DNA of 64,000 nucleotides, from contig OZ245031.1 of assembly GCA_965223975.1 (NCBI GenBank), positions 2,772,145 through 2,836,144 on the forward strand. Reading direction: 5' to 3'. Positions 1-64,000 of this stretch are shown piece after piece (position 1 is the stretch's first letter; each line of letters starts with the position of its first letter). The translations under genes were made by a program, and so were the position numbers. This stretch comes from Pseudomonadales bacterium. GTDB lineage: Bacteria; Pseudomonadota; Gammaproteobacteria; Pseudomonadales; JBECKS01. The notes under the pieces were generated by a model. It worked only from the letters and a program-made list of their open reading frames with translations, made no database searches and was not told the origin of the DNA.

Positions 1-2
1 CA

Positions 3-74
3 GTTGCGCTGGTTGTTTATTATCACTTCAACGTCGCACAAGTGCTCGATCAAATAGCAAAAGCGGTTAATTAA
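3..74 (+). CDS. 3' end of an upstream CDS entering from the window edge (C-terminus VALVVYYHFNVAQVLDQIAKAVN*). Possibly the membrane-anchor end of a TssL/DotU-type protein, judged only from its position directly before tssM
   Basis: My own translation. The frame is open from the window edge to TAA at 72-74 and the tail is hydrophobic. The function is a positional guess only. Confidence 0.3.
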   Translation, partial: VALVVYYHFNVAQVLDQIAKAVN

Positions 75-92
75 AGGTAAATAGCAAACGCC

Positions 93-3000
93 ATGTTAAA
101 AAAGTTTCTCAAATTCCTTATGTACGCTCTGATCATAGCGCTGATATCCGGCTTGGTCATAGCTGTCTTTATTCTTCTTGGTCGCCCGGTAGAACAAGCA
201 TTTATAGTGCTTGGAGCATTGTTTGGTGTCTACTTTAGTTATCTGATTGGTCGAAAGCTTTATGTCAGATGGCGAGCAAGGAGTCAGGTTAAACGAGTCA
301 TAAATGAGGGACACCCTGATGAAGAAGATGACCTTGGTATGACTCCAAAGGAGCTTATAGGTTCCCTAAAATCTGGATGGCGTAGTGCAATTGGTAGCAT
401 CAAAAAATCTAATTTGAGATTAAAAGGTGATCCTTTATACGTTCTGCCTTGGTACATGGTTATTGGTAAGCCTCGTTCCGGTAAAAGTACTGCTTTAAAA
501 AATGCCAAACTGTTATTGCCTGATATTGATATCCCTAAACAGGGTGAGGGCTCTACCTTAAACTTAGATTGGTGGTTGTATGAGCAGGCGATTGTTTTGG
601 ATACAGCCGGTCGCTATGCGGTTCCAGATAATACCAAGCGAGATAAAAAAGAGTGGGGCACTTTGTTGTCAATGCTCTCTAGGCATAAACAAAAAGAGCC
701 GATCAATGGCGTTGTCCTAGTCATCGCAGCCAATCGTCTCCTTGAAAACACAGAAGACGAGTTGATGGAAGAGGGGCGACAAGTTCGCGCTAGTATCAAT
801 GAGTTAATGGAAAAACTGGAAGTTAAAGTTCCTGTTTATTTGATGATCACTAAGTGTGATTTGATCGAAGGCTTTAAAGATTGGTCTGATTATTTGCCTG
901 AAGAGTCGACCTTGCAAGCGATGGGGCATTTGCACGAGGGCGAATTATTAAATCTCGACGCGCACCTTGACAATATTTTCGACAGTATCGTCGATAGAAT
1001 GAAGGAACTGCGTATTTTAATGCTCGAGCGCAGCCAGTCACACAATGATACCTTGTTAACCCTTCCTTCCAAGCTAGAAGGTCTACGACGCGGTTTGCAT
1101 ATTTTTATAGGAACCGCATTAAAAGAAAATCCTTACCAAGATACCCCTCGATTTCGTGGATTGTTCCTAAGCTCAAGCCAATATATCAGTGATGACAAAG
1201 GTGAATTGGAAAGCCGCGGTTTGTTCCTACATGAGTTTTTCTCACGAGTGTTACCAGCTGATCGAGACCTGTTAGACAGTTTACCGAGTGCGGAACGGTT
1301 AAGGCGTGCTGTCAGGGAGTATGCCATCAGTATTGGTGGTGGAGTCACACTATTAACTCTGGCTGTTATCAGTATTCTTTTCGGCAGAGATATGGCTACC
1401 TTAAATGACATTGCCGACTCTTATCCCGAGATAAATATCGAAAAGCAAGACGTTAACCAGCGATTGATTGAGCTTTATACCCTGCGATCACTTATTCTCG
1501 ATCTGCAAGAGGCGCAAGACGAGTGGATTATTCCTTGGTACGGCAGGCTAGGTTATACACCTCAAGTACAACAGTTAACAGCAAGTTATAATGGCTCGGT
1601 TCAGGAGATTCTCAATGAGGCTTTGGATGAACCTTTGGCTAAAAATATGATCGATTTGCAAAGTAGCACAAGCAGTATTGCCGGAGGGTTGATTCGCCGC
1701 ATTAACTTACTTTCTACCCGATTGGACCCAGAACAAGAGGAGAGTTTAGAAGACAAGCCGCCGATCTCACCAGAGTACTTGGTGAGCGTTAACGAGGAGA
1801 TTTCTCAAGAGTCGGCTGGGTACTTCCAAGAATTGTATGTCTCATACCTGCAATGGCATAACAACGAAAGTGAACTGTTAGAAGAAAGAGCTGCTCTTCA
1901 GGGTGCTTTCGTGACGCTGATTAAACGTAATCACGGTAATTACAGCTGGATTATTGACTGGGCGAATCAACAGGGCATTCAACCGGTTGTTTTAAGTGAT
2001 TTCTGGCCAGGATCAATTAAGTTAAGAGATGCTCCCGAGATTGATGCTGCCTTTACTAAGGAAGGTCGAGAGTTCCTTAATGAATTTCTTGCAGAGTTAG
2101 AAGAAGCTAATGATGATGCCAGTCGCCTTTCAATGGTTAAGTCTGATTTCGAAGAATATTATAGGCGCGAATACGTTGAGGCGTGGGTAGCCTTTGCCGA
2201 GCGTTTTGATGAAGGTAAGTTGCAGTTGCGCAATCGTAAGGAGTGGTTGACCGCAGTGGATATAATGTCCAGCAGAGAAAACCCTTACTTTACCTTTATG
2301 GGACGCATGGTTCGTGAATTAGAACCATTAGAGCATTACGATGAGCTAGAAGGCTCGGTTATGTTTGAGTTCTTTTTAGAGGTGCAAGCATTTACAGGCG
2401 CCGACGTCGACTCGGGTGGAAGTAATAAGCAAGCCGCTAAGATGGGGCTTAAGCTCCTTGGTAAAATGGGTAAGGTTGGTAAGGCGCTTGCAAAAGCCGG
2501 CAAGCAGGGCATGAAAGCCAATAAAAAACTCAACAAGGGTAAGAAGAAAGGCGGTGTCGACTTAGATTCAGGTATTGTCGATGAGGCTTCAGCTGTTTTA
2601 GATGAGTATAAAGCAGCTTTGTCTGATGCCGCATTTAATTCCGAGGCTAAGTCTCAGTCTTACAGCTCTATCAGTACTTTGTTTGAAACGCCTGATAATC
2701 CAGGTGGTGGCAATGGACCACCCGCAGCGGCTTGGAATGCGATTAAAAAAATGCAGCAGCTGACGGGTAAACCTCGGCCTAGCACGCGCTTATTTTGGCA
2801 GCTTTACTCAGGACCGCTTAGTGTCGTTCATGATTACATGGAGCAAGAGACCAACTGTCAGCTACAGGATCGCTGGGAATCTGAAGTATTGGCCGAAGTG
2901 GTCGGTGTGTCTCAGAACAAGCTGGGAGAAGTTTTGATTGGCGAAGGTGGATTGGTGTGGAACTTTGTCGAAAATACTGCTTCGCCATTCTTAAATAAAC

Positions 3001-3551
3001 GGGTAAAAACTGGGTATGTTCCAGCGACCGCAAATAAACGCCGGATCAACTGGAGCGATGACTTTTTAGGATTCCTAAATGAAGCCGCCTCTGGCCAATA
3101 CATTGTCGGTAATGAGTTTAATGTCCAAATTAACACTCTGCCAACAGGCGTCAATATAAACGCGGCTATCTCGCCTTATGCAACCTTTTTAGAGTTGCAC
3201 TGTGCCGGTGGTATTCAAACACTGTCTAACTTTAACTACTCCGACGGCTATGACTTTAAATGGTCTTTGGAAGAGTGTGGAGACGTATCTTTACAGATTG
3301 ACATCGGACCGGTCAGCCTGCGTAAACACTACCGTGGAGTTAAGGGATTTAGTAAGTTCTTAGCGGACTTCCAAGATGGGCGACGGATCTTTACCGCAGA
3401 TGAATTTCCTAACCAAGCATCACAACTTAGCAATGAAAATGTGACGGCTATTGACGTCAACTATGAAATCTTTGGGCAAGAGCCTGTTATTCAGGTTCTC
3501 AATTCGGTGCCACTTGAGCCACCGAGAAACATAGCAGCCTGTTGGCCATAA
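93..3551 (+). CDS. tssM: T6SS membrane-complex protein TssM (IcmF family)
   Basis: 1152 aa. Two N-terminal TM helices, Walker A motif VIGKPRSGKST, a third TM near residues 415-435 (AISIGGGVTLLTLAVISILFG), then a long periplasmic IcmF-type region. Lies directly upstream of the sheath, hcp and baseplate genes. Confidence 0.9.
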   Translation: MLKKFLKFLMYALIIALISGLVIAVFILLGRPVEQAFIVLGALFGVYFSYLIGRKLYVRWRARSQVKRVINEGHPDEEDDLGMTPKELIGSLKSGWRSAIGSIKKSNLRLKGDPLYVLPWYMVIGKPRSGKSTALKNAKLLLPDIDIPKQGEGSTLNLDWWLYEQAIVLDTAGRYAVPDNTKRDKKEWGTLLSMLSRHKQKEPINGVVLVIAANRLLENTEDELMEEGRQVRASINELMEKLEVKVPVYLMITKCDLIEGFKDWSDYLPEESTLQAMGHLHEGELLNLDAHLDNIFDSIVDRMKELRILMLERSQSHNDTLLTLPSKLEGLRRGLHIFIGTALKENPYQDTPRFRGLFLSSSQYISDDKGELESRGLFLHEFFSRVLPADRDLLDSLPSAERLRRAVREYAISIGGGVTLLTLAVISILFGRDMATLNDIADSYPEINIEKQDVNQRLIELYTLRSLILDLQEAQDEWIIPWYGRLGYTPQVQQLTASYNGSVQEILNEALDEPLAKNMIDLQSSTSSIAGGLIRRINLLSTRLDPEQEESLEDKPPISPEYLVSVNEEISQESAGYFQELYVSYLQWHNNESELLEERAALQGAFVTLIKRNHGNYSWIIDWANQQGIQPVVLSDFWPGSIKLRDAPEIDAAFTKEGREFLNEFLAELEEANDDASRLSMVKSDFEEYYRREYVEAWVAFAERFDEGKLQLRNRKEWLTAVDIMSSRENPYFTFMGRMVRELEPLEHYDELEGSVMFEFFLEVQAFTGADVDSGGSNKQAAKMGLKLLGKMGKVGKALAKAGKQGMKANKKLNKGKKKGGVDLDSGIVDEASAVLDEYKAALSDAAFNSEAKSQSYSSISTLFETPDNPGGGNGPPAAAWNAIKKMQQLTGKPRPSTRLFWQLYSGPLSVVHDYMEQETNCQLQDRWESEVLAEVVGVSQNKLGEVLIGEGGLVWNFVENTASPFLNKRVKTGYVPATANKRRINWSDDFLGFLNEAASGQYIVGNEFNVQINTLPTGVNINAAISPYATFLELHCAGGIQTLSNFNYSDGYDFKWSLEECGDVSLQIDIGPVSLRKHYRGVKGFSKFLADFQDGRRIFTADEFPNQASQLSNENVTAIDVNYEIFGQEPVIQVLNSVPLEPPRNIAACWP

Positions 3552-3578
3552 GAGCGGTAGTTTTTAAGAGGAAATATT

Positions 3579-5354
3579 GTGGCAGATGATGTTCAACAAT
3601 TAGAAAGAGTTCGAATGATCTACAATTCGAGCGGCCCAAATGGGGACGAAGAGGTAGAATTACCTTTTCGTATCCTTGTGTTGGGCGATTTTACGAGCAA
3701 TGAGGCCTCAGAATACCTAGACCAACAGATGCCAGAAAACATTACCGAGGGTAACTTTAATTCGGTAATGAGAAAGCTTTCACCAGAATTGAACTTACAA
3801 GTTGATAACAAGCTATCGGAAAGTTCTGATCAGCCCTTCGTTTGCGAATTTGCGTTTCATTCCCTGAACGATTTCAGCCCCGAATATTTCATTAAACAGT
3901 CACCTGAGCTGCGTATCCTATGTGAACTTCGTCAGCAACTGATTGATATACGAGCTGATAACTCAGAGGTGTCATTAGATCGTTTCTTTGGTGGCGAAGT
4001 GGGTGGCTCTGTAGCCAGTGAGTTTTTGCTCAGCATGGGCATTAACGAAGGTGAAACAATTGACGAAGTGCTGCTCGATTCAAGTACCACTGAGCTAGAC
4101 GAATGTTTAAGCCGTCAGGTGGACGCTATTCTTCATCATCCGAAATTTCAAGCACTCGAATCAGCGTGGAGAAGTTTGCACTTTTTGGTATCTAGAGTGA
4201 ACTTCGAAGAAAATATTTTGGTAGAAATTTTAAATATCTCAAAGCAAGGCTTAGCCGAAAACTTTGAAGACGTTCCCGAAACTATTCAATCTGAGCTTTA
4301 TAAGATTATTTACAGTGAAGAATTTGGTCAATTTGGAGGTCGCCCTTATAGTTGTATGGTGGCCAATTATATTTTCTCACCGTCTGCTCCCGATATTTGG
4401 CTGCTCCAACAAATAGCGAGTGTCGCGGCCATGTCTCATTCGCCTTTTCTAGCGGCTGCTGGCCCTGAGTTTTTTGATATCGACAGTTTTTCTGGGCTCG
4501 CACGCTTACGCGATTTATCAGCAAACTTTGAGCAGCCTCGATTTGCTAAATGGAATAGCTTCCGAGAGAGTGAAGATGCACGTTACGTTTCCTTGTCTTT
4601 GCCAGGCTTTAAGCTTAGGAGTGATTATGGAAGCGATGGTAATCGAATCGGTGTCTTTGACTACCAAGAAAGAACATCCAAGAAAACCAAAGGTCTTTGG
4701 GGAAACGCGGCATTTGCATTCTGTTCTCGGCTAGTTGATAGCTTTGCTAAAACCCGCTGGTGCGTAAATGTGGTGGGTAAAGAGTATGGCAAGGTCGAAG
4801 GGCTACATATGTCCGAAGGTGGTGGCACAGCCACCTCAGATCGAAAAATTCCGACAGAGATATTAATTTCTGACAAGCGCGAAACGGAATTGGTTCGTTG
4901 GGGCTTTGTGCCTCTAACGGTCCATAAAGGCGATGATAGCGCGGCTTTTTACTCAGCGAACTCTGTTCAAGCTATTAAAGAGTTTCCAGATACGCCAGCT
5001 GGAAAGCAGTCTGCTATGAATCACCATTTGGGGTCGCAACTATCCTATTTATTTATTATTTCCAGATTGTCTCATTACATAAAAATGATGCAGAGAGAGC
5101 ATATAGGGTCTTGGAAAAATCGACATGACATCGAGCGTGAGTTGAGCGATTGGATTCGTCAGTATGTTGCAGACATGGATAACCCGACAGCGGGTGTTAG
5201 AGCACGTAGACCTTTAAGACATGCCAAAATTGCTGTTGAAGAGATAGAGGGTAAGGCAGGTTGGTACTTGATCGCCATGGCCGTTACGCCACACCTTAAG
5301 TACATGGGTTCTTACTTTACCTTAAAAGAAACTGGAAAGTTGGACAAAAATTAA
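3579..5354 (+). CDS. tssBC: T6SS contractile sheath protein, an apparent single-chain TssB-TssC fusion
   Basis: 591 aa, GTG start preceded by AAGAGG. Residues 1-125 follow the TssB/VipA pattern (ERVRMIYNSSGPNGDEEVELPFRILVLGDFTS; NFNSVMRKL; FHSLNDFSPEYFIKQSPELRILCELRQQL). Residues ~175-591 follow the TssC/VipB pattern (QVDAILHHPKFQALESAWRSLHFLV, then about 400 aa). The ORF is uninterrupted. Confidence 0.85.
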   Translation: MADDVQQLERVRMIYNSSGPNGDEEVELPFRILVLGDFTSNEASEYLDQQMPENITEGNFNSVMRKLSPELNLQVDNKLSESSDQPFVCEFAFHSLNDFSPEYFIKQSPELRILCELRQQLIDIRADNSEVSLDRFFGGEVGGSVASEFLLSMGINEGETIDEVLLDSSTTELDECLSRQVDAILHHPKFQALESAWRSLHFLVSRVNFEENILVEILNISKQGLAENFEDVPETIQSELYKIIYSEEFGQFGGRPYSCMVANYIFSPSAPDIWLLQQIASVAAMSHSPFLAAAGPEFFDIDSFSGLARLRDLSANFEQPRFAKWNSFRESEDARYVSLSLPGFKLRSDYGSDGNRIGVFDYQERTSKKTKGLWGNAAFAFCSRLVDSFAKTRWCVNVVGKEYGKVEGLHMSEGGGTATSDRKIPTEILISDKRETELVRWGFVPLTVHKGDDSAAFYSANSVQAIKEFPDTPAGKQSAMNHHLGSQLSYLFIISRLSHYIKMMQREHIGSWKNRHDIERELSDWIRQYVADMDNPTAGVRARRPLRHAKIAVEEIEGKAGWYLIAMAVTPHLKYMGSYFTLKETGKLDKN

Positions 5355-5367
5355 AATATGCAATGCA

Positions 5368-5408
5368 TAGTACGAATGCGTATAACGAATGCCTAGTACG
5401 AATGCGTA
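5368..5408. repeat. Three 13-bp-spaced copies of ACGAATGC. The outer two are identical 15-mers TAGTACGAATGCGTA, each containing the near-palindrome TACGAATGCGTA. Located in the tssBC-hcp intergenic region
   Basis: Read directly. TACGAATGCGTA occurs at 5371-5382 and 5397-5408. A degenerate copy AACGAATGCC lies at 5384-5393. The hcp ATG is at 5441 with RBS AGAGGA. Confidence 0.7.
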
Positions 5409-5440
5409 GTAAGGTAGCTTGCTGATTAGAGGAATAAAAT

Positions 5441-5926
5441 ATGCCAATACCCTGCCATTTAAGCATCGTCGGTGAACTTCAGGGTGATATCGAGGGTGAT
5501 TGTGAGTTTGAAGGCCGCGAGGGGACTATACTGGTTCAATCTGTCGATCATGTTGTAGAGATTCCAACCGATAGCCGTGGCGCGTCTACCGGGCGTCGTG
5601 TTCATCGCCCCTTAACGGTGACCAAAGAAATTGATTCATCGACACCGATGTTATACCAAGCCTTGTGCACAGGAGAACGTTTAACTGAAGTGACTCTAGA
5701 TTGGTATCGTATCGATGAGAGCGGCCTCGAGGAGCTTTACTACGTCGTCTATATGGAGAATGTCATTATTAATAGAGTTCGCCCCTGGATGCCCAATGCG
5801 CTTGATGGAAACAACTCTGGTATGAGGCATATGGAAGACGTTTCTTTTACCTATGAAAAGATCCGTTGGACTTGGGAGCTTGACGGTATTGAGTATGAAG
5901 ATGCTTGGGGAGAGATGTTCGAGTAA
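5441..5926 (+). CDS. hcp: T6SS inner tube protein Hcp (TssD)
   Basis: 161 aa. Hcp-family pattern (HRPLTVTKEIDSSTPMLYQALCTGERLTEVTLDWYR) and typical size. Good RBS. Positioned between the sheath gene and tssE. Confidence 0.9.
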   Translation: MPIPCHLSIVGELQGDIEGDCEFEGREGTILVQSVDHVVEIPTDSRGASTGRRVHRPLTVTKEIDSSTPMLYQALCTGERLTEVTLDWYRIDESGLEELYYVVYMENVIINRVRPWMPNALDGNNSGMRHMEDVSFTYEKIRWTWELDGIEYEDAWGEMFE

Positions 5927-5931
5927 GCCTT

Positions 5932-6354
5932 ATGTCTACGGAACGCCTATTAAAAAGAATTCGCACCTGGAGTGAAAATGAGGATGCTTCTAGCGAAGTT
6001 GATCTAGAAGCTTTTATAAACTCCGTGCTCGCTGATTTGGAAAAGGTGTACAACACCAGACAAGGTACGGTGGTAACCGATGAAAAGTTTGGCCTTCCTG
6101 ATTTCACCAGTTTAATGAATACAATGTCACCACCAGAAATCGAGGATTTAGGCGACAACATAGAAGATGCAACGATGAACTATGATCAACGAATTAAGAA
6201 TGCTATTTCGCGTTATCAAAAGCGAGAGGATGATATGGGCGTGGTTAGGTTTTCTATTACCGCTAAGCTTCAATTTCGAGATCAATTAATTCCTTTAAGT
6301 TATGACGCATTGCTACAGGGTGACGGTAGCGTAAGTATAAATCGAGCGTCTTAA
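5932..6354 (+). CDS. tssE: T6SS baseplate protein TssE (gp25-like)
   Basis: MSTERLLKRIR...SVLADLEKVYNTRQGT matches the TssE/GPW-gp25 pattern. The ORF track begins at a TTG at 5905 inside hcp. I prefer the in-frame ATG at 5932, just after the hcp stop. Confidence 0.85.
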   Translation: MSTERLLKRIRTWSENEDASSEVDLEAFINSVLADLEKVYNTRQGTVVTDEKFGLPDFTSLMNTMSPPEIEDLGDNIEDATMNYDQRIKNAISRYQKREDDMGVVRFSITAKLQFRDQLIPLSYDALLQGDGSVSINRAS

Positions 6355-6370
6355 AGGGGTGGGGCACTGA

Positions 6371-8104
6371 ATGAATACTGAAAAATATCAAAATGAATTA
6401 AACAATCTGAGAGAGTTAGCCGTTGAGTTTGCAGAAAAGCACCCGGCCTTAGCGCCTCAACTCAGTGGTCCTAGCCCCGATCCTGATGTCGAACGCATTT
6501 TGGAGGGGGTCGCGTTTTTAACTGGTAATATTCGTCAACAGCTCGACGATGATTTTCCGGAGTTTGCTCAAGGCTTGATGCAAATGATTTTCCCACATTA
6601 TTTGCGACCATTGCCTTCGGCTACCATTATGGAGTTCAATCCCAAAAGCATTTTAAAAACCGCTTTAAATATCCCTAAAGGGACCATGATTGATTCGAAA
6701 GAAGTCGAAGGAGCTAGTTGTCGTTTTGGGACTTGTTATGATGTGGATATCGCTCCGGTTACCTTGTCAAACGTTTCTGTTAAAGAAGAAGGTGCAGGCA
6801 AGAAAGCGATTGAGTTAAATGTTAACTTAAACGGCATCGAGCTTCATGACTGGATTGATGATAGTCTAATTTTTTACTTAGGTGGTGACTTTGTTGGTGC
6901 CAGCGAACTGTTCTATCTTCTGAATCATCATTTATCGGGTATTGATTTAATAAGTAATGAAAGGCGCGTTGTACAGCTGGCGTCTTCATCGCTAGAGGCG
7001 ATTGGCTTCGATCGCGATAGCTCTATGATTCCTTTCCCAAAAAATGGATTTCCTGCGTATCGCATGGTTCAGGAATATTTTTTGTTTAAAGAAAAGTTCA
7101 TGTTCTTAAAAATTAAGGATTTAAAGAACTTTGAGACTAAGAGCCATTTTACACTTCGCTTTAATTTGACTGAGGTGAATATTAAACTCCCTCGAATCAG
7201 CGATGAGCGTTTTGTGCTCCACGCAACGCCTGCAATAAATTTGTTTGAAAAAAACGCAGAACCGATTAAATTGGATCTTCGTCATAGCGATATTAGAATT
7301 AAACCCGCTCAGAGCCGATCTAAGGGCGTGGAGTCGCAAGATCAGGTCTACTCCGTTGATTCGGTCATTGGGCATAATCGCAGGGCAGCAAAGGAGACTG
7401 AATATCACCCAATAGGTCTATTTCGTTCTCCCTTCGAAGATGAACCTGTTTCTCAAGTCACGTTTAAAACCAACGACGAAAGTGACGAAGTAGAGCCATA
7501 TGTGAGTATCCATTATCCCCCCGATTATGAATTTCAAGGATCAGAGACTTTATCTATTAAGCTCACCTGTACCAACGGGCATCTACCTTCTCAATTAAGA
7601 CCAGGCGATATATCCAGACCAACCAGCAGCACCTCTGACTTAGTCGAGTTTAAAAATATTAGCCGTCCGACAGCATTGCAACAACCACCCATGGATAGTG
7701 GCTTGTTATGGCGCTTGCTCTCTCACTTATCCCTCAACTATTTGTCCATAGCCGATGCTGAAAATTTAAAGGCCTTGTTAAACCTTTATATTTTCCCAAA
7801 TGGGAGTTCTGCCTTAGAAGAATCAATGAACCGAAAGCGCGTACAAGGCATTGTTGAAGTAGATGTTGTACCCGCAAACCGACTGGTAAAAGGATCATTA
7901 CTTCGCGGCCAAGATATTCGAATCAACCTAGACGGTAGTCATTATGCTAGTGTTGGCGATCTATATTTGTTTGCGACTTTACTTGAACAACTCTTTAATA
8001 GCTTTGCCAGCTTAAACTGTTATACAGCCACTCAGGTGACCGATGTTCATACGGGAGTTGAATATTCTTGGCCCGCGCGCATGGGAGGCAAACCATTAAT
8101 ATAG
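6371..8104 (+). CDS. tssF: T6SS baseplate protein TssF
   Basis: 577 aa. N-terminus YQNELNNLRELAVEFAEKHPALAPQL...DPDVERILEGVAFLTGNIRQQLDDDFPEF...PHYLRPLPS is the classic TssF signature. Confidence 0.9.
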   Translation: MNTEKYQNELNNLRELAVEFAEKHPALAPQLSGPSPDPDVERILEGVAFLTGNIRQQLDDDFPEFAQGLMQMIFPHYLRPLPSATIMEFNPKSILKTALNIPKGTMIDSKEVEGASCRFGTCYDVDIAPVTLSNVSVKEEGAGKKAIELNVNLNGIELHDWIDDSLIFYLGGDFVGASELFYLLNHHLSGIDLISNERRVVQLASSSLEAIGFDRDSSMIPFPKNGFPAYRMVQEYFLFKEKFMFLKIKDLKNFETKSHFTLRFNLTEVNIKLPRISDERFVLHATPAINLFEKNAEPIKLDLRHSDIRIKPAQSRSKGVESQDQVYSVDSVIGHNRRAAKETEYHPIGLFRSPFEDEPVSQVTFKTNDESDEVEPYVSIHYPPDYEFQGSETLSIKLTCTNGHLPSQLRPGDISRPTSSTSDLVEFKNISRPTALQQPPMDSGLLWRLLSHLSLNYLSIADAENLKALLNLYIFPNGSSALEESMNRKRVQGIVEVDVVPANRLVKGSLLRGQDIRINLDGSHYASVGDLYLFATLLEQLFNSFASLNCYTATQVTDVHTGVEYSWPARMGGKPLI

Positions 8105-9072
8105 AAGAGGAGCTATACGAATACGGCGAAGATTTTGATTTCTTCCAAGCCGTAAGACTTTTATCTCGTTTGCAAGTGCAAGCGGGAGAAGCCTCTTCGA
8201 CCTCAGAAGCCTTAAAAAAATTAAGAATTCACCCAGAGCTTAGTCTTGATTATCCAGATAGTGCCATAAGTTCTATCGAAGAAGATGAAAAAGGTGGTGC
8301 GGAGATAGTTACGACCTTTATGGGACTGTATGGTATTTCTTCCCCATTGCCTAATTTTTATACCGAAGAGCTTTTAGATGAAGAGTGGCATGAGCAAAAT
8401 GCCTCTAAAGACTTTTTAGATATCATTCATCATCATCTTTACCCTGTGCTTTTTGAAGCCTGGGAGAAGTATCGCTTTGGCTATCAAGCTGTAGAGCAAA
8501 AAAACCATAAGTATTGGGACGTATTATTTAGTTTGATAGGGCTTTCGGATCAAGAATTTAGAAGTCTAGCTAAAATGCCTGAGCGCTTTTTACCGTACCT
8601 TGGGATGCTTGCTCAGAGGCAAAAATCTGCCTTAGGATTGGAAACTATATTAAAAAATGTATTGAGTACCGATCTTATTGAAATCGAATCCAGTGTTTTG
8701 CGGCAGGTGCCGATACCGAAGGAGCAATTTTGTCGTTTAGGTGGAGCGCAACTGGGAGAGACCTCGGTTATTGGTGATAGCATAGAAGACCGCATGGGGT
8801 GTGCTCATATTCATATTGAAGGTATTACCCAGGAAAAATTTCACCAATTTTTGAATGACAAAGAGTTTATAGAATTCATTTGGCTGCTAATGGACTTTTA
8901 CTTAATAGAGCCAATCGAAATTGAACTCATTTTACATCTAACTGATGATACCGTTAAACCAGCTGTTTTAGGCCTAGGTGCCTGGTCCTCGTTAGGAAAA
9001 GACACTTGGTTGGACGGAAATCATCAACAGGTCACGCGAGTTGTATTAAGTCGTGAAGATTGTTTGCACTAA
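8068..9072 (+). CDS. tssG: T6SS baseplate protein TssG
   Basis: Has the FDFFQAVRLL motif near the N-terminus, typical size and position after tssF. The only in-frame start upstream of the motif is TTG at 8068, which overlaps tssF by 37 nt, so the start is uncertain. Confidence 0.85.
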   Translation: MARAHGRQTINIEEELYEYGEDFDFFQAVRLLSRLQVQAGEASSTSEALKKLRIHPELSLDYPDSAISSIEEDEKGGAEIVTTFMGLYGISSPLPNFYTEELLDEEWHEQNASKDFLDIIHHHLYPVLFEAWEKYRFGYQAVEQKNHKYWDVLFSLIGLSDQEFRSLAKMPERFLPYLGMLAQRQKSALGLETILKNVLSTDLIEIESSVLRQVPIPKEQFCRLGGAQLGETSVIGDSIEDRMGCAHIHIEGITQEKFHQFLNDKEFIEFIWLLMDFYLIEPIEIELILHLTDDTVKPAVLGLGAWSSLGKDTWLDGNHQQVTRVVLSREDCLH

Positions 9073-9102
9073 ATATAGAATCAGGCTATTTGGGTTAATC
9101 TT

Positions 9103-12039
9103 ATGAGTTATTTAGAAACTGCTAATTCCGCTAAATTCAGTTTGATTATTGAAGGGGTTTCAGAAACGCTCGGCTTGATCAGTTTTACTGGGCAAACAGC
9201 CATATCTTCCCTCTATTATTTTGATTTAATGTTGGTCAGCGACAACGAGGATTTAGAAGATCTCCCTGGATTATTTACCAGTAACGTCAGCATGATCTTT
9301 CACAAGGCGGAGGCTGATAAAGAGCACGAAGTTCACGGTGTGTTTTCAGAATTCGAGCAAATTAAGCAAACCCAATACGATGGTCGTAACTACACCTTAT
9401 ATAAGGCGAGAATGGTTCCTAAGCTATGGTGGCTGACTTTAAGTAAACGCAACCAGGTTTTTTTAGAAAAGTCCGTACCAGACATAATGACTGAAATTTT
9501 AGAAGACAGCGATTTAGCTTCTTCAGATTTTAACATGGCTGAGCTAGGGTCTTATGAGGACAACGATTACGTATGCCAGTTTAATGAAAGTCACTTTGAT
9601 TTTATTTCAAGATGGATGGAGCGAGAGGGCATTTATTACTATTTTGATCATGAGGCCGAAACCGAGCAGGTGATTTTTGTCGATACCTTGTCTTCACATG
9701 ACGAACCCTTTGATAAAGAGATTGCCTATAAGCCAGATCGTGACCTTAGTGATACAACCAAGAGCCGCTTTATCCAGACCTTTACTGGGCGACAAAAACA
9801 ATTGCCTCAAATGGTCTATCTCAAAGATTATAACCCCGAGCGTCCTTCACTCTACGTTGAGGCCTCAGCGACCGTAGATGAGATGGGGCGGGGTGAAGTA
9901 TATCTGTATGGTGATCACTTCGCCGATCCGGAAGAGGGTTCGCGTTTAGCGTTTATTCGAGCTGAACAAATGCTATCTGAGCAAAAGGAATTTTTTGGAG
10001 AAAGCACAGCAAGTGCGTTAGCTCCCGGATATATTTTTACTCTCGGGCGTCACTATCGAGACTCTTACAATGCTAAATACCTGGTAACTGAAGTAAGCCA
10101 TGAAGGGTCACAGGCTTCATGTATAAAGAGCGATATATTAACAGGGCTTGGACTTTCAGTAGAAGATGTACCGTATTCCAATAGTTTTAAGGCGATACCC
10201 GCCGACACCCAGTTTAGACCTAGGCAAAGCATTGAGCGGCCAAGAATTTCAGGCACATTAAATGCTAAAATTGATGCCGAAGGTGATGGTGCCATGGCCG
10301 AAGTCGATGAGTACGGGCGGTATAAAGTTAAACTACCTTTCACACAAACCGATGATATCCTAGACGGCAAGGCCTCAGCATGGCTTCGCATGATTCAACC
10401 TCACGCAGGCGAAAATCAAGGTATGCAATTTCCCTTAAGGAAAGGTACTGATGTGGTTGTGTCTTTTATAGATGGTCATCCAGATAGGCCAATTATTGCC
10501 GGCGCTGTAAATAACCCAGAAACCCCAGGGGTTGTTACTGCTGAAAACCATAATGTTGGATTTATAGCGACCGAAGACTTATTAGCTACCCGAGCCCTAG
10601 GTGGAGCACACCGTGATGTTGCTTCCAAAGGTCCTAGCTTTGACGGTGTTACTCCTTATGATGATTTTCGTCGCAATCATCAAACCAATTTTAGTGATGA
10701 CGATTGGCAGTTTCCAAAGCTCGACCCCATAGGCAAGGGCGCCGTTACACCGGGCGGTGATTACAATGCGCTTGAAGGTTTTATTGCGAATAACGCCGCT
10801 CCCGATAACGACGGTATTCCGGGCGAATATAGTGGCCAGTATCTGATTAAACGCGAATACGGTGATCAGTATTGTTGGGGAGATGGCAAAGTCTATAGCT
10901 GGGATAATCAACTGGCATTTACCTACGGTAATGATTATGAAGAAATTCACGAAATTGATGACCCTGAAACCGGTGAAGGATACAAACAACGTTTGCCACT
11001 AACCGTCGATGAGTCTGATAAGGATAGCGTTCTTAATGTAAATAATTTTGATCCAACGGGTCGTGAGGGGCATGACGGATATGATGATATTCATTACCCC
11101 GAATCCGTGTATGGAGTAGCTTATAACTCATTTAACGATGGTGAACCCTGGGAAGATGGAGGGAATGGCCTAACGGAAAAAAACTGGGGTGATAAAGTTG
11201 AATTCCATATGGGGCGTAGTTTTAATTTCAGTGGTGGTCCAGGGCCTGGCGGTTCCAATGAGGCTTACAACTATGGTAATGGCTACAGCGAGGACTTGTT
11301 AGAAAAAACCTACGGTAACTTCGCTCAACATTATGGCGATACTCGTCATGACCGAATATTTGCAGCTACTGCTCCAGTGACAATTAATGTCGGTATAGCT
11401 TCAATGTCTAAAGCAGCCGGTCATAGCTATTCCTATACACGCGGCGTTAGTTATGACGTGGTAGAGGATTTGGATGCGTATTCAGAAACCTATGGCGGTA
11501 CCAGCGAAGACTACGTTTATACTTCGATGGGTATACCCCGTTCCAAAACTGTTGAAAAGAACGATATGGGCATGACTGAAGAGACTATTTATGACGTCAC
11601 CTCAGGTATTCCTGTTTCATTTTCTACCGAATCTACCTCTGGCGGAGCTACTGCAAGCTTTAAAACCTCTATGGGTGCGGTTGCTGAGCTAGAAACTCGT
11701 CTAGCTGCAACCTCAACTACTGAAGTAAATGTCGGCGCAGTAATGAATATTGTGGCTAATGCTGGTGCATTCATGGATGTGTCGAGTACTTTAGGAGCCA
11801 TGGTAGAAGTTGGCACACATGTTGTTCACATCGAGGTGGATTCTGCACTGGGTGTAGAAATGAAATTTCCAGGTATGAAGGTGGCTCAAGACCCATTGGT
11901 TAAATTGGAGAATACCATTACAGCTATTCAAGCTGCGACTTGTACCATATCTTCTGAGTTAGCTGCGGTGGTCGCCAATGGTGTCGAAGTGACCACCACG
12001 CCGATTCAATTGAATACAGGAATGGATATCACCGTATGA
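9103..12039 (+). CDS. vgrG: T6SS spike protein VgrG (TssI) with an atypical long region after the gp5 OB-fold
   Basis: 978 aa. gp27-like N-terminal two-thirds and a gp5-like OB-fold (RYKVKLPFTQTDD...ASAWLRMIQPHAGENQGMQFPLRKGTDVVVSFIDGHPDRPIIAGAVNNPETP, ending near residue 475). Then ~330 aa rich in G/D/Y/N/E. Then ~170 aa with short beta-helix-like periodicity (EVNVGAVMNIVANAGAFMDVSSTLGAMVEVGTHVVHIEVDSALGVEM). Confidence 0.9.
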   Translation: MSYLETANSAKFSLIIEGVSETLGLISFTGQTAISSLYYFDLMLVSDNEDLEDLPGLFTSNVSMIFHKAEADKEHEVHGVFSEFEQIKQTQYDGRNYTLYKARMVPKLWWLTLSKRNQVFLEKSVPDIMTEILEDSDLASSDFNMAELGSYEDNDYVCQFNESHFDFISRWMEREGIYYYFDHEAETEQVIFVDTLSSHDEPFDKEIAYKPDRDLSDTTKSRFIQTFTGRQKQLPQMVYLKDYNPERPSLYVEASATVDEMGRGEVYLYGDHFADPEEGSRLAFIRAEQMLSEQKEFFGESTASALAPGYIFTLGRHYRDSYNAKYLVTEVSHEGSQASCIKSDILTGLGLSVEDVPYSNSFKAIPADTQFRPRQSIERPRISGTLNAKIDAEGDGAMAEVDEYGRYKVKLPFTQTDDILDGKASAWLRMIQPHAGENQGMQFPLRKGTDVVVSFIDGHPDRPIIAGAVNNPETPGVVTAENHNVGFIATEDLLATRALGGAHRDVASKGPSFDGVTPYDDFRRNHQTNFSDDDWQFPKLDPIGKGAVTPGGDYNALEGFIANNAAPDNDGIPGEYSGQYLIKREYGDQYCWGDGKVYSWDNQLAFTYGNDYEEIHEIDDPETGEGYKQRLPLTVDESDKDSVLNVNNFDPTGREGHDGYDDIHYPESVYGVAYNSFNDGEPWEDGGNGLTEKNWGDKVEFHMGRSFNFSGGPGPGGSNEAYNYGNGYSEDLLEKTYGNFAQHYGDTRHDRIFAATAPVTINVGIASMSKAAGHSYSYTRGVSYDVVEDLDAYSETYGGTSEDYVYTSMGIPRSKTVEKNDMGMTEETIYDVTSGIPVSFSTESTSGGATASFKTSMGAVAELETRLAATSTTEVNVGAVMNIVANAGAFMDVSSTLGAMVEVGTHVVHIEVDSALGVEMKFPGMKVAQDPLVKLENTITAIQAATCTISSELAAVVANGVEVTTTPIQLNTGMDITV

Positions 12040-14885
12040 TCGATGTCATCGCGCCTATGCAGATACTGCCGATGAAAACGGTGGTAGAGCGGGACAATAC
12101 CTTCCATTTAATTATGTCTGCTACGCTGGGCATTGATTTAAGTAATAACAATGCGCTGCTTTCTTTTGACTACATAAAAGATGCTTTAGAGAGCATGGAT
12201 AGGCCGCCGATGCTGGATATGGGTATGCCTAAACCACACGGTGAATTTATGGTTTCCGGTAAATTCTTTGCCCCAAACCAGCAGGCAGTAGACGCTGGTG
12301 AGGTCAAAGTATGTATCGGTGACCAGCAAAAAAGTCTCTATGTATTTGGCCCTCGCTCTTGGCAAGCTGGGTTTCCTTCGAAACCTGAACCCATCGAGTC
12401 CTTACTTCTAGATTATCAGTTCGCGATGGGCGGCGATAACTACCCAGAAAACCCAGAGGGCATGGGGTATGAGCAGGAGCAGCTGCCTCAAATTGAATAC
12501 CCTAATCAGCTAGTAGATTCGCCAAAAGCACAAGTCTCACCGGCGGGCTTAAGTGCCATCGATATTACCAACCCCCAGCGCGCACAATATCATGGAACCT
12601 ATGACGGCCAGTATTTAGAGAAATATTTCCCCGGCTATCCTGCAGATATGGATTGGCGAATGTTTATGTGTACGCCACCTGATCAATGGTCAAAGGGATT
12701 TTATAATGGTGATGAGAAATTTTCCTTACATAATATGCATCCAAACGAAGCACTTATCGAGGGCCAATTACCATCATTGAAAACACGCTGTTTTCTCCGC
12801 AGCAAGCCCGGTGTGGCGCAACAGTCTAATATTCAAGAAATCCCCATGAACCTCGATACTGTGTGGTTTTTTCCAGAAGTCAAAATTGCTTTATTGATTG
12901 CTCGGGGTGGTATTGAAATAAATGACGATGAAGGAGATGACTTCGATACCGTACTGTTTGCGTATGAACGACACGATGAGGTTCGCAGTCCTGATTATTA
13001 TAAAGAGGCGATGGACCTTCGCTTGGATACCAAGGATCGATTGCTTTATAACCTCTGCACTCATGACCTAATTCCAAGCGATCATAAGTCAGCTATGGAG
13101 ACCCTACAATTGATGGGGGAAGAATCAGCTGATAATAGTGAATTCTCGAAAAACCTAGCCCATAAAACGGAGTCCATCCAAAATGAGGTGGATGAAAAGG
13201 TAGAAAAGGCTCTTAAACAAAGCGAAGAGCAAATGGCAGCGGCAAATATCGGTGAAGAACATAAACCGGATATTCGGGCAATCCTTAAGGAACCTAAAAC
13301 CGATCCCGAAATTGAGGCATTAAATGCCAAACTAGAGAAAATATTGCCCGGTATAACTGGTAAAGATGGCAAGAGCTTGGAGTTAAAAAACCTAACCAGC
13401 GCAAAGATTGAAGAGGTCATTCAGACCAGTAAAGAATTCTCTGATAAAAAAAATGAAGAAGCTCAACAAATGATAAGGGAAGAGCTTCTTAAGATTCGTC
13501 AGGAGCTGAAAGACCAGTTGAAGATGGAATTGCCAGAGGAAAGCAAAAAATCCCTGGAGCAGGCACTTACAGTCATAGAAGGTATGCTAGAAAGTGAGCC
13601 GCCTCCTACAGAGTTGCCAAGAGTTGATTCTCAAGCTTTAATTGATCGTTTTCAGCAAGCATCTCCAGAGAGTATGCAGTACATGCAGCAAATTGCCTTG
13701 ATGCGGGCCTCGGGTGGAGATGAAAAAGCCATTTCGGTGCTCGAAAAGCAATTAAAAGATCTCGAGGACTTTAAAGAGAATGAAATGAAAACGGCGCTAA
13801 TAGAGGCCGAAAAAACCTTTAAGGATGGATATTTAAAGGGCGCTCATTATACAGCTAAAGGGCTATCTCCCCACGAAGATGACGCAACGGTGCGTGGCCA
13901 GCTGATAAAAAAAATTAGTTTGAGAGAGGATGTCAGTCAACAAGACTGGGCTTGTTTAGACTTAAGTGCTCAAGATTTAGCTGGAGTGGATTTTAGCGGT
14001 TGTTATTTGGAACAAGTTGATTTTAGCGGAGCCGACCTAAGCGGAGCAAATTTTAGCCAAGCAAACCTAGCAAGAGCTAAGCTAGAAAATGCAAATTGTA
14101 TCGGCGCCAATTTTGAGGGTGCCAATCTGGGCGCAGTATTAGGAAACGGTTGTAACTTTACAGACGCGACTCTTCACGAGGCGCAACTCAATTTAAGCGA
14201 TTTTCAGAATTCAAACTTTACGCGAGCGAAACTTGATCTGGCGTTAATCCTAGAGATTAATGTAGACGGCGCGAATTTTAGCGAGGCCCAATTAGAAAAA
14301 GTACAGTTCTTAGATATCGAATTGAATGATGTTGATTTCTCAAATGCTAATCTTGTTAGTGCAGTGTTTATTAATTGCATAATTAACCGGGTCAATTTTA
14401 GCGGAGCTAAAGCATCTAGCACTATATGGACCAATATTCCTTTTACTGATGTTAAGTTTGATGATGCTGATATTACCTCAGCGTGCTTTGCACCCTCTGA
14501 AGAAGGCAAGACTTCGATGGAGTCGGTTAGTTTAGTAAGAGCTATAATGGACAAGAGTAATTTCCAGGGGATGCCCATGCAGTCGTGTGACCTGACTGAA
14601 GCGTCAATGGAAAATGCAATAATGATGGAAGCTGATTTAAAAGGCGCAAATCTTACTGGCATTAAGGCGAAGGGCGCATCTTTTCGAAAAGCATCTTTAG
14701 AAAATGCTCTTTTAAAAAACGCCGACCTAAGGGATGGTATTCTTTCTAAAGCGAATTTGGTGGGCGCTAATTTTGTGGGCGCTAATTTGTTTAGAGCCGA
14801 TCTAATCCGATCTTCTATGAAAAACACCGATTTTCTTGCAAGTAACCTTGATGCCACCCTGATTAAAGACTGGAGGCCCTCATGA
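12036..14885 (+). CDS. DUF2169-like N-terminal domain + Glu/Lys-rich coiled-coil + pentapeptide-repeat C-terminal domain (TagAB-like T6SS accessory protein)
   Basis: 949 aa. The ATG overlaps the vgrG stop (ATGA). The first ~330 aa resemble the DUF2169 proteins found after vgrG genes. Residues ~340-620 are EK-rich and helical. From nt ~13950 there are tandem A(D/N)LxX pentapeptide repeats (DFSGADLSGANFSQANLARAKLENANCIGANFEGANLGAV...). Confidence 0.8.
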   Translation: MIDVIAPMQILPMKTVVERDNTFHLIMSATLGIDLSNNNALLSFDYIKDALESMDRPPMLDMGMPKPHGEFMVSGKFFAPNQQAVDAGEVKVCIGDQQKSLYVFGPRSWQAGFPSKPEPIESLLLDYQFAMGGDNYPENPEGMGYEQEQLPQIEYPNQLVDSPKAQVSPAGLSAIDITNPQRAQYHGTYDGQYLEKYFPGYPADMDWRMFMCTPPDQWSKGFYNGDEKFSLHNMHPNEALIEGQLPSLKTRCFLRSKPGVAQQSNIQEIPMNLDTVWFFPEVKIALLIARGGIEINDDEGDDFDTVLFAYERHDEVRSPDYYKEAMDLRLDTKDRLLYNLCTHDLIPSDHKSAMETLQLMGEESADNSEFSKNLAHKTESIQNEVDEKVEKALKQSEEQMAAANIGEEHKPDIRAILKEPKTDPEIEALNAKLEKILPGITGKDGKSLELKNLTSAKIEEVIQTSKEFSDKKNEEAQQMIREELLKIRQELKDQLKMELPEESKKSLEQALTVIEGMLESEPPPTELPRVDSQALIDRFQQASPESMQYMQQIALMRASGGDEKAISVLEKQLKDLEDFKENEMKTALIEAEKTFKDGYLKGAHYTAKGLSPHEDDATVRGQLIKKISLREDVSQQDWACLDLSAQDLAGVDFSGCYLEQVDFSGADLSGANFSQANLARAKLENANCIGANFEGANLGAVLGNGCNFTDATLHEAQLNLSDFQNSNFTRAKLDLALILEINVDGANFSEAQLEKVQFLDIELNDVDFSNANLVSAVFINCIINRVNFSGAKASSTIWTNIPFTDVKFDDADITSACFAPSEEGKTSMESVSLVRAIMDKSNFQGMPMQSCDLTEASMENAIMMEADLKGANLTGIKAKGASFRKASLENALLKNADLRDGILSKANLVGANFVGANLFRADLIRSSMKNTDFLASNLDATLIKDWRPS

Positions 14886-15934
14886 ATAGTGCTGAGCTTT
14901 CAAGGCTGGTTAAAACGGGGGAACTGTTTAGTGGCAATGACTTCTCAGGCCTGGATTGCCGAGAGGTTGATCTGTCGGGCGCGGTGTTTTCTGAGGTCAA
15001 CTTTGATCGATGCGATTTTTCAGCTGCGAATTTGGTCGACGCGACATTTAACATGTGCAGTATCAAAGGAGCTGTGTTCGATAATAGTCAGCTTAAATCG
15101 GCTAATTTTGTTGGCTGTCAGGGGGCGGAAAGCAGTTTTGATCAAGCCGACTTAGAAAAAACTAAGTTCGTTCAGTCTGAATTGATCGATGCTCGATTTT
15201 CTAATACTCGCTTGATCCAGACAACCTTTGTTGAGTCGAATCTGTGCCGTATAGATTTAAGTGATAGCTACATTGAAGCGGCTCCATTTACAGACTCAGA
15301 TCTTACCGGTATCCAATTTAAGCAAACTGAATGCGTCAAAGTGGTATTCTATCAATGTCTTTTCAAAGATATCGATTTGTCACAGTGCCGTTTTGAGCTT
15401 TGCGGCTTTATAAAATCGGATTTAAGTGGTTTGGATTTTTCTGGCTTGGATTTGTGCCAGAGTCAATTCATCGAAAGCCAGGTAAAAGCCTGCGACTTTT
15501 CAAACTGTGAATTAAAACAAGGTGGGTTTATGGCTGCCGATTTGGAGTCGTCAAACTTTGACAATACAAACCTTGAAACAGCTAACTTTTATGAGGCGAA
15601 TCTAACCAAAGCTAGTATGAAAAACGCGAACTTAACAATGGCTAGCCTGCAGAAAGCTACTATCGATTTTGCTAATTTGGCATGGGCGAAGTTAGAAAGG
15701 GCGCAAATGGAAGAAGTTAAAATAAATGTATCAATTTTTTCTAATGTTGATTTGACCTACGCTGATTTATCGCATGCAAGAATTATTGATAGTGATTTTT
15801 CTGGTGCTTCAATGAGCAATACTAATATGCATGAAGTACTAGAGGATAAAAATATTTGGGACGGCGCAACCAAGCCCTTGTCTTGGCCAACCGATGAAGA
15901 GAGAAAAAAAGCAGAAACCTGGGGTGCGAAATGA
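14882..15934 (+). CDS. Pentapeptide-repeat protein (TagB-like)
   Basis: 350 aa, almost entirely pentapeptide repeats (DLSGAVFSEVNFDRCDFSAANLVDATFNMCSIKGAVFDNSQLKSANF...). ATGA overlap with the upstream gene. Confidence 0.85.
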   Translation: MNSAELSRLVKTGELFSGNDFSGLDCREVDLSGAVFSEVNFDRCDFSAANLVDATFNMCSIKGAVFDNSQLKSANFVGCQGAESSFDQADLEKTKFVQSELIDARFSNTRLIQTTFVESNLCRIDLSDSYIEAAPFTDSDLTGIQFKQTECVKVVFYQCLFKDIDLSQCRFELCGFIKSDLSGLDFSGLDLCQSQFIESQVKACDFSNCELKQGGFMAADLESSNFDNTNLETANFYEANLTKASMKNANLTMASLQKATIDFANLAWAKLERAQMEEVKINVSIFSNVDLTYADLSHARIIDSDFSGASMSNTNMHEVLEDKNIWDGATKPLSWPTDEERKKAETWGAK

Positions 15935-16608
15935 GTATTGAGTCTGCAAAAGTAATCGCTTTGGAAAGTAAATCGCTAGAAACTACTGGCGTTAAACTCG
16001 AACAAACTAAAGTCGGTCAAACTAATAATCTAAAAGAAGTAATTATTAATTTGGAAGGTGAGGAAAAGACAGCAAAGGTATCATTCAGCTGTTTGGTTGC
16101 TCCTCAGGTAAACGATAGCGTACTGATAGCAAGCAACGAAAAAGGTGAATATTTTGTGCTTAGTATTCTCGAACGTAGTGAAAGTTCACAGGAAATGACG
16201 CTGGCATTTCCAGATACAGCGAATTTAGTAAGCGCTAGTGGGGCGATTAATTTACTTTCGACAGAGAGTATTTCTATGACTACTCAAAGTTTAAACTCAG
16301 TTGCCCATAATAGTGTTTATAAATCTGCACAGACTATTGTTGATTTTGAGGAACTGACTGCAAAGGGGAAAAGCGCCACGGTAAGTATCCCTAATATGAG
16401 GATTCTAGCCGATAATATCAGCACTGTTGCCAAACAAGCGGTTCAAAAATTTGCAAACTACGTTAGACGAACAGAATCTTTTGATAAAGTTCAGGCAGGC
16501 CAAATGAATAGGAATGTCGATGGACTTTTTTCGGTAGATACAAAATATACAGTTATGTTGAGTGATAAAGATACTAAGATCGATGCCGAACGCATCCACA
16601 TGGGCTAG
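15931..16608 (+). CDS. Hypothetical T6SS-associated protein, probably DUF3540 family (TagC-like)
   Basis: 225 aa. ATGA overlap with the upstream pentapeptide gene. Size, position between the pentapeptide and DUF4150 genes, and the pattern AKVSFSCLVAPQVNDSVLIASNEKGEYFVLSILER fit my recollection of DUF3540. Not verified. Confidence 0.6.
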   Translation: MSIESAKVIALESKSLETTGVKLEQTKVGQTNNLKEVIINLEGEEKTAKVSFSCLVAPQVNDSVLIASNEKGEYFVLSILERSESSQEMTLAFPDTANLVSASGAINLLSTESISMTTQSLNSVAHNSVYKSAQTIVDFEELTAKGKSATVSIPNMRILADNISTVAKQAVQKFANYVRRTESFDKVQAGQMNRNVDGLFSVDTKYTVMLSDKDTKIDAERIHMG

Positions 16609-16617
16609 GAGAGAACT

Positions 16618-17028
16618 ATGTTTGCCAACAGTCAATTGATGAGTTTAAACCTTGGCTTTCCCGATGTGTGTTTAACGCCCACGCCAGCAGGTCCAATCCC
16701 GGCACCCTATCCAAACATTGCAGTTGGAACGATTGCAATACCACCTACTGCATCTCTTAAGAATTTACTGACCATGATGCCTGCTCACAACATGGTCACC
16801 ACCATTCCGATCAGCAACGGTAATGAAGCGGGGTGTAGTCCAGGAGGAGTCGCCTCTGGAATGTTTATTGGGCCCGGTAGGCACTTGATGGGTAGTTTTA
16901 AGGTGATGTTTGCGGGTACGCCAGCAACTAGGGCTTTAACAGACAGCACCTTGCAAAACTCAACTAATGTTCCAGGTGCCGGTAGAAACCTATTACCCTC
17001 GCAGTTCAAGGTAATCTGTTGTCTTTAA
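16618..17028 (+). CDS. PAAR-like spike-tip protein (DUF4150 family), no toxin extension
   Basis: 136 aa. The N-terminus LGFPDVCLTPTPAGPIPAPYPNIAVGT matches the DUF4150 signature (PDVC.TP....P.PYPN). The protein ends shortly after the core domain. Confidence 0.8.
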   Translation: MFANSQLMSLNLGFPDVCLTPTPAGPIPAPYPNIAVGTIAIPPTASLKNLLTMMPAHNMVTTIPISNGNEAGCSPGGVASGMFIGPGRHLMGSFKVMFAGTPATRALTDSTLQNSTNVPGAGRNLLPSQFKVICCL

Positions 17029-17052
17029 GTTAATTTATCAAGAGAATTATTT

Positions 17053-17349
17053 ATGTCAGAGCACGCACCACAAAATGAAAAACGCAGTGTACAGGTTCAT
17101 GTTTCTCCAGAGCTAGAGTACAGCTTTCGAGACGTGGCTAATATCTTTGTCGGGCCTAAGGCAAGTGAAGTCGTCTTTGAGTTTGGTAATACCCACCTGT
17201 CTTTGCCAGGAAATATTACTATCTCGAATCGAATTGTAATGTCCTTTGCAGATGCTTGCGAATTGCAACAACGCCTAGGAAAGACCTTAGCTGAAGCACA
17301 ACAGAAGCTACAAGCTCAATTGGCAGCACAAGCGGAGCAAAATAAATAG
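17053..17349 (+). CDS. Small hypothetical protein, DUF3467-like
   Basis: 98 aa, last gene of the co-directional block. The pattern YSFRDVANIFVGPKASEVVFEFG...ISNRIVMSFADACELQQRL resembles DUF3467. The C-terminus is a Q/A-rich helix. Confidence 0.55.
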   Translation: MSEHAPQNEKRSVQVHVSPELEYSFRDVANIFVGPKASEVVFEFGNTHLSLPGNITISNRIVMSFADACELQQRLGKTLAEAQQKLQAQLAAQAEQNK

Positions 17350-17361
17350 CCCCGGCTCACA

Positions 17362-18750
17362 CTATTTACTGGTTTTTATATGTTCAGGCTTAGTTAAATA
17401 ACCTTCGTATTTTTTGTCTTTGGAGTGAACCTCATCAAAAGGGTTCTTACCCCGGCCATTTAATTGATTCACTAATAAAGAGCTTTGTGAAAATAGGTAA
17501 ACAACAACATAGGCAAAAGAAACTGAAAACAACAAAGGTAGGGAGGTAGAGAGTTTTCCGGTCATTTCGATCAGAGCAATAATTGCTGCAAAGACAGCTC
17601 CTATTACTGTTGCAACGGTAGCTCCCATACCGGCAACGGCGTAAACTGATATCCCTGATATGGTGATACCGGCACCTTCTACGATTAAGCCAACCGAAGC
17701 ACCCAGCATGGCTCCCATAAATAGGCTGGGGCCAAACACTCCACCATTAAACCCAAAAGCTAAACTAACTATGGTTGCTATAAATTTAAGTACCAATAAA
17801 ATTAAACACAGTTTCAGCGCAATGTTTCCAGCGACAGCCATTTGTGTTTCATAGCCACCTAGACCTAAAACAGATGGGTACATAAAGCCTATTCCCGCTA
17901 AAATGGCGCCACCAATAGCGGGTTTGATTCTGTTGTCGACCCTAACATTTTTAGCAACCCAGCCAGCAGCAAAGGGTAGCGCACGGTTAAAAGCAATCCC
18001 TAGACAAGCACTCAGCAAGCCAATAATTGCAAAAAATATAAACTCATGTGGCGGTATTGTGTCAGGGATGATTTCGCTTGCGATGATAAAATGAACATCC
18101 AACAATTTGGCGCATTCAGAGCCGGTTACGGCGGCGGCTGCAACGGGGATAAATTGATAGATCCGCCACTGTCTTAACACCACTTCTTGTACAAATATTA
18201 CCGCGGCTAATGGAGCCAGAAATGAAGCCGATATAGCTGCAGCAATACCTGCGCAGCTTAGGGTGAGCTTTTCATTGTTGCTCATTTTAAAAAAAGTACC
18301 AATAGCACTTGCAGCGGCTGCGCCTAGGTGTACCGCTGGGCCGTAGCGACCGACGGATGCTCCCGCTCCGATCGAAACGGCGGATATAATGCCGACAGAA
18401 ATACCTTCCTTAACACCGGTTTGTCCTTGGTTGAAATGGACGTCTTCTATGACGTGGGAGAGACCGCGGTTCTGGCGATTTGGCATCAAATAATGAGTAA
18501 GCAGTCCCACAATTAAGCCAAAGACAACGAGGATACCTGCATCCCACAGCGTGAACGAGGCGTTAGCTATACCTTGTTCTTTTGCCAAGTCCGTGAGCGG
18601 GATTGGATGAATATAGAGCGAGGTGTAGTTAATAGCGATTAACAAGCCTTTAGCAGCTACTGCTGCGAGGCAACCTATAAGGATAGACAGTATAACTGTA
18701 CGGGCAATTGCCCAATCAAGATTCTTAAAGCGTTTTCCAGTCTCAGACAT
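17362..18750 (-). CDS. ClC-family voltage-gated chloride channel / H+-Cl- antiporter homologue
   Basis: 462 aa polytopic membrane protein with ClC-type motifs GASVGRYGPAVHLGAA and GFNGGVFGPSLFMGAMLG. Confidence 0.85.
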   Translation of the reverse strand: MSETGKRFKNLDWAIARTVILSILIGCLAAVAAKGLLIAINYTSLYIHPIPLTDLAKEQGIANASFTLWDAGILVVFGLIVGLLTHYLMPNRQNRGLSHVIEDVHFNQGQTGVKEGISVGIISAVSIGAGASVGRYGPAVHLGAAAASAIGTFFKMSNNEKLTLSCAGIAAAISASFLAPLAAVIFVQEVVLRQWRIYQFIPVAAAAVTGSECAKLLDVHFIIASEIIPDTIPPHEFIFFAIIGLLSACLGIAFNRALPFAAGWVAKNVRVDNRIKPAIGGAILAGIGFMYPSVLGLGGYETQMAVAGNIALKLCLILLVLKFIATIVSLAFGFNGGVFGPSLFMGAMLGASVGLIVEGAGITISGISVYAVAGMGATVATVIGAVFAAIIALIEMTGKLSTSLPLLFSVSFAYVVVYLFSQSSLLVNQLNGRGKNPFDEVHSKDKKYEGYLTKPEHIKTSK

Positions 18751-19012
18751 GGGACACCTTCCTTTACGCTCGCTTTAGAGCAGCTCATTATTATTTTATC
18801 TGCAACAGTTAAGTATACTAACGTGTTTAGTTGAATAGGCACAACTCCAAGTAGCCATGTATTGCAGCTACCTCTGCATCAATAAGCTAACCCTAGTTTG
18901 TAGAGGCTTACGAACCGCCACAATCAGCCCTAGAGGATCATCTGAACGTCGATCTATGGGTAACACGATGTTATAGTGCTTGAGTATCATTATATTTAGT
19001 AAGGTTTTTAAA

Positions 19013-19831
19013 ATGAATGACAGTCGAACCTGGATAGCCTCTATTCTATTCCTAGATATTGTGGGCTATAGCAAGCTCCCGATAGACCACCAAGTAGAGA
19101 TCAAAAACCACTTCTTGCAGGCAATCTCAAAGAATACAGAAGGTGTAGCGTTTGAAGAAAGTATTCGAATTGATACGGGTGATGGCATGGCTATCTGCTC
19201 GGTAGGTGATCCCGAGTCTATGTTTCCTGTCGCTAAAGATCTTTGCCACTTTTTCTTTCAGGGCGATCCTAATTTCCCTCATGATTACGGGGTAAGGCTT
19301 GGTCTAAACCTTGGGCCCATTAAGCTTGTAGAAGATATTAATGGCAAAAAGAACTGCCTGGGGGCTGGTATTAATGACGCTCAGCGTGTGATGGATTTTG
19401 CCGCTAGCAACCAATTGCTCGTATCGGAGTCTTATTACGAAGTGGTATCTAAAATTTCCAATAGTTACGCTGAAGACCTTTTGTTGCTAGGAAAGCGTTT
19501 TGATAAGCACGACAAGGAATTTATGGTGTACAGCTTTAAACATGGCGCGCAAGAAGAGCTGCAAGAACCTAGTGAACAACCCCTAAATGCTTCGTTAGGA
19601 GAAGTATCCGACGCAAGTTTTGAGATAGATAGTGGTGTAGAAGATCATTTGAAGAAACAGCTTGCTAGCTGTATCGGTTCTTCAAAAGCTGACGAAGTAT
19701 TTAATCTTTGTAAAAGTAAGAGCAGTTCGTTGAAAGATCTTTGTGATCAGCTTAGCGCAAGTATAGAGCGTTCGGATGATCGAGATAGTTTTGATCAGTT
19801 CACTAAATCTTACGGTTATTCAGGCTACTAG
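19013..19831 (+). CDS. Class III adenylate/guanylate cyclase catalytic-domain protein with an uncharacterised ~90-aa C-terminal tail
   Basis: Cyclase motifs ILFLDIVGYSKL (metal Asp), IRIDTGDGMAIC (second metal Asp), RLGLNLGPIKLV and LGAGINDAQRV (Asn/Arg). The ORF track starts at TTG 18980. I prefer the in-frame ATG at 19013 (MNDSRTWIASILFLDIVGYS). Confidence 0.8.
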   Translation: MNDSRTWIASILFLDIVGYSKLPIDHQVEIKNHFLQAISKNTEGVAFEESIRIDTGDGMAICSVGDPESMFPVAKDLCHFFFQGDPNFPHDYGVRLGLNLGPIKLVEDINGKKNCLGAGINDAQRVMDFAASNQLLVSESYYEVVSKISNSYAEDLLLLGKRFDKHDKEFMVYSFKHGAQEELQEPSEQPLNASLGEVSDASFEIDSGVEDHLKKQLASCIGSSKADEVFNLCKSKSSSLKDLCDQLSASIERSDDRDSFDQFTKSYGYSGY

Positions 19832-20242
19832 GGTCTACTAGTACGGCGATCCTATTTAGGCTGGTGGGGTAGGTTTGAAGTCTAGCGTTAAGCCAGTGTG
19901 CAAATCTTTATAACTGGCGAAAAAAATCTCAGTCAAATCTGCACAAGTTCTTCTGTATGAGTTTTGGTTCTGTTTACGCTTAATCTAAGCACTCAAGAAG
20001 TGGAGGCTTTCTCGCACTACCACGGGTCGCCGCTAGCTTTTTATAGACTCATTTTTGGATCAACACATTCTGTCGCAAAATGCGCAAAATTTTTGAACAA
20101 TATGACATCTTGAGTGCTTTTATTTACCTTGATCAAGCCTTTGTCAGAATAGAAGACAACAAAGGCTCTAAATAGTTGCCGATAAATTAAAAAACTAAGA
20201 GGTCTCAATATAACGCCTTGATAAGAATAAACTTGTCAGTAT

Positions 20243-20398
20243 CTATCTACAAAAACTCTCATCTGTGTTCAGAACGAGAACCCCGAGTATGTTAAAATTT
20301 CCCTGATCTCCGGGGGTTTCACATCCACTACCAACACATGATTGTAGTGAAAGTAATAGAGTGGGCACTAAAAATAATTTAACCGGTATAACTTTCAT
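20243..20398 (-). CDS. Putative 51-aa small lipoprotein (below the ORF-track size cut-off)
   Basis: My own translation: MKVIPVKLFLVPTLLLSLQSCVGSGCETPGDQGNFNILGVLVLNTDESFCR. Signal peptide with lipobox-like LQSC. Strong SD AAAGGAGAG about 5-12 nt upstream. Starts 36 nt after the stop of the 80-aa ORF on the same strand. Confidence 0.4.
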   Translation of the reverse strand: MKVIPVKLFLVPTLLLSLQSCVGSGCETPGDQGNFNILGVLVLNTDESFCR

Positions 20399-20434
20399 TT
20401 CATCTCTCCTTTGAAAAAAAATCCTTTAGTAATT

Positions 20435-20677
20435 TCAGTAAATTAGTTTTGATTGAGCATCTTTGTTCCTATTAGTATCTGAGCTCCAATGGTAGAGCTT
20501 TTGTGCTTCAGCGATGAAACAACTTGCCCTGCAAGCGTTGTTATTTGGCGGATAAGTGGATTCGACAGGCTGAGTTCGAAGTGTTTTAAGATCGGTGCGT
20601 ACTGCTAATGCGAGCGGGTCTGCGCCCTTAAAGGTCATTAATGTTGATAGCGGTATTTCGCAAATAAGTCCTTTCAT
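20435..20677 (-). CDS. Hypothetical 80-aa protein
   Basis: ORF with SD AGGAAG about 8 nt upstream of the ATG. I recognise no family. Sits in an otherwise ORF-free AT-rich kilobase. Confidence 0.4.
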   Translation of the reverse strand: MKGLICEIPLSTLMTFKGADPLALAVRTDLKTLRTQPVESTYPPNNNACRASCFIAEAQKLYHWSSDTNRNKDAQSKLIY

Positions 20678-20905
20678 TTTGTTTCTTCCTGAAACTATGC
20701 TTAAAACAAAGCCCTACCTTGGGATCCTAGTTGTTGTGCTTTACATTGTTAAAAACTATATAGCATAAGCTTTAGGAGTCAAATTAATTCGGTTTTATTT
20801 GTCAGCTTTTTTCTGATAGCGTTTGGCTTTGATAGCATTCCGATAATTTATCGGATAATGACTGTTAATTTATTGCTTAATAGCTACTATTAAAGGCGGG
20901 AGCCT

Positions 20906-22732
20906 TTATTGATATAAAACTAGGCTTAAATCACAGCCTCCAAATTCATTTTGGGACCAGGATATATCGGCGCCTATTTCTTCCGCTCTATACCTCATGT
21001 TAGAAGTACCGGTTCCTCTATCCAAAACTTCTTTGAATTGGCTGCCGTTGTCTTTTAGGAGAATTTCGATTTGATTCTCTTGGACGTTTATATCTAGGAA
21101 AACCTTTGTTGCATCACTGTGTTTTATTGAGTTGGTTAGTCCCTCTCGAATGATTCGTGACAGGTGATAGCCAAGGTTGGGAATGGAGCGCTCTAATAGT
21201 ACTTGGTTTTTTACAATGAGATTTGTTTCAGGTTCAATATGGGCAGTAGTGCACCTGATTTGGGTCTCTTCAAATATTTGTTCAATTATTTTTGAAAGTG
21301 TGGAACTTGTGTTTTTAACTTGCGAAGCCGACTCGCGTAGGTACTCTAGCGCTGATTTGGCTAAGCCCTTGCTGGCTTCCTCATCCTCGGAGTGTAATAT
21401 GGATACGAGCTTTGAACCGACATCGTCGTGAAGATCTTTATAAATTCTTTGTTTCTCTAAGTTTTCAGCTTCCCTGATTTCATATTCTCTTTTTTCGATG
21501 TAGCTTTTTTCTAGTTCTTGTTTATTTTGGGCAACTTTCTCTTCCAGGTGCTTGTTTAAGTATTCAGAATCGGCAAGGGACTTTAAAAATTTATTGATTA
21601 AAAATGCTAAGAAAATAACGACATAGACTGGAATAAGATATCTGGTATAGGTCTCTGTATGATATACGGACTTTCCAAACGATCCTTGGGTGTGGTTAAG
21701 TATATCAATAGAAAGGGTGATGATTACTAAGCCAAGGGCAGAGAGTATCCAGATCCGATGGTTTTGAAACTCTCGTATGTTTTTAAGATAGAAGATAAAG
21801 GTAAAACACAAAGCGAGTATTTTTATTAAAAATATAGCGGGAATGGCCTTTAGAATGAATGAGCTAGGTGATAATAGGATAAAACAGCTGTTGAACGCGG
21901 TAAGAATCATTAGCAACTTGGCAAGTCCCGACAGTCTAAGTTTAAGCCCTAAGTTGGCAAGTATGAATAATAAAAGCGCCGACAGGTCTACACAGATCGT
22001 GGCTAATTTAAAGTAGTATTCGTTACTGAAGGGGGCGTATGAAAAGTACCGCGTGCTCAAGGGCAGGACCCAAGCAGCTGTGAATATTGCGAATACTAGA
22101 TACTCACGCTCTGCTCTGCGGTAGTTCCAAATAAACATTGAGATCATCGAGGCAACTATCGAAACCACAATAGAAATTAGGGCGAACTGTTTGCTGAAGA
22201 GCTTGTGATACTCCCAGGTTGATCTAAATGTTTCGGCATCGCCTAAGTAAAACTGATGCAACAAAGTGGTTGGTATGCCACTGCTTAGGCGTAGAAGAAT
22301 TTCATTGTTACCTGCATTCCAATCGCTTTCGCGTAAATAGATAACCAAAGGTTGATGCCAGCCTGTAGCTTGTTTCCCCAAAGGGGCATGTGTTCCGCCC
22401 ACATGATTGCCATTGAAATATACTTGAAGATCAAATTGAAATTTTGGGAAATATAGTGCCAGCTTTCTGCTTGAGTCTTGCTGGATAAAGATGTGCTTGA
22501 ACCAATAATATTGAGCTTGATCCTCAACGGAATCGTTATTGATCTGAAAGGGGAGGGTGGTGGGTCGCCAAGTCGTATCGTGGCCTGTCAGGAAAGCAGC
22601 GTCGCTTTCTGTCATCAATACATCATTGAATGTCATTGTCGCTGGAGTTGATTTTTGTTCCCCGGATGCAATGATAAAAGTTGATGTTAGAATAAGTTGA
22701 CCAACGATGATGAGTGTTATTAGTATTTTCAT
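20906..22732 (-). CDS. 7TMR-DISM-type sensor histidine kinase (NarL/HisKA_3 class)
   Basis: 608 aa. Signal/TM segment, ~150-aa periplasmic domain, about 7 TM helices, a coiled coil, H-box YKDLHDDVGSKLVSIL, and ATPase motifs REGLTNSIKHSDA, LKDNGSQF, GTGTSNMRYRAEEIGADI. Confidence 0.85.
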   Translation of the reverse strand: MKILITLIIVGQLILTSTFIIASGEQKSTPATMTFNDVLMTESDAAFLTGHDTTWRPTTLPFQINNDSVEDQAQYYWFKHIFIQQDSSRKLALYFPKFQFDLQVYFNGNHVGGTHAPLGKQATGWHQPLVIYLRESDWNAGNNEILLRLSSGIPTTLLHQFYLGDAETFRSTWEYHKLFSKQFALISIVVSIVASMISMFIWNYRRAEREYLVFAIFTAAWVLPLSTRYFSYAPFSNEYYFKLATICVDLSALLLFILANLGLKLRLSGLAKLLMILTAFNSCFILLSPSSFILKAIPAIFLIKILALCFTFIFYLKNIREFQNHRIWILSALGLVIITLSIDILNHTQGSFGKSVYHTETYTRYLIPVYVVIFLAFLINKFLKSLADSEYLNKHLEEKVAQNKQELEKSYIEKREYEIREAENLEKQRIYKDLHDDVGSKLVSILHSEDEEASKGLAKSALEYLRESASQVKNTSSTLSKIIEQIFEETQIRCTTAHIEPETNLIVKNQVLLERSIPNLGYHLSRIIREGLTNSIKHSDATKVFLDINVQENQIEILLKDNGSQFKEVLDRGTGTSNMRYRAEEIGADISWSQNEFGGCDLSLVLYQ

Positions 22733-22759
22733 ACGATATTATTTTTATAATTCTGCTAA

Positions 22760-23416
22760 GTGTTAAGGGTGTTCGCGTTTGTGTCAAATCTTGAAATAGA
22801 TCAAATTTTGTTGCTTGAGGATCGTGAGGAGCTTAGTCGGTGGCTTAAGAAATTGCTTTCTAAAGGTTATCCGCATGCAAAGGTGGTCAATGAAAAAACT
22901 TTAACGGCGGCTACGAAAGCTATTGAAGAACGAGCGTTTAATCTGGCCTTGGTGGACTTAGGGCTGCCTGATGGAACGGGGCTTGAGCTGATTCGAAAAT
23001 TATCTCAACGTCATAAGGATTGCTTTATAGTGGTGGTAACCATTTTTGATGATTCGGATCATCTTTTTGCTGCGCTAAAGGCCGGAGCTCACGGATATTT
23101 GCTTAAAGATGAAAGCGAGGCTGATATGCTCAGTGCCCTTCAGGGAGTCTTGACGAATAAGCCCCCCATCTCACCCCGGATGGCCTTAAAAATGGTGGAG
23201 TACTTTCGTTCAGAGCAAAAGCAAGTCGACCTGTTGAGCGAACGAGAGCGAGAGGTTTTATCTTTGATATCCACTGGTCACAGTGTAAAACAAGCTGCCG
23301 AATTGCTAGGGATCAGCTGGCACACCGTTGGTGATCATGTAAAGAGTCTTTATAAAAAACTGGGAATAAACACTAGAGCACAAGCGGCGCAAGCGGCTAA
23401 AAATATGGGTTTATAG
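22760..23416 (+). CDS. Response regulator, LuxR/NarL family
   Basis: Receiver motifs (ILLLEDRE, LALVDLGLPDGTG, KAGAHGYLLKD) and a LuxR HTH (LSEREREVLSLISTGHSVKQAAELLGISWHTVGDHVKSLYKKLGI). Start uncertain: GTG 22760 in the track, while GTG 22781 gives a more typical N-terminus. Confidence 0.85.
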   Translation: MLRVFAFVSNLEIDQILLLEDREELSRWLKKLLSKGYPHAKVVNEKTLTAATKAIEERAFNLALVDLGLPDGTGLELIRKLSQRHKDCFIVVVTIFDDSDHLFAALKAGAHGYLLKDESEADMLSALQGVLTNKPPISPRMALKMVEYFRSEQKQVDLLSEREREVLSLISTGHSVKQAAELLGISWHTVGDHVKSLYKKLGINTRAQAAQAAKNMGL

Positions 23417-23543
23417 CCTTTTAGTTACAAAATAGCTCCCAAAATACCCGAGTTCTCGGGATACCTAAGTACCAAACGATTCAATATATTTGCTTAAGAA
23501 GTTCTTTTGTCACCGATACAACAAAAAGACCGGAGCTATACCT

Positions 23544-24734
23544 ATGAGTCCTCGACGTTTCATAACCCGCTTAATGGTTATTTCAAGTTTAGTGTTTGCA
23601 TCCCATACCCAGGCTTCTGATCTGGATATTAACGCTATTACCGATGGTTTGGTGCCCAAGGCTTATTCAGCAAATTCGGGTAAAAAGAAAGGGGTTATCG
23701 GTAATATTCGGGGTCACAAAGGTGAGTACTTTGATCGCGACCAGTTCAATAGAGCATTTAGAGAAGGGGCAAGTTCAGCGAACGATGTTGGTTTACCTTT
23801 GGCGAATGGGCGGGAGCTTAAAACTTTAGCTGGATATAAAGAGGCGAGCCTAGATGGGGCTGTGAGCGCTTGGCAATTCTCTATATATGGATGGGATGAG
23901 GATAAGAGTCCGGACACAAATGGCAATATTCAGATTCACCAGGCTGGTGGTGCTATGGCGAACTATGGAAATCGCTATGAGTATGTATTTTTCTTGCCAG
24001 ATATTCCTCAGGAGTTTGTTGATCAAGTAGAAGAAAAGCTTAAAAAATCTAAAAAGTCTCACTCGAAGATATCTAAAGGCGTTGAAGTGAGTTTTCCGCG
24101 CACCGACAGTGGACAGTTATCAGTTAAAGCCACTTTTCAATATAACAAGAAAACCTCTACTGGAAAATTAAAAAAGCAGGTGTCTACTCTCTTGTTAGAA
24201 TCACGAAGTATGTTTAATCGTTATCTGAGTGAGACTCGTCATGTTAAACGGCGATATCTAAATGGAATGCGAAAAACCAAGCATGCCAATCTCGATAAAG
24301 AACAGTTTTTTGAGGTGTTTACGGCACTTTCATTTATCAATAATTTGTCCACTTGGGACACGCCGTCAGAAGAAACCGATCATGGATATGCCGCTTTTGA
24401 TTTCAAGAATAGATCGATTCGGTTTTGGAATTATAAAGATAGTTTTGCGGTGGGTGTTGGTGTCCCCTTTGACAGCTCTTTGAGCGAGGCACAACAAAAG
24501 AAGTTAAAGGAGGGTTGGCTTAAGTGGGGGCAAAAGAAACTTAAGAAAGGTGCCAAATCTGTAACAGTGAAGGATAACGTTCACAATAACTATCGTACCT
24601 TAGTGATGACGGTGACTTACCCACTTGACGGATCACTTAAGGGCAAGCAAATAGAAAAATATATTGATGTTATGCTGCGAGATAAGCGAGAAGACATTGT
24701 TAAAAGTTATAATAAGATAAAGAAGAAACTGTAA
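23544..24734 (+). CDS. Secreted Lys-rich hypothetical protein
   Basis: I prefer ATG 23544 (MSPRRFITRLMVISSLVFASHTQA|SD, a clear signal peptide) over the track start TTG 23490. I recognise no family. Followed by a strong terminator. Confidence 0.7.
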   Translation: MSPRRFITRLMVISSLVFASHTQASDLDINAITDGLVPKAYSANSGKKKGVIGNIRGHKGEYFDRDQFNRAFREGASSANDVGLPLANGRELKTLAGYKEASLDGAVSAWQFSIYGWDEDKSPDTNGNIQIHQAGGAMANYGNRYEYVFFLPDIPQEFVDQVEEKLKKSKKSHSKISKGVEVSFPRTDSGQLSVKATFQYNKKTSTGKLKKQVSTLLLESRSMFNRYLSETRHVKRRYLNGMRKTKHANLDKEQFFEVFTALSFINNLSTWDTPSEETDHGYAAFDFKNRSIRFWNYKDSFAVGVGVPFDSSLSEAQQKKLKEGWLKWGQKKLKKGAKSVTVKDNVHNNYRTLVMTVTYPLDGSLKGKQIEKYIDVMLRDKREDIVKSYNKIKKKL

Positions 24735-24776
24735 TGAATGTTCCACTAAGCACTAGCGAGCATTAAGTGGCAGCAT

Positions 24777-24804
24777 AAAAAAGGCCCAAGCTCGGGCCTT
24801 TTTT
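24777..24804. terminator. Bidirectional rho-independent terminator between convergent genes
   Basis: A6 run, then GGCCC-aagctc-GGGCC stem-loop (24783-24798), then T6 run. A second hairpin AACCCTGA-tgtgggc-TCAGGGTT lies at 24815-24837. Confidence 0.8.
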
Positions 24805-24841
24805 GCTTAATTAGAACCCTGATGTGGGCTCAGGGTTAGCG

Positions 24842-24886
24842 TTAAATTCTATGTCCTTAAATTCTATGTCCTTAAATTCTATGTCC
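24842..24886. repeat. Perfect 15-bp tandem repeat x3 (TTAAATTCTATGTCC). It covers the stop codon and last four codons of the minus-strand lipoprotein gene
   Basis: Read directly. Units at 24842-24856, 24857-24871 and 24872-24886. On the minus strand each unit reads GGACATAGAATTTAA, which is G-H-R-I-stop. Confidence 0.9.
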
Positions 24887-25210
24887 TTTGTCTTTGAGGC
24901 ACTGTTCTAGGTCCGTTCTATCGAATTTTCCCGCATCTAGCTTAGGGTTATTTTGAATCTCTTTTTCAGCCTGGTTGTGACCGATCGCTCCACCTATGAC
25001 TGCTCCAGGTAGGCCTGCAACTACCGCTCCTGCACCTACACCAATAAGAACTGGAGGTTGGACTCTTTTTTGCTGGGATCGACACATGTCTAGATCATGT
25101 TGAAACTCAGACTGAAGCCCTTTAGGTGCTATCTGGGCACCTTTTACTTGGTAGTTTTGACACCCTTGAAACAGCAGTAAACTTGCAAAGGAAAGAACCA
25201 GTAGACGCAT
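24872..25210 (-). CDS. Small lipoprotein with a glycine-zipper segment
   Basis: 112 aa. Signal peptide with lipobox LLLFQGC. Glycine zipper IGVGAGAVVAGLPGAVIGGAIG. Confidence 0.75.
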   Translation of the reverse strand: MRLLVLSFASLLLFQGCQNYQVKGAQIAPKGLQSEFQHDLDMCRSQQKRVQPPVLIGVGAGAVVAGLPGAVIGGAIGHNQAEKEIQNNPKLDAGKFDRTDLEQCLKDKGHRI

Positions 25211-25519
25211 TTTTATTCCTCATTTTGATATTGAACAGTAACTTGCGGAATATTAGACAAGGCCAACGAGCAATTCAATACCTGGCCTAGTGGCTTCTAT
25301 AGTGCTAGTTATTAATGCTGGCTATGCGCCGATAAATATTGTTTTTTGAGGTATTTTGAAAAACCAAGGTTCATATAGGTATCCTGGGCATGGATTTGAC
25401 CTTGGGAATCGGAAAGCAAAAAGGAGTCAAAATGGGGCATTTTTTGGTTTTGACCACTTTAGTCTGGGTTAAATTTGTTTATACTGATACGCCTGTTAAT
25501 TTGAAGTAGGTAGCCTCTA

Positions 25520-27019
25520 ATGGGCGGATCACAAGCGTTTGATGTCGTATTTTTCTTTAATGACCAGGGGGTCGATAAGGAAATGATGCTACCTGAATTC
25601 GAATCATTTCTTGACGGCCTGATTCCAGCACCTGAGTTGGCGGGAAAGAGTTTTGAAGCCGCCTACGTTACTGTCGACTCGTCGCTTAAGGTTACGGGTA
25701 TCGTATTTTTCTTATTCAATTTTGATAGTAAGGGCTTAGCTGATAGTAAATGGAACCTGCCTCTTATGAAGATGATGGCGAGTGGCGTCGATGGTCCAGA
25801 TCTAGGGGCAGGTCCCGCTAAAATTTATATGAAGAGTAGCAGTGCGCACCCTGAGTATAGGCCCTTCCTTTGGGACCCTGCTGAGCGAGGTGGTAGCAAC
25901 GACTTGGTTCATATCAGGGACGCGGTTCGTCGAAATCGCCTTTGCCTAAGCTCCGCTGACGAAGAAGAGCAGGGTTGGATGGGCGATGCTTCCATGGTGA
26001 TGGATTCAGCCAACGCTAAACCAGACGCAAAACCTGAGACGAAAGTAGAGCTCGCGCCGGAGGTAAAAGGCGTAGCGATTGATTTCTCTCTGGACGAGCC
26101 AATTGAAGAGCTTGACGCGGACCCAAATATTCCCGTGGCTTCAAGTACCTTGGCAAGTGATGACAACGAAGAACTTTCCCAAGCTATTCGCATTATCGAG
26201 TCACAGAGGGCAAAGATAGCCTCTCTCGAAAACTCTTTGCTCTCAAAACAAGCTAGTAATGCAGCGGCTAAGGAGCTTAAGGCTTTGCAAGCTAAGTATG
26301 CGGGATTGGAGCAAGAATTAAGCAAAAGTCGAGAAGGTTTGAGCGAACTCGCTGTCGAGAAAGTGGAATCAGACAAGTCGATTAAAGACCTGACCAAACA
26401 GCTTCAAGCAGCTGGTAAGGCTCAAGAAAAGTCCGAAGCAGCGCTAGAAAAAGCCAAGAAAAGTGCTCAAGAAAAAATAGAGAGCCTTAAGTCAAAATAT
26501 GAGCAGTCGAGCAATGCCGAACTTGAAAAGCAAGAAAAACGCTTTTCGAAAAGAATAAAAGAGCTTGAGAAAGAATGCGTAGATATTGAGAAGCGCCTTA
26601 AAATCGCCCATACAGAAGAGCTTGCCGATGATAGGGCAAAGATGGAGAGTATTAGTAAGGAGCTGACGACCTTGCGCGGGGATAAATTCCGTCTAATGAA
26701 AGATGGAGCAGAGGCCTTTTTCAAAAAGTTGGCAGATGCTGATGTAAGCTTTATGTCATTCAAGCCTGGAGCAGGGCATCTTACGATAGACCCAGATGAT
26801 ATGGGCCGCTTTCTGGAAGACCCAGACCCCTATGTGGCAGATAAATGTGGTGTGAGCCTTGAAGATTATCGAATCTGGTTGAAACACTATAATAGCCCCA
26901 TCTGCCAAGCACCGATGCCGGGCGAGCAAGTGTGCGGCAAAAGCGTGTTGAGAACCGATGTGCCATCCAAGTTCAACCCAGGTAGCTCTGACCGCTGTAA
27001 GAGCCATGGTGGCCAATAA
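25520..27019 (+). CDS. Hypothetical coiled-coil protein with a Cys-containing C-terminal domain
   Basis: 499 aa. A ~140-aa N-terminal globular part, an acidic linker, a ~200-aa Lys/Glu/Ala-rich coiled coil, and a C-terminal ~90 aa with four Cys and CKSHG. I recognise no family. Confidence 0.7.
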   Translation: MGGSQAFDVVFFFNDQGVDKEMMLPEFESFLDGLIPAPELAGKSFEAAYVTVDSSLKVTGIVFFLFNFDSKGLADSKWNLPLMKMMASGVDGPDLGAGPAKIYMKSSSAHPEYRPFLWDPAERGGSNDLVHIRDAVRRNRLCLSSADEEEQGWMGDASMVMDSANAKPDAKPETKVELAPEVKGVAIDFSLDEPIEELDADPNIPVASSTLASDDNEELSQAIRIIESQRAKIASLENSLLSKQASNAAAKELKALQAKYAGLEQELSKSREGLSELAVEKVESDKSIKDLTKQLQAAGKAQEKSEAALEKAKKSAQEKIESLKSKYEQSSNAELEKQEKRFSKRIKELEKECVDIEKRLKIAHTEELADDRAKMESISKELTTLRGDKFRLMKDGAEAFFKKLADADVSFMSFKPGAGHLTIDPDDMGRFLEDPDPYVADKCGVSLEDYRIWLKHYNSPICQAPMPGEQVCGKSVLRTDVPSKFNPGSSDRCKSHGGQ

Positions 27020-27024
27020 ACTCT

Positions 27025-27999
27025 GTGATCCAACGTGCTGAAAGCCAGTTGCTAAGTGGCTCCGAAATTGATCATCTTACGCCTATTCAGAGGATTTCCG
27101 ATCAAACCCTAATTGAGCACTCAATCGCTCTGGATATAAAGCGAGAAGATCTGTGTCACCCAATTATTTCAGGAAACAAATGGCATAAGCTGCGACTAAA
27201 CCTGCAAGCCGCTAAGGATAAGGGCTATAAAAGAGTGCTTAGCTTTGGAGGGGCGTGGTCGAATCATCTTCATGCTTTAGCGTTTTTGTCGCAGAAAGAA
27301 GGCCTAGATTGCATTTTGGTTATACGCGGGGAAGAGCTGGAGAGTAAGCCACTCAATGCAATGCTAAAAGATGCTAAAGAGTGGGGAGCTCAATTGTGTT
27401 TTATCACTCGAAGCGAATTTAAGCAAAAGGAGTCCCCAGGGCTTCTTGAGCCTTTGCAGAGCCGTTTTGGTGGGTTTTATGTCATTCCTCAGGGTGGGTC
27501 AAATGCCGCGGGAGTTGAGGGCTGCCGAATGTTTGCGGATTCTTGCTTAAGGCAGTACCACAAACAATTTAATACCTTTCCTGATTATGTAGCACTTGCC
27601 GCGGGTAGCGGCACTATGGCGGCGGGGTTTGCGCAAGCATGTGCTACCTTGGGCAGTAAAGTGTGCTTGAGAGTCTACCCAGCTCTTGATGATCCGGGAA
27701 TAGAATCGCTAATTAATCACTTCGCTAAATTTGGCGAACATGGGAATTCTGAGCGTTTCAGCCTGCAGATTGCGCGTATTTACCCGACAAGGTTTGGCAA
27801 AACTGATGAGCGTCTTAGGGGTTTTATGTTTGAGTTTGAAAAAGATCATAAAATCCCCTTGGACCCAGTTTATAACTCAAAGTTGATGTTTGGGGTGTAT
27901 CGAGACATTAAGGATGGGTACTTTCAGCATGAAGCTGGAAAAGAGTCTCGTATTTTAGCTATACATAGTGGTGGTTTGCAGGGCTTAAGGTCCTATTAA
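27025..27999 (+). CDS. PLP-dependent enzyme of the ACC deaminase / D-cysteine desulfhydrase family
   Basis: 324 aa. SGNKWHKLRLNL (the PLP-lysine region typical of this family) and overall fold-type II pattern. GTG start. Confidence 0.75.
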   Translation: MIQRAESQLLSGSEIDHLTPIQRISDQTLIEHSIALDIKREDLCHPIISGNKWHKLRLNLQAAKDKGYKRVLSFGGAWSNHLHALAFLSQKEGLDCILVIRGEELESKPLNAMLKDAKEWGAQLCFITRSEFKQKESPGLLEPLQSRFGGFYVIPQGGSNAAGVEGCRMFADSCLRQYHKQFNTFPDYVALAAGSGTMAAGFAQACATLGSKVCLRVYPALDDPGIESLINHFAKFGEHGNSERFSLQIARIYPTRFGKTDERLRGFMFEFEKDHKIPLDPVYNSKLMFGVYRDIKDGYFQHEAGKESRILAIHSGGLQGLRSY

Positions 28000-28090
28000 G
28001 TGCTCCTTAGCCAGGCTTTTTTTGGTGGCAGTCCGGCATGGATGCTATAATCTCGCTCCCATTGAATAAGTACTCGGTGAGTAATATCTC

Positions 28091-28987
28091 GTGAATCCAC
28101 AGGGCGATCAATCATTTAGTTCTTTCGATAAGCTTGGGGTAGTGGGTCGTATCGATAATGATCAAGTCATAGCAACGCTAGAGAGCTTGTGTGATTTGCT
28201 GCTTGCACGAAAGAAACAAGTCTATTTAGATAAGGAAAGCAGCTTCGCGCTCGGTAATTTTAACGGGCAGGTACGCGGACTAGAGATGGATGAACTATGC
28301 CAAACCGCAGATTTGCTGATAGTGGTTGGCGGCGACGGTACCCTGTTGAGCTGTGGTCGAAGCGCAGCAAAATTTGGAACGCCTTTAGTGGGAGTGAATA
28401 GAGGCAAGCTAGGCTTTCTAACAGACATTAATCCCCAGGAACTGGATAAAGGCTTAGGTTCGATTTTAAAAGGGGAATTTATCGTTGATGAGCGCTTTTT
28501 ACTCGAAGCCAATTTGGACGGTAAGTATCAAGGCCTAGCACTAAACGATATTGTCTTGAACTCTGGTATGGCCGTACAAATGATTGAGTACGAGCTCTAT
28601 GTCGATGGAAAGTTTGTCTACAGTCAGTCTTCTGACGGACTGATTATATCGACTCCAACAGGATCAACTGCCTATGCGCTTTCCGGTGGAGGGCCTATTA
28701 TGCACCCAAGTTTAGATGCGATCGTGTTAGTCCCTATTTGTCCTCACACCCTAAGCAGTCGCCCTATGGTGATTGATGGTGGCAGCAAAATTCAAATATT
28801 ACCTAACTTTACTAGCCGTCAGGCGCCCCAAATCGCTTGTGATGGCCAAGAGACTTTAGGCCTAGAAAAAGGTACTTCGCTAGAGGTAAGCAAAAGCCGG
28901 CATCGATTAACTTTACTTCACCCTAAGAACCATGAGTTTTATGAGGCATGTCGTAGTAAGTTGGGCTGGGGACAAAAATTGGTCTAG
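28091..28987 (+). CDS. nadK: NAD kinase
   Basis: 298 aa. Motifs VVGGDGTLL, GVNRGKLGFLTD and STPTGSTAYALSGGGPI. Confidence 0.9.
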   Translation: MNPQGDQSFSSFDKLGVVGRIDNDQVIATLESLCDLLLARKKQVYLDKESSFALGNFNGQVRGLEMDELCQTADLLIVVGGDGTLLSCGRSAAKFGTPLVGVNRGKLGFLTDINPQELDKGLGSILKGEFIVDERFLLEANLDGKYQGLALNDIVLNSGMAVQMIEYELYVDGKFVYSQSSDGLIISTPTGSTAYALSGGGPIMHPSLDAIVLVPICPHTLSSRPMVIDGGSKIQILPNFTSRQAPQIACDGQETLGLEKGTSLEVSKSRHRLTLLHPKNHEFYEACRSKLGWGQKLV

Positions 28988-29005
28988 TGGATTAGTGCTT
29001 TTGGT

Positions 29006-29275
29006 TTGGAGATAAGATTGGATACCCTTGTAAAAAACATCAGCGAAGACATTTATCAGCAGTTGAAGCAAGCTCTTGAGTTAGGCCGTTGGGACAGTGG
29101 GGCGCAACTCACCGAGTCACAGAAAAGTTTGAGTATTCAAGTGTTGATTGGATACGAAAATCTTTACGTAAAAGAACAAGATAGAACGGCTTTTATACAT
29201 CGACCCGAGCACGAAGCCTGTGACAGTGCAGTCGATGATTCGGACGTAGAGCGTCCCGTTAAGTTTCGTCCCTAA
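29006..29275 (+). CDS. YeaC-like DUF1315 protein
   Basis: 89 aa. IYQQLKQALELGRWDSGAQLTESQKSLSIQVLIGYE matches the YeaC/DUF1315 pattern. TTG start in the track. Confidence 0.7.
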   Translation: MEIRLDTLVKNISEDIYQQLKQALELGRWDSGAQLTESQKSLSIQVLIGYENLYVKEQDRTAFIHRPEHEACDSAVDDSDVERPVKFRP

Positions 29276-29323
29276 GCAGTACTTAAAAGAAAATTCTCAT
29301 AAGCAAATATTTAGGAAGCGACA

Positions 29324-30148
29324 TTGGCTACATACTCCGCAGTGCTAGAAAAAATGCAGGTGAGCTTGGATCAACCTGTGCAGTATTCGATCAAATTAGA
29401 AGACGGATCAGAGCTGAGTTTAAATCAGCTGATTGGTCAAGAGCTTAGTTTAAGTTTTGAAGGCAATATTTTTTGCTCGGCCTGTGGTCGTCAAACTAAA
29501 AAGAGTTTTAGTCAGGGCTATTGTTACCCCTGTTTTAAATCTTTAGCACGCTGCGATATGTGCATTATGAAGCCAGAGACCTGCCATTATGAGGCAGGCA
29601 CTTGCCGTGAGCCAGAGTGGGCTGATCAATATTGCATGCAGCAACACTATGTTTACCTTGCTAACTCCTCTGGGTTGAAAGTAGGTATTACCCGACAGGA
29701 TCAATTGCCGACAAGATGGATTGATCAAGGTGCTATTCAAGCTGTTCCACTTTATAGGGTGAGCACTCGGCATCAAGCCGGCTTAATCGAAGTATGCTTA
29801 GGTTCAGAGCTCAAAGATAAAACCAACTGGCGAGCGATGTTAAAGGGTGAGGTAGAGCCTTTGGATTTGGAGACTATTCGAACTGAGGTGCAAGACAAAT
29901 TTGCGGATTCGGTTGAAGAGATTTCGCAAAAGTTTGGCTCAAGTTCGTATGAAGCGCTTAGCGATTCAGTGGTTGATATTGAATACCCTGTTGAGCAATA
30001 TCCAGCCAAAATATCAAGTTATAACTTAGATAAAACGGCGGCCTTCGTGGATCGGCTTCAAGGAATAAAAGGCCAGTATCTTATTTTTGAGGGCGGGGTG
30101 ATCAATGTCCGTAAGTTTGGTTCTTACCAAGTAATGATCGAGGTTTAG
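29324..30148 (+). CDS. DUF2797 domain protein (Cys-rich)
   Basis: 274 aa. CSACGRQTKKSFSQGYCYPCF...CDMCIMKPETCHYEAGTCREPEW...YVYLANSSGLKVGITR. Lies in the usual DUF2797 position upstream of pepN. Confidence 0.7.
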   Translation: MATYSAVLEKMQVSLDQPVQYSIKLEDGSELSLNQLIGQELSLSFEGNIFCSACGRQTKKSFSQGYCYPCFKSLARCDMCIMKPETCHYEAGTCREPEWADQYCMQQHYVYLANSSGLKVGITRQDQLPTRWIDQGAIQAVPLYRVSTRHQAGLIEVCLGSELKDKTNWRAMLKGEVEPLDLETIRTEVQDKFADSVEEISQKFGSSSYEALSDSVVDIEYPVEQYPAKISSYNLDKTAAFVDRLQGIKGQYLIFEGGVINVRKFGSYQVMIEV

Positions 30149-30181
30149 CTTTTTACAGCTTCAAGTGTTTAAAGGTTGAGT

Positions 30182-32854
30182 ATGATGAAAACAAATGACA
30201 ATCCACCGGCGATTTATTTAGCTGATTATCGGGTCCCAGATTATTTAATAAAAAAAACCGATCTTGATTTCAGTCTTTATGAGCACTACAGCGACGTTCG
30301 TTCTCGTTTGCAAATTCAAAGGAACGCGGATCAAAACCTAGCGCCCTCCGAGGCTCTTCCTGATCTGGTTTTAAATGGGGTGGACTTGGAACTGCTGTCT
30401 ATTCACATCGATGGGGCCCCGCTAAGTAACGAGCGATATCGAGTGGAAGGAGAGCACCTGCATGTGCAAGTTAGTGCCGAGAGCTTTCTGTTAGAAATTG
30501 AAACTCGAATCAAACCTCAGCTTAATACCGCCTTAGAAGGGCTGTACGTTTCAAAAGGTATGTTCTGTACCCAGTGCGAAGCGCATGGTTTTCGACGTAT
30601 TACCTATTACCTCGATCGCCCAGATGTGATGTCGATGTTTGATGTGCGTATTGAAGCTGATAAAAGTGCTTACCCTGTGTTGCTATCTAACGGAAACCCT
30701 GTTGAACAGGGGGAGCTAGACGGTGGCCGCCATTGGGCCAGCTGGCAAGATCCGCACCCTAAGCCTTGCTATTTATTTGCTTTGGTTGCGGGTGACTTAG
30801 AGTGCGTTAAGGACGAATTTGTGAGGGCCTCGGGTAAGCCAGTATCTTTGGAATTGTTTGTTGAAAAACAGGACGTCGATAAGTGTGAATACGCCTTGGA
30901 GTCCCTTAAGAATGCGATGCGCTGGGACGAAGAGGTTTTCGGGCGCGAGTATGATTTAGATATTTACATGATTGTCGCGGTGAATCATTTCAATATGGGT
31001 GCGATGGAAAATAAAGGGTTAAATATCTTTAACACCTCATGCGTATTGGCCCACCCAAAAACGACGAGTGACTTAGGCTTTGAGCGGGTAGAAGGAGTGG
31101 TCGCTCATGAATATTTCCATAATTGGAGTGGAAATCGTGTTACCTGTCGCGACTGGTTTCAACTAAGTTTAAAGGAAGGGTTTACGGTATTTAGAGACGA
31201 GGAGTTCTCTTCTGATATGGGTTCGCGCACGGTTAAGCGAATCGATGACGTTAATATTCTCAGAAACTTTCAATTTAAAGAAGATGCGGGTCCAATGGCT
31301 CACTCAGTAAGACCATCATCTTATATTGAAATGAATAACTTCTATACCGTCACAGTGTATAACAAGGGCGCTGAAGTAGTGCGTATGTTACATACCTTGT
31401 TAGGTGCTGAATCCTTTCGAAAAGCTTGTGATCTTTATTTTGATCGTTTCGATGGCCAGGCCGTTACTTGTGATGATTTCGTTGCCTGTATGGAAGAAAC
31501 TGCTGGTCGAGATTTTTCTCAATTTAAGCGTTGGTACTCTCAAGCGGGTACACCCACTTTAGAAGTAACTAATGAGTACAATTCAGCAAAAGGATCTTTG
31601 ACCTTAAAGATTAAACAGAGCTGCCCGGCAACCCCTGGACAGGAGCAAAAGCATCCTTTTGTGATTCCGGTCAGTGTGGCTTTCTTTGATCCGCAGGGAC
31701 AAAAACTTAGTTTTACTTTTAATGGGAACGAAGGCTTGAAAGGGAGCTTGCTCGAGATAGATCAAGAAGAGCAGTCATTTGAATTTGAGGGCTTGGATGA
31801 GATAGCAATACCTTCCTTGTTGAGAAACTTTTCTGCGCCAGTCAAAGTGAACTATGCTTATTCAAAATCAGATTTGGCCATTTTAATGGCCTACGATGAT
31901 GATGGCTTTAATGCCTGGGATGCTTGTCAGAATATTTATTTAGCTGAGCTGCGGGCACTAGTCGCCGCTAGCGAGGCGGAGCAGGCCTTGGCGGTTAGTC
32001 AGAATTTGAACGATGCATTATCGGCCTTGCTTAAGCGAGCGCGTAATGAGGCACTTGATCCAGCTTTGTTGGCTCGCATGTTAAGCCTGCCGAGCAAGTC
32101 TTACCTTGCAGAGCAGTATGACAAGATCAATGTGGATGCTGTGGTCGCTGCACACAATTTTTTAGAAGCGCATATAGCGAATCAGTTTAGTGATGATTTT
32201 CTTTACCTATATCGCGCCAATAAGGTGTCGGAGCCCTATCAAGCTGTGGCTCAACAGGTTGCAAAGCGTAGTATTAAAAATACCTGTTTGCGATATCTGG
32301 TTTTGTCGGAACACTCACAAGCCGAGGCTTTGGCGACAGAGCAGTATTCCGATTCCGATAATATGACAGACCAGGGTTCGGCATTTAAAGCCCTGGTAGC
32401 TTATGACCTAGCTGTGGAAAGCAAGCGCGAACACAGTTTGAATGACTTTTATCAACAGTGGAAACACGAGGCTTTGGTATTGGATCAATGGTTTACGGTG
32501 CAAGCCACTGCGCAAAGAAAGACCCTGCTTGAGGAGCTCAATGCACTTACAGAGCACGCTGATTTTGACCTAGGTAACCCCAATCGAGTGAGATCATTGT
32601 TGGGAGCTTTTGCGCAAAACTATGAGTTCTTTCATGATGCAGACGGAGCAGGCTATCGCTTCTACGCTCAGCAAATCGCAATGCTTAACGGTATTAATCC
32701 GCAAGTAGCTGCTCGTATGGTGGGCGCTCTGATTCACTGGAAGCGGTATGAAGGTAAGCGTGGGGAGTTGATGAGGGCAGAACTCGAGTCCTTAAAGGCT
32801 TTGCCTAATCTATCTAAGGATGTATTTGAAATCGTCGATAAGGCGCTGGCCTAA
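30182..32854 (+). CDS. pepN: Aminopeptidase N
   Basis: GAMENKGLNIFN and the zinc motif HEYFHNWSGNRVTCRDWFQLSLKEG. I prefer ATG 30182 (RBS AAAGG 6 nt upstream) over the track TTG 30176. Confidence 0.95.
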   Translation: MMKTNDNPPAIYLADYRVPDYLIKKTDLDFSLYEHYSDVRSRLQIQRNADQNLAPSEALPDLVLNGVDLELLSIHIDGAPLSNERYRVEGEHLHVQVSAESFLLEIETRIKPQLNTALEGLYVSKGMFCTQCEAHGFRRITYYLDRPDVMSMFDVRIEADKSAYPVLLSNGNPVEQGELDGGRHWASWQDPHPKPCYLFALVAGDLECVKDEFVRASGKPVSLELFVEKQDVDKCEYALESLKNAMRWDEEVFGREYDLDIYMIVAVNHFNMGAMENKGLNIFNTSCVLAHPKTTSDLGFERVEGVVAHEYFHNWSGNRVTCRDWFQLSLKEGFTVFRDEEFSSDMGSRTVKRIDDVNILRNFQFKEDAGPMAHSVRPSSYIEMNNFYTVTVYNKGAEVVRMLHTLLGAESFRKACDLYFDRFDGQAVTCDDFVACMEETAGRDFSQFKRWYSQAGTPTLEVTNEYNSAKGSLTLKIKQSCPATPGQEQKHPFVIPVSVAFFDPQGQKLSFTFNGNEGLKGSLLEIDQEEQSFEFEGLDEIAIPSLLRNFSAPVKVNYAYSKSDLAILMAYDDDGFNAWDACQNIYLAELRALVAASEAEQALAVSQNLNDALSALLKRARNEALDPALLARMLSLPSKSYLAEQYDKINVDAVVAAHNFLEAHIANQFSDDFLYLYRANKVSEPYQAVAQQVAKRSIKNTCLRYLVLSEHSQAEALATEQYSDSDNMTDQGSAFKALVAYDLAVESKREHSLNDFYQQWKHEALVLDQWFTVQATAQRKTLLEELNALTEHADFDLGNPNRVRSLLGAFAQNYEFFHDADGAGYRFYAQQIAMLNGINPQVAARMVGALIHWKRYEGKRGELMRAELESLKALPNLSKDVFEIVDKALA

Positions 32855-32881
32855 GCTTTAATAAACGCGATTAACAGGCAT

Positions 32882-32908
32882 AAAAAAGGAGGCTAAAGCC
32901 TCCTTTTT
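32882..32908. terminator. Bidirectional rho-independent terminator (pepN / convergent OMP gene)
   Basis: A6 run, then GGAGGC-taaa-GCCTCC stem-loop (32888-32903), then T5 run. Confidence 0.8.
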
Positions 32909-32928
32909 GGTATTTGGATCAGGATAGC

Positions 32929-34419
32929 TTAGAAATAAGTTTCCCAGGCTAGGCGCACGTGGTCTTCATTGTCGAAGCCTTTGGTCGCGTCACGCCCCAC
33001 AGTGATCTCACTGGGTGCCTGCCCGTCGGCGTATGCGTGAACAATTTCTACGATCATTTTAGAACTCTGACCGAGTCGGCGGCTGGCTTCCATGATAGCT
33101 ACGTAAGAATCAACGTCCACATCTTGTATTATTCCGATCAATACTGCTGGATCAGCTGTGCTATTTTGAGCGTACCGGGCACCTAAAAAGACGTCGTTTT
33201 GGTTTGAGTGTGGTGCTTCAAAATCTCTGCTATCCCAGAGATACTCGACTAGCACGCCAAGGTCAGCTGTTGAGTCAAAAATACTATAAAAGGTATATTC
33301 AAAACCTGCGGTTACCGCTGTGTAGTCGGTTGTTTGACTGTCGGTATTTCCATCCAAGGCATCTTGGCCTGGTGTTTTTAGGCTATCACTATCGCGGTGA
33401 ATAGCTTCTAACTTAAGTAACCAGGCATCCAGGGTGGCCTGATAATCGATGCCTACCTGAGTCATCTGTTCATAGTGAGGAGTTATATAAAATAGTCCAG
33501 GAAAGTTCTTTGACTGACGAGGCTGAGATAGGGAAACGACGTCTTCGCTAATAGGTGTTCCTAAGACAGGGTCTCGGTTAGTGCCCTGGAAAAATGACAA
33601 GCCTATGTCGCTCGCGCCAATTGCGTGGCTCCAGCGAAACGCAAAATCAGTATGCAGTTCTTCGGCACCGGATTCGTAGGTCGCATCGGCTTCTTGGTCC
33701 ACCATGGAGATGAGGTTGTTGGCGGCGCTTGGTTCTAAGTAGGGGTTCTGTAGAGCGACCGGGTTCAATCGGCCTGCATTATCCTGGTAAAGCCTTTCGC
33801 GAAAGCCTGGAAGCACAAAAAAATCAAAGTTACCGTAGTCACTGACCCAGGTGAAATTAATCATGGGTTGGCCTAGTTTATCTTCTCGGTCAATGTCAGC
33901 TCGTAGGTCGTCTTGGTTAATGACATCAACCAAGTGCTGACTTTCGGTTACCCCCCAGAATACTTTGCCGATACCGGTTCGTAATTCCCAAGAGTTATCG
34001 TTGGCGATATGGGTCCACATGAGTTCGCGGATATCGCCATAGCTTCTCTGAGCGCTTCGTGTTTCACCAAAATCAATAATTGGAATCGGAACGATAAAGG
34101 GGATATAGCCTTCATGTTCGATTTTCATGGGGTCTTCAAATCGATAGGTAGCAAAGTAGGGGGTAAAGACCCAGCTATCTTTTCCGCCGTTCCAGCTATA
34201 AGAGATCTCTTGCTGGAAATAGGCTGAGAAAAATTCGTGACGGCGCTGAATAGGTGAAAGTGGGTTGTTTTCAAAATTTCTGTTTTGAATACCGAAGGTA
34301 TTGTCGAAGGACACATCGCCAATTTTAAACGCTTGCGCATGTGTGCTGGCAAGCCCTAATCCAATCCCTAGTAATGCACTGAAAGTTGATAAGCTGAGTT
34401 TTTTGCTACTTTTGAACAT
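32929..34419 (-). CDS. Putative outer-membrane beta-barrel protein
   Basis: 496 aa. Signal peptide ending THAQA|F, alternating beta-strand-like composition rich in aromatic residues, and a C-terminal ...AWETYF with terminal Phe. Family not recognised. Confidence 0.65.
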   Translation of the reverse strand: MFKSSKKLSLSTFSALLGIGLGLASTHAQAFKIGDVSFDNTFGIQNRNFENNPLSPIQRRHEFFSAYFQQEISYSWNGGKDSWVFTPYFATYRFEDPMKIEHEGYIPFIVPIPIIDFGETRSAQRSYGDIRELMWTHIANDNSWELRTGIGKVFWGVTESQHLVDVINQDDLRADIDREDKLGQPMINFTWVSDYGNFDFFVLPGFRERLYQDNAGRLNPVALQNPYLEPSAANNLISMVDQEADATYESGAEELHTDFAFRWSHAIGASDIGLSFFQGTNRDPVLGTPISEDVVSLSQPRQSKNFPGLFYITPHYEQMTQVGIDYQATLDAWLLKLEAIHRDSDSLKTPGQDALDGNTDSQTTDYTAVTAGFEYTFYSIFDSTADLGVLVEYLWDSRDFEAPHSNQNDVFLGARYAQNSTADPAVLIGIIQDVDVDSYVAIMEASRRLGQSSKMIVEIVHAYADGQAPSEITVGRDATKGFDNEDHVRLAWETYF

Positions 34420-34552
34420 ATATCACTCTCTATTCTTTCTGATGGTGTCGATTCGGTAAAAGACCAGTAATCCTGCGCAGATTGTAGCGCTTGTACCGGT
34501 TTAAGCCAATAATATTCGATTTTAAGGTCTTGCCTGGTCCTGCAATCGCTAA

Positions 34553-35311
34553 TTAATTGAACATAGCGCGGATTTGAGCTTCCTCTGTGGGGAAAATTTC
34601 CTGTTTTAGCCGCTCTATGCTGTCAAAATAGTTAAAATCTTTACTAAGGGGATGCCATTCAAAGCCATCGTTCAATACAAAAGCATTTTGAAAGAAGTCA
34701 TTGCTGATATCGACTCCCTGCAAGCCCACTAGCGCTCCCGCGGAATTAACTAATACGAGTGAACCAAAAGTTTGAGACCAATTGGCGAAGCTAATCTGTT
34801 TGACCTTGCGGTTTTCGGTCTCTTTAAGCTCTTGGTTTTCTATGGCCTGATTAATGATTTCTAACGCTTGGTTTTCAAGCTCTATTTCGAGGGAGATTTG
34901 CTCAAGCTTACGATGCTCAGAGGTTTTGCCGAGCACCGATGGATTTTTAACCGTCAAGATGCACAGAAACTGGCTAGGATAAAGCTTAGAAAAATAAAGG
35001 TATGCCAGTTGAAACCCCAAGATCTGCTCGCGCGTATTGCCTTTAAACGGGAGTAATTTTTTAAATAGGCCTCTTAGATCTTTAAGCCCTTCGTTAGATA
35101 CGGCTACCAGTAAGTCTTCCTTACAAGAAAAGTGGTTGTATACGGTTCCTTTAGAATACTCACAACGAGCTGTCACCTTGTCCATGGTTAGACTATTGAT
35201 GTCTTCTTCTTCGATAATCTCACGGGCAATGGCGATCAGGTCTAGCTCACGCTGGCGTTGTGCCTCTTGTCTTCGGGATAAAGTCTGTGGATTCATAGCA
35301 GGCCATAACAA
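34553..35311 (-). CDS. TetR-family transcriptional regulator
   Basis: N-terminal HTH LTMDKVTARCEYSKGTVYNHFSCKEDLL. 252 aa. Confidence 0.85.
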   Translation of the reverse strand: MLWPAMNPQTLSRRQEAQRQRELDLIAIAREIIEEEDINSLTMDKVTARCEYSKGTVYNHFSCKEDLLVAVSNEGLKDLRGLFKKLLPFKGNTREQILGFQLAYLYFSKLYPSQFLCILTVKNPSVLGKTSEHRKLEQISLEIELENQALEIINQAIENQELKETENRKVKQISFANWSQTFGSLVLVNSAGALVGLQGVDISNDFFQNAFVLNDGFEWHPLSKDFNYFDSIERLKQEIFPTEEAQIRAMFN

Positions 35312-35362
35312 CTAGGGCCCCTATAATAGCATTGGCGAGGGTTAGCCTCAAAACCAAGCTGA

Positions 35363-37156
35363 CTACAGCAAGCTTTTATCCAACTTGAAATATAGGCGCG
35401 TATTGCGGGTTTCGACCGGGCCTTCGCGCTTAAGCAGACTCTTTTCTCCATCTTTCAAACGCGCTTCTAGATAGGCAAGAAAGCGGCCTCGTTCGCTAAC
35501 CGCGAAAGGGTTGTCAGAATGGTGGTTTAACATAGTAGTTTCTATCATTCCGATGCCAGCTTGTTGATCGATCGACACCTCTAATAAGCGCAATTGCTGA
35601 GGCCAGTTCACCATCGAACCAGTTTCAATTTGCCAATAACCAAGCTCTGGAGTGTCTCCAGGACGCACATCTAAGCCATTACGGTGCCAATGAGCGACCA
35701 CATGGGCGATAACGTTGGGGTAGCTATTAAGTAAATCGACCAGATTCCATCCATTGCCGATAATATCTTTGGGTTTATGGTGAGAGCTAACTACTACTAA
35801 CTGATTGTTTTTTTGGGCTTTTTCTAGTTCTTTTTTTAACCAGGTCATTTTGTAGTCGGGAAACTCGCCTTGGAGATGCAGGGCATTGGTATCCAAGGCA
35901 ATATGCCGGATGGCGATATCAGACCCAGGGCTTTGTTCTACAAAGCTGTAAGAGCGATCCTTTTCAATATCCTTAACATATTGCATACCGTGACCTACTG
36001 GTACGCCGGTGGTAATGAACATTTCTTTCGCGATATCGACTGGGTTTAATAAGCGCCGGGCGTGATCGGCGACCACTTTGCGGGTTTCGGTATTTCCTGT
36101 GATCTGCCCAAGTACGTATTTAAAAGCTGAGCGAACATTAGGCACAGATCCCAGATAGTTTTTGTCGCCGATACTGATGTCGTTCATAAAGCCAAAGGTG
36201 CCTTGTTTTAGTTTGACAAATCTAAAGTCGAGGGGTTGATAAGTCATGGCGAACACGCCCATGGCTAGGCCATCATGATTGCCTGGCACAAAGTACCAGG
36301 GGCGTTGGTTAAAACCCTTGGCATCGAAAGGGTCGGAGCTGTCATTGGGGCTACCGTCGGCGTACACGCCTTCAAAGATATCGTCGTCAGCACCACTATC
36401 CGGATGAATGTTTCCTCCGTTCATAGCAGCGATTCCCCAGCGAACCTCATTGTAGTGGCCATTGTCGGTCATATCGCCCGTGAAGAGAGCAAGGTCCATG
36501 GAGCTGCCTAGTTCTAGTTCATAGCTTTCTAAAGTACGAAGTGCGTCCTCTACAATATAAGGAACATGAGGGTTGGCCGGATAGTAAGAGGTAGGGAAGT
36601 AGGGCTTTAGTGGATACAGGAGAAACGGGCTTTCTTCATCGCGCATTTGAAAGTCAGAAATTGACAGGATATTTTGGACATATTGGCCCTGATAGTTTTT
36701 GACGAGTTCATAGTCAACGGAGTCTTCAATAAGATCGGTTCGTTCGATAATGGGCGAGTCAAGGCCAATTCCAGCTAAGCGTTCGCGGTATTCAGAATAA
36801 AGGCTACTGAGATCCAGTGATCGAGAAAAGTCCTCATTTGGTTCAAACAACATAGGCAAGTCATAAGCATGGTAGAGCATTTCGAGCTGGGATAGCCCCT
36901 CTGGGTTCTTCTCCAGCAACATTAATGAGAACAGCAGTTGCTGGTCTGTCTGAGTGTCGTGACTGCTCTGGTGAGGCAGGGTGGTGTAACTGTCGATGAT
37001 GTCTTGGGCGGCGATTTTTTGTTTCCTAAGTAGGGTTTCTCGCTCGCTCTCGAAAACTAACACTCTTACTGCTTCTATACCGAATACGATAGTGAAGTAA
37101 GCCAGTATCGCTACCAGGGAGTATTTGATCAGCGTTTTAATTGAAAAAGCACTCAT
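35363..37156 (-). CDS. Membrane-anchored calcineurin-like metallophosphoesterase
   Basis: N-terminal TM helix. Motifs FTGDMTDNGHYNE, VPGNHDG, VVSSHH and AHVVAHWHRNG. Confidence 0.8.
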   Translation of the reverse strand: MSAFSIKTLIKYSLVAILAYFTIVFGIEAVRVLVFESERETLLRKQKIAAQDIIDSYTTLPHQSSHDTQTDQQLLFSLMLLEKNPEGLSQLEMLYHAYDLPMLFEPNEDFSRSLDLSSLYSEYRERLAGIGLDSPIIERTDLIEDSVDYELVKNYQGQYVQNILSISDFQMRDEESPFLLYPLKPYFPTSYYPANPHVPYIVEDALRTLESYELELGSSMDLALFTGDMTDNGHYNEVRWGIAAMNGGNIHPDSGADDDIFEGVYADGSPNDSSDPFDAKGFNQRPWYFVPGNHDGLAMGVFAMTYQPLDFRFVKLKQGTFGFMNDISIGDKNYLGSVPNVRSAFKYVLGQITGNTETRKVVADHARRLLNPVDIAKEMFITTGVPVGHGMQYVKDIEKDRSYSFVEQSPGSDIAIRHIALDTNALHLQGEFPDYKMTWLKKELEKAQKNNQLVVVSSHHKPKDIIGNGWNLVDLLNSYPNVIAHVVAHWHRNGLDVRPGDTPELGYWQIETGSMVNWPQQLRLLEVSIDQQAGIGMIETTMLNHHSDNPFAVSERGRFLAYLEARLKDGEKSLLKREGPVETRNTRLYFKLDKSLL

Positions 37157-37309
37157 GGATGTCTCTTTTACTATTAGCAGGTCCTAAGACCTTACCGGAT
37201 TAAGCTTATCCATAAGCACTCATTAGAAAGTGCGCTACTCTAGCGCCTTAATCTGAACCAAAACTTAATTGCACTTAGTTAACAAGCTAAGTTAAAAGTC
37301 ATGTTTGGC

Positions 37310-39364
37310 TTATTTTACTTCCATGCCCGGTTTGGCACCTTGGTCGGGCGATAACAAGAAAATCTCTTCGCCACCAGGGCCGGCCGCCAGGACCATGCCC
37401 TCTGATACACCAAAGCGCATTTTTCGGGGGGCGAGGTTGGCTACCATGACAGTAAGTTTTCCTACCAAATCTTCAGGTTGATAAGCACTTTTGATTCCAG
37501 CAAATACCTGTTTCTGCTTATCGCCCAAGTTAAGCGTTAGTTGTAGGAGTTTGTCAGCCCCTTCGACATGTTCTGCCTTAACAATTTCTGCAACCCTAAG
37601 GTCTACTTTGGCAAAATCTTCAAATTGAATTTCGTCTGACACAGTTTCTTTACCCTTGGAATTAGGTTTGATTTTCGTTTTATTGTCCGTTTGTTTTTCT
37701 TCGTTGTTGCCTAAGGTTGCTCTCGCTTCTTCCATCATGGCAACGACCTTGTCGCTTTCTAGGCGATTCATGAGTGCCTTAAATTTATTGATGTTGTGAT
37801 CAAGTAGCAGACTTTCGCTATCGGACCATTGAAGCGGGTCGACGTTTAAAAAACTTTCACTCTTAGTGGCTAGCTCAGGCATAACAGGTTTTAGGTATAG
37901 GCAAAGCAATCGGAAGCAGTTGATGCCTACTGAGCAAACGTCTTGAACTTCTTGCTCTTTACCTTCTTCTTTAGCTAGTACCCAAGGCTTGTGCTCATCA
38001 ATAAATTGATTGGCCTTGTCGGCGAGTGCCATAATTTCGCGAATAGCTTTAGAAAATTCGCGGTTTTCATAAAGGGCTGCGATGTTGCTTTGCGCGCCTT
38101 GAATCTCGCTTAATAGCTCTGGAGCAATGTTGTTACTAGATAACTGGCCACCATGCTTTTTGACAATAAAGCCTGCACAACGGCTAGCGATGTTGACCAC
38201 TTTACCGATGACGTCTGAGTTAAAGCGCTGGACAAAGTCATCCATGTTTAAATCAATATCTTCGACTCGGTTGTTGAGTTTGCAAGCGAAGTAAAAGCGG
38301 AGGGCTTCGGGGTTTAAATGTTTTAGATATAGCTGTGCATTAATGGCCGTTCCACGAGACTTGGAAAGCTTCTCGCCGTTAACGGTTAAAAAGCCGTGGG
38401 CGAAAATTCCATTGGGTAAGCGGAAATCGGCAGCACTTAACATCGCAGGCCAAAGCAGTGCATGAAACTGAATAATGTCTTTGCCGATAAAGTGATAAAG
38501 CTCTGCTTCGCTATCTTTACCCCAGTAGCTATCGAAGTCGATACCTTTTTGATCACATAAATTTTTAAAAATACTGATGTAACCAATGGGTGCATCCATC
38601 CATACGTAAAAATATTTGCCTTCGGTGCCTGGAATTTCGAAACCAAAGTAGGGTGCATCTCGGCTAATGTCTTTGTCTTGAAGGCCGGACTCGAGCCACT
38701 CATCCAGCTTGTTAGCTATTTCCTCTTGTAGAACACCGCTACGTGTCCAGGTCTTAAGCATGTCTGAATATAGTGACTGCTTAAAAAAATAATGCTCGCT
38801 TTCTTTTTCGATGGGTGTGGCACCTGAAAGGGCAGAATAAGGACTGACTAGCTCATTAGCATTGTAGGTTGCGCTACAATTTTCGCAGTTATCACCATAT
38901 TGGTCAGCAGCACCGCACTTTGGACATTCGCCTTTGACATAACGGTCTGCTAGAAAAAGGTTTTTCTCTGGATCAAAAAGTTGTTTGATCGCCTTTACCT
39001 CAATGGCACCGGCTTCTTTGCTGCGCTCATAGATAAGACTAGAAAAGTGCTTATTTTCTTCTGAGTGCGTGGTGTAATAGTTGTCGTAGTGGATACCAAA
39101 CGCGCCTAAGCTTGATAAGCGTTCCTGGTGAACCTCGCCGATCAGCGCTTCGGGAGTGATGCCGCGCTGCTCAGCATTCAGCATAATGGCGGTTCCGTGG
39201 GTATCGTCGCCGCACACCGCATAGCATTCGTGACCTTGCATCTTTTGAAAGCGCACCCAAATGTCGGTTTGAATATGTTCAACCATGTGCCCTAGATGCA
39301 TCAGGCCGTTGGCGTAAGGCAGTGCATTGGTGACTAGGATTTTTCGGGGGTTTGCTTGGCTCAT
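37310..39364 (-). CDS. metG: Methionyl-tRNA synthetase with a C-terminal tRNA-binding domain
   Basis: 684 aa. HIGH-type [16 protein letters not shown]-type KLSKSRG, a CPKCG...CENC zinc knuckle, and a C-terminal EMAP-like [25 protein letters not shown]. Confidence 0.95.
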
Positions 39365-39555
39365 GTATATTGCTCAGGTTTCTGCGATCGGTTTGGGCTT
39401 GCTTGGGGCAGCCAAAAATTTGAGGCGCCAAGAATAGCAAATTTTTTTGCTTTGGTTGAGTGAAAAAGTGCGTATTATAGCCAGCTTTCTGATCCAGAAT
39501 TTCTATTCCAGATTTCAGTGCAATGCCCGGCAGGGCGGAGCTAGGGAGCTTTTTT

Positions 39556-40206
39556 ATGTCATTAGCCAGTCCTTATCAAAACGACCTTCCCTTAGAGGGC
39601 GAGAGCGGCTTCAATCGCCAGATATTGATCGATTCTTGCAAGCTGGATGATGAGCATATTCAAATTCGAGGCGAACTTGTGGATAGGCGTGCTGATTATC
39701 AAGATTCCGAGCATGATATAGCTGTGCATGGCATGGTGGTGAGGCTCAGTTTTAATGTTAACACGCGAGAAGTTATTCGCTCAGAGATGGCCTTACCTCA
39801 AATGGCTTTTGTGGGTATTTGTTCAGAACAAATGCCGGCCAAGGCAGAAGAGCTGATTGGCGCTTTGACGGGTTCAGGCTTTAATCAGCGAGTGGCAGAA
39901 GTATTTGGTAACACTCGAGGTTGTATGCATCTGATGACATTGTATCGGGCTATTGGTGTGGCTATGAATCAAATCTCGTGTTGGAATCATACCTTTAAGC
40001 TGTTGGATGAGGAGTGCCCTCCAGAGAGGGTGAAGACCGCGATGTCCGTGATTCAAGCTTCAGTAGAAAACAGCTGCCATGCCTGGAAGTCTGAAGACGG
40101 GGGTGTTATTCAAGATTTTGCCCAGGATGAATATGGTCCGATGTTACACCGTTGTACACCTCGTTTATTAGGGCGTTGGAAGCAGTACAAGGACGAGCAA
40201 CAATAG
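39556..40206 (+). CDS. Hypothetical protein (possibly DUF2889-like)
   Basis: I prefer ATG 39556 (GGGAG RBS 8 nt upstream) over the track start 39523. The GNTRGCMHLMTLYRAIG segment recalls DUF2889, but this is not verified. Confidence 0.5.
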   Translation: MSLASPYQNDLPLEGESGFNRQILIDSCKLDDEHIQIRGELVDRRADYQDSEHDIAVHGMVVRLSFNVNTREVIRSEMALPQMAFVGICSEQMPAKAEELIGALTGSGFNQRVAEVFGNTRGCMHLMTLYRAIGVAMNQISCWNHTFKLLDEECPPERVKTAMSVIQASVENSCHAWKSEDGGVIQDFAQDEYGPMLHRCTPRLLGRWKQYKDEQQ

Positions 40207-40249
40207 CGTAAACTACGCCCTCTAAATTACTTTGTGATGGGATAAATTG

Positions 40250-40816
40250 ATGAGTATTAAGTCTGATAAGTGGATTCAACGTATGTCTGAGCAAGAGGGG
40301 ATGATAGAGCCCTTTGAGCCGGGTCAAGTGCGTTACAAAGATGATCAGCGTATCGTGTCTTACGGAACATCGAGCTATGGTTACGATGTGCGTTGCGCGT
40401 CCGAATTTAAGATTTTTACTAATATTCACTCATCAACAGTTGATCCAAAAGCCTTCGATGAAAATAGTTTTGTCGATGTGAACAATGACGTATGCATTAT
40501 TCCTCCCAACTCCTTTGCTTTAGCACGTACTGTTGAATACTTTCGAATTCCAAGAAACGTATTAACCGTATGCCTGGGTAAGTCTACCTATGCTCGCTGC
40601 GGTATTATCGTAAACGTCACGCCGCTTGAGCCCGAATGGGAAGGGCATGTGACTTTAGAATTCTCAAACACGACTACTTTGCCAGCCAAAATTTACGCCA
40701 ACGAAGGTGTCGCGCAAATGTTGTTCTTTGAGTCTGACGAACAATGCGAGACTTCATACAAAGATCGTGGCGGCAAATATCAAGGTCAGCGTGGTGTGAC
40801 CTTGCCTAAGACTTAA
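40250..40816 (+). CDS. dcd: dCTP deaminase
   Basis: [22 protein letters not shown]...SYGYDVRCA...VTLEFSNTT. This is the conserved gammaproteobacterial Dcd sequence. The ATG lies one codon inside the track's TTG start. Confidence 0.95.
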
Positions 40817-40842
40817 TTCATTATAAGTCGAGAGTTTAAATT

Positions 40843-41925
40843 GTGAGTGATGAACTACTGATATTTGACGAAATAGAGCTAAGCGAAGGCGATGGTTTTA
40901 TTGGCTATATTTGCCTAAACAAACCTAAAGCGTTTAACGCCATTGATTTAGAAATGGTGCGCCTTATGCAAATTCGCTTAGATGCATGGAAAGACGATCC
41001 TCGCTTAGCTTTTATATTTTTAGAGGGTAGCGGCGATAAAGCCTTTTGCGCTGGCGGCGATGTCAAAGGCTTATATAGTGGACGAGTTGATACAGAAGAG
41101 GGGATAGATAACCCTTCAGCCATCGAGTTTTTTGATGAGGAATACAGTCTAGATTTTGATCTACACACTTTCCCTAAACCTATTATCTGTTGGGGAAATG
41201 GTGTCGTGATGGGAGGAGGTTTAGGCCTAATGTTAGGTTGCGATCACCGTATCGCGACTGAAAGTACTCGCTCGGCTATGCCCGAAATCACCATTGGTTT
41301 GTTCCCTGATGTAGGTGGATCCTGGTTTTTAAATCGCAGCCCGGGCAAAAGCGGTTTATTTTTAGGGTTAACGGGTGCAAATATAAATGCACACGACGCA
41401 ATTTATGCAGGGCTCGCTAATCGATTTATTTTGCATGAGCATAAAGACGCTTTGTTGGATGAGCTTAAAACCCTAAACCTTGCCAAAGTGCAATCAGGCG
41501 CGTTAACACTTACGCTTAAGCGTTACCAAACCTTGAGTGAATCATCGTTGCCAGAATCTGAATTGAAAAAGCATGCTGAACTGATCGACTCGTGTTGTGA
41601 TTTTGAGTCAGTCTCGGAAATAGCTAAGGCTATTCAGCAAGAAGCGAATAAGAGCGACAGCGCTTGGCTTAAAAAAGCAGCGGAAACCTTAGCGAAGGGT
41701 TGCCCTAAGACGGCACACTTGGTTTTGCAACAACTTTTACGAGCGCGTTACTTATCCCTAGAAGAAGTGTTTGTAATGGAGCGAAACATTTCTGCCCAGT
41801 GTATGAAAAGCCCTGACTTTTACGAAGGAGTAAGAGCCTTATTAATCGATAAAGATCAGCAGCCCAAGTGGACTCATGCCAGTCTGGGTGAGGTTGATTC
41901 TGATTATATTGAGCAATACTTTTGA
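40843..41925 (+). CDS. Enoyl-CoA hydratase/isomerase family protein, 3-hydroxyisobutyryl-CoA hydrolase-like
   Basis: 360 aa. DKAFCAGGDVKGL and GNGVVMGGGLGLMLGCDHRIATE, plus the long C-terminal extension typical of the ECH_2 type. Confidence 0.8.
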   Translation: MSDELLIFDEIELSEGDGFIGYICLNKPKAFNAIDLEMVRLMQIRLDAWKDDPRLAFIFLEGSGDKAFCAGGDVKGLYSGRVDTEEGIDNPSAIEFFDEEYSLDFDLHTFPKPIICWGNGVVMGGGLGLMLGCDHRIATESTRSAMPEITIGLFPDVGGSWFLNRSPGKSGLFLGLTGANINAHDAIYAGLANRFILHEHKDALLDELKTLNLAKVQSGALTLTLKRYQTLSESSLPESELKKHAELIDSCCDFESVSEIAKAIQQEANKSDSAWLKKAAETLAKGCPKTAHLVLQQLLRARYLSLEEVFVMERNISAQCMKSPDFYEGVRALLIDKDQQPKWTHASLGEVDSDYIEQYF

Positions 41926-41957
41926 AACAATATTAATTACGGTAAAGAGAACACAAG

Positions 41958-42239
41958 ATGTCAGCTACAGCCAGCCCAAGCCAACCTAGATTAAGTCTAT
42001 ATTATTATGATTCATGCCCGTTCTGCCGGATGGTGCTGCAAGAGCTTGCCCATCTTAATTTAGAAGTAGAGCGAAGAAATACACTTCAAGATCGTAAGCA
42101 TCTACAGGATTTGGTGTCCGGCGGCGGCAAGCAAACCGTTCCTTGTTTATTGATCGAAGCCGACGGAAACAGCACCTGGATGTATGAATCCAGAGATATT
42201 ATTGCCTACCTCAATTCTCTAGCAAAGCTCCTTTGCTAG
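41958..42239 (+). CDS. Glutaredoxin-like protein
   Basis: 93 aa. YYYDSCPFCRMV active site and TVPCL downstream. Confidence 0.75.
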   Translation: MSATASPSQPRLSLYYYDSCPFCRMVLQELAHLNLEVERRNTLQDRKHLQDLVSGGGKQTVPCLLIEADGNSTWMYESRDIIAYLNSLAKLLC

Positions 42240-42404
42240 CAGCATAAGCTCAAATTTATATACTTTTTCAAGTACTTGTTTGGACAGTATGCTCTTGCTC
42301 CTTTAGGATGGAATGATTGTTGTATCAGCGCTTAAGCTAATCAGTGCTTAATCTAAGCCTGTATTTTATTCTTTATTCCTTGATTGGTATTTTGGGAGCG
42401 AGAA

Positions 42405-43955
42405 ATGGCCAAACTTAGTCCTCTTGATGCGTCCTTTTTACGTATGGACACTGAGCGAACCCCCATGCATGTGGCGGGTTTGATGGTATTTAAATTACCT
42501 TCGAAAGCAAAACCGTCTTACTTGAGAGACTTGGTTGACGCTTTTATAGAGTCTCCAGTCACACTGTATCCATTTAATTGCCGCCTTAAAAAAGGTGGGG
42601 TGGGTGGAAGCCTATCATGGGTGAAGGAAAAGAATATTGATATGGGTCACCACGTGCGCCATTCATCCCTGCCATGGCCGGGCGGTGAAAAAGAGCTGGG
42701 TATGCTGGTGGCTCGACTGCATTCTAATCCTCTAGATCTAAGGCGTCCTCCTTGGGAGCTGCACGTTATTGAAGGCCTCGAAAGAAAGCGATTTGCACTT
42801 TACGTTAAGATTCACCATGGTGCGATTGATGGTATGGGTGCGATGCGCTTATTGACTCGTTGGCTAAAAGACCAAGGCGCAGAGCAAGATCGTCAAGATG
42901 GGATAGCACCTTGGTCAATGCATAGGTCTATGAAAAATCCACGAGGTAAAGGTTCATCCTCATCTAAGAGCAATTTAAGTAAAAGCTTAAAAGGTTTACA
43001 GGAGCAGAGTGAAGCCACCGTGGAGTTAGCCAAAAATCTCTACAAAATGACTCGCTCCGATGAAAACCCTGATGGCGGTTTTTCTTCTGCACTTAAAACC
43101 CCCAAGACTCGCTTTAATGTACCAGTGACACCCCAGCGACGTTTGGCCACTCAGTTGTTGGATATGAGACGCTTTAAGGCGATCGGTAAAGCCACAGGAA
43201 CCACCGTGAATGACGTGTCTTTAGCAGTGATTGGTTCTGCAACACGTCGTTACTTGGAAGAACTGGAAGCTTTACCAAAAGATACCCTAGTCGCATCAGT
43301 ACCACTCGCTGTAGAGAATGAAGACCCTGAAGTTGGCAACTCGGTGGTGGGTTTTGTTTGTCCGCTTGCAACCGACGAAAAAAACGTATTAACGCGTTTA
43401 AAAGTTATTCACTCAGTGACGACCAAAACCAAATCTCAGCTTCAGGATATGTCTAAAGAGTCACTCAAGCAGTTTTCTTTGTTGGGGGTCGCGCCGGTTA
43501 TGTTAGGACAGATGTCTGGCTTAGGTGCCAAGATTCCACCAGTGTTTAATTTTGTGGTGTCGAATGTGATAGCGCCGCAAGAAAAATTGTACTTAGAAGG
43601 CGCTGAGTTAGAGGCCTTATATCCGGTGTCTTTGTTATTTGATGGCTACGCTTTAAATATCACCCTTGTGGGATATGCCGACAAGATTTCGATGGGTTTT
43701 GTGGGGTGTCGTTCTGCTAATCCAAGTTTGCAACGTTTAGCTGTTTACACGGGTGAGGCTCTTGATGAGCTTGAAGCATTGGTGTTTAGCGAAAAAGAGA
43801 AAAATGCCCGAAGAGCTGCGCAAAAACACGCTGAAGAAAAGAAAAGCAAATCCAAAGTAGTAAAAAAAGAGAAGCCTAAAAAGGCGACTAAGTTCGCGGT
43901 CAAACGCAAGATGCCATCAAAAGCGAAGAAAGCTGATTTGAATGAGCTTAAGTAG
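42405..43955 (+). CDS. Wax ester synthase / diacylglycerol acyltransferase (WS/DGAT) with a Lys-rich C-terminal tail
   Basis: Catalytic HHGAIDGMG (the HHxxxDG motif). N-terminus MAKLSPLDASFLRMDTERTPMHV (ATG 42405, GGGAG RBS; the track starts at 42384). The last ~55 aa are strongly basic. Confidence 0.9.
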   Translation: MAKLSPLDASFLRMDTERTPMHVAGLMVFKLPSKAKPSYLRDLVDAFIESPVTLYPFNCRLKKGGVGGSLSWVKEKNIDMGHHVRHSSLPWPGGEKELGMLVARLHSNPLDLRRPPWELHVIEGLERKRFALYVKIHHGAIDGMGAMRLLTRWLKDQGAEQDRQDGIAPWSMHRSMKNPRGKGSSSSKSNLSKSLKGLQEQSEATVELAKNLYKMTRSDENPDGGFSSALKTPKTRFNVPVTPQRRLATQLLDMRRFKAIGKATGTTVNDVSLAVIGSATRRYLEELEALPKDTLVASVPLAVENEDPEVGNSVVGFVCPLATDEKNVLTRLKVIHSVTTKTKSQLQDMSKESLKQFSLLGVAPVMLGQMSGLGAKIPPVFNFVVSNVIAPQEKLYLEGAELEALYPVSLLFDGYALNITLVGYADKISMGFVGCRSANPSLQRLAVYTGEALDELEALVFSEKEKNARRAAQKHAEEKKSKSKVVKKEKPKKATKFAVKRKMPSKAKKADLNELK

Positions 43956-44604
43956 CTTCTTTTAAATAAGCCCTTTCTTCTCGAATAATAAGAACCAGCA
44001 TCGTGCTCACACCGAGTATAAAAATACCATAGCCTGTTTTTTGCAGGGTCGGAATCAATTTCGCATTGGGTAAGACTTTGTTCTCTACAGCCCAATAAAT
44101 AATGGGCAGTAAGATCATAAAAATCGCGAAAAAGACTAATGGGATGAGCGTTTGTAACGACGTCCATCCCTTGGCTTTTACATTCAATAAAAAGACCAAT
44201 TGAGAGTACACGGCAAACAGCGGGAACATGGCGACAGCGAAGACCCAATGTATTTGCTTGAATGGCGTTGGAATCCCATGAGGAGTGAGTGCGGCAATGA
44301 GGATGCAAAGGGCGCCACTAATACCGAAATATTGGGAATAGCGAACGAGTTCGTTATAGTTCTCCGAGTAGCGCTGGTAGAGTTTTGGGCTTTGCAAGGA
44401 AAACAGGATAATCGAGCTTGCTAAAAAGAAGTGACTAATAGGTAAGCTAATCGCCGACGGATTGTAGCCTTCGTCGATAGCACCTAGTGAACTGATGGTT
44501 TTGGTCCACAGAGCATAGGGTTCAGGGTATAAATAAATACTGAGTGCTAACAGCGAGAACGAGAGAAGCGCACTGGCAAGACTGAGCTGTAAACGAAAGA
44601 TCAT
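43948..44604 (-). CDS. Hypothetical integral membrane protein (about 6 TM)
   Basis: 218 aa, hydrophobic throughout. 8-bp convergent overlap with the WS/DGAT stop. The overlapping track ORF 43745..44308(-) is judged spurious. Confidence 0.6.
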   Translation of the reverse strand: MIFRLQLSLASALLSFSLLALSIYLYPEPYALWTKTISSLGAIDEGYNPSAISLPISHFFLASSIILFSLQSPKLYQRYSENYNELVRYSQYFGISGALCILIAALTPHGIPTPFKQIHWVFAVAMFPLFAVYSQLVFLLNVKAKGWTSLQTLIPLVFFAIFMILLPIIYWAVENKVLPNAKLIPTLQKTGYGIFILGVSTMLVLIIREERAYLKEAT

Positions 44605-44637
44605 ATTGGAAGAACGCAGAATAAGTTTGTGCGAATT

Positions 44638-46002
44638 TTACTCTGATTTTTCTAATTGCTCCATGACCCAGATTTGCTGTTTTTCGATTTGCGGCAAAGT
44701 TGAAAAAATCGTTCTAATAAAATCGAACTGAGGCAGCTTTTTAGCAATCAATTTCATCATGTAAGGGGCGTCTTTGCTGACACCACCGCCTTGGGTTAAT
44801 ACGCCAAAGGTATGTTGTTTGCCATCTCTCTCAAAGCCTGAAAATTCATATGCGCCAAGCATTGGGTACATGTCGCCACCGCCATTTAAAAGTAAACGCA
44901 CGTTGTCGTCTTTCTCCACCATATCGAAATGAAACTTGAGACTGAGACCGACTACACCTAGGCCAATCTTCATTTTAGCTTGGACATGTTTTCCATTTTC
45001 AATATCGGTGATAGTGACCTTTTTGATTTCTTTGGTAAATTCCTTCATTGAACGCAGATCGAGTACTAAGGGTTTTGCCACTTCAGGAGCTACCGGCATG
45101 GTGCGAACGGCAGAGGCAAAAACGATGCTACTAACTTTCATATCGTTTTGCGGGTCCTTGTACCATTGTTTGTCTTCGATAATTACTAGGGTGCCATTTT
45201 CTGCGAGGCGGATAAGTGTGTTTAGTTTGTCTGGGTCTTGCGTCAATAGTGGGATCTTTGGTTCAGTAGGCAGGCTGCTTTCATCAAATATATCTTCTTG
45301 TTCTGATTTAAAATAATTTTGCAGTTGTAGCTGGACGATGGCGGCGGCAACTGCCGGCATAGTGGCTTTAAAGTCCGCGTTGGCTTTGATCATCATCCTG
45401 TAAGTTAATTTAGCGGTATCAAGATCTTGCCAAGTAGTGAGTACCAAAAGCGTTTTGTCGTTTGGAAGTTCGATAAATTCATAGCGTCCAATAGCGCCGT
45501 CCACGTCACCATCATGTAAGATAAAAGAAAGGTCTCCGTTATCCTCGTGGGAATATTGCCAATGGAACTTAGACTTAAGGGGGAAGGGGCCCATATTGTA
45601 TTGTTGAATGTAGCTTGTTAAATAATGGTGTTCTTTCTCTTCAATAATTTTGGCTTTTCGAATTTGCGGCATAAACTCGCCATAGTTCTCTATCTTGCCT
45701 ACTACCTTCTTAACTTCTTGAGTAGGAGCATCAACAACAATCATGGCGCTTGAAAAGCGCACATCTTGATAGTCTTTAAGCTTGCCCTGGGTCCAAAAAG
45801 AAATGTCTTTAGGTGCATGGGTAATAATTAGCTGACCCTTGCCGATGATGTCGGATAAAGTTTGTGTGTCTAAGTTGAGCTCACTAAAGGTCGGAGTTGG
45901 GTTAGTCCACTCGACGATTTCGTGTTTCTTTTTCGCAAGGCTGAGACTAGAAGCAATAGATAAACTTAGTGCTAGCACTAAGCTAATAAATTTTGTATTC
46001 AT
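44638..46002 (-). CDS. Secreted hypothetical protein
   Basis: I prefer ATG 46002 (MNTKFISLVLALSLSIASSLSLA|KKK signal peptide) over the track TTG 46038, which would overlap the upstream gene. No family recognised. Confidence 0.65.
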   Translation of the reverse strand: MNTKFISLVLALSLSIASSLSLAKKKHEIVEWTNPTPTFSELNLDTQTLSDIIGKGQLIITHAPKDISFWTQGKLKDYQDVRFSSAMIVVDAPTQEVKKVVGKIENYGEFMPQIRKAKIIEEKEHHYLTSYIQQYNMGPFPLKSKFHWQYSHEDNGDLSFILHDGDVDGAIGRYEFIELPNDKTLLVLTTWQDLDTAKLTYRMMIKANADFKATMPAVAAAIVQLQLQNYFKSEQEDIFDESSLPTEPKIPLLTQDPDKLNTLIRLAENGTLVIIEDKQWYKDPQNDMKVSSIVFASAVRTMPVAPEVAKPLVLDLRSMKEFTKEIKKVTITDIENGKHVQAKMKIGLGVVGLSLKFHFDMVEKDDNVRLLLNGGGDMYPMLGAYEFSGFERDGKQHTFGVLTQGGGVSKDAPYMMKLIAKKLPQFDFIRTIFSTLPQIEKQQIWVMEQLEKSE

Positions 46003-46022
46003 ACTGTTGTTTTCTTTTTTTG

Positions 46023-47423
46023 TTATTTTTGTACCCAAGTTCCGTGAAAGGTCGTACCTATGTTAACGGGTAAATGAATCGTAGCCAGTGGCCCTTGATC
46101 AAGGTCTTGAGCGTCAAGGATCACTAAGTCACTACACTGGGTTTGGCTATTATAAACATAGTTGAGTAGCCAGCCGTCATCTTCACCTGTGCTATTTGGT
46201 TTAGGTACGAATACGGGCTCTAGCGCTACAGCGTTTTCGCCAAAATCAAATATTTGTGTATCTCCATTATCACGATTGAGTTTCATAGTGGCTCTAAAAA
46301 ATCCACCTTCCCCTGTTTGAGTATTGGACGCCAAATAAGCCCACTTGGAAGGCTGGCATTCGTACTTAGGGTGTATACGTGGAAATTCCGCCGGTATGTC
46401 AGTCAGTGTATGTTTTTCGATTTGTTTGTTCTTTGTGTTGACGCGGATGCGTGACACGATGCCATCGCCGAATTCTTGCCAGTTAGATTTGCGATAGTTT
46501 TTAACACTGTTCATGACGTCCATATTGTCAACCGTACCAACATCGATGACCACGTCGTCTCCCTCATCCCAGGCACTTAGTACGTGGCCTATGGCGAAGC
46601 TTTCGGTTTCGAATATTTGAGCTCGACCACCGTCACGAGGTACTAGTACTATCTGCGTACCCCATTCTTGATGCCATTGCATAGTGTCGAAAAAAGAAGA
46701 AAAGCCAAAGATAAACTTAGTAAGGTTGCCAGCCAGTGGGCCGAGTAAAAATACCATCCACTTTGAGCTTAAGGCGTAGTCATGTGCGAAGGTGCCTTTT
46801 TTAGCGGGGAAGTAGGCCAGCATTTTTAAGTTCTGGTTTTGATCTAACTTGAAACACTGAAAGCCCATGCTTTTACCTGGCTTCATGCCAAAGTTATATA
46901 CCTCTTTGGTATTAGCGTCGTAGTGTGGATGCGCAGAAAACGCGACCTGTCGAGGTAGGGCTCCAGCAAAATGTTCTTCACCCTCGGTTGAGAGAGTAGT
47001 GGGATCCATTACCCAAGGGTGGCCGCCTTCTTCACAAGCCCACAGCTTATCGTTTTGATAAAACACATGGGTGTTAGCTTCATCAGCCGGAATTTTAAAA
47101 AAATTTTTAAAAATACCGCCGGGCAAGTTGGTGCCGGCTGTTCTTATTTTTGGTTTTTTTGATCCTAACTCTGTCGTGTATTTTTTTGTTTGGACAAATC
47201 GGCTTTTGTAGTGGACGTGACCGGTTTCTTCAATCGAAAGCGCGCGTATCATACCGTCGCCGTCGAAAAAGGATTTTGAGAAGGTGCGTTTGCCAGGCCC
47301 ATTACGATACAAGGTGCCGACCAAGCCTTCGGGTAGAGTACCGCTTATATCCTGTAACTCCAGATCCTCCTCTTGAAGGTCGTCAAAGATTCCGTTCCAG
47401 TTTTCTGGCGTGCGCATAGTCAT
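46023..47423 (-). CDS. Carotenoid cleavage oxygenase (RPE65 / apocarotenoid or stilbene dioxygenase family), copy 1
   Basis: 466 aa. Four conserved His contexts: FSAHPHYD, FAHDYALS, FAIGHVLSAW, TTFHGTW. Confidence 0.85.
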   Translation of the reverse strand: MTMRTPENWNGIFDDLQEEDLELQDISGTLPEGLVGTLYRNGPGKRTFSKSFFDGDGMIRALSIEETGHVHYKSRFVQTKKYTTELGSKKPKIRTAGTNLPGGIFKNFFKIPADEANTHVFYQNDKLWACEEGGHPWVMDPTTLSTEGEEHFAGALPRQVAFSAHPHYDANTKEVYNFGMKPGKSMGFQCFKLDQNQNLKMLAYFPAKKGTFAHDYALSSKWMVFLLGPLAGNLTKFIFGFSSFFDTMQWHQEWGTQIVLVPRDGGRAQIFETESFAIGHVLSAWDEGDDVVIDVGTVDNMDVMNSVKNYRKSNWQEFGDGIVSRIRVNTKNKQIEKHTLTDIPAEFPRIHPKYECQPSKWAYLASNTQTGEGGFFRATMKLNRDNGDTQIFDFGENAVALEPVFVPKPNSTGEDDGWLLNYVYNSQTQCSDLVILDAQDLDQGPLATIHLPVNIGTTFHGTWVQK

Positions 47424-47531
47424 GTGGTTTTTCCATTCTTATATTGAACGATTGTTCAAAATATCATGACACTCACAAGATATCTAGTACCCGCCTCAGG
47501 CAGAGCGCAAGATGAAAAAGTACACGATTGC

Positions 47532-48851
47532 TTAGTAATGAGGAGATAAAAGGTTTGGTCTAATATCGTAAAGACTTGAATCTAAGTCTCTGAAATCTAT
47601 ACCTTTTGGCACCAGAAAGGGTGCGCACCAATCGCTGGGAACAGCGCTTTGAGTCGGGCTGGCAAGCGAGTCTATAACTGCGCTCAATCCCGCGTCTGGT
47701 AAAATTGCGTTTGCCACTTGCCGCGCGGCTTCTTTTACTTGGCTGTCGCCTATTCTTCCAGTTTGGCCCCAGGCAATTACATAATCGTTACAGAAGCTAG
47801 AATTAGCAGAGTTTGTGTATGCGATCTCACGATCATGATTGAAGTGGTGCTTTGACATCAGCTCCTCAAACAAAACTGCCACGTCCTCGAAATAAAGCTG
47901 ACCATCATTACTAAAAAAAGCGTAGTCATCGCTAGCTCGATCACTAGCAAAGGCAGATCCGACGTTAGATGCGCTTAGACTCTTTTGGAAGCCGCTCGCT
48001 TTTTGGCCGCCGAACATGACCCTAGCTAAGCCTTTCATGGTATTCGAAGAGAGCGGACTATCGTTGTTCAGCTGAACCGCAATATTGTCGTTGATTACAG
48101 AATTTGCAGCATCGATGATATTGTCGTTTTGATCTAGTTTAGAATACGAGGATCTTGGAAAAAAAGTATGTGCGTGAGCGAGCTCATGGTAGAGCAAGCG
48201 ACCAAGGGGAAAGCTAAGATCGGCAAGTACTCGATCGTTGGTGAGTCGAGCCCATGAGCCATCCGCTCTTAAATAACGCCATAAGCTTGCGAATTGTAAT
48301 TCACCATCAAAGCCAGTTCTGAAATCCTGAGCGTTTGGGATAGTGGCTTTCTCCTGTTCGCTCAGCCAAAGGTATCTGGCGTCCAAATAAATAGCGCCTG
48401 TTTCGGTGGTATAAAACGAGGGACGAATTTCTCCGGATATCACTACAGCTGTCACAGAGCCCATTAGTTCCAGAATATCCGGTGATAAATTATCAAGCAC
48501 ATCTAAAAAGCGGTCTCCCATCCATTGATGTGATACCAGCATGCGCTTGGCAATGTCAGCACTCACGGGAGTGCTGGTTTCCATCGCCAGTAGGGGTAGT
48601 TTCTTAAGGCTGCATTGATTGCTTTTATTGTCGTAGAGTAGGGCGCAATCTAAGTTGGGGTGGGCATCTTTTCGGTAAGGGCGAACATCAAAACTGAGCT
48701 TGTTGTTATCGTCATCGTCGTGGTATTGGTCATATAAATAGGCAGCGCCTATCAAACCAAGATCGCAGCTAAGCGAGCTCAATGTTAGACAGGCTAGGAT
48801 TAAGGCTCTGATATTAAATGAAGATGTAGGTTGCCTTTTCGCTTTTCGCAT
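47532..48851 (-). CDS. Putative lipoprotein with an HExxH zinc-metalloprotease motif
   Basis: Signal peptide with lipobox LSSLSC. LLYHELAHAHTF (HELAH). 439 aa. Family not recognised. Confidence 0.6.
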   Translation of the reverse strand: MRKAKRQPTSSFNIRALILACLTLSSLSCDLGLIGAAYLYDQYHDDDDNNKLSFDVRPYRKDAHPNLDCALLYDNKSNQCSLKKLPLLAMETSTPVSADIAKRMLVSHQWMGDRFLDVLDNLSPDILELMGSVTAVVISGEIRPSFYTTETGAIYLDARYLWLSEQEKATIPNAQDFRTGFDGELQFASLWRYLRADGSWARLTNDRVLADLSFPLGRLLYHELAHAHTFFPRSSYSKLDQNDNIIDAANSVINDNIAVQLNNDSPLSSNTMKGLARVMFGGQKASGFQKSLSASNVGSAFASDRASDDYAFFSNDGQLYFEDVAVLFEELMSKHHFNHDREIAYTNSANSSFCNDYVIAWGQTGRIGDSQVKEAARQVANAILPDAGLSAVIDSLASPTQSAVPSDWCAPFLVPKGIDFRDLDSSLYDIRPNLLSPHY

Positions 48852-48868
48852 TTCTATCCGTAAGCGGG

Positions 48869-49627
48869 TTACAGTGTTGAGCAGAGGTGCCCCCCATCTA
48901 CAGAGATTACGCTTCCGCTCATATAGGAAGAGGCATCAGATACTAGGAGCAATAAGGGGCCGTTTAGTTCCTTAAGCTGGCCCATACGCTTATAAGGTAT
49001 CCGAGAGACTTGCTTTTGACCAGCGGGGCTTTCCATAAAGTCCCGGTTGATATCGGTTTCAAAATACCCAGGACATATGGCGTTACAGCGTATATTGTCT
49101 CTCGCGTAGTCTAGCGCAACTGATTTTGTGTAATGAATACAGGCAGCTTTGGAGGCGGCGTAGGGAGGTAGTTGGTTAGCCACTCTAAGCCCAACGATTG
49201 AGGCTATATTGATTATGTTGCCTGTTTGAGCACGTTCTTTCCAAAATTGAATGGCATGTTTGGTGTTTAGCCAAACTCCTTTTAGGTTAGTGTCTATGAC
49301 TTTATCCCACTCTTCCTCAGACAATGAGTGACTGGCGCCTAGGGTGTTGATCCCCGCGTTATTAATAAGGCAGTCTAAGCGGTCTATTTGAGAAAAGGCT
49401 CTTTGTACGCTGTCAGCATCGCTGACATCCATGGCTAGGGTTTGTGCGCTTGAGCCAATTTCGACGACCTTTGCAGCCGTTTCTTCTAACTTATCAGTGC
49501 GTCTCGCCGCTAAGATCACATGAGCTCCTTCTTGGGCGAGAACTTCGGCAAAATGAGCACCAAATCCGCTAGATGCACCGGTGATTAATACTGACTTGCC
49601 TTGCAGGTTAAAAATGGGGTTTTGCAT
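48869..49627 (-). CDS. Short-chain dehydrogenase/reductase
   Basis: TGASSGFGAHFA cofactor motif and YAASKAA catalytic motif. Confidence 0.9.
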   Translation of the reverse strand: MQNPIFNLQGKSVLITGASSGFGAHFAEVLAQEGAHVILAARRTDKLEETAAKVVEIGSSAQTLAMDVSDADSVQRAFSQIDRLDCLINNAGINTLGASHSLSEEEWDKVIDTNLKGVWLNTKHAIQFWKERAQTGNIINIASIVGLRVANQLPPYAASKAACIHYTKSVALDYARDNIRCNAICPGYFETDINRDFMESPAGQKQVSRIPYKRMGQLKELNGPLLLLVSDASSYMSGSVISVDGGHLCSTL

Positions 49628-49992
49628 AATATTTCTCTATTCGATTCGCTGTAATACGGAGCAGGCTGATAATAGCAGTGAACAAGTCAGCCCCCAAGGC
49701 GCTAGCCTGACATAGCGCCAATGAGTCGTTAAGCTTGGATTAATATCAATTGGAGGAGTATCGAGGCGCTTCTGAAGTTAGCTCGACATTTTTTTGCTGG
49801 GCAAAGTAATTACCACGCTGGGTTTGATGGCTAGACATTAAACCGATTTATATTCGGTTATATAATCTTTTTAATGGATCTCAATTGGCCCTTCGCTTGG
49901 AATAGCATGATTTTTAGGTTAGCTTGTTCATTGATTAAAAACATCGATTTAGCCCTAGATAGCCTGAGAGCTAGTTTAGAGAAAGGGATCAA

Positions 49993-51117
49993 ATGACAGA
50001 TACTTCAAGCCCAGCGAATTCTGATTCTGAGGTCACACAGTGCTCAAATTCTGACGCTCATATAGCTGCTGCTAATTCGTCGGCGAAAAAAGGAATCCCT
50101 AGTTGGCTTAAAACGACACTGGCAATCGTCATGAGTGCGGCTATTTTGTTTTACTACTTTAAAGATGTAGATTGGCGAAAATTTGTCGACACGTTAATGG
50201 CAGCTAATCTTTGGATGGCTTTCTTCGCAGTTTTACTTCCTCAATTAGTGATGTGGTTGTTTGGTGTTTATCAAAATGACCGTACTTTCACATGGTTTCA
50301 TAAGCCCTTCGCTTGGATTGAGTACACATGGGTAAAGGGCGCCCTGTATTTAATTATGATGATTAATACTGGTTTGGGTGGTGCCGGAAATGCGATTTAT
50401 CTTCAGCAAAAGACTCAAATTACCTGGACCAAAATAATCGCTATGTTTTTCTTTCGGGGCAGTGTCCAGTTAGCCGCGGTTGGCTTGTGTTTGATTCCAC
50501 TCACTATAGGCATGCATCTAGTCGGTGTGTTCGAAAAGACACCTATCAATCCGGTGATTTGGTGGTCCTTACTGATTGGAGGGCAGTTACTATTTTGGGA
50601 TGGTTGGTTTTATTTTTTACATAATAAGCCGATAGGGCTTTCTAGGTTTTGGTTTCAGAATGATGAAGCAAATACCTCAAATACTTTGTCGAATATCCGA
50701 AATAAGTATCACCCTTTTTGGCAAACCTACAGAACCGCTGAAAAACGACAATGGCTATGGATGATGGTGTGGGCGCCCGTGGTACCTCTTTCAGTTATTG
50801 TTGGCTACTGGTTTTTGATTAAAGCCTTTAATGTCGAAATACCTATGATGCTATTTGTTGTAACGATTCTTTTGGTCGCGTTATTACAAGATATTCCGAT
50901 CGCTTTTGCTGGTTTCGGATCAACAACCGTTGCTTGGACCATGTTCTATGGAGATTATATGTCTTTAGAAACTATAGCAGGGTTAACTTTGGTGTTACCC
51001 CTGCTGCGTTTGATGGTGCGTGCGGCAATTGGAGTGATTTCGATAAGGCCAGCGATTAGTGATATTTCCGCCATTATCGCCGAATACCAAAAGGGTAATC
51101 GACGTTTGGGCGGATAG
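49993..51117 (+). CDS. Polytopic membrane protein (possibly UPF0104 / LPG-synthase-TM-like)
   Basis: 374 aa with about 8 TM segments. The N-terminal pattern KKGIPSWLKTTLAIVMSAAILFYYFKDVDWRKF recalls the UPF0104 family. Weak call. Confidence 0.55.
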   Translation: MTDTSSPANSDSEVTQCSNSDAHIAAANSSAKKGIPSWLKTTLAIVMSAAILFYYFKDVDWRKFVDTLMAANLWMAFFAVLLPQLVMWLFGVYQNDRTFTWFHKPFAWIEYTWVKGALYLIMMINTGLGGAGNAIYLQQKTQITWTKIIAMFFFRGSVQLAAVGLCLIPLTIGMHLVGVFEKTPINPVIWWSLLIGGQLLFWDGWFYFLHNKPIGLSRFWFQNDEANTSNTLSNIRNKYHPFWQTYRTAEKRQWLWMMVWAPVVPLSVIVGYWFLIKAFNVEIPMMLFVVTILLVALLQDIPIAFAGFGSTTVAWTMFYGDYMSLETIAGLTLVLPLLRLMVRAAIGVISIRPAISDISAIIAEYQKGNRRLGG

Positions 51118-51126
51118 AGTAAGGTT

Positions 51127-51894
51127 TTATTTCCAAACCGGATCGCGTTTCTCGATAAACGAGCGAATGCCTTCTAGTGCATTTTCGCCACCAAATAGCT
51201 TGAGAAACTCTTCTCTCTCTAAAGGAAGCGCGTCAATTAGATTTCCTTTGCGATGAGCTTGGATTAATTGCTTACAAGCTTTGATAGAGTCAGGGCTTTG
51301 GCGCAGTGCCCCTTGTGCTAGAGTTTGAGCTGCACTTAAAGCTTCCTGTTTGCCGACAACTTGCTCTACCAAACCTATTTGTTCGGCTTTTTGTGCGGTG
51401 ATTTGTTCACCACCCAGTATCATTCTCTTGGCCCAAGCTTCGCCGACTAGAAGGGAGAGGTTTTGAGTGCCACCGGCGCAAGGCAGTAAACCAATTTTAG
51501 CTTCAGGTAGAGCCAATATTGCTTGCTCTTCTGCAATTCGTGTATCGCAAGCGAGCGCGACTTCTAGCCCGCCGCCCATGGCGTAGCCATTAATTGCAGC
51601 AATGGAAAATCCTTTATACCAAGATAAAGCTTCAAAGCCTTCACCGAATGCTTGTGCCATAAGTTGTGGGGCAATTTCGCTCGCTTGGAAGGACTTTAGG
51701 TCAGCACCCGCAGAAAAGAATTTTTCGCCTTCGCCAGTTACGATCAAAGCAACGTTTTCAGGATCATTATTTAAGTCAGAAACTAAATCACGTATTCCTA
51801 ATAGGCTTTCCCTGGTCCAGGTATTCGCAGGTGGGTTGCTCATAGTGATGGTTGCGATTGCTCCATCTTTACTGAGTTTAAGTGCGTCAGTCAT
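51127..51894 (-). CDS. Enoyl-CoA hydratase (crotonase family)
   Basis: FFSAGADLK and NGYAMGGGLEVALACD. Confidence 0.9.
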   Translation of the reverse strand: MTDALKLSKDGAIATITMSNPPANTWTRESLLGIRDLVSDLNNDPENVALIVTGEGEKFFSAGADLKSFQASEIAPQLMAQAFGEGFEALSWYKGFSIAAINGYAMGGGLEVALACDTRIAEEQAILALPEAKIGLLPCAGGTQNLSLLVGEAWAKRMILGGEQITAQKAEQIGLVEQVVGKQEALSAAQTLAQGALRQSPDSIKACKQLIQAHRKGNLIDALPLEREEFLKLFGGENALEGIRSFIEKRDPVWK

Positions 51895-51914
51895 AGTGTT
51901 TCCTTGGGTCGCTG

Positions 51915-52484
51915 TTAGTTGATTGTGGTATTCGCTTCTTTACCAAGGGAGACTAATGTAAGCCCTTGGCTGTCATTATTAAAGTGGTGAACCGATGCGT
52001 TGTCTGGGTGATAGCAAATAACTCGTTCGTCGTTTCTGCAATGGCCTATGAGCACATTGATGGCGATGTAATGGCTAAAGATAAGGGTGTCTTGTTCTAG
52101 CGAGCTTACGTAATTAATACAGTCTTCGCGCCATTGATTGAGCAGGGAGCTTAGATTTGGCCAAGAGTCTTTCATTATAGACATTAACCAGGGCATGCGC
52201 TCTTGAAGGTCGTCGATAGGGCTGGGTATTTCTGCAACCCTAGGCTCAATGATGATTTCTTTTTGGCTTAGGGCTTGAAAAGCTTGAGCCGTTTCATGGG
52301 CACGCAGTATTGGGCTTGATACGCACTGTATGCTATCCAGTTGATTACGTTCGTTTAGTAAAGAAATCATCTTTGATGCGCTTGCTTGAGCTTGCTGTTG
52401 TCCGAGCTCGCTAAGGGGTGGGTCTAGATCTTGGTCCCAGCTCGATGCCGCTTGGCCATGCCTGACGATGTAGATATTTGCCAT
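51915..52484 (-). CDS. Histidine phosphatase (phosphoglycerate mutase superfamily)
   Basis: The N-terminal IYIVRHGQA (RHG motif) and a later ...SHY... histidine. Confidence 0.8.
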   Translation of the reverse strand: MANIYIVRHGQAASSWDQDLDPPLSELGQQQAQASASKMISLLNERNQLDSIQCVSSPILRAHETAQAFQALSQKEIIIEPRVAEIPSPIDDLQERMPWLMSIMKDSWPNLSSLLNQWREDCINYVSSLEQDTLIFSHYIAINVLIGHCRNDERVICYHPDNASVHHFNNDSQGLTLVSLGKEANTTIN

Positions 52485-52606
52485 ATTGAAATTATGTCTG
52501 GAAACTAGGAGAAGTATTGCCTATTTTTTGATCGAATATTTAGGGTAGGGATGATAACATTTTCGCCGACTTTTACCGCCTATTGTGCATTCATTTTATT
52601 AAATAG

Positions 52607-53788
52607 ATGAAACTTATAAGCAAGCTCAGTATTCCAGTTTTTCCTGAAGAAAAAGAAAAGCGTTTTCAGGAGACTTACGCTCGTGAGAATCTAGTACCAG
52701 CGCGCATTATTCAAAGCCAAATTGGTTTGATTTTCTTTTTAGCGGGCTATCTCGACCTTGTGTTGCTAGGAGAACTTGCGACGCTTATGGTGTTTTTGCG
52801 CTACGCGGTGTTCGGTCCAATGATTATCGCGCTAATCGTTTTTACCTTCACTCCCTGGTTTGTTTCCAGAATGCAGGGCACTTTTTGCGCTGGCGTGACG
52901 GTAGTAAGTTGCTATGTCGCGTTATTTGCATTTTTGAACGAGGGCATGATCGCTATGCTCTATTTTAGCGGAGCCATTCTGGCGGTGTTTGTTAGCTTTA
53001 TTTACGTACCCATGTTTTTTAGATATGCACTTGGTATGAGCGTAGTGTTTTTGGTTTTGTGCTTATCTGGATTGATCTTCAATGAGTCTTTACCGTTCGA
53101 AATTGTACAGGCACTTGCCATCTTATTGATCGGTTCAACAGCTTTGGCTTTGGTCGCTTGCTATACCAATGAGCGCCATGCTCGCTTGGGTTTCCACTAT
53201 AGGGAGCTCCTTAATAGGGAGAAGCACTCGTTAGAAGAAGATAACGTTCAATTGAAAAACCTTGCTAATCACGATGGTCTAACTGGAATTGCTAATAGGC
53301 GAGCATTTGATGAGCGTTTAAATGAAGAGTGGCAGCGGGCGGGGCGAAGTGAATCAGAATTAGCTATTTTGCTAATGGATGTGGATTACTTCAAACCCTT
53401 TAACGATTTTTATGGTCATCAAATTGGAGATGTATGTTTGACCCGAATAGCTGAAGCCTTGGATAAAACGGTAGGTAGAGTAGGTGACTTTGTGGCTCGC
53501 TACGGTGGCGAGGAATTTGTCATTATTCTTCCTAACGCAGATTTAAATCAGGCTGTAGAGTTTGCTGATAAGGTACGAGAGGCAGTTACGGCTCTAGAAA
53601 TCCCCCATGAAAAATCGAATGCGTCTCCTTATGTGAGTTTGAGCATCGGTGTGGCAAGTACTGTGCCGGGTAAACATGATTACGACGAAGCAGAGTTTCT
53701 ACTTCGTGATGCGGATCGAGCTTTGTACCAAGCTAAAAATGATGGACGTAATCGTTCGGTGGGTTTTAGATTGAGTTTGGATAAATAA
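52607..53788 (+). CDS. Membrane-bound diguanylate cyclase (GGDEF)
   Basis: About 5-6 N-terminal TM helices, then DGLTGIANRRAFDE and RYGGEEFVIILP. Confidence 0.9.
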   Translation: MKLISKLSIPVFPEEKEKRFQETYARENLVPARIIQSQIGLIFFLAGYLDLVLLGELATLMVFLRYAVFGPMIIALIVFTFTPWFVSRMQGTFCAGVTVVSCYVALFAFLNEGMIAMLYFSGAILAVFVSFIYVPMFFRYALGMSVVFLVLCLSGLIFNESLPFEIVQALAILLIGSTALALVACYTNERHARLGFHYRELLNREKHSLEEDNVQLKNLANHDGLTGIANRRAFDERLNEEWQRAGRSESELAILLMDVDYFKPFNDFYGHQIGDVCLTRIAEALDKTVGRVGDFVARYGGEEFVIILPNADLNQAVEFADKVREAVTALEIPHEKSNASPYVSLSIGVASTVPGKHDYDEAEFLLRDADRALYQAKNDGRNRSVGFRLSLDK

Positions 53789-53811
53789 GCGGAAGCAAAG
53801 GGAGGTTTGAA

Positions 53812-54528
53812 TTGAACATTGCAACACCTGTGCCAGCCGCGACTTTGCTTTTACTGAAAGACACTGAAAATGGCCCCCAGGCATTTATGCAGCAAAGGAG
53901 TTATGACGCCTCCTTTGTTGGCGGAGCTTATGTATTTCCTGGTGGTAAGTTGGATTTCGAAGATAAGGATTTTCCTGACGAATATTTGTGTTTGCCTGCT
54001 CAAAATGAACAGCGGTTTTTGTTCCAGAAACCGATGGCCAAAGCGAATGCGGTAGCGGCTTTGCGCGAGTGTTTTGAGGAAGCAGGTGTTTTGCTCGCTT
54101 ATGACCAAGATCAAAAGTTGTTGAATCTAAATGATATAGAGCTTGCCAAAAAATATGAGCAACTTAGGGGTGAATTGAACGCCGGCAAGCTGAGCTTTGT
54201 TGATCTATGCAGAACGCAGCAAATCAAACTAGCTTTTGATCAGTTGGTGTTTTTTGGTCACTGGGTCACCCCAGAAAGTTCCTCTCAACGTTTCGATACC
54301 TTGTTTTTTGCCTGCGCCATGCCAGAGAACCAATCAGGTAGTCATGATGACTACGAATCAATAGAAAGCGTTTGGTGGGTTGCTGACGAAGCCTTGAGTA
54401 AGAATGATCAGGGGGAAATCCAGCTAATTACTCCAACGCGAAGATCCTTGGAGCATTTAAGTACTTTTGCTAGTTCTGATGATTTTTTAAGTCACCATAG
54501 GCAAGGTTTGAGCGTATTAGGCCGATAG
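53812..54528 (+). CDS. NUDIX hydrolase
   Basis: Nudix box ending ALRECFEEAGVLL. TTG start preceded by GGAGG. Confidence 0.8.
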   Translation: MNIATPVPAATLLLLKDTENGPQAFMQQRSYDASFVGGAYVFPGGKLDFEDKDFPDEYLCLPAQNEQRFLFQKPMAKANAVAALRECFEEAGVLLAYDQDQKLLNLNDIELAKKYEQLRGELNAGKLSFVDLCRTQQIKLAFDQLVFFGHWVTPESSSQRFDTLFFACAMPENQSGSHDDYESIESVWWVADEALSKNDQGEIQLITPTRRSLEHLSTFASSDDFLSHHRQGLSVLGR

Positions 54529-54661
54529 TTGTGATTTGGTTGTGCTCTTCCCGGATTTGCCTTGAGCGCTGATAGATCCGCGCCTATAGTTTATAGCTGA
54601 GCATTTAACATACAAAAAAACCAAAAATAAAATATCCCACAAATAAAAACTGGAGCATGAT

Positions 54662-55885
54662 ATGGATTTTTCTTTTCCACCTGAGATTGAGGCGATTCGA
54701 GAGAAAGTACGTAAGTTTTGTGACGAGGTGGTGATCCCATCAGAGCAAATTATTAAAGAAGCTGGAGAAGAAAATAGAAAGGTACTTATCGAGCAAATTA
54801 TTGAAATGCGCAAAGCCGCACAGGAGTGGGGTTTATGGTTGCCACACATGCCAGAGTCAGAAGGGGGTATGGGTATTGGCCATTTAGCTTTGGCCGCGGT
54901 TCAGGCCGAAGCCTCTCGTACACGCTTTGGTACCTTTGCGATGAATTGCCAAGCGCCTGATGAGGGTAATATGCATACCATTGAAAAGTGGGGTACGGAC
55001 GAGCAAAAGGAAAAATATCTCAAGCCTCTATGCAAAGGAGTCGCGCGCTCTTGCTTTGCGATGACCGAGCCTGAAGTAGCCGGTTCGGACCCTACGCTTA
55101 TTCAAACCAAAGCGGTGCTTGAGGGAGATGAGTGGGTTATCAACGGCCACAAATGGTTTATATCAGGAGCACGAGGAGCTCAGTTTGCGATCTTAATCGC
55201 GCGTACAGAAGATGAGCCGGAGATTCCACAAGCTGCGAACTCGGCATTTATCGTAGAGCTGCCTGCAGAAGGCTGGACCATTATTCGAGACGTGGAAACT
55301 ATGTCGGGCAGTCATAATCATTGTGAAATAGAAATTAAAGATCTGCGAGTACCTAAGGATGCAATGTTGGGTGGTCGCGGAGAAGGGCATCTCTTAGGTC
55401 AAAGCCGTTTGGGTCCAGCCCGTTTAGCCCACTGTATGCGCTGGGTAGGGCAAATGGAATTGGCGCTTAATATGATGATTGATCGAGCTACCAAGCGTTA
55501 CTCACACGGTTCTTTGTTGTCGGAGAAACAGGGTATTCAATGGAAGATCGCAGATTCCACCATGGAACTTTATCAAAGTAAGTTAATGGTGTTGCACGCC
55601 GCTTATCGTATTGATGCTGGCCTAGACTTTAAAAGCGAAGTATCAATGGCGAAACATTTTATCGCTCAGTCTTTGGGACGTGTAATCGATAGGGCCATTC
55701 AAGTTCATGGAGCTTTGGGTTATTCAACCGACACGGTTTTATCCGGAATGGCGACCCAGGCTCGTTGGGCGCGTTTTGCTGATGGTGCTGATGAGATTCA
55801 CCAATGGCGAATCGCTGAGCGGGCAATTAAAGCTTATAACGAAACCGGCAGCGTTAAGTCTGCCGCTGGCGATTTGCCTTTGTAA
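54662..55885 (+). CDS. Acyl-CoA dehydrogenase
   Basis: 407 aa. CFAMTEPEVAGSDPT and the C-terminal ACAD pattern IQVHGALGYS. Confidence 0.9.
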   Translation: MDFSFPPEIEAIREKVRKFCDEVVIPSEQIIKEAGEENRKVLIEQIIEMRKAAQEWGLWLPHMPESEGGMGIGHLALAAVQAEASRTRFGTFAMNCQAPDEGNMHTIEKWGTDEQKEKYLKPLCKGVARSCFAMTEPEVAGSDPTLIQTKAVLEGDEWVINGHKWFISGARGAQFAILIARTEDEPEIPQAANSAFIVELPAEGWTIIRDVETMSGSHNHCEIEIKDLRVPKDAMLGGRGEGHLLGQSRLGPARLAHCMRWVGQMELALNMMIDRATKRYSHGSLLSEKQGIQWKIADSTMELYQSKLMVLHAAYRIDAGLDFKSEVSMAKHFIAQSLGRVIDRAIQVHGALGYSTDTVLSGMATQARWARFADGADEIHQWRIAERAIKAYNETGSVKSAAGDLPL

Positions 55886-55893
55886 CTTACAGT

Positions 55894-57318
55894 TTAATGC
55901 TCTGATACAAAGCATCCGTGGAAACCAAAAGGAACTCTCACGGGTAGATGGATAGTGGCTAGAGGCTCTGAGCTAAAATTCTGTGCGTCGATAATGATGA
56001 TATCACTGGTTTCTTTCTTAGAGTCGTACACCACCGATAGAACATAACCATCGTCTTCATCAGTCGCGCCCGACCTAGCGACAAAGATGCCTTCGCCGGC
56101 CTCACGGCCTTCGCATACTTCGTGATGTTCGGTCGTTCCCTTTTCTAGATCATGCTTAAGTAAGCCCGAAAAACTCATGCCGCCTGTTGTGGGTTTTAAA
56201 CAAAGACCATAGCCAAAGCGGTGAGGGTGACATTCGACGCTTGGGTTTATTACTGGAAACTCTTGAGCGATATCGCTTAAAACTTTGCTTTCCACCGTGC
56301 CTGCCACAGGGTTGATAGTCCAACGAACCAATTCACTAATATCTGCAGAAAATACTTCACCGCCGACAAAGCTATTATTGTGGCGCACCACGTCCATGAT
56401 AATATTGTCACCATCATCATAGGTGTTGAGTGGGTGATAAACGTAGCAAGGATCGATATTGATCCACTGAATATCTTCTGACTTACCTAGTCTTGGCATC
56501 ACGCCTAAACGAGCTTGGTGTTCGCTTGACCATTTAAACGGCATACCGCTTTCTGCAACACAATTGAGATCAAACACAACCGGAAGATCCATAAAAACTA
56601 CGCGAGTCGCCGATACTCCGAAATCATGCATCATCGTCGCTGCTGGCATATCAATGTCGGCGCTATGAATAATTTCACCCTCAGGGTTGGCTACATGATA
56701 ACGAAGGTAAGGTGCAAAAAACTCATAACCAAAAAAGATGAGCTCGCCGGTTTTTCCGTCCACCTTTGGATGGGCAGTCATATTGCTGGCAAGCTTGTCA
56801 GAAAAGTCATATTGGCCGATGGTATTTAGATGTTTATCCATATGATAGGGAAGCCCAACCTCTGGTAGCGCCAAAATCTTGTTTGCGTGTTTGATTACGC
56901 TTACGTTACCTGAGGCCTGAATCATAGGTTGCTTAGGGCTTATCGGCGCTGCCTTAAGCCCTTTGAGCTGTTCAACATTTTCGGTACGCACCCAGCGGTT
57001 TTTATAAGAGTGCGCGTTGCCGTTTTCTATTTGAATACCATGAAGCATACCATCTCCCATAAACCAGTGATGGTTGTCACCAGGTGCGATGGGGTTAGGT
57101 CCATTACGAAGCAGTTGGCCGTTTAGGTCGGCGGGTATTTGTCCACTGACTTCTAGGCTTGCAATACTTTGTTCGCCTTCGACAGGAGCGAAGTTGCCTT
57201 GAAGCACAGGGTTGTCCTCTGGCTTTAGCGCTTTGTTTTCTTTGCTAGCTACGTCGTTAGCAACGTTGTTAGGTAGGTTGTTAGCTTCGTTTTTGGCAGA
57301 GTTGGCGGTTGCTTCCAT
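55894..57318 (-). CDS. Carotenoid cleavage oxygenase (RPE65 family), copy 2
   Basis: His contexts MTAHPKVD, MMHDFGVS, YVYHPLNTY, FGFHGCF. I prefer ATG 57318 (GGGGA RBS) over the track start 57390, whose extension would run through an operator-like repeat. Confidence 0.85.
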   Translation of the reverse strand: MEATANSAKNEANNLPNNVANDVASKENKALKPEDNPVLQGNFAPVEGEQSIASLEVSGQIPADLNGQLLRNGPNPIAPGDNHHWFMGDGMLHGIQIENGNAHSYKNRWVRTENVEQLKGLKAAPISPKQPMIQASGNVSVIKHANKILALPEVGLPYHMDKHLNTIGQYDFSDKLASNMTAHPKVDGKTGELIFFGYEFFAPYLRYHVANPEGEIIHSADIDMPAATMMHDFGVSATRVVFMDLPVVFDLNCVAESGMPFKWSSEHQARLGVMPRLGKSEDIQWINIDPCYVYHPLNTYDDGDNIIMDVVRHNNSFVGGEVFSADISELVRWTINPVAGTVESKVLSDIAQEFPVINPSVECHPHRFGYGLCLKPTTGGMSFSGLLKHDLEKGTTEHHEVCEGREAGEGIFVARSGATDEDDGYVLSVVYDSKKETSDIIIIDAQNFSSEPLATIHLPVRVPFGFHGCFVSEH

Positions 57319-57353
57319 AGTGATCCCCAAATTGGTTGTTAAAGCTCGAATGT

Positions 57354-57410
57354 AACTAGACACTGACAAGACTGTAATGCAGCTTTCCAAATAAACTAGA
57401 CGCTGTCAAG
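57354..57410. promoter_or_regulatory. Two 17-bp operator-like repeats with internal dyad symmetry in the divergent oxygenase / TetR promoter region
   Basis: AACTAGACACTGACAAG at 57354-57370 and AACTAGACGCTGTCAAG at 57394-57410 (15/17 identical, 40 bp apart). Copy 2 contains ACTAGAC-gct-GTCAAGT, a dyad with one mismatch. Confidence 0.55.
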
Positions 57411-57472
57411 TTTATTCGTGCTATGCTCTAGGCTTGTGATATTCAAGCACTAGGTATGTTGGGAGTTTATCA

Positions 57473-58081
57473 GTGGCTTCGTCAAACAAAGCATCAGGTG
57501 GTGAGCGCTATCATCACGGCGACCTAAAACAAACTATTGTTAATACGGCCTTAGAGCTTATTGATGAGAAGGGCATGAACGGCTTTAGCTTACGAGAAGT
57601 GGCTCGTCGGGCCGGTGTATCTCATGGTGCGCCCGCGCACCACTTTAACGATATCAAAGGCTTATTTACCGAAATTGCTGTACAAGGCTTCAAGTCTTTA
57701 GCTAAGGACTTACACCAGATTGATACAGGTGATAGTGCCCTCGATTTTAGAGAGTTTGGTAAAACCTACGTGCGTTTTGCCGCCCATAATCCTGCCTCTT
57801 TCGAGGTGATGTTCCAGCCCAGCATGTACGATAAGTATAACGAGGGCTTGCTGAATGCGTCAGCTTCGGCGTATTCATTCTTAAGAGGAAGTGCTAAACA
57901 TATCGAAGAGAAGAGTGGTGGAAAGGTGGCTTCCAGTTCACTGGCATTACGAGCATGGTCGATTGCTCATGGTCTTTCTCAATTATGGTTGAGTGGGAAT
58001 CTGTCTCCAGACTTTGATCCCAAGGTATTGGAAGACTCGCTGACGTCGGTTTTTGATAGTTTGGCCAGTGGAAGCACATAG
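57473..58081 (+). CDS. TetR-family transcriptional regulator
   Basis: HTH FSLREVARRAGVSHGAPAHHFNDIKGL. GTG start with GGGAG RBS. Confidence 0.9.
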   Translation: MASSNKASGGERYHHGDLKQTIVNTALELIDEKGMNGFSLREVARRAGVSHGAPAHHFNDIKGLFTEIAVQGFKSLAKDLHQIDTGDSALDFREFGKTYVRFAAHNPASFEVMFQPSMYDKYNEGLLNASASAYSFLRGSAKHIEEKSGGKVASSSLALRAWSIAHGLSQLWLSGNLSPDFDPKVLEDSLTSVFDSLASGST

Positions 58082-58118
58082 CACTAAAATTTAGATAGAT
58101 TAGTTAATAGGTGAAACA

Positions 58119-58880
58119 ATGAGCGGACGCGTAAACGGAAAAATAGCCCTAGTTACAGGGGCGGCACAAGGACTAGGTAAAGCGATTTCAGAAAAGCTAC
58201 TGAGTGAGGGCGCTAAAGTATTGCTCAGCGATATTAACCTTAGTGCTGTTGAAGAGTGGTCAGCTCGCTATGGGGCGAGTGTTCGTAGTTTAAAACTGGA
58301 TGTGACTCAAGAGTCGGATTGGGAAGCAGCGGTCAAATACTGTGAACAAGAATTAGGTGCCTTGCATATATTGATTAATAACGCCGGAATTGGTGAGCTA
58401 GGCAGTGTTAAAGATATGCCTTTTGATGCTTGGAAGCGCGTCCATGCGATTAATGTTGATAGTGTGTTCTTAGGCTGCCAAAAATCCATTGGCTTAATGG
58501 AGGCTAGTGGTGGGGGTTCTATCGTCAATGTGTCTTCGATTGCTGGTATTATTGCTGATGAAAACTATGCAGCTTATAACTCCTCAAAGGCTGCGGTTAG
58601 ACATTTGAGTAAGTCGGTGGCGCTTTATGGGGCTAAGTTAAAGAATCAAGTGCGCAGCAACTCTATACATCCTGTATTTACTGATACTCCAATATTGGAT
58701 CCTTTTAAAGAAGTCTTTGGCGAAGATCAGGCTGTGAATAAATTAGCTAGGCAAATTCCAATGGGGCGCATAGCGCAACCTGAAGAAATCGCTAATGGGG
58801 TGTTGTATTTGGCTTCTGACGAGTCAGGGATGATGACTGGCAGCGAGCTAGTTATAGATGGTGGTATTTCAGCTCGTTGA
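58119..58880 (+). CDS. Short-chain dehydrogenase/reductase
   Basis: VTGAAQGLGKA and YNSSKAAV. Confidence 0.9.
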   Translation: MSGRVNGKIALVTGAAQGLGKAISEKLLSEGAKVLLSDINLSAVEEWSARYGASVRSLKLDVTQESDWEAAVKYCEQELGALHILINNAGIGELGSVKDMPFDAWKRVHAINVDSVFLGCQKSIGLMEASGGGSIVNVSSIAGIIADENYAAYNSSKAAVRHLSKSVALYGAKLKNQVRSNSIHPVFTDTPILDPFKEVFGEDQAVNKLARQIPMGRIAQPEEIANGVLYLASDESGMMTGSELVIDGGISAR

Positions 58881-59669
58881 TTCTTCTTGTTCGCTAGCTT
58901 GGGATGCCTTAAGGGTACGAGAGCGGTTTTTATTGATCCATTCAGCCAAAATTTCCCATTGCTCGCTATCTTTTTTATGACTGGAGCCTAGCTCAGATAT
59001 CCCGCGTCCAGACTCAAACGCCTTTACGTAGTTTTGTGTGTCCCTTACGGTGCTGACCATTGGGATCTCTAAGCGGTGTAGGAATAATCTAAGCTTGGAA
59101 TACATGAGCGTATTTTCTTTAGCCCTATTAGCGATGATGGCTACTTTCTTTTGTGAGCGCTTAAAGTAAGGGTTGAGTAATAAATTCTGAATAAAGCGCG
59201 TTGCCGCGTGGATATCGATAGGAGAGGGTTGAACAGGTATCAGGATAAAGTGAGCCTTTTCAATTAAGCGCTCAAACTCGATTCCCTGCATATTTCCCGG
59301 CGTGTCATAAATTAGGGTGTCGACTTCGTAAGGCGTCGCCAATTGTTGGGTGCGGGTAGTATTCAGACCAGGCTTTTTGAACGCCTTGATCCCGAAAATA
59401 GGTTCAAGCTGACTGTCTCTAAGCGATAACCAGTGGCTGCTTGATCCCTGGGGGTCAAAATCCAGGAGCGCGGGCTTGTGGTCATGATTGGCGAAATAGC
59501 TGGCAAGATTAGTAGCGATCGTGGTTTTCCCGCAGCCACCTTTGGTATTGAGGACTACAATGGAGTGCTTTTCGACTTTCTGTCTTTGGCGTACAGTCAC
59601 CTTAGAGCGGGTTTGCTCTTTTGGATCGTTGTTAGGGGTGTGTTCCTGTCTGTCCATTGTCCTGATCAT
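58869..59669 (-). CDS. Orphan ParA/MinD-superfamily ATPase
   Basis: Deviant Walker A LNTKGGCGKTTIATNLA after a ~35-aa basic N-terminal extension. 12-bp convergent overlap with the SDR gene. No parB-like neighbour. Confidence 0.8.
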   Translation of the reverse strand: MIRTMDRQEHTPNNDPKEQTRSKVTVRQRQKVEKHSIVVLNTKGGCGKTTIATNLASYFANHDHKPALLDFDPQGSSSHWLSLRDSQLEPIFGIKAFKKPGLNTTRTQQLATPYEVDTLIYDTPGNMQGIEFERLIEKAHFILIPVQPSPIDIHAATRFIQNLLLNPYFKRSQKKVAIIANRAKENTLMYSKLRLFLHRLEIPMVSTVRDTQNYVKAFESGRGISELGSSHKKDSEQWEILAEWINKNRSRTLKASQASEQEESTS

Positions 59670-59786
59670 GGGGCTTAAGCTAAAACTGCTGCTAAGATCT
59701 CTGGTTGGCCTATTAATGTTACGTGTGCATCGAGTATAGCAAAACTTCAGATATTAGATATAAAGATATCTTTAAGTCATTAAAAT

Positions 59787-60917
59787 CTAAGGGTTTTGTT
59801 GTTTATTAGGTTGGCACGTGGCCTCGATAAGTCCTTGATATTTAGAGTGAAAGGCCTCCCATGTTGGTATAGATATTCTATCCAAATCTAGGTCATCAAG
59901 CTTACCGTTGGCCCATAAATCATAGTACCGATTGATCAAATTTCGAGCACTAAGAGCTTCGTCTAATGGACTATTGAGGTGGCTTTCATAGAGAAAGTCT
60001 TCATCAAACAGCTCGGGATATACCAATCTATTCGGAAGTACTGGAACGCAGCCAAGCCGCACTGCCTCCATAATCGACAAACCTTGGAATTCGTGGAGGC
60101 TGGTTGATAATACTAGGTGGCTTTGGTTCAGAATTTTTAGGTAGTCTCGCCTATGTTCGATATAGCCAATATGACCGTTGAGACCATTATCTTTAAGAAG
60201 GTTTATTGTGGACTCCATTTCCTTAGGAATATTGCGAAAGCTTTGGCCTAAAATATTGATTCGAATATCCAGTTTAGACTCAACTATTTTTTCAACCAGT
60301 GCCAAAAGCTGAGTGCAACCCTTATCGTATTCCCAGCGATGATTCCAGGTTAGCGAAAACTCCTTGGGTTTTTCTATTGGATTGACGTTCATTTCTTCTT
60401 TGAGGGGGACGGGTAATACTGAGCTCTTACGGCTTAAAAGCTCAGGTAAACCTTTGGGTACGAAATCGGGAAATTTTTTAAGTAGCTGCTCGATACCCGC
60501 TAAACAGCTTTGGCGATTAAAGTGAGAGTTAAAAGCAATGTGGTCTGCGCACAGTAGGGTATAGAGTTGAAGCATTTGTTGCTCAACTTGCCCCTGTTGT
60601 TGGTGTTGACTAGGGTAATAAAACTGATTTTCGTGGCAGTAAACCAGAGTGGGGGTGCTAGCGAGATTGGGAATAAATCCTCGAAGGGCAGATAAGTCCG
60701 TCATTGAGCAGGCAATGATTAGGTCATAATCCGCCTCCAAGCTCTCTCGTTCTTGAAACGCCCAGCTCAGACTGTTGCTGCGCATACGCCAGGCAAAATA
60801 CCTTGGCGGTAAGTTTAAAACCGTCCATTGATATTCGGGCAGAGCCTCTATCATGCCTTCGTACCAATAACGATGACTGAGAATGTCGTAAGGTGAGAGT
60901 AGTAGTATTCTTTTCAT
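59787..60917 (-). CDS. DUF3524 + glycosyltransferase group 1 protein (tRNA-queuosine mannosyltransferase-like)
   Basis: Contains both DUF3524 hallmark motifs, HENQ (VYCHENQFYYP) and FNS (IAFNSHFN), followed by a GT1-like C-terminal half. Confidence 0.75.
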   Translation of the reverse strand: MKRILLLSPYDILSHRYWYEGMIEALPEYQWTVLNLPPRYFAWRMRSNSLSWAFQERESLEADYDLIIACSMTDLSALRGFIPNLASTPTLVYCHENQFYYPSQHQQQGQVEQQMLQLYTLLCADHIAFNSHFNRQSCLAGIEQLLKKFPDFVPKGLPELLSRKSSVLPVPLKEEMNVNPIEKPKEFSLTWNHRWEYDKGCTQLLALVEKIVESKLDIRINILGQSFRNIPKEMESTINLLKDNGLNGHIGYIEHRRDYLKILNQSHLVLSTSLHEFQGLSIMEAVRLGCVPVLPNRLVYPELFDEDFLYESHLNSPLDEALSARNLINRYYDLWANGKLDDLDLDRISIPTWEAFHSKYQGLIEATCQPNKQQNP

Positions 60918-61019
60918 AAAGCCGTATCGTCAACATTCACCCGTTTGGACTATCAAAATATGGCTTACAGTGTTTAATATTAAAGCCATAAAGCTAAAAC
61001 AACTTGCTAAGGAGCTGCT

Positions 61020-62573
61020 ATGTTACACCTTTCTCATTGGGCAAAACAAAACCCGGATAAACCCGCTGTGATTATGGCGAAAGATGGGTTTTCGGTAAGT
61101 TTTGCTGAGATTAATGATCGCTCCAATCAAGCTGCTCACTTGTTTAGAAGTTTAGGTCTTAAGCGTGGTGATCATGTTGCCTTTTTGATGGAAAATCACC
61201 CTTGTTTTTTTGAGTTGTGTTGGGCGGCGCAAAGAGCGGGCCTTTACTACACTCCGATATCCTACTATCTAAAGCCAGATGAAATCGCTTACATCGTTGA
61301 TAACTGTGATGCAAAGGTATTTATTTCATCTAAGGCTCAGCTTGCAGCCGCCCAAGAGGCTGCTAAATCTTGTAGCGGTGTGGAACAGTGTTATGTCACC
61401 GGTGACCGTCAGGGAGAATCGCTAAGCGATGGCGACTTTGCCAGTTGGGAAGAAGCGATTGCTTGCCACAAAAAAGAAGCCATCGCGGATGAGTCTGAAG
61501 GCCGAGAAATGCTGTACTCCTCGGGTACAACCGGGCGACCTAAAGGTATTAAGTTTTCCTTGTCTGATATTACAGAGTTAGGTGAGCCGCCTGAGATTAA
61601 AAATTCAGTCGCGTTGGTTCAGTTTATTGGTATTGACGATAACACCAACGCGATGACCACCTCACCTTTATATCACTCTATGCCTTTGGGTATGGCGATG
61701 GGCGCACATCGCTTGGGTTGTTCGGTTGTAATTATGGAAAAATTTGATGCCGAGCATGCTTTGCAACTTATTGAGCAATATAAAGTAGGTTATAGCCAAT
61801 GGGTACCGACCATGTTCGTGCGCGCATCGAAACTGAGTCCAGAGATCAAATACAAATACGATGTGAGTAGTTTAAAAATAATTTTGCATGGTGCAGCGCC
61901 GTGTCCTAAAGAGGTCAAAGAAGAAATGATTAACTGGTTTGGTCCAGTGCTTTGGGAGTTCTATTCTGGCTCTGAGCGTAACGGGATTTTTATGATCGGC
62001 TCAGATGATTGGATGGCCCATAAAGGCTCTGTAGGGAGATGTGTGGATGCCCAAGTCCATATCGTTGACGAAGAAACCGGTAAGGAACTACCACAAGGCG
62101 AAATCGGAACCATATATTGTTCAAAGGGAGAAGTGTTCCAGTATCATGGCGACGATGACAAAACGGAGTCGGTGACATTAAACGGTGATTGGACCACGAT
62201 TGGCGATGTGGGTTACCTCGACGAAGAGGGTTATCTTTATCTAACCGATCGCAAGTCTTACATGATTATCAGTGGGGGGGTGAATATTTACCCGCAGGAA
62301 ACTGAAGACTGTTTGATTCTTCACGAAAAGGTGGCCGACGTAGCAGTATTTGGTGTGCCTAATCCTGATTTAGGAGAAGAAGTTAAAGCCGTGATCGAGC
62401 CGGTTGATTTTTCACAAGCTGGGCCTGAATTAGAACAGGAGTTAATTGAATTTTGTCAAAGCAAAATTTCTAAACTTAAATGTCCTAAGAGTATCGACTT
62501 TCAAGAATCCTTACCTCGTGAAGATACGGGCAAGCTGAAAAAACGTTTGATTAAAGACGCCTATTGGAATTAG
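61020..62573 (+). CDS. Acyl-CoA synthetase (AMP-forming, ANL family)
   Basis: AMP-binding motif MLYSSGTTGRPKGI, and later GDVGYLDEEGYLYLTDRKSYMIISGGVNIYP. Confidence 0.9.
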   Translation: MLHLSHWAKQNPDKPAVIMAKDGFSVSFAEINDRSNQAAHLFRSLGLKRGDHVAFLMENHPCFFELCWAAQRAGLYYTPISYYLKPDEIAYIVDNCDAKVFISSKAQLAAAQEAAKSCSGVEQCYVTGDRQGESLSDGDFASWEEAIACHKKEAIADESEGREMLYSSGTTGRPKGIKFSLSDITELGEPPEIKNSVALVQFIGIDDNTNAMTTSPLYHSMPLGMAMGAHRLGCSVVIMEKFDAEHALQLIEQYKVGYSQWVPTMFVRASKLSPEIKYKYDVSSLKIILHGAAPCPKEVKEEMINWFGPVLWEFYSGSERNGIFMIGSDDWMAHKGSVGRCVDAQVHIVDEETGKELPQGEIGTIYCSKGEVFQYHGDDDKTESVTLNGDWTTIGDVGYLDEEGYLYLTDRKSYMIISGGVNIYPQETEDCLILHEKVADVAVFGVPNPDLGEEVKAVIEPVDFSQAGPELEQELIEFCQSKISKLKCPKSIDFQESLPREDTGKLKKRLIKDAYWN

Positions 62574-62584
62574 TGGAGCCTTAT

Positions 62585-62980
62585 ATGCCTTCGGTCGCAG
62601 AGAAAGAAAATCTTCCGTACTACCTGCTCGGGGGTGAAGAGGCGATTAAAGCGCTCTGTCATGAGTTTTATTTAGCTATGGATACGCTTGAGGATGCAAA
62701 AGGTATTCGCGATATGCATGGGCCTTCATTAGATGCCGTAGAAGGAAAGCTATTTGAATATCTATCCGGTTGGTTGGGCGGTCCACATTTGTATCAACAA
62801 AAGTACGGTACGGTCTGTTTAACCAGTCCGCATAAACCCTTTGCTTTGGATGAAAGTGCGAGAGATCAATGGTTGATGTGTATGGATGTTGCGCTCGATA
62901 AAATCGGTGCAGAAGAAAAAGTGAAAGAAATGCTGAAAGGACCCATGTACGACCTAGCCAATTTTATGCGTAATTGTTAA
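62585..62980 (+). CDS. Truncated (group II-like) bacterial haemoglobin
   Basis: FEYLSGWLGGPHLYQQKYG...SPHKPFALDESARDQWLMCMDVAL fits the truncated-globin pattern. I prefer ATG 62585 (GGAG RBS) over the track TTG 62564. Confidence 0.65.
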   Translation: MPSVAEKENLPYYLLGGEEAIKALCHEFYLAMDTLEDAKGIRDMHGPSLDAVEGKLFEYLSGWLGGPHLYQQKYGTVCLTSPHKPFALDESARDQWLMCMDVALDKIGAEEKVKEMLKGPMYDLANFMRNC

Positions 62981-63001
62981 CTGCTTAAAAATGGCAGAAA
63001 T

Positions 63002-63029
63002 AAAAAAGGGAGCCTTGGCTCCCTTTTTT
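63002..63029. terminator. Bidirectional rho-independent terminator
   Basis: A6 run, then GGGAGC-cttg-GCTCCC stem-loop (63008-63023), then T6 run. Lies between convergent genes. Confidence 0.8.
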
Positions 63030-63050
63030 CGTGCGTTATCAGCGAGTTGT

Positions 63051-63995
63051 TTATCCAGCCCACTCGTGACCCCATTTAGAAGCTTCGCTATTGTGGGTGG
63101 TTTCCCAGTCTTCGCCAACTTGAACACCTTGGCAACCAAACTCAAGTGCGAACATACCTGGGCTTAACATGTAGAAAGAAATCATCTCGTCATTGATGTG
63201 CTCACCCAAAGAAGACACGATCATGATTTCGCGCTCTTCAACACGCTTAAGGCAAGACTCTACTTCTTCGCGAGTTTCTACTTCGGCCATTAAGTGTACG
63301 CAACCAGGAGCTTTCGACGCAGGGCTAGGTTGAAACTCAGTTTCAGGAGTGGGTGCACCCCAGTTCCAAAGCGCTAGGCTGTGGTGACGTGGGTTACAGT
63401 GCATAAAGTAAATAATGCCGTGCTCACCATCTGGCCCAAGCTTGGTGATGTCTGAATCTTTAAAACCAAATAGGCTTTGGTAAAACTCATGTACGCCTTC
63501 GAAATCAGTCGGCGCGTGCAGCACTACGTGACCAAGGCCCATATCGCTGCCGTCGTCAGCAGTAGTGATGAACTTTTTAACATCAAGAGGTGATTGGAAA
63601 GTAACACCGTCATCAGCTTGCGCATCAGTAGACCAGTAAAGCTCAAAGTTGTTGCCAGCAGGATCGGCTAAACGTGCAAGGCCCGATACCGAGCGTGCGG
63701 CCAAAGTGTCAGTGTCTTCGATTTTTTCGAAAGCGATGCCTTTGCTCTCCAGTTCGCTAAGACCTTCGTTAAACGCGGCTTCAGAACCTAGGTCCCAGCC
63801 AGCAAAAAGCAAGCAATCAAAATCGCCCTTTACAACTTGATAGCGAAAAGGGCGTTGATCCATTTTTAGGTAAAGAGAGCCGTTATCGGGCATGGTGGTA
63901 GATTCCATCATGCCAACGACTTCAGTACCGTAGCTTTTCCAATTGTTAATGTCGGCTGCTTGAACAACCACATAGCCCAAATTTTTAACTTGCAT
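63051..63995 (-). CDS. Two-domain extradiol ring-cleavage dioxygenase (VOC / BphC-like family)
   Basis: 314 aa. The N-terminus MQVKNLGYVVVQAADINNWKSYGTEVVGM is typical of type I extradiol dioxygenases. The second module contains LGHVVLHAP... Confidence 0.75.
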   Translation of the reverse strand: MQVKNLGYVVVQAADINNWKSYGTEVVGMMESTTMPDNGSLYLKMDQRPFRYQVVKGDFDCLLFAGWDLGSEAAFNEGLSELESKGIAFEKIEDTDTLAARSVSGLARLADPAGNNFELYWSTDAQADDGVTFQSPLDVKKFITTADDGSDMGLGHVVLHAPTDFEGVHEFYQSLFGFKDSDITKLGPDGEHGIIYFMHCNPRHHSLALWNWGAPTPETEFQPSPASKAPGCVHLMAEVETREEVESCLKRVEEREIMIVSSLGEHINDEMISFYMLSPGMFALEFGCQGVQVGEDWETTHNSEASKWGHEWAG

Positions 63996-64000
63996 CTGTT

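Follow-up and report, generated by a model that had tools for sequence, protein, structure and literature searches.

Pentapeptide-repeat proteins encoded downstream of vgrG in a Pseudomonadales bacterium as probable TvpAB and TvpB members of a Class III Tvp accessory system

Organization of the vgrG operon

The window examined for the current report is a stretch of 64,000 nucleotides from a Pseudomonadales bacterium (assembly GCA_965223975.1, contig OZ245031.1), in which vgrG is followed on the same strand by the genes and features listed here, with positions counted from the first letter of the window.

9103..12039, + strand: vgrG, 978 aa; gp27/gp5 core (residues 1 to ~490), variable insert, distal beta-strand-repeat region and hydrophobic tail
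10591..11442, + strand: acidic G/D/Y/N-rich insert of VgrG, residues 497-780; no fold assigned; hypervariable part of the module
11443..12036, + strand: VgrG residues 781-978, with beta-strand repeats (781-930) and hydrophobic tail (931-978)
12036..12039, + strand: ATGA overlap of vgrG stop and tvpAB start, letters read directly
12036..14885, + strand: tvpAB-like gene, 949 aa
12036..12971, + strand: DUF2169 domain of TvpAB, residues 1-312
12990..13919, + strand: segmented helical EK-rich region of TvpAB, residues 319-628
13941..14855, + strand: predicted pentapeptide beta-helix of TvpAB, residues 636-940
14882..14885, + strand: ATGA overlap of tvpAB stop and tvpB start, letters read directly; GGAGG 5 nt upstream
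14882..15934, + strand: tvpB-like gene, 350 aa; pentapeptide repeats nearly throughout, with a short non-repeat C-terminal tail
15931..15934, + strand: ATGA overlap of tvpB stop and tvpC start, letters read directly
15931..16608, + strand: tvpC-like gene, 225 aa; Pfam DUF3540, E=5.2e-40
16618..17028, + strand: small PAAR-like (DUF4150/PIPY-type) spike tip protein, 136 aa; Pfam Tox-PAAR-like, E=1.6e-29
17053..17349, + strand: DUF3467-like gene, sixth member of the module, 98 aa

At each of the three ATGA junctions, which the initial annotation had placed correctly at 12036, 14882 and 15931, four nucleotides are common to the start codon and the preceding TGA stop. The tvpAB/tvpB and tvpB/tvpC junctions measure -4 or -1 nt in nearly all relatives (the lone exception is +2), with the -4 nt tvpAB/tvpB overlap found in most of them, distant ones included, and the tvpB/tvpC overlap of -4 or -1 nt in 6/6 close relatives; the overlaps that join these three genes are kept across phyla. 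The vgrG/tvpAB overlap is not conserved, the spacing ranging from -1 to +112 nt in six close relatives. Internal sites resembling promoters or terminators are not in excess within the operon, a pattern consistent with a single transcription unit. Tight stoichiometric co-expression with VgrG had been proposed from the overlaps. Co-expression is plausible on these grounds, but genes coupled in translation need not yield their products in equal numbers. In the published model of the homologous system TvpC/VgrG is trimeric, whereas TvpAB, TvpB and Paar1 are each spoken of in the singular (PMC13373197), which we read as one copy of each.

Neither the list of open reading frames nor Pfam disclosed a classical toxin gene or immunity gene within the operon, and all of the encoded proteins except the PAAR-like one are acidic.

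Architecture of the module proteins

The domain assignments made initially for the two large proteins were borne out by Pfam. The N-terminal domain of the 949-aa protein matches DUF2169 (residues 48-290, E=3.7e-64), and Pentapeptide families cover the same protein from residue ~644 to the C-terminus (E=2e-45) and the 350-aa protein over residues ~16-318 (E=1e-45). The DUF2169 domain also matches the chaperone structure 8vth, both by fold (8vth_A, Foldseek E=3.5e-18, TM 0.76) and by sequence (E=4e-13). The AlphaFold2 model of TvpAB (mean pLDDT 84, rising to 93-97 in the pentapeptide-repeat region) places the DUF2169 beta domain, the segmented helical region and a pentapeptide helix of ~60 repeats in that order. 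Each of the two pentapeptide helices is predicted to have ~60 repeats, which we estimate at ~15 coils and roughly 70 Å, and both are acidic (pI 4.4).

The region between the two TvpAB domains had been described as a coiled coil of ~280 aa. It is indeed rich in E and K (E 15%, K 12% and L 10% in residues 361-640) and all-helical in the AlphaFold2 prediction, but it is broken into eight or more helices, of which those at 369-402, 455-495 and 563-605 are the longest (pLDDT 46-80, moderate confidence), instead of one continuous coil. On this model it is a series of predicted helical segments, as is typical of TvpAB. Nor is the long helical linker an unusual addition, since other Class III TvpAB proteins (846-1264 aa) share the same three-part layout.

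The dimensions of the pentapeptide parts vary little. There are 145 full-length relatives of TvpAB, and the 120 listed are mostly 930-1010 aa long; the pentapeptide domain of this family measures 305-315 aa in 46/46 members and exactly 310 in most, and TvpB keeps to 350-357 aa in all relatives. When six syntenic relatives are compared, the TvpAB pentapeptide domain is 44% identical and TvpB 41%, about equal to the 42% of the VgrG core. Such invariant length and core-like conservation match those of fitted structural parts.

The 136-aa PAAR-like protein has no effector domain detectable by Pfam. The DUF3467-like gene lies 3' of the PAAR-like gene in 7/7 modules of the close clade, three orphan vgrG islands included; its products are 40-63% identical across the seven modules, all of them match PF11950, and four Class III modules at a greater distance lack the gene. 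By this distribution it appears to be a clade-specific member of the module, and it looks to have been previously unreported.

The C-terminal half of VgrG

The identity of VgrG is supported by Pfam (Phage_GPD, E=6.7e-68, plus Phage_base_V) and by the NCBIfam TssI/VgrG model (325.8 bits against a cut-off of 186), and residues 1-490 are confidently predicted by AlphaFold2. The insert that follows (497-780; pI 4.47, GRAVY -0.95) is predicted at a pLDDT of ~28 and without secondary structure, has no Pfam or PHROG match, and finds only 30 relatives among 1.84 billion representatives. Its mean identity to the six syntenic relatives is 23%, against 41-54% for the remaining module. Residues 781-930 form regular short strands in the prediction (pLDDT 60-84) and are likely the distal beta-prism that bears the PAAR-like tip; the tail, 931-978, is hydrophobic (GRAVY +0.64). 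Together, residues 781-978 show partial similarity to P0217 and align with the C-terminus of an Electrothrix VgrG at 27% identity.

The C-terminal half of VgrG is thus the fast-evolving part of the operon (20-23% identical to the six syntenic relatives, versus 42% for the core), for which reason we infer that this extension of ~490 residues is a better payload candidate than the pentapeptide proteins, with the insert a candidate payload or specificity region. The statement in the initial annotation that the operon holds no other candidate effector overlooked this extension. Activities intrinsic to VgrG are known for S. marcescens VgrG1 and Burkholderia VgrG-5 and offer a parallel.

Assignment to the Class III Tvp accessory system

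The content and order of the genes (vgrG, DUF2169 plus pentapeptide repeats, pentapeptide repeats, DUF3540, small DUF4150 PAAR) fit the definition published for Class III (PMC13373197); this Tvp module is equivalent to DUF2169 synteny type C and to Burkholderia tagAB/tagB/tagC/tagD. Each of the five module proteins has a collinear homologue in an enterobacterial Class III set, for which the comparison was made with a plasmid module of E. albertii that is organised in the same way and not with the S. marcescens sequences, at identities mostly of ~27%: TvpAB is 27% identical over nearly its full length (E=4e-83), TvpB 27% end-to-end to the pentapeptide protein at the equivalent position (E=9e-37), TvpC 28% to the DUF3540 protein (E=1e-20), and the PAAR-like protein 55% to a DUF4150-annotated protein (E=1e-43), with 'PIPAPYP' at the site of its 'PIPYP'. 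Comparison by sequence or profile gave no signal of a likeness between TvpC and VgrG of the kind a mimic would show.

Taken with the published work on homologues, these observations make it very probable that the 949-aa and 350-aa proteins are TvpAB and TvpB of a Class III Tvp accessory system, and that they chaperone the assembly of the spike tip and fill space there, and are not cargo. The VgrG1-Paar1-dependent secretion of Hcp by S. marcescens needs every one of TvpAB, TvpB and TvpC, and the Tvp proteins form a TvpC pre-complex (PMC13373197). Hcp-5 secretion in B. pseudomallei depends on TagA/B-5, 'but not as an effector' (PMC6335564); the sheath does not assemble unless TagB, TagC and TagD are present (PMC13584744); and the virulence of B. 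glumae needs the DUF2169 domain, the pentapeptide domain and the downstream pentapeptide protein (PMC8747328). The initial description of DUF2169 proteins as adaptors associated with VgrG and PAAR proteins was correct, and by homology the N-terminal domain of TvpAB would bind and shield the DUF4150/PIPY PAAR-like domain.

The mechanism that we propose is carried over from the homologous S. marcescens system, and this holds too for the complex, for the transfer from TvpC to VgrG and for the lack of secretion. The PAAR-like protein would sit on a trimer of TvpC, which would serve as a short stand-in for the VgrG tip; the helices of TvpAB would lie along the prism and its pentapeptide beta-helix round the tip, an arrangement with which the predicted layout of TvpAB agrees, the published description having 'TvpAB alpha-helices' round the TvpC prism and pentapeptide domains round the tip. 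TvpB would shut the wrap like a seat belt, the capped pre-complex would be passed to the real VgrG in the baseplate, and the Tvp proteins would let go before or at firing and not be delivered. Details might differ from those in Serratia, because the clade has an extra conserved DUF3467-like gene and a different VgrG C-terminus.

Other roles for the pentapeptide proteins

An unlikely alternative, though the best of those considered, is that the two proteins are structural extensions of the spike, which stay round the VgrG-PAAR tip during firing and exit with it, with no activity of their own. The published model does place them round the tip, filling the baseplate cavity, with release before firing only predicted, from negative secretome data (PMC13373197), and the estimated length of the pentapeptide helices is similar to that of the TvpC prism (81 Å; PMC13373197). 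However, a tip inside ~1300 residues of protein would be blunt, secretion was undetected in Serratia (PMC13373197), and other T6SS chaperones (DUF4123, DUF1795, single-domain DUF2169) are not secreted.

The initial annotation had instead named these proteins the best candidates for cargo, that is, for effectors carried on VgrG that act in the target cell like PipB2 or the N-terminal domains of NleL/SopA. Some translocated T3SS effectors do contain pentapeptide domains, NleL is among the Foldseek matches, similarity to the NCBIfam models for PipB2, PipB and SopA exists below threshold, and a classical toxin or immunity gene is missing from the operon. The similarity is at the level of the repeats, though, and far under the cut-offs (PipB2, 91 bits vs 354). 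The need for the homologues in firing (Hcp secretion, sheath assembly) is what one sees for a component of the apparatus or a chaperone and not for cargo. A pure adaptor or loading role, which the initial annotation had itself set against a cargo reading, is the one that homologous systems show, and TvpAB and TvpB have never been detected in Serratia secretomes (negative proteomics from one organism; PMC13373197). Moreover, the invariant length and conservation of these proteins are unlike the fast-diversifying C-terminus of VgrG, and VgrGs whose C-termini are unrelated occur alongside the same pair. We regard a cargo role as highly improbable.

DNA mimicry of the Qnr/MfpA/AlbG type, whether shielding the topoisomerases of the producer (immunity-like) or inhibiting gyrase in the target, has almost no likelihood, in spite of the shared right-handed quadrilateral beta-helix fold, the acidity of both pentapeptide parts and PDB matches that include QnrB1, MfpA and AlbG: the Qnr/MfpA models score 49-81 bits against cut-offs of 240-500, the matches fall in several registers (generic repeat similarity) with low Foldseek TM values of 0.2-0.5, the helices are ~50% longer than the Qnr type (about 310 aa vs chains of 180-220 aa), charge is uninformative because nearly the whole operon is acidic, and the genomic linkage is strictly to VgrG, DUF3540 and PAAR and not to a topoisomerase poison.

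Comparison with known systems

The Qnr/MfpA/AlbG proteins and PipB2-type T3SS effectors share with TvpAB and TvpB the right-handed pentapeptide beta-helix and differ in size, fusion partner and genomic context, the similarity being confined to the repeats and falling short of every family cut-off. The single-domain DUF2169 chaperones, Vibrio VP1398 (PDB 8vth; Sachar 2025, PMC11883445), A. tumefaciens Tap2/Atu3641 and P. aeruginosa PA0097, have the fold of the N-terminal 312 residues of TvpAB; unlike it, they lack the helical region and pentapeptide domain, serve toxin-fused PAAR-like domains (Class I/II; synteny types A and B) and have no TvpB or DUF3540 partner.

Closer to the window, B. glumae BGR1 encodes a DUF2169 plus pentapeptide protein followed by a pentapeptide protein in a T6SS cluster (bglu_2g07420 and bglu_2g07410; PMC8747328), both domains and both proteins being needed for T6SS-dependent virulence; this system is known from a study of phenotypes only and is likened here by description. 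T6SS-5 of Burkholderia pseudomallei/thailandensis (TagA/B-5, TagB-5, TagC-5, TagD-5; Shalom 2007; Hopf 2014; PMC6335564) shares with the window the placing of the block vgrG-tagAB-tagB-tagC-tagD within a T6SS cluster after tssE-tssF-tssG; it also has a VgrG of about 1000 aa whose C-terminal domain is a functional payload (the VgrG-5 domain is likened by description) and a PAAR-like protein of about 130 aa without an effector domain. The window differs in having no clpV between tssG and vgrG, a TssB-TssC fusion as sheath protein and the extra DUF3467-like gene.

The system of S. marcescens Db10 (TvpAB/TvpB/TvpC/Paar1; Monlezun, Earl & Coulthurst, EMBO J 2026, PMC13373197) shares the five-gene logic and the order after vgrG, the fusion of DUF2169 to helices and a pentapeptide domain, the separate pentapeptide protein, DUF3540, the effector-less DUF4150 PAAR, and a VgrG with a long C-terminal extension and hydrophobic extreme C-terminus. 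Unlike Db10, the window has neither a vai1-like (DUF3192) immunity gene nor any other gene between vgrG and tvpAB; the ~490-aa VgrG extension holds an unmodellable insert of ~285 aa in place of one continuous prism; the DUF3467-like sixth gene is present; and its VgrG is apparently the sole one in the visible locus, whereas Serratia has an alternative VgrG2 pathway. Compared with the E. albertii protein, the TvpAB of the window has about 100 extra residues in its helical region. The pentapeptide pair is largely ordinary and very probably represents versions of helper proteins already known elsewhere.

Organisation of the T6SS module

The two pentapeptide-repeat (PRP) proteins encoded directly downstream of vgrG in the window are divergent members of the known TvpAB/TvpB kind of chaperone, and we refer to them and to their neighbours by the names given to the Class III Tvp system of Serratia marcescens (TvpAB, TvpB, TvpC and Paar1) by Monlezun, Earl & Coulthurst 2026 (PMC13373197). 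The same gene set had been described by Sachar et al. 2025 (PMC11883445) as synteny type C, in which a DUF2169-PRP protein of several domains is accompanied by a PRP gene, DUF3540, DUF4150 and vgrG, and which accounts for ~37% of DUF2169 genes. The ORF map reproduced the gene coordinates of the initial annotation, and the module is composed as follows:

9103-12039, forward strand: VgrG, 978 aa (ORF map)
12036-14885, forward strand: DUF2169 plus pentapeptide protein, TvpAB, 949 aa (Pfam)
14882-15934, forward strand: pentapeptide protein, TvpB, 350 aa (Pfam)
15931-16608, forward strand: DUF3540 protein, TvpC, 225 aa (Pfam PF12059, E=5.2e-40)
16618-17028, forward strand: PAAR-like protein, 136 aa (Pfam Tox-PAAR-like, E=1.6e-29)
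17053-17349, forward strand: small DUF3467-like ORF, the sixth gene, 98 aa (weak PF11950 similarity)

Genes for TssM, a fused TssB-TssC, Hcp, TssE, TssF and TssG lie 5' of the module. On its 3' side a convergent gene for a CLC channel is followed by housekeeping genes, which places the end of the T6SS locus at ~17.35 kb. The gaps between the module genes (-4, -4, -4, 9 and 24 nt) leave no space for a hidden gene. No tRNA genes were found in the window, and the counts of internal promoter- and terminator-like sites were not above those in shuffled sequence.

The sheath proteins are seemingly fused in a 591-aa ORF (3579-5354, forward strand) that matches T6SS_VipA (TssB) at residues 8-126, VipB (TssC) at 170-464 and VipB_2 at 479-587. 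The single 488-aa product of a related locus (L012, 15416-16882) likewise matches both VipA and VipB, and the TssB-TssC fusion may thus be a trait of this T6SS lineage. Five of the ORFs adjoining the T6SS locus, ranging from 283 to 597 aa (18980-19831, 23490-24734, 25520-27019, 32929-34419 and 35363-37156), had no Pfam match at the thresholds used, and a 608-aa ORF (20906-22732) had a weak match to HATPase_c only.

Domain architecture and homology of the Tvp proteins

The DUF2169 and pentapeptide domains that the initial annotation had proposed for Pfam assignment were both matched, the former at TvpAB residues 48-290 (PF09937, E=3.7e-64, 217 bits with the cut-off at 25) and the latter, by the pentapeptide families, at residues ~644-940 (E=2e-45). 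A DUF2169 chaperone of solved structure (PDB 8vth) was matched by sequence (E=4.3e-13) as well as by fold (E=3.5e-18, TM 0.76). In an AF2 model of TvpAB, built on 46 family members and having a mean pLDDT of 84, a beta-rich DUF2169 domain (residues 1-312) and a regular pentapeptide beta-helix (636-940, pLDDT 93-97) flank an all-helical region (319-628, pLDDT 46-80). The linker had been described earlier as a coiled coil of ~280 aa. The region is EK-rich, and in the model it is predicted, with moderate confidence, as a segmented one of at least eight helices (8-43 residues each) with breaks between them.

The same three-part layout is found in the retrieved Class III TvpAB proteins, which range from 846 to 1264 aa, so the helical region is no peculiarity of the window; in the Serratia model the equivalent TvpAB helices pack against the TvpC prism (PMC13373197). 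The TvpAB family includes 145 full-length relatives, and the 120 of these that are listed are mostly 930-1010 aa long. Among the matches listed, the nearest relative is only ~46% identical, and the few named relatives are mostly Desulfobacterota and other environmental MAGs.

Two features of base composition and coding potential coincide with TvpAB. The AT skew, roughly -0.15 to +0.11 in the rest of the window, reaches its peak (+0.139) at 12001-14000, in line with the Glu/Lys codons there, which are purine-rich and belong to the helical linker. On the reverse strand, a 217-aa antisense ORF (14204-14857) lies wholly within the region coding for the pentapeptide repeats and is most likely a shadow ORF of repetitive, codon-biased sequence rather than a gene.

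As a proxy for the S. marcescens and Burkholderia sequences, we compared the module with one of identical organisation on an Escherichia albertii plasmid. TvpAB is collinear over nearly its full length with the 846-aa E. albertii DUF2169-PRP protein (27% identity, E=4e-83). TvpB, whose ORF start overlaps the tvpAB stop and which matches the Pfam pentapeptide families along the protein (E=1e-45), aligns end to end with the 356-aa E. albertii PRP protein (27% identity, E=9e-37). TvpC is 28% identical to a 201-aa DUF3540 protein (E=1e-20), and the PAAR-like protein is 55% identical to a 130-aa protein annotated as DUF4150 (E=1e-43). The VgrG of the window and that of E. albertii (744 aa) are homologous over residues 1-~490 only.

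Several other affiliations of these proteins were considered and set aside. The two pentapeptide proteins score below the curated NCBIfam cut-offs for the DNA mimics Qnr (67.8 and 81.3 bits against 240) and MfpA (49 and 65 bits against 360), and for the T3SS effectors PipB2 (91 and 64 bits against 354) and PipB (83.5 and 74.5 bits against 274). Nor do the two pentapeptide domains appear to be recent paralogues, as they share only ~24% identity and align in several registers, which is similarity at the level of the repeat. A "molecular ruler", by which the length of the TvpAB helical region would track that of TvpC, was rejected on the lengths found in five relatives, where TvpC is 219-221 aa and TvpAB 944-994 aa.

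Cargo or fitted parts of the spike

The initial annotation regarded the pentapeptide proteins as the best candidates for cargo, a reading that would have added a new class to the known T6SS cargo; the evidence speaks against it. In an alignment of 46 TvpAB members, the PRP domain spans 305-315 aa, most members having exactly 310, with a helical region of 328-402 aa beside it; TvpB is 350-357 aa in every relative examined. Such invariance in PRP length is expected of parts that fit a fixed geometry. The same two PRP proteins also accompany VgrGs with unrelated C-terminal halves and lengths from ~650 to 1250 aa. Judged by their segment identities, the pentapeptide proteins evolve like the spike core, and this pattern of conservation argues against their being a diversifying payload.

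Mean identity of module segments between the window and six syntenic relatives
PAAR-like protein: 54%
DUF2169 domain: 47%
Sixth gene product: 45%
TvpAB pentapeptide domain: 44%
VgrG core (residues 1-490): 42%
TvpB: 41%
TvpAB helical region: 36%
TvpC: 35%
VgrG residues 497-978: 20-23%

Experiments on homologues lead in the same direction. In S. marcescens, VgrG1-dependent killing cannot do without any of the three Tvp genes or paar1, and the same holds for Hcp secretion when VgrG2 is absent; the four proteins form a pre-complex, known from this species only, on a TvpC trimer, in which VgrG1 later replaces TvpC, and secretion of TvpAB or TvpB was never detected (PMC13373197). In Burkholderia, TagA/B-5 is indispensable if Hcp-5 is to be secreted, "but not as an effector" (PMC6335564), and TagB, TagC and TagD are needed for sheath assembly (PMC13584744). 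The virulence of B. glumae requires the DUF2169-PRP protein with both of its domains, as well as the PRP protein encoded downstream (PMC8747328). Taken with the pattern of conservation, these experiments strongly favour a chaperone or cap role for TvpAB and TvpB, which we consider very probable.

Gene overlaps and coupling

Direct reading of the sequence bears out the three ATGA start/stop overlaps noted earlier, at 12036, 14882 and 15931. The tvpAB/tvpB junction of -4 nt in the window recurs in the distant modules of Syntrophaceae, SAR324 and E. albertii as well as in four of six close relatives, and all six close relatives have tvpB and tvpC joined at -4 or -1 nt. The overlap between vgrG and tvpAB is not conserved, the gaps in relatives lying between -1 and +112 nt. 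What is conserved is thus the tight coupling of the chaperone genes with one another and not that of vgrG with them. The overlaps had been taken to imply tight stoichiometric co-expression with VgrG, of which the co-expression can be kept but not the stoichiometry, since coupling does not imply a ratio of 1:1. In the published model TvpC and VgrG are trimeric, and TvpAB, TvpB and Paar1 are described in the singular (PMC13373197), a wording that we read as one copy of each.

Some related loci depart from the gene order of the window. On plasmid p2 of Caballeronia grimmiae (L008, 1-8508) the order is permuted to TvpB-TvpC-PAAR-VgrG-TvpAB, and in a Syntrophaceae MAG (L001, 9944-17490) TvpAB is 1264 aa long and a second VgrG-like ORF follows the PAAR gene. 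In Ca. Electrothrix scaldis (L003, 1-4650 of the locus from CP138355), a second, partial unit lies 5' of a complete six-gene module and encodes a DUF3540 protein, a PAAR-like protein, another DUF3540 protein, a 902-aa VgrG and a 258-aa protein without Pfam match, but neither TvpAB nor TvpB. From this partial unit it seems that a single chaperone set may serve alternative tips.

The C-terminal half of VgrG

The statement that the operon holds no other candidate effector overlooks the C-terminal extension of VgrG. The PAAR-like protein offers no room for an effector domain, as the Tox-PAAR-like match in Pfam covers residues 11-120 of its 136. In an AF2 model of VgrG, residues 1-490 are confidently predicted, 497-780 (10591-11442, forward strand) are unmodelled (pLDDT ~28), 781-930 form beta-strand repeats (pLDDT 60-84), and 931-978 are of low confidence. 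The extension of this 978-aa protein is therefore long and bears strand repeats at 781-930, but one long prism is not seen, since 497-780 is unmodelled. This insert, acidic and rich in G, D, Y and N, lies between the OB-fold and the distal beta-strand repeats and is hypervariable within a module that is conserved in its other parts. It had no match in Pfam or PHROGs, and neither it nor the sixth gene product gave informative matches in PHROGs, relaxed Pfam or PDB searches. An exhaustive search of 1.84 billion representatives found only 30 relatives of the insert; most are proteins of 800-1000 aa that match at equivalent positions, and most match its last ~110 residues only. One VgrG of metagenomic origin (P0122) is 43% identical over residues ~565-978.

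The last 48 residues of VgrG (931-978; 11893-12036, forward strand) are hydrophobic and rich in T, V, A, I and L (GRAVY +0.64). They are analogous to the hydrophobic C-terminus of S. marcescens VgrG1, a protein with intrinsic toxicity whose last 26 residues may, as its authors suggest, be a cryptic membrane-active peptide (PMC13373197). Alongside Burkholderia VgrG-5's C-terminal domain, Serratia VgrG1 provides precedent for VgrG as payload in Class III systems (PMC6335564, PMC13373197), and by analogy the insert or the tail of the window's VgrG might serve as payload. No toxin domain was found in the VgrG extension and no immunity-like gene in the module. That the chaperone and tip set is constant but is combined with a hypervariable VgrG insert hints at the site of lineage-specific payloads in Class III systems lacking effectors, which the Serratia study had left as an open question.

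The sixth gene and a clade-specific variant

An orthologue of the sixth gene follows the PAAR-like gene in all seven close-clade modules, namely those of the window, Ca. Electrothrix scaldis, a Chitinispirillaceae MAG and four further metagenomic or MAG contigs. Three of these modules are orphan vgrG islands with housekeeping genes on either side, and in one module TvpAB shares only 34% identity. Identity among the orthologues is 40-63%, and all seven match PF11950 with E-values of 0.01 or less (best 3.6e-7); the score of the window protein, 21.6 bits (E=2.3e-4), lies under the gathering threshold of 25 bits, and that of the Electrothrix orthologue, 25.9 bits, over it. Four Class III modules that are more distant were examined and lack the gene. 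A literature search found no T6SS literature on a DUF3467-like protein, the only paper in the library searched that names DUF3467 being an unrelated one. The protein has no hydrophobic stretch resembling a transmembrane segment, and no relative of solved structure was found for it in PDB. It is probably an added cytoplasmic component of this variant.

A tentative reading, on the doubtful side of an even choice, is that the window genome, Ca. Electrothrix, the Chitinispirillaceae MAG and several metagenomic genomes share a six-component variant of the Class III Tvp system, in which the DUF3467-like cytoplasmic protein of ~95 aa would be an obligatory undescribed subunit, the VgrG insert the delivered payload and the pentapeptide proteins chaperones. 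In this reading the sixth protein might aid the handover from TvpC to VgrG or act as a chaperone for the variable C-terminal half of VgrG. The sixth gene could represent a new accessory subunit and would give a first functional context to an uncharacterised Pfam family. The residual interest of the module lies in this conserved gene and in the hypervariable VgrG insert.

Comparison with known Class III systems

The main value of the analysis is a correct annotation, that of a divergent Class III Tvp spike-assembly module. The features of Class III, or synteny type C, are present in the window: DUF2169 with a fused PRP domain, a downstream PRP protein, DUF3540, a small effector-less PAAR-like protein and an upstream vgrG with a long extension. 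A further defining feature of the class is a TvpC trimer that mimics in structure the OB-fold and beta-prism of VgrG (PMC13373197); at the level of sequence and profile comparison TvpC is not detectable as a VgrG relative, BLASTP and hhalign both finding no similarity between the DUF3540 and VgrG families. The tagA/B-5, tagB-5, tagC-5 as well as tagD-5 genes of Burkholderia T6SS-5 have the same organisation as the module of the window, which extends a system defined experimentally in Serratia and Burkholderia to a poorly studied lineage spanning several phyla.
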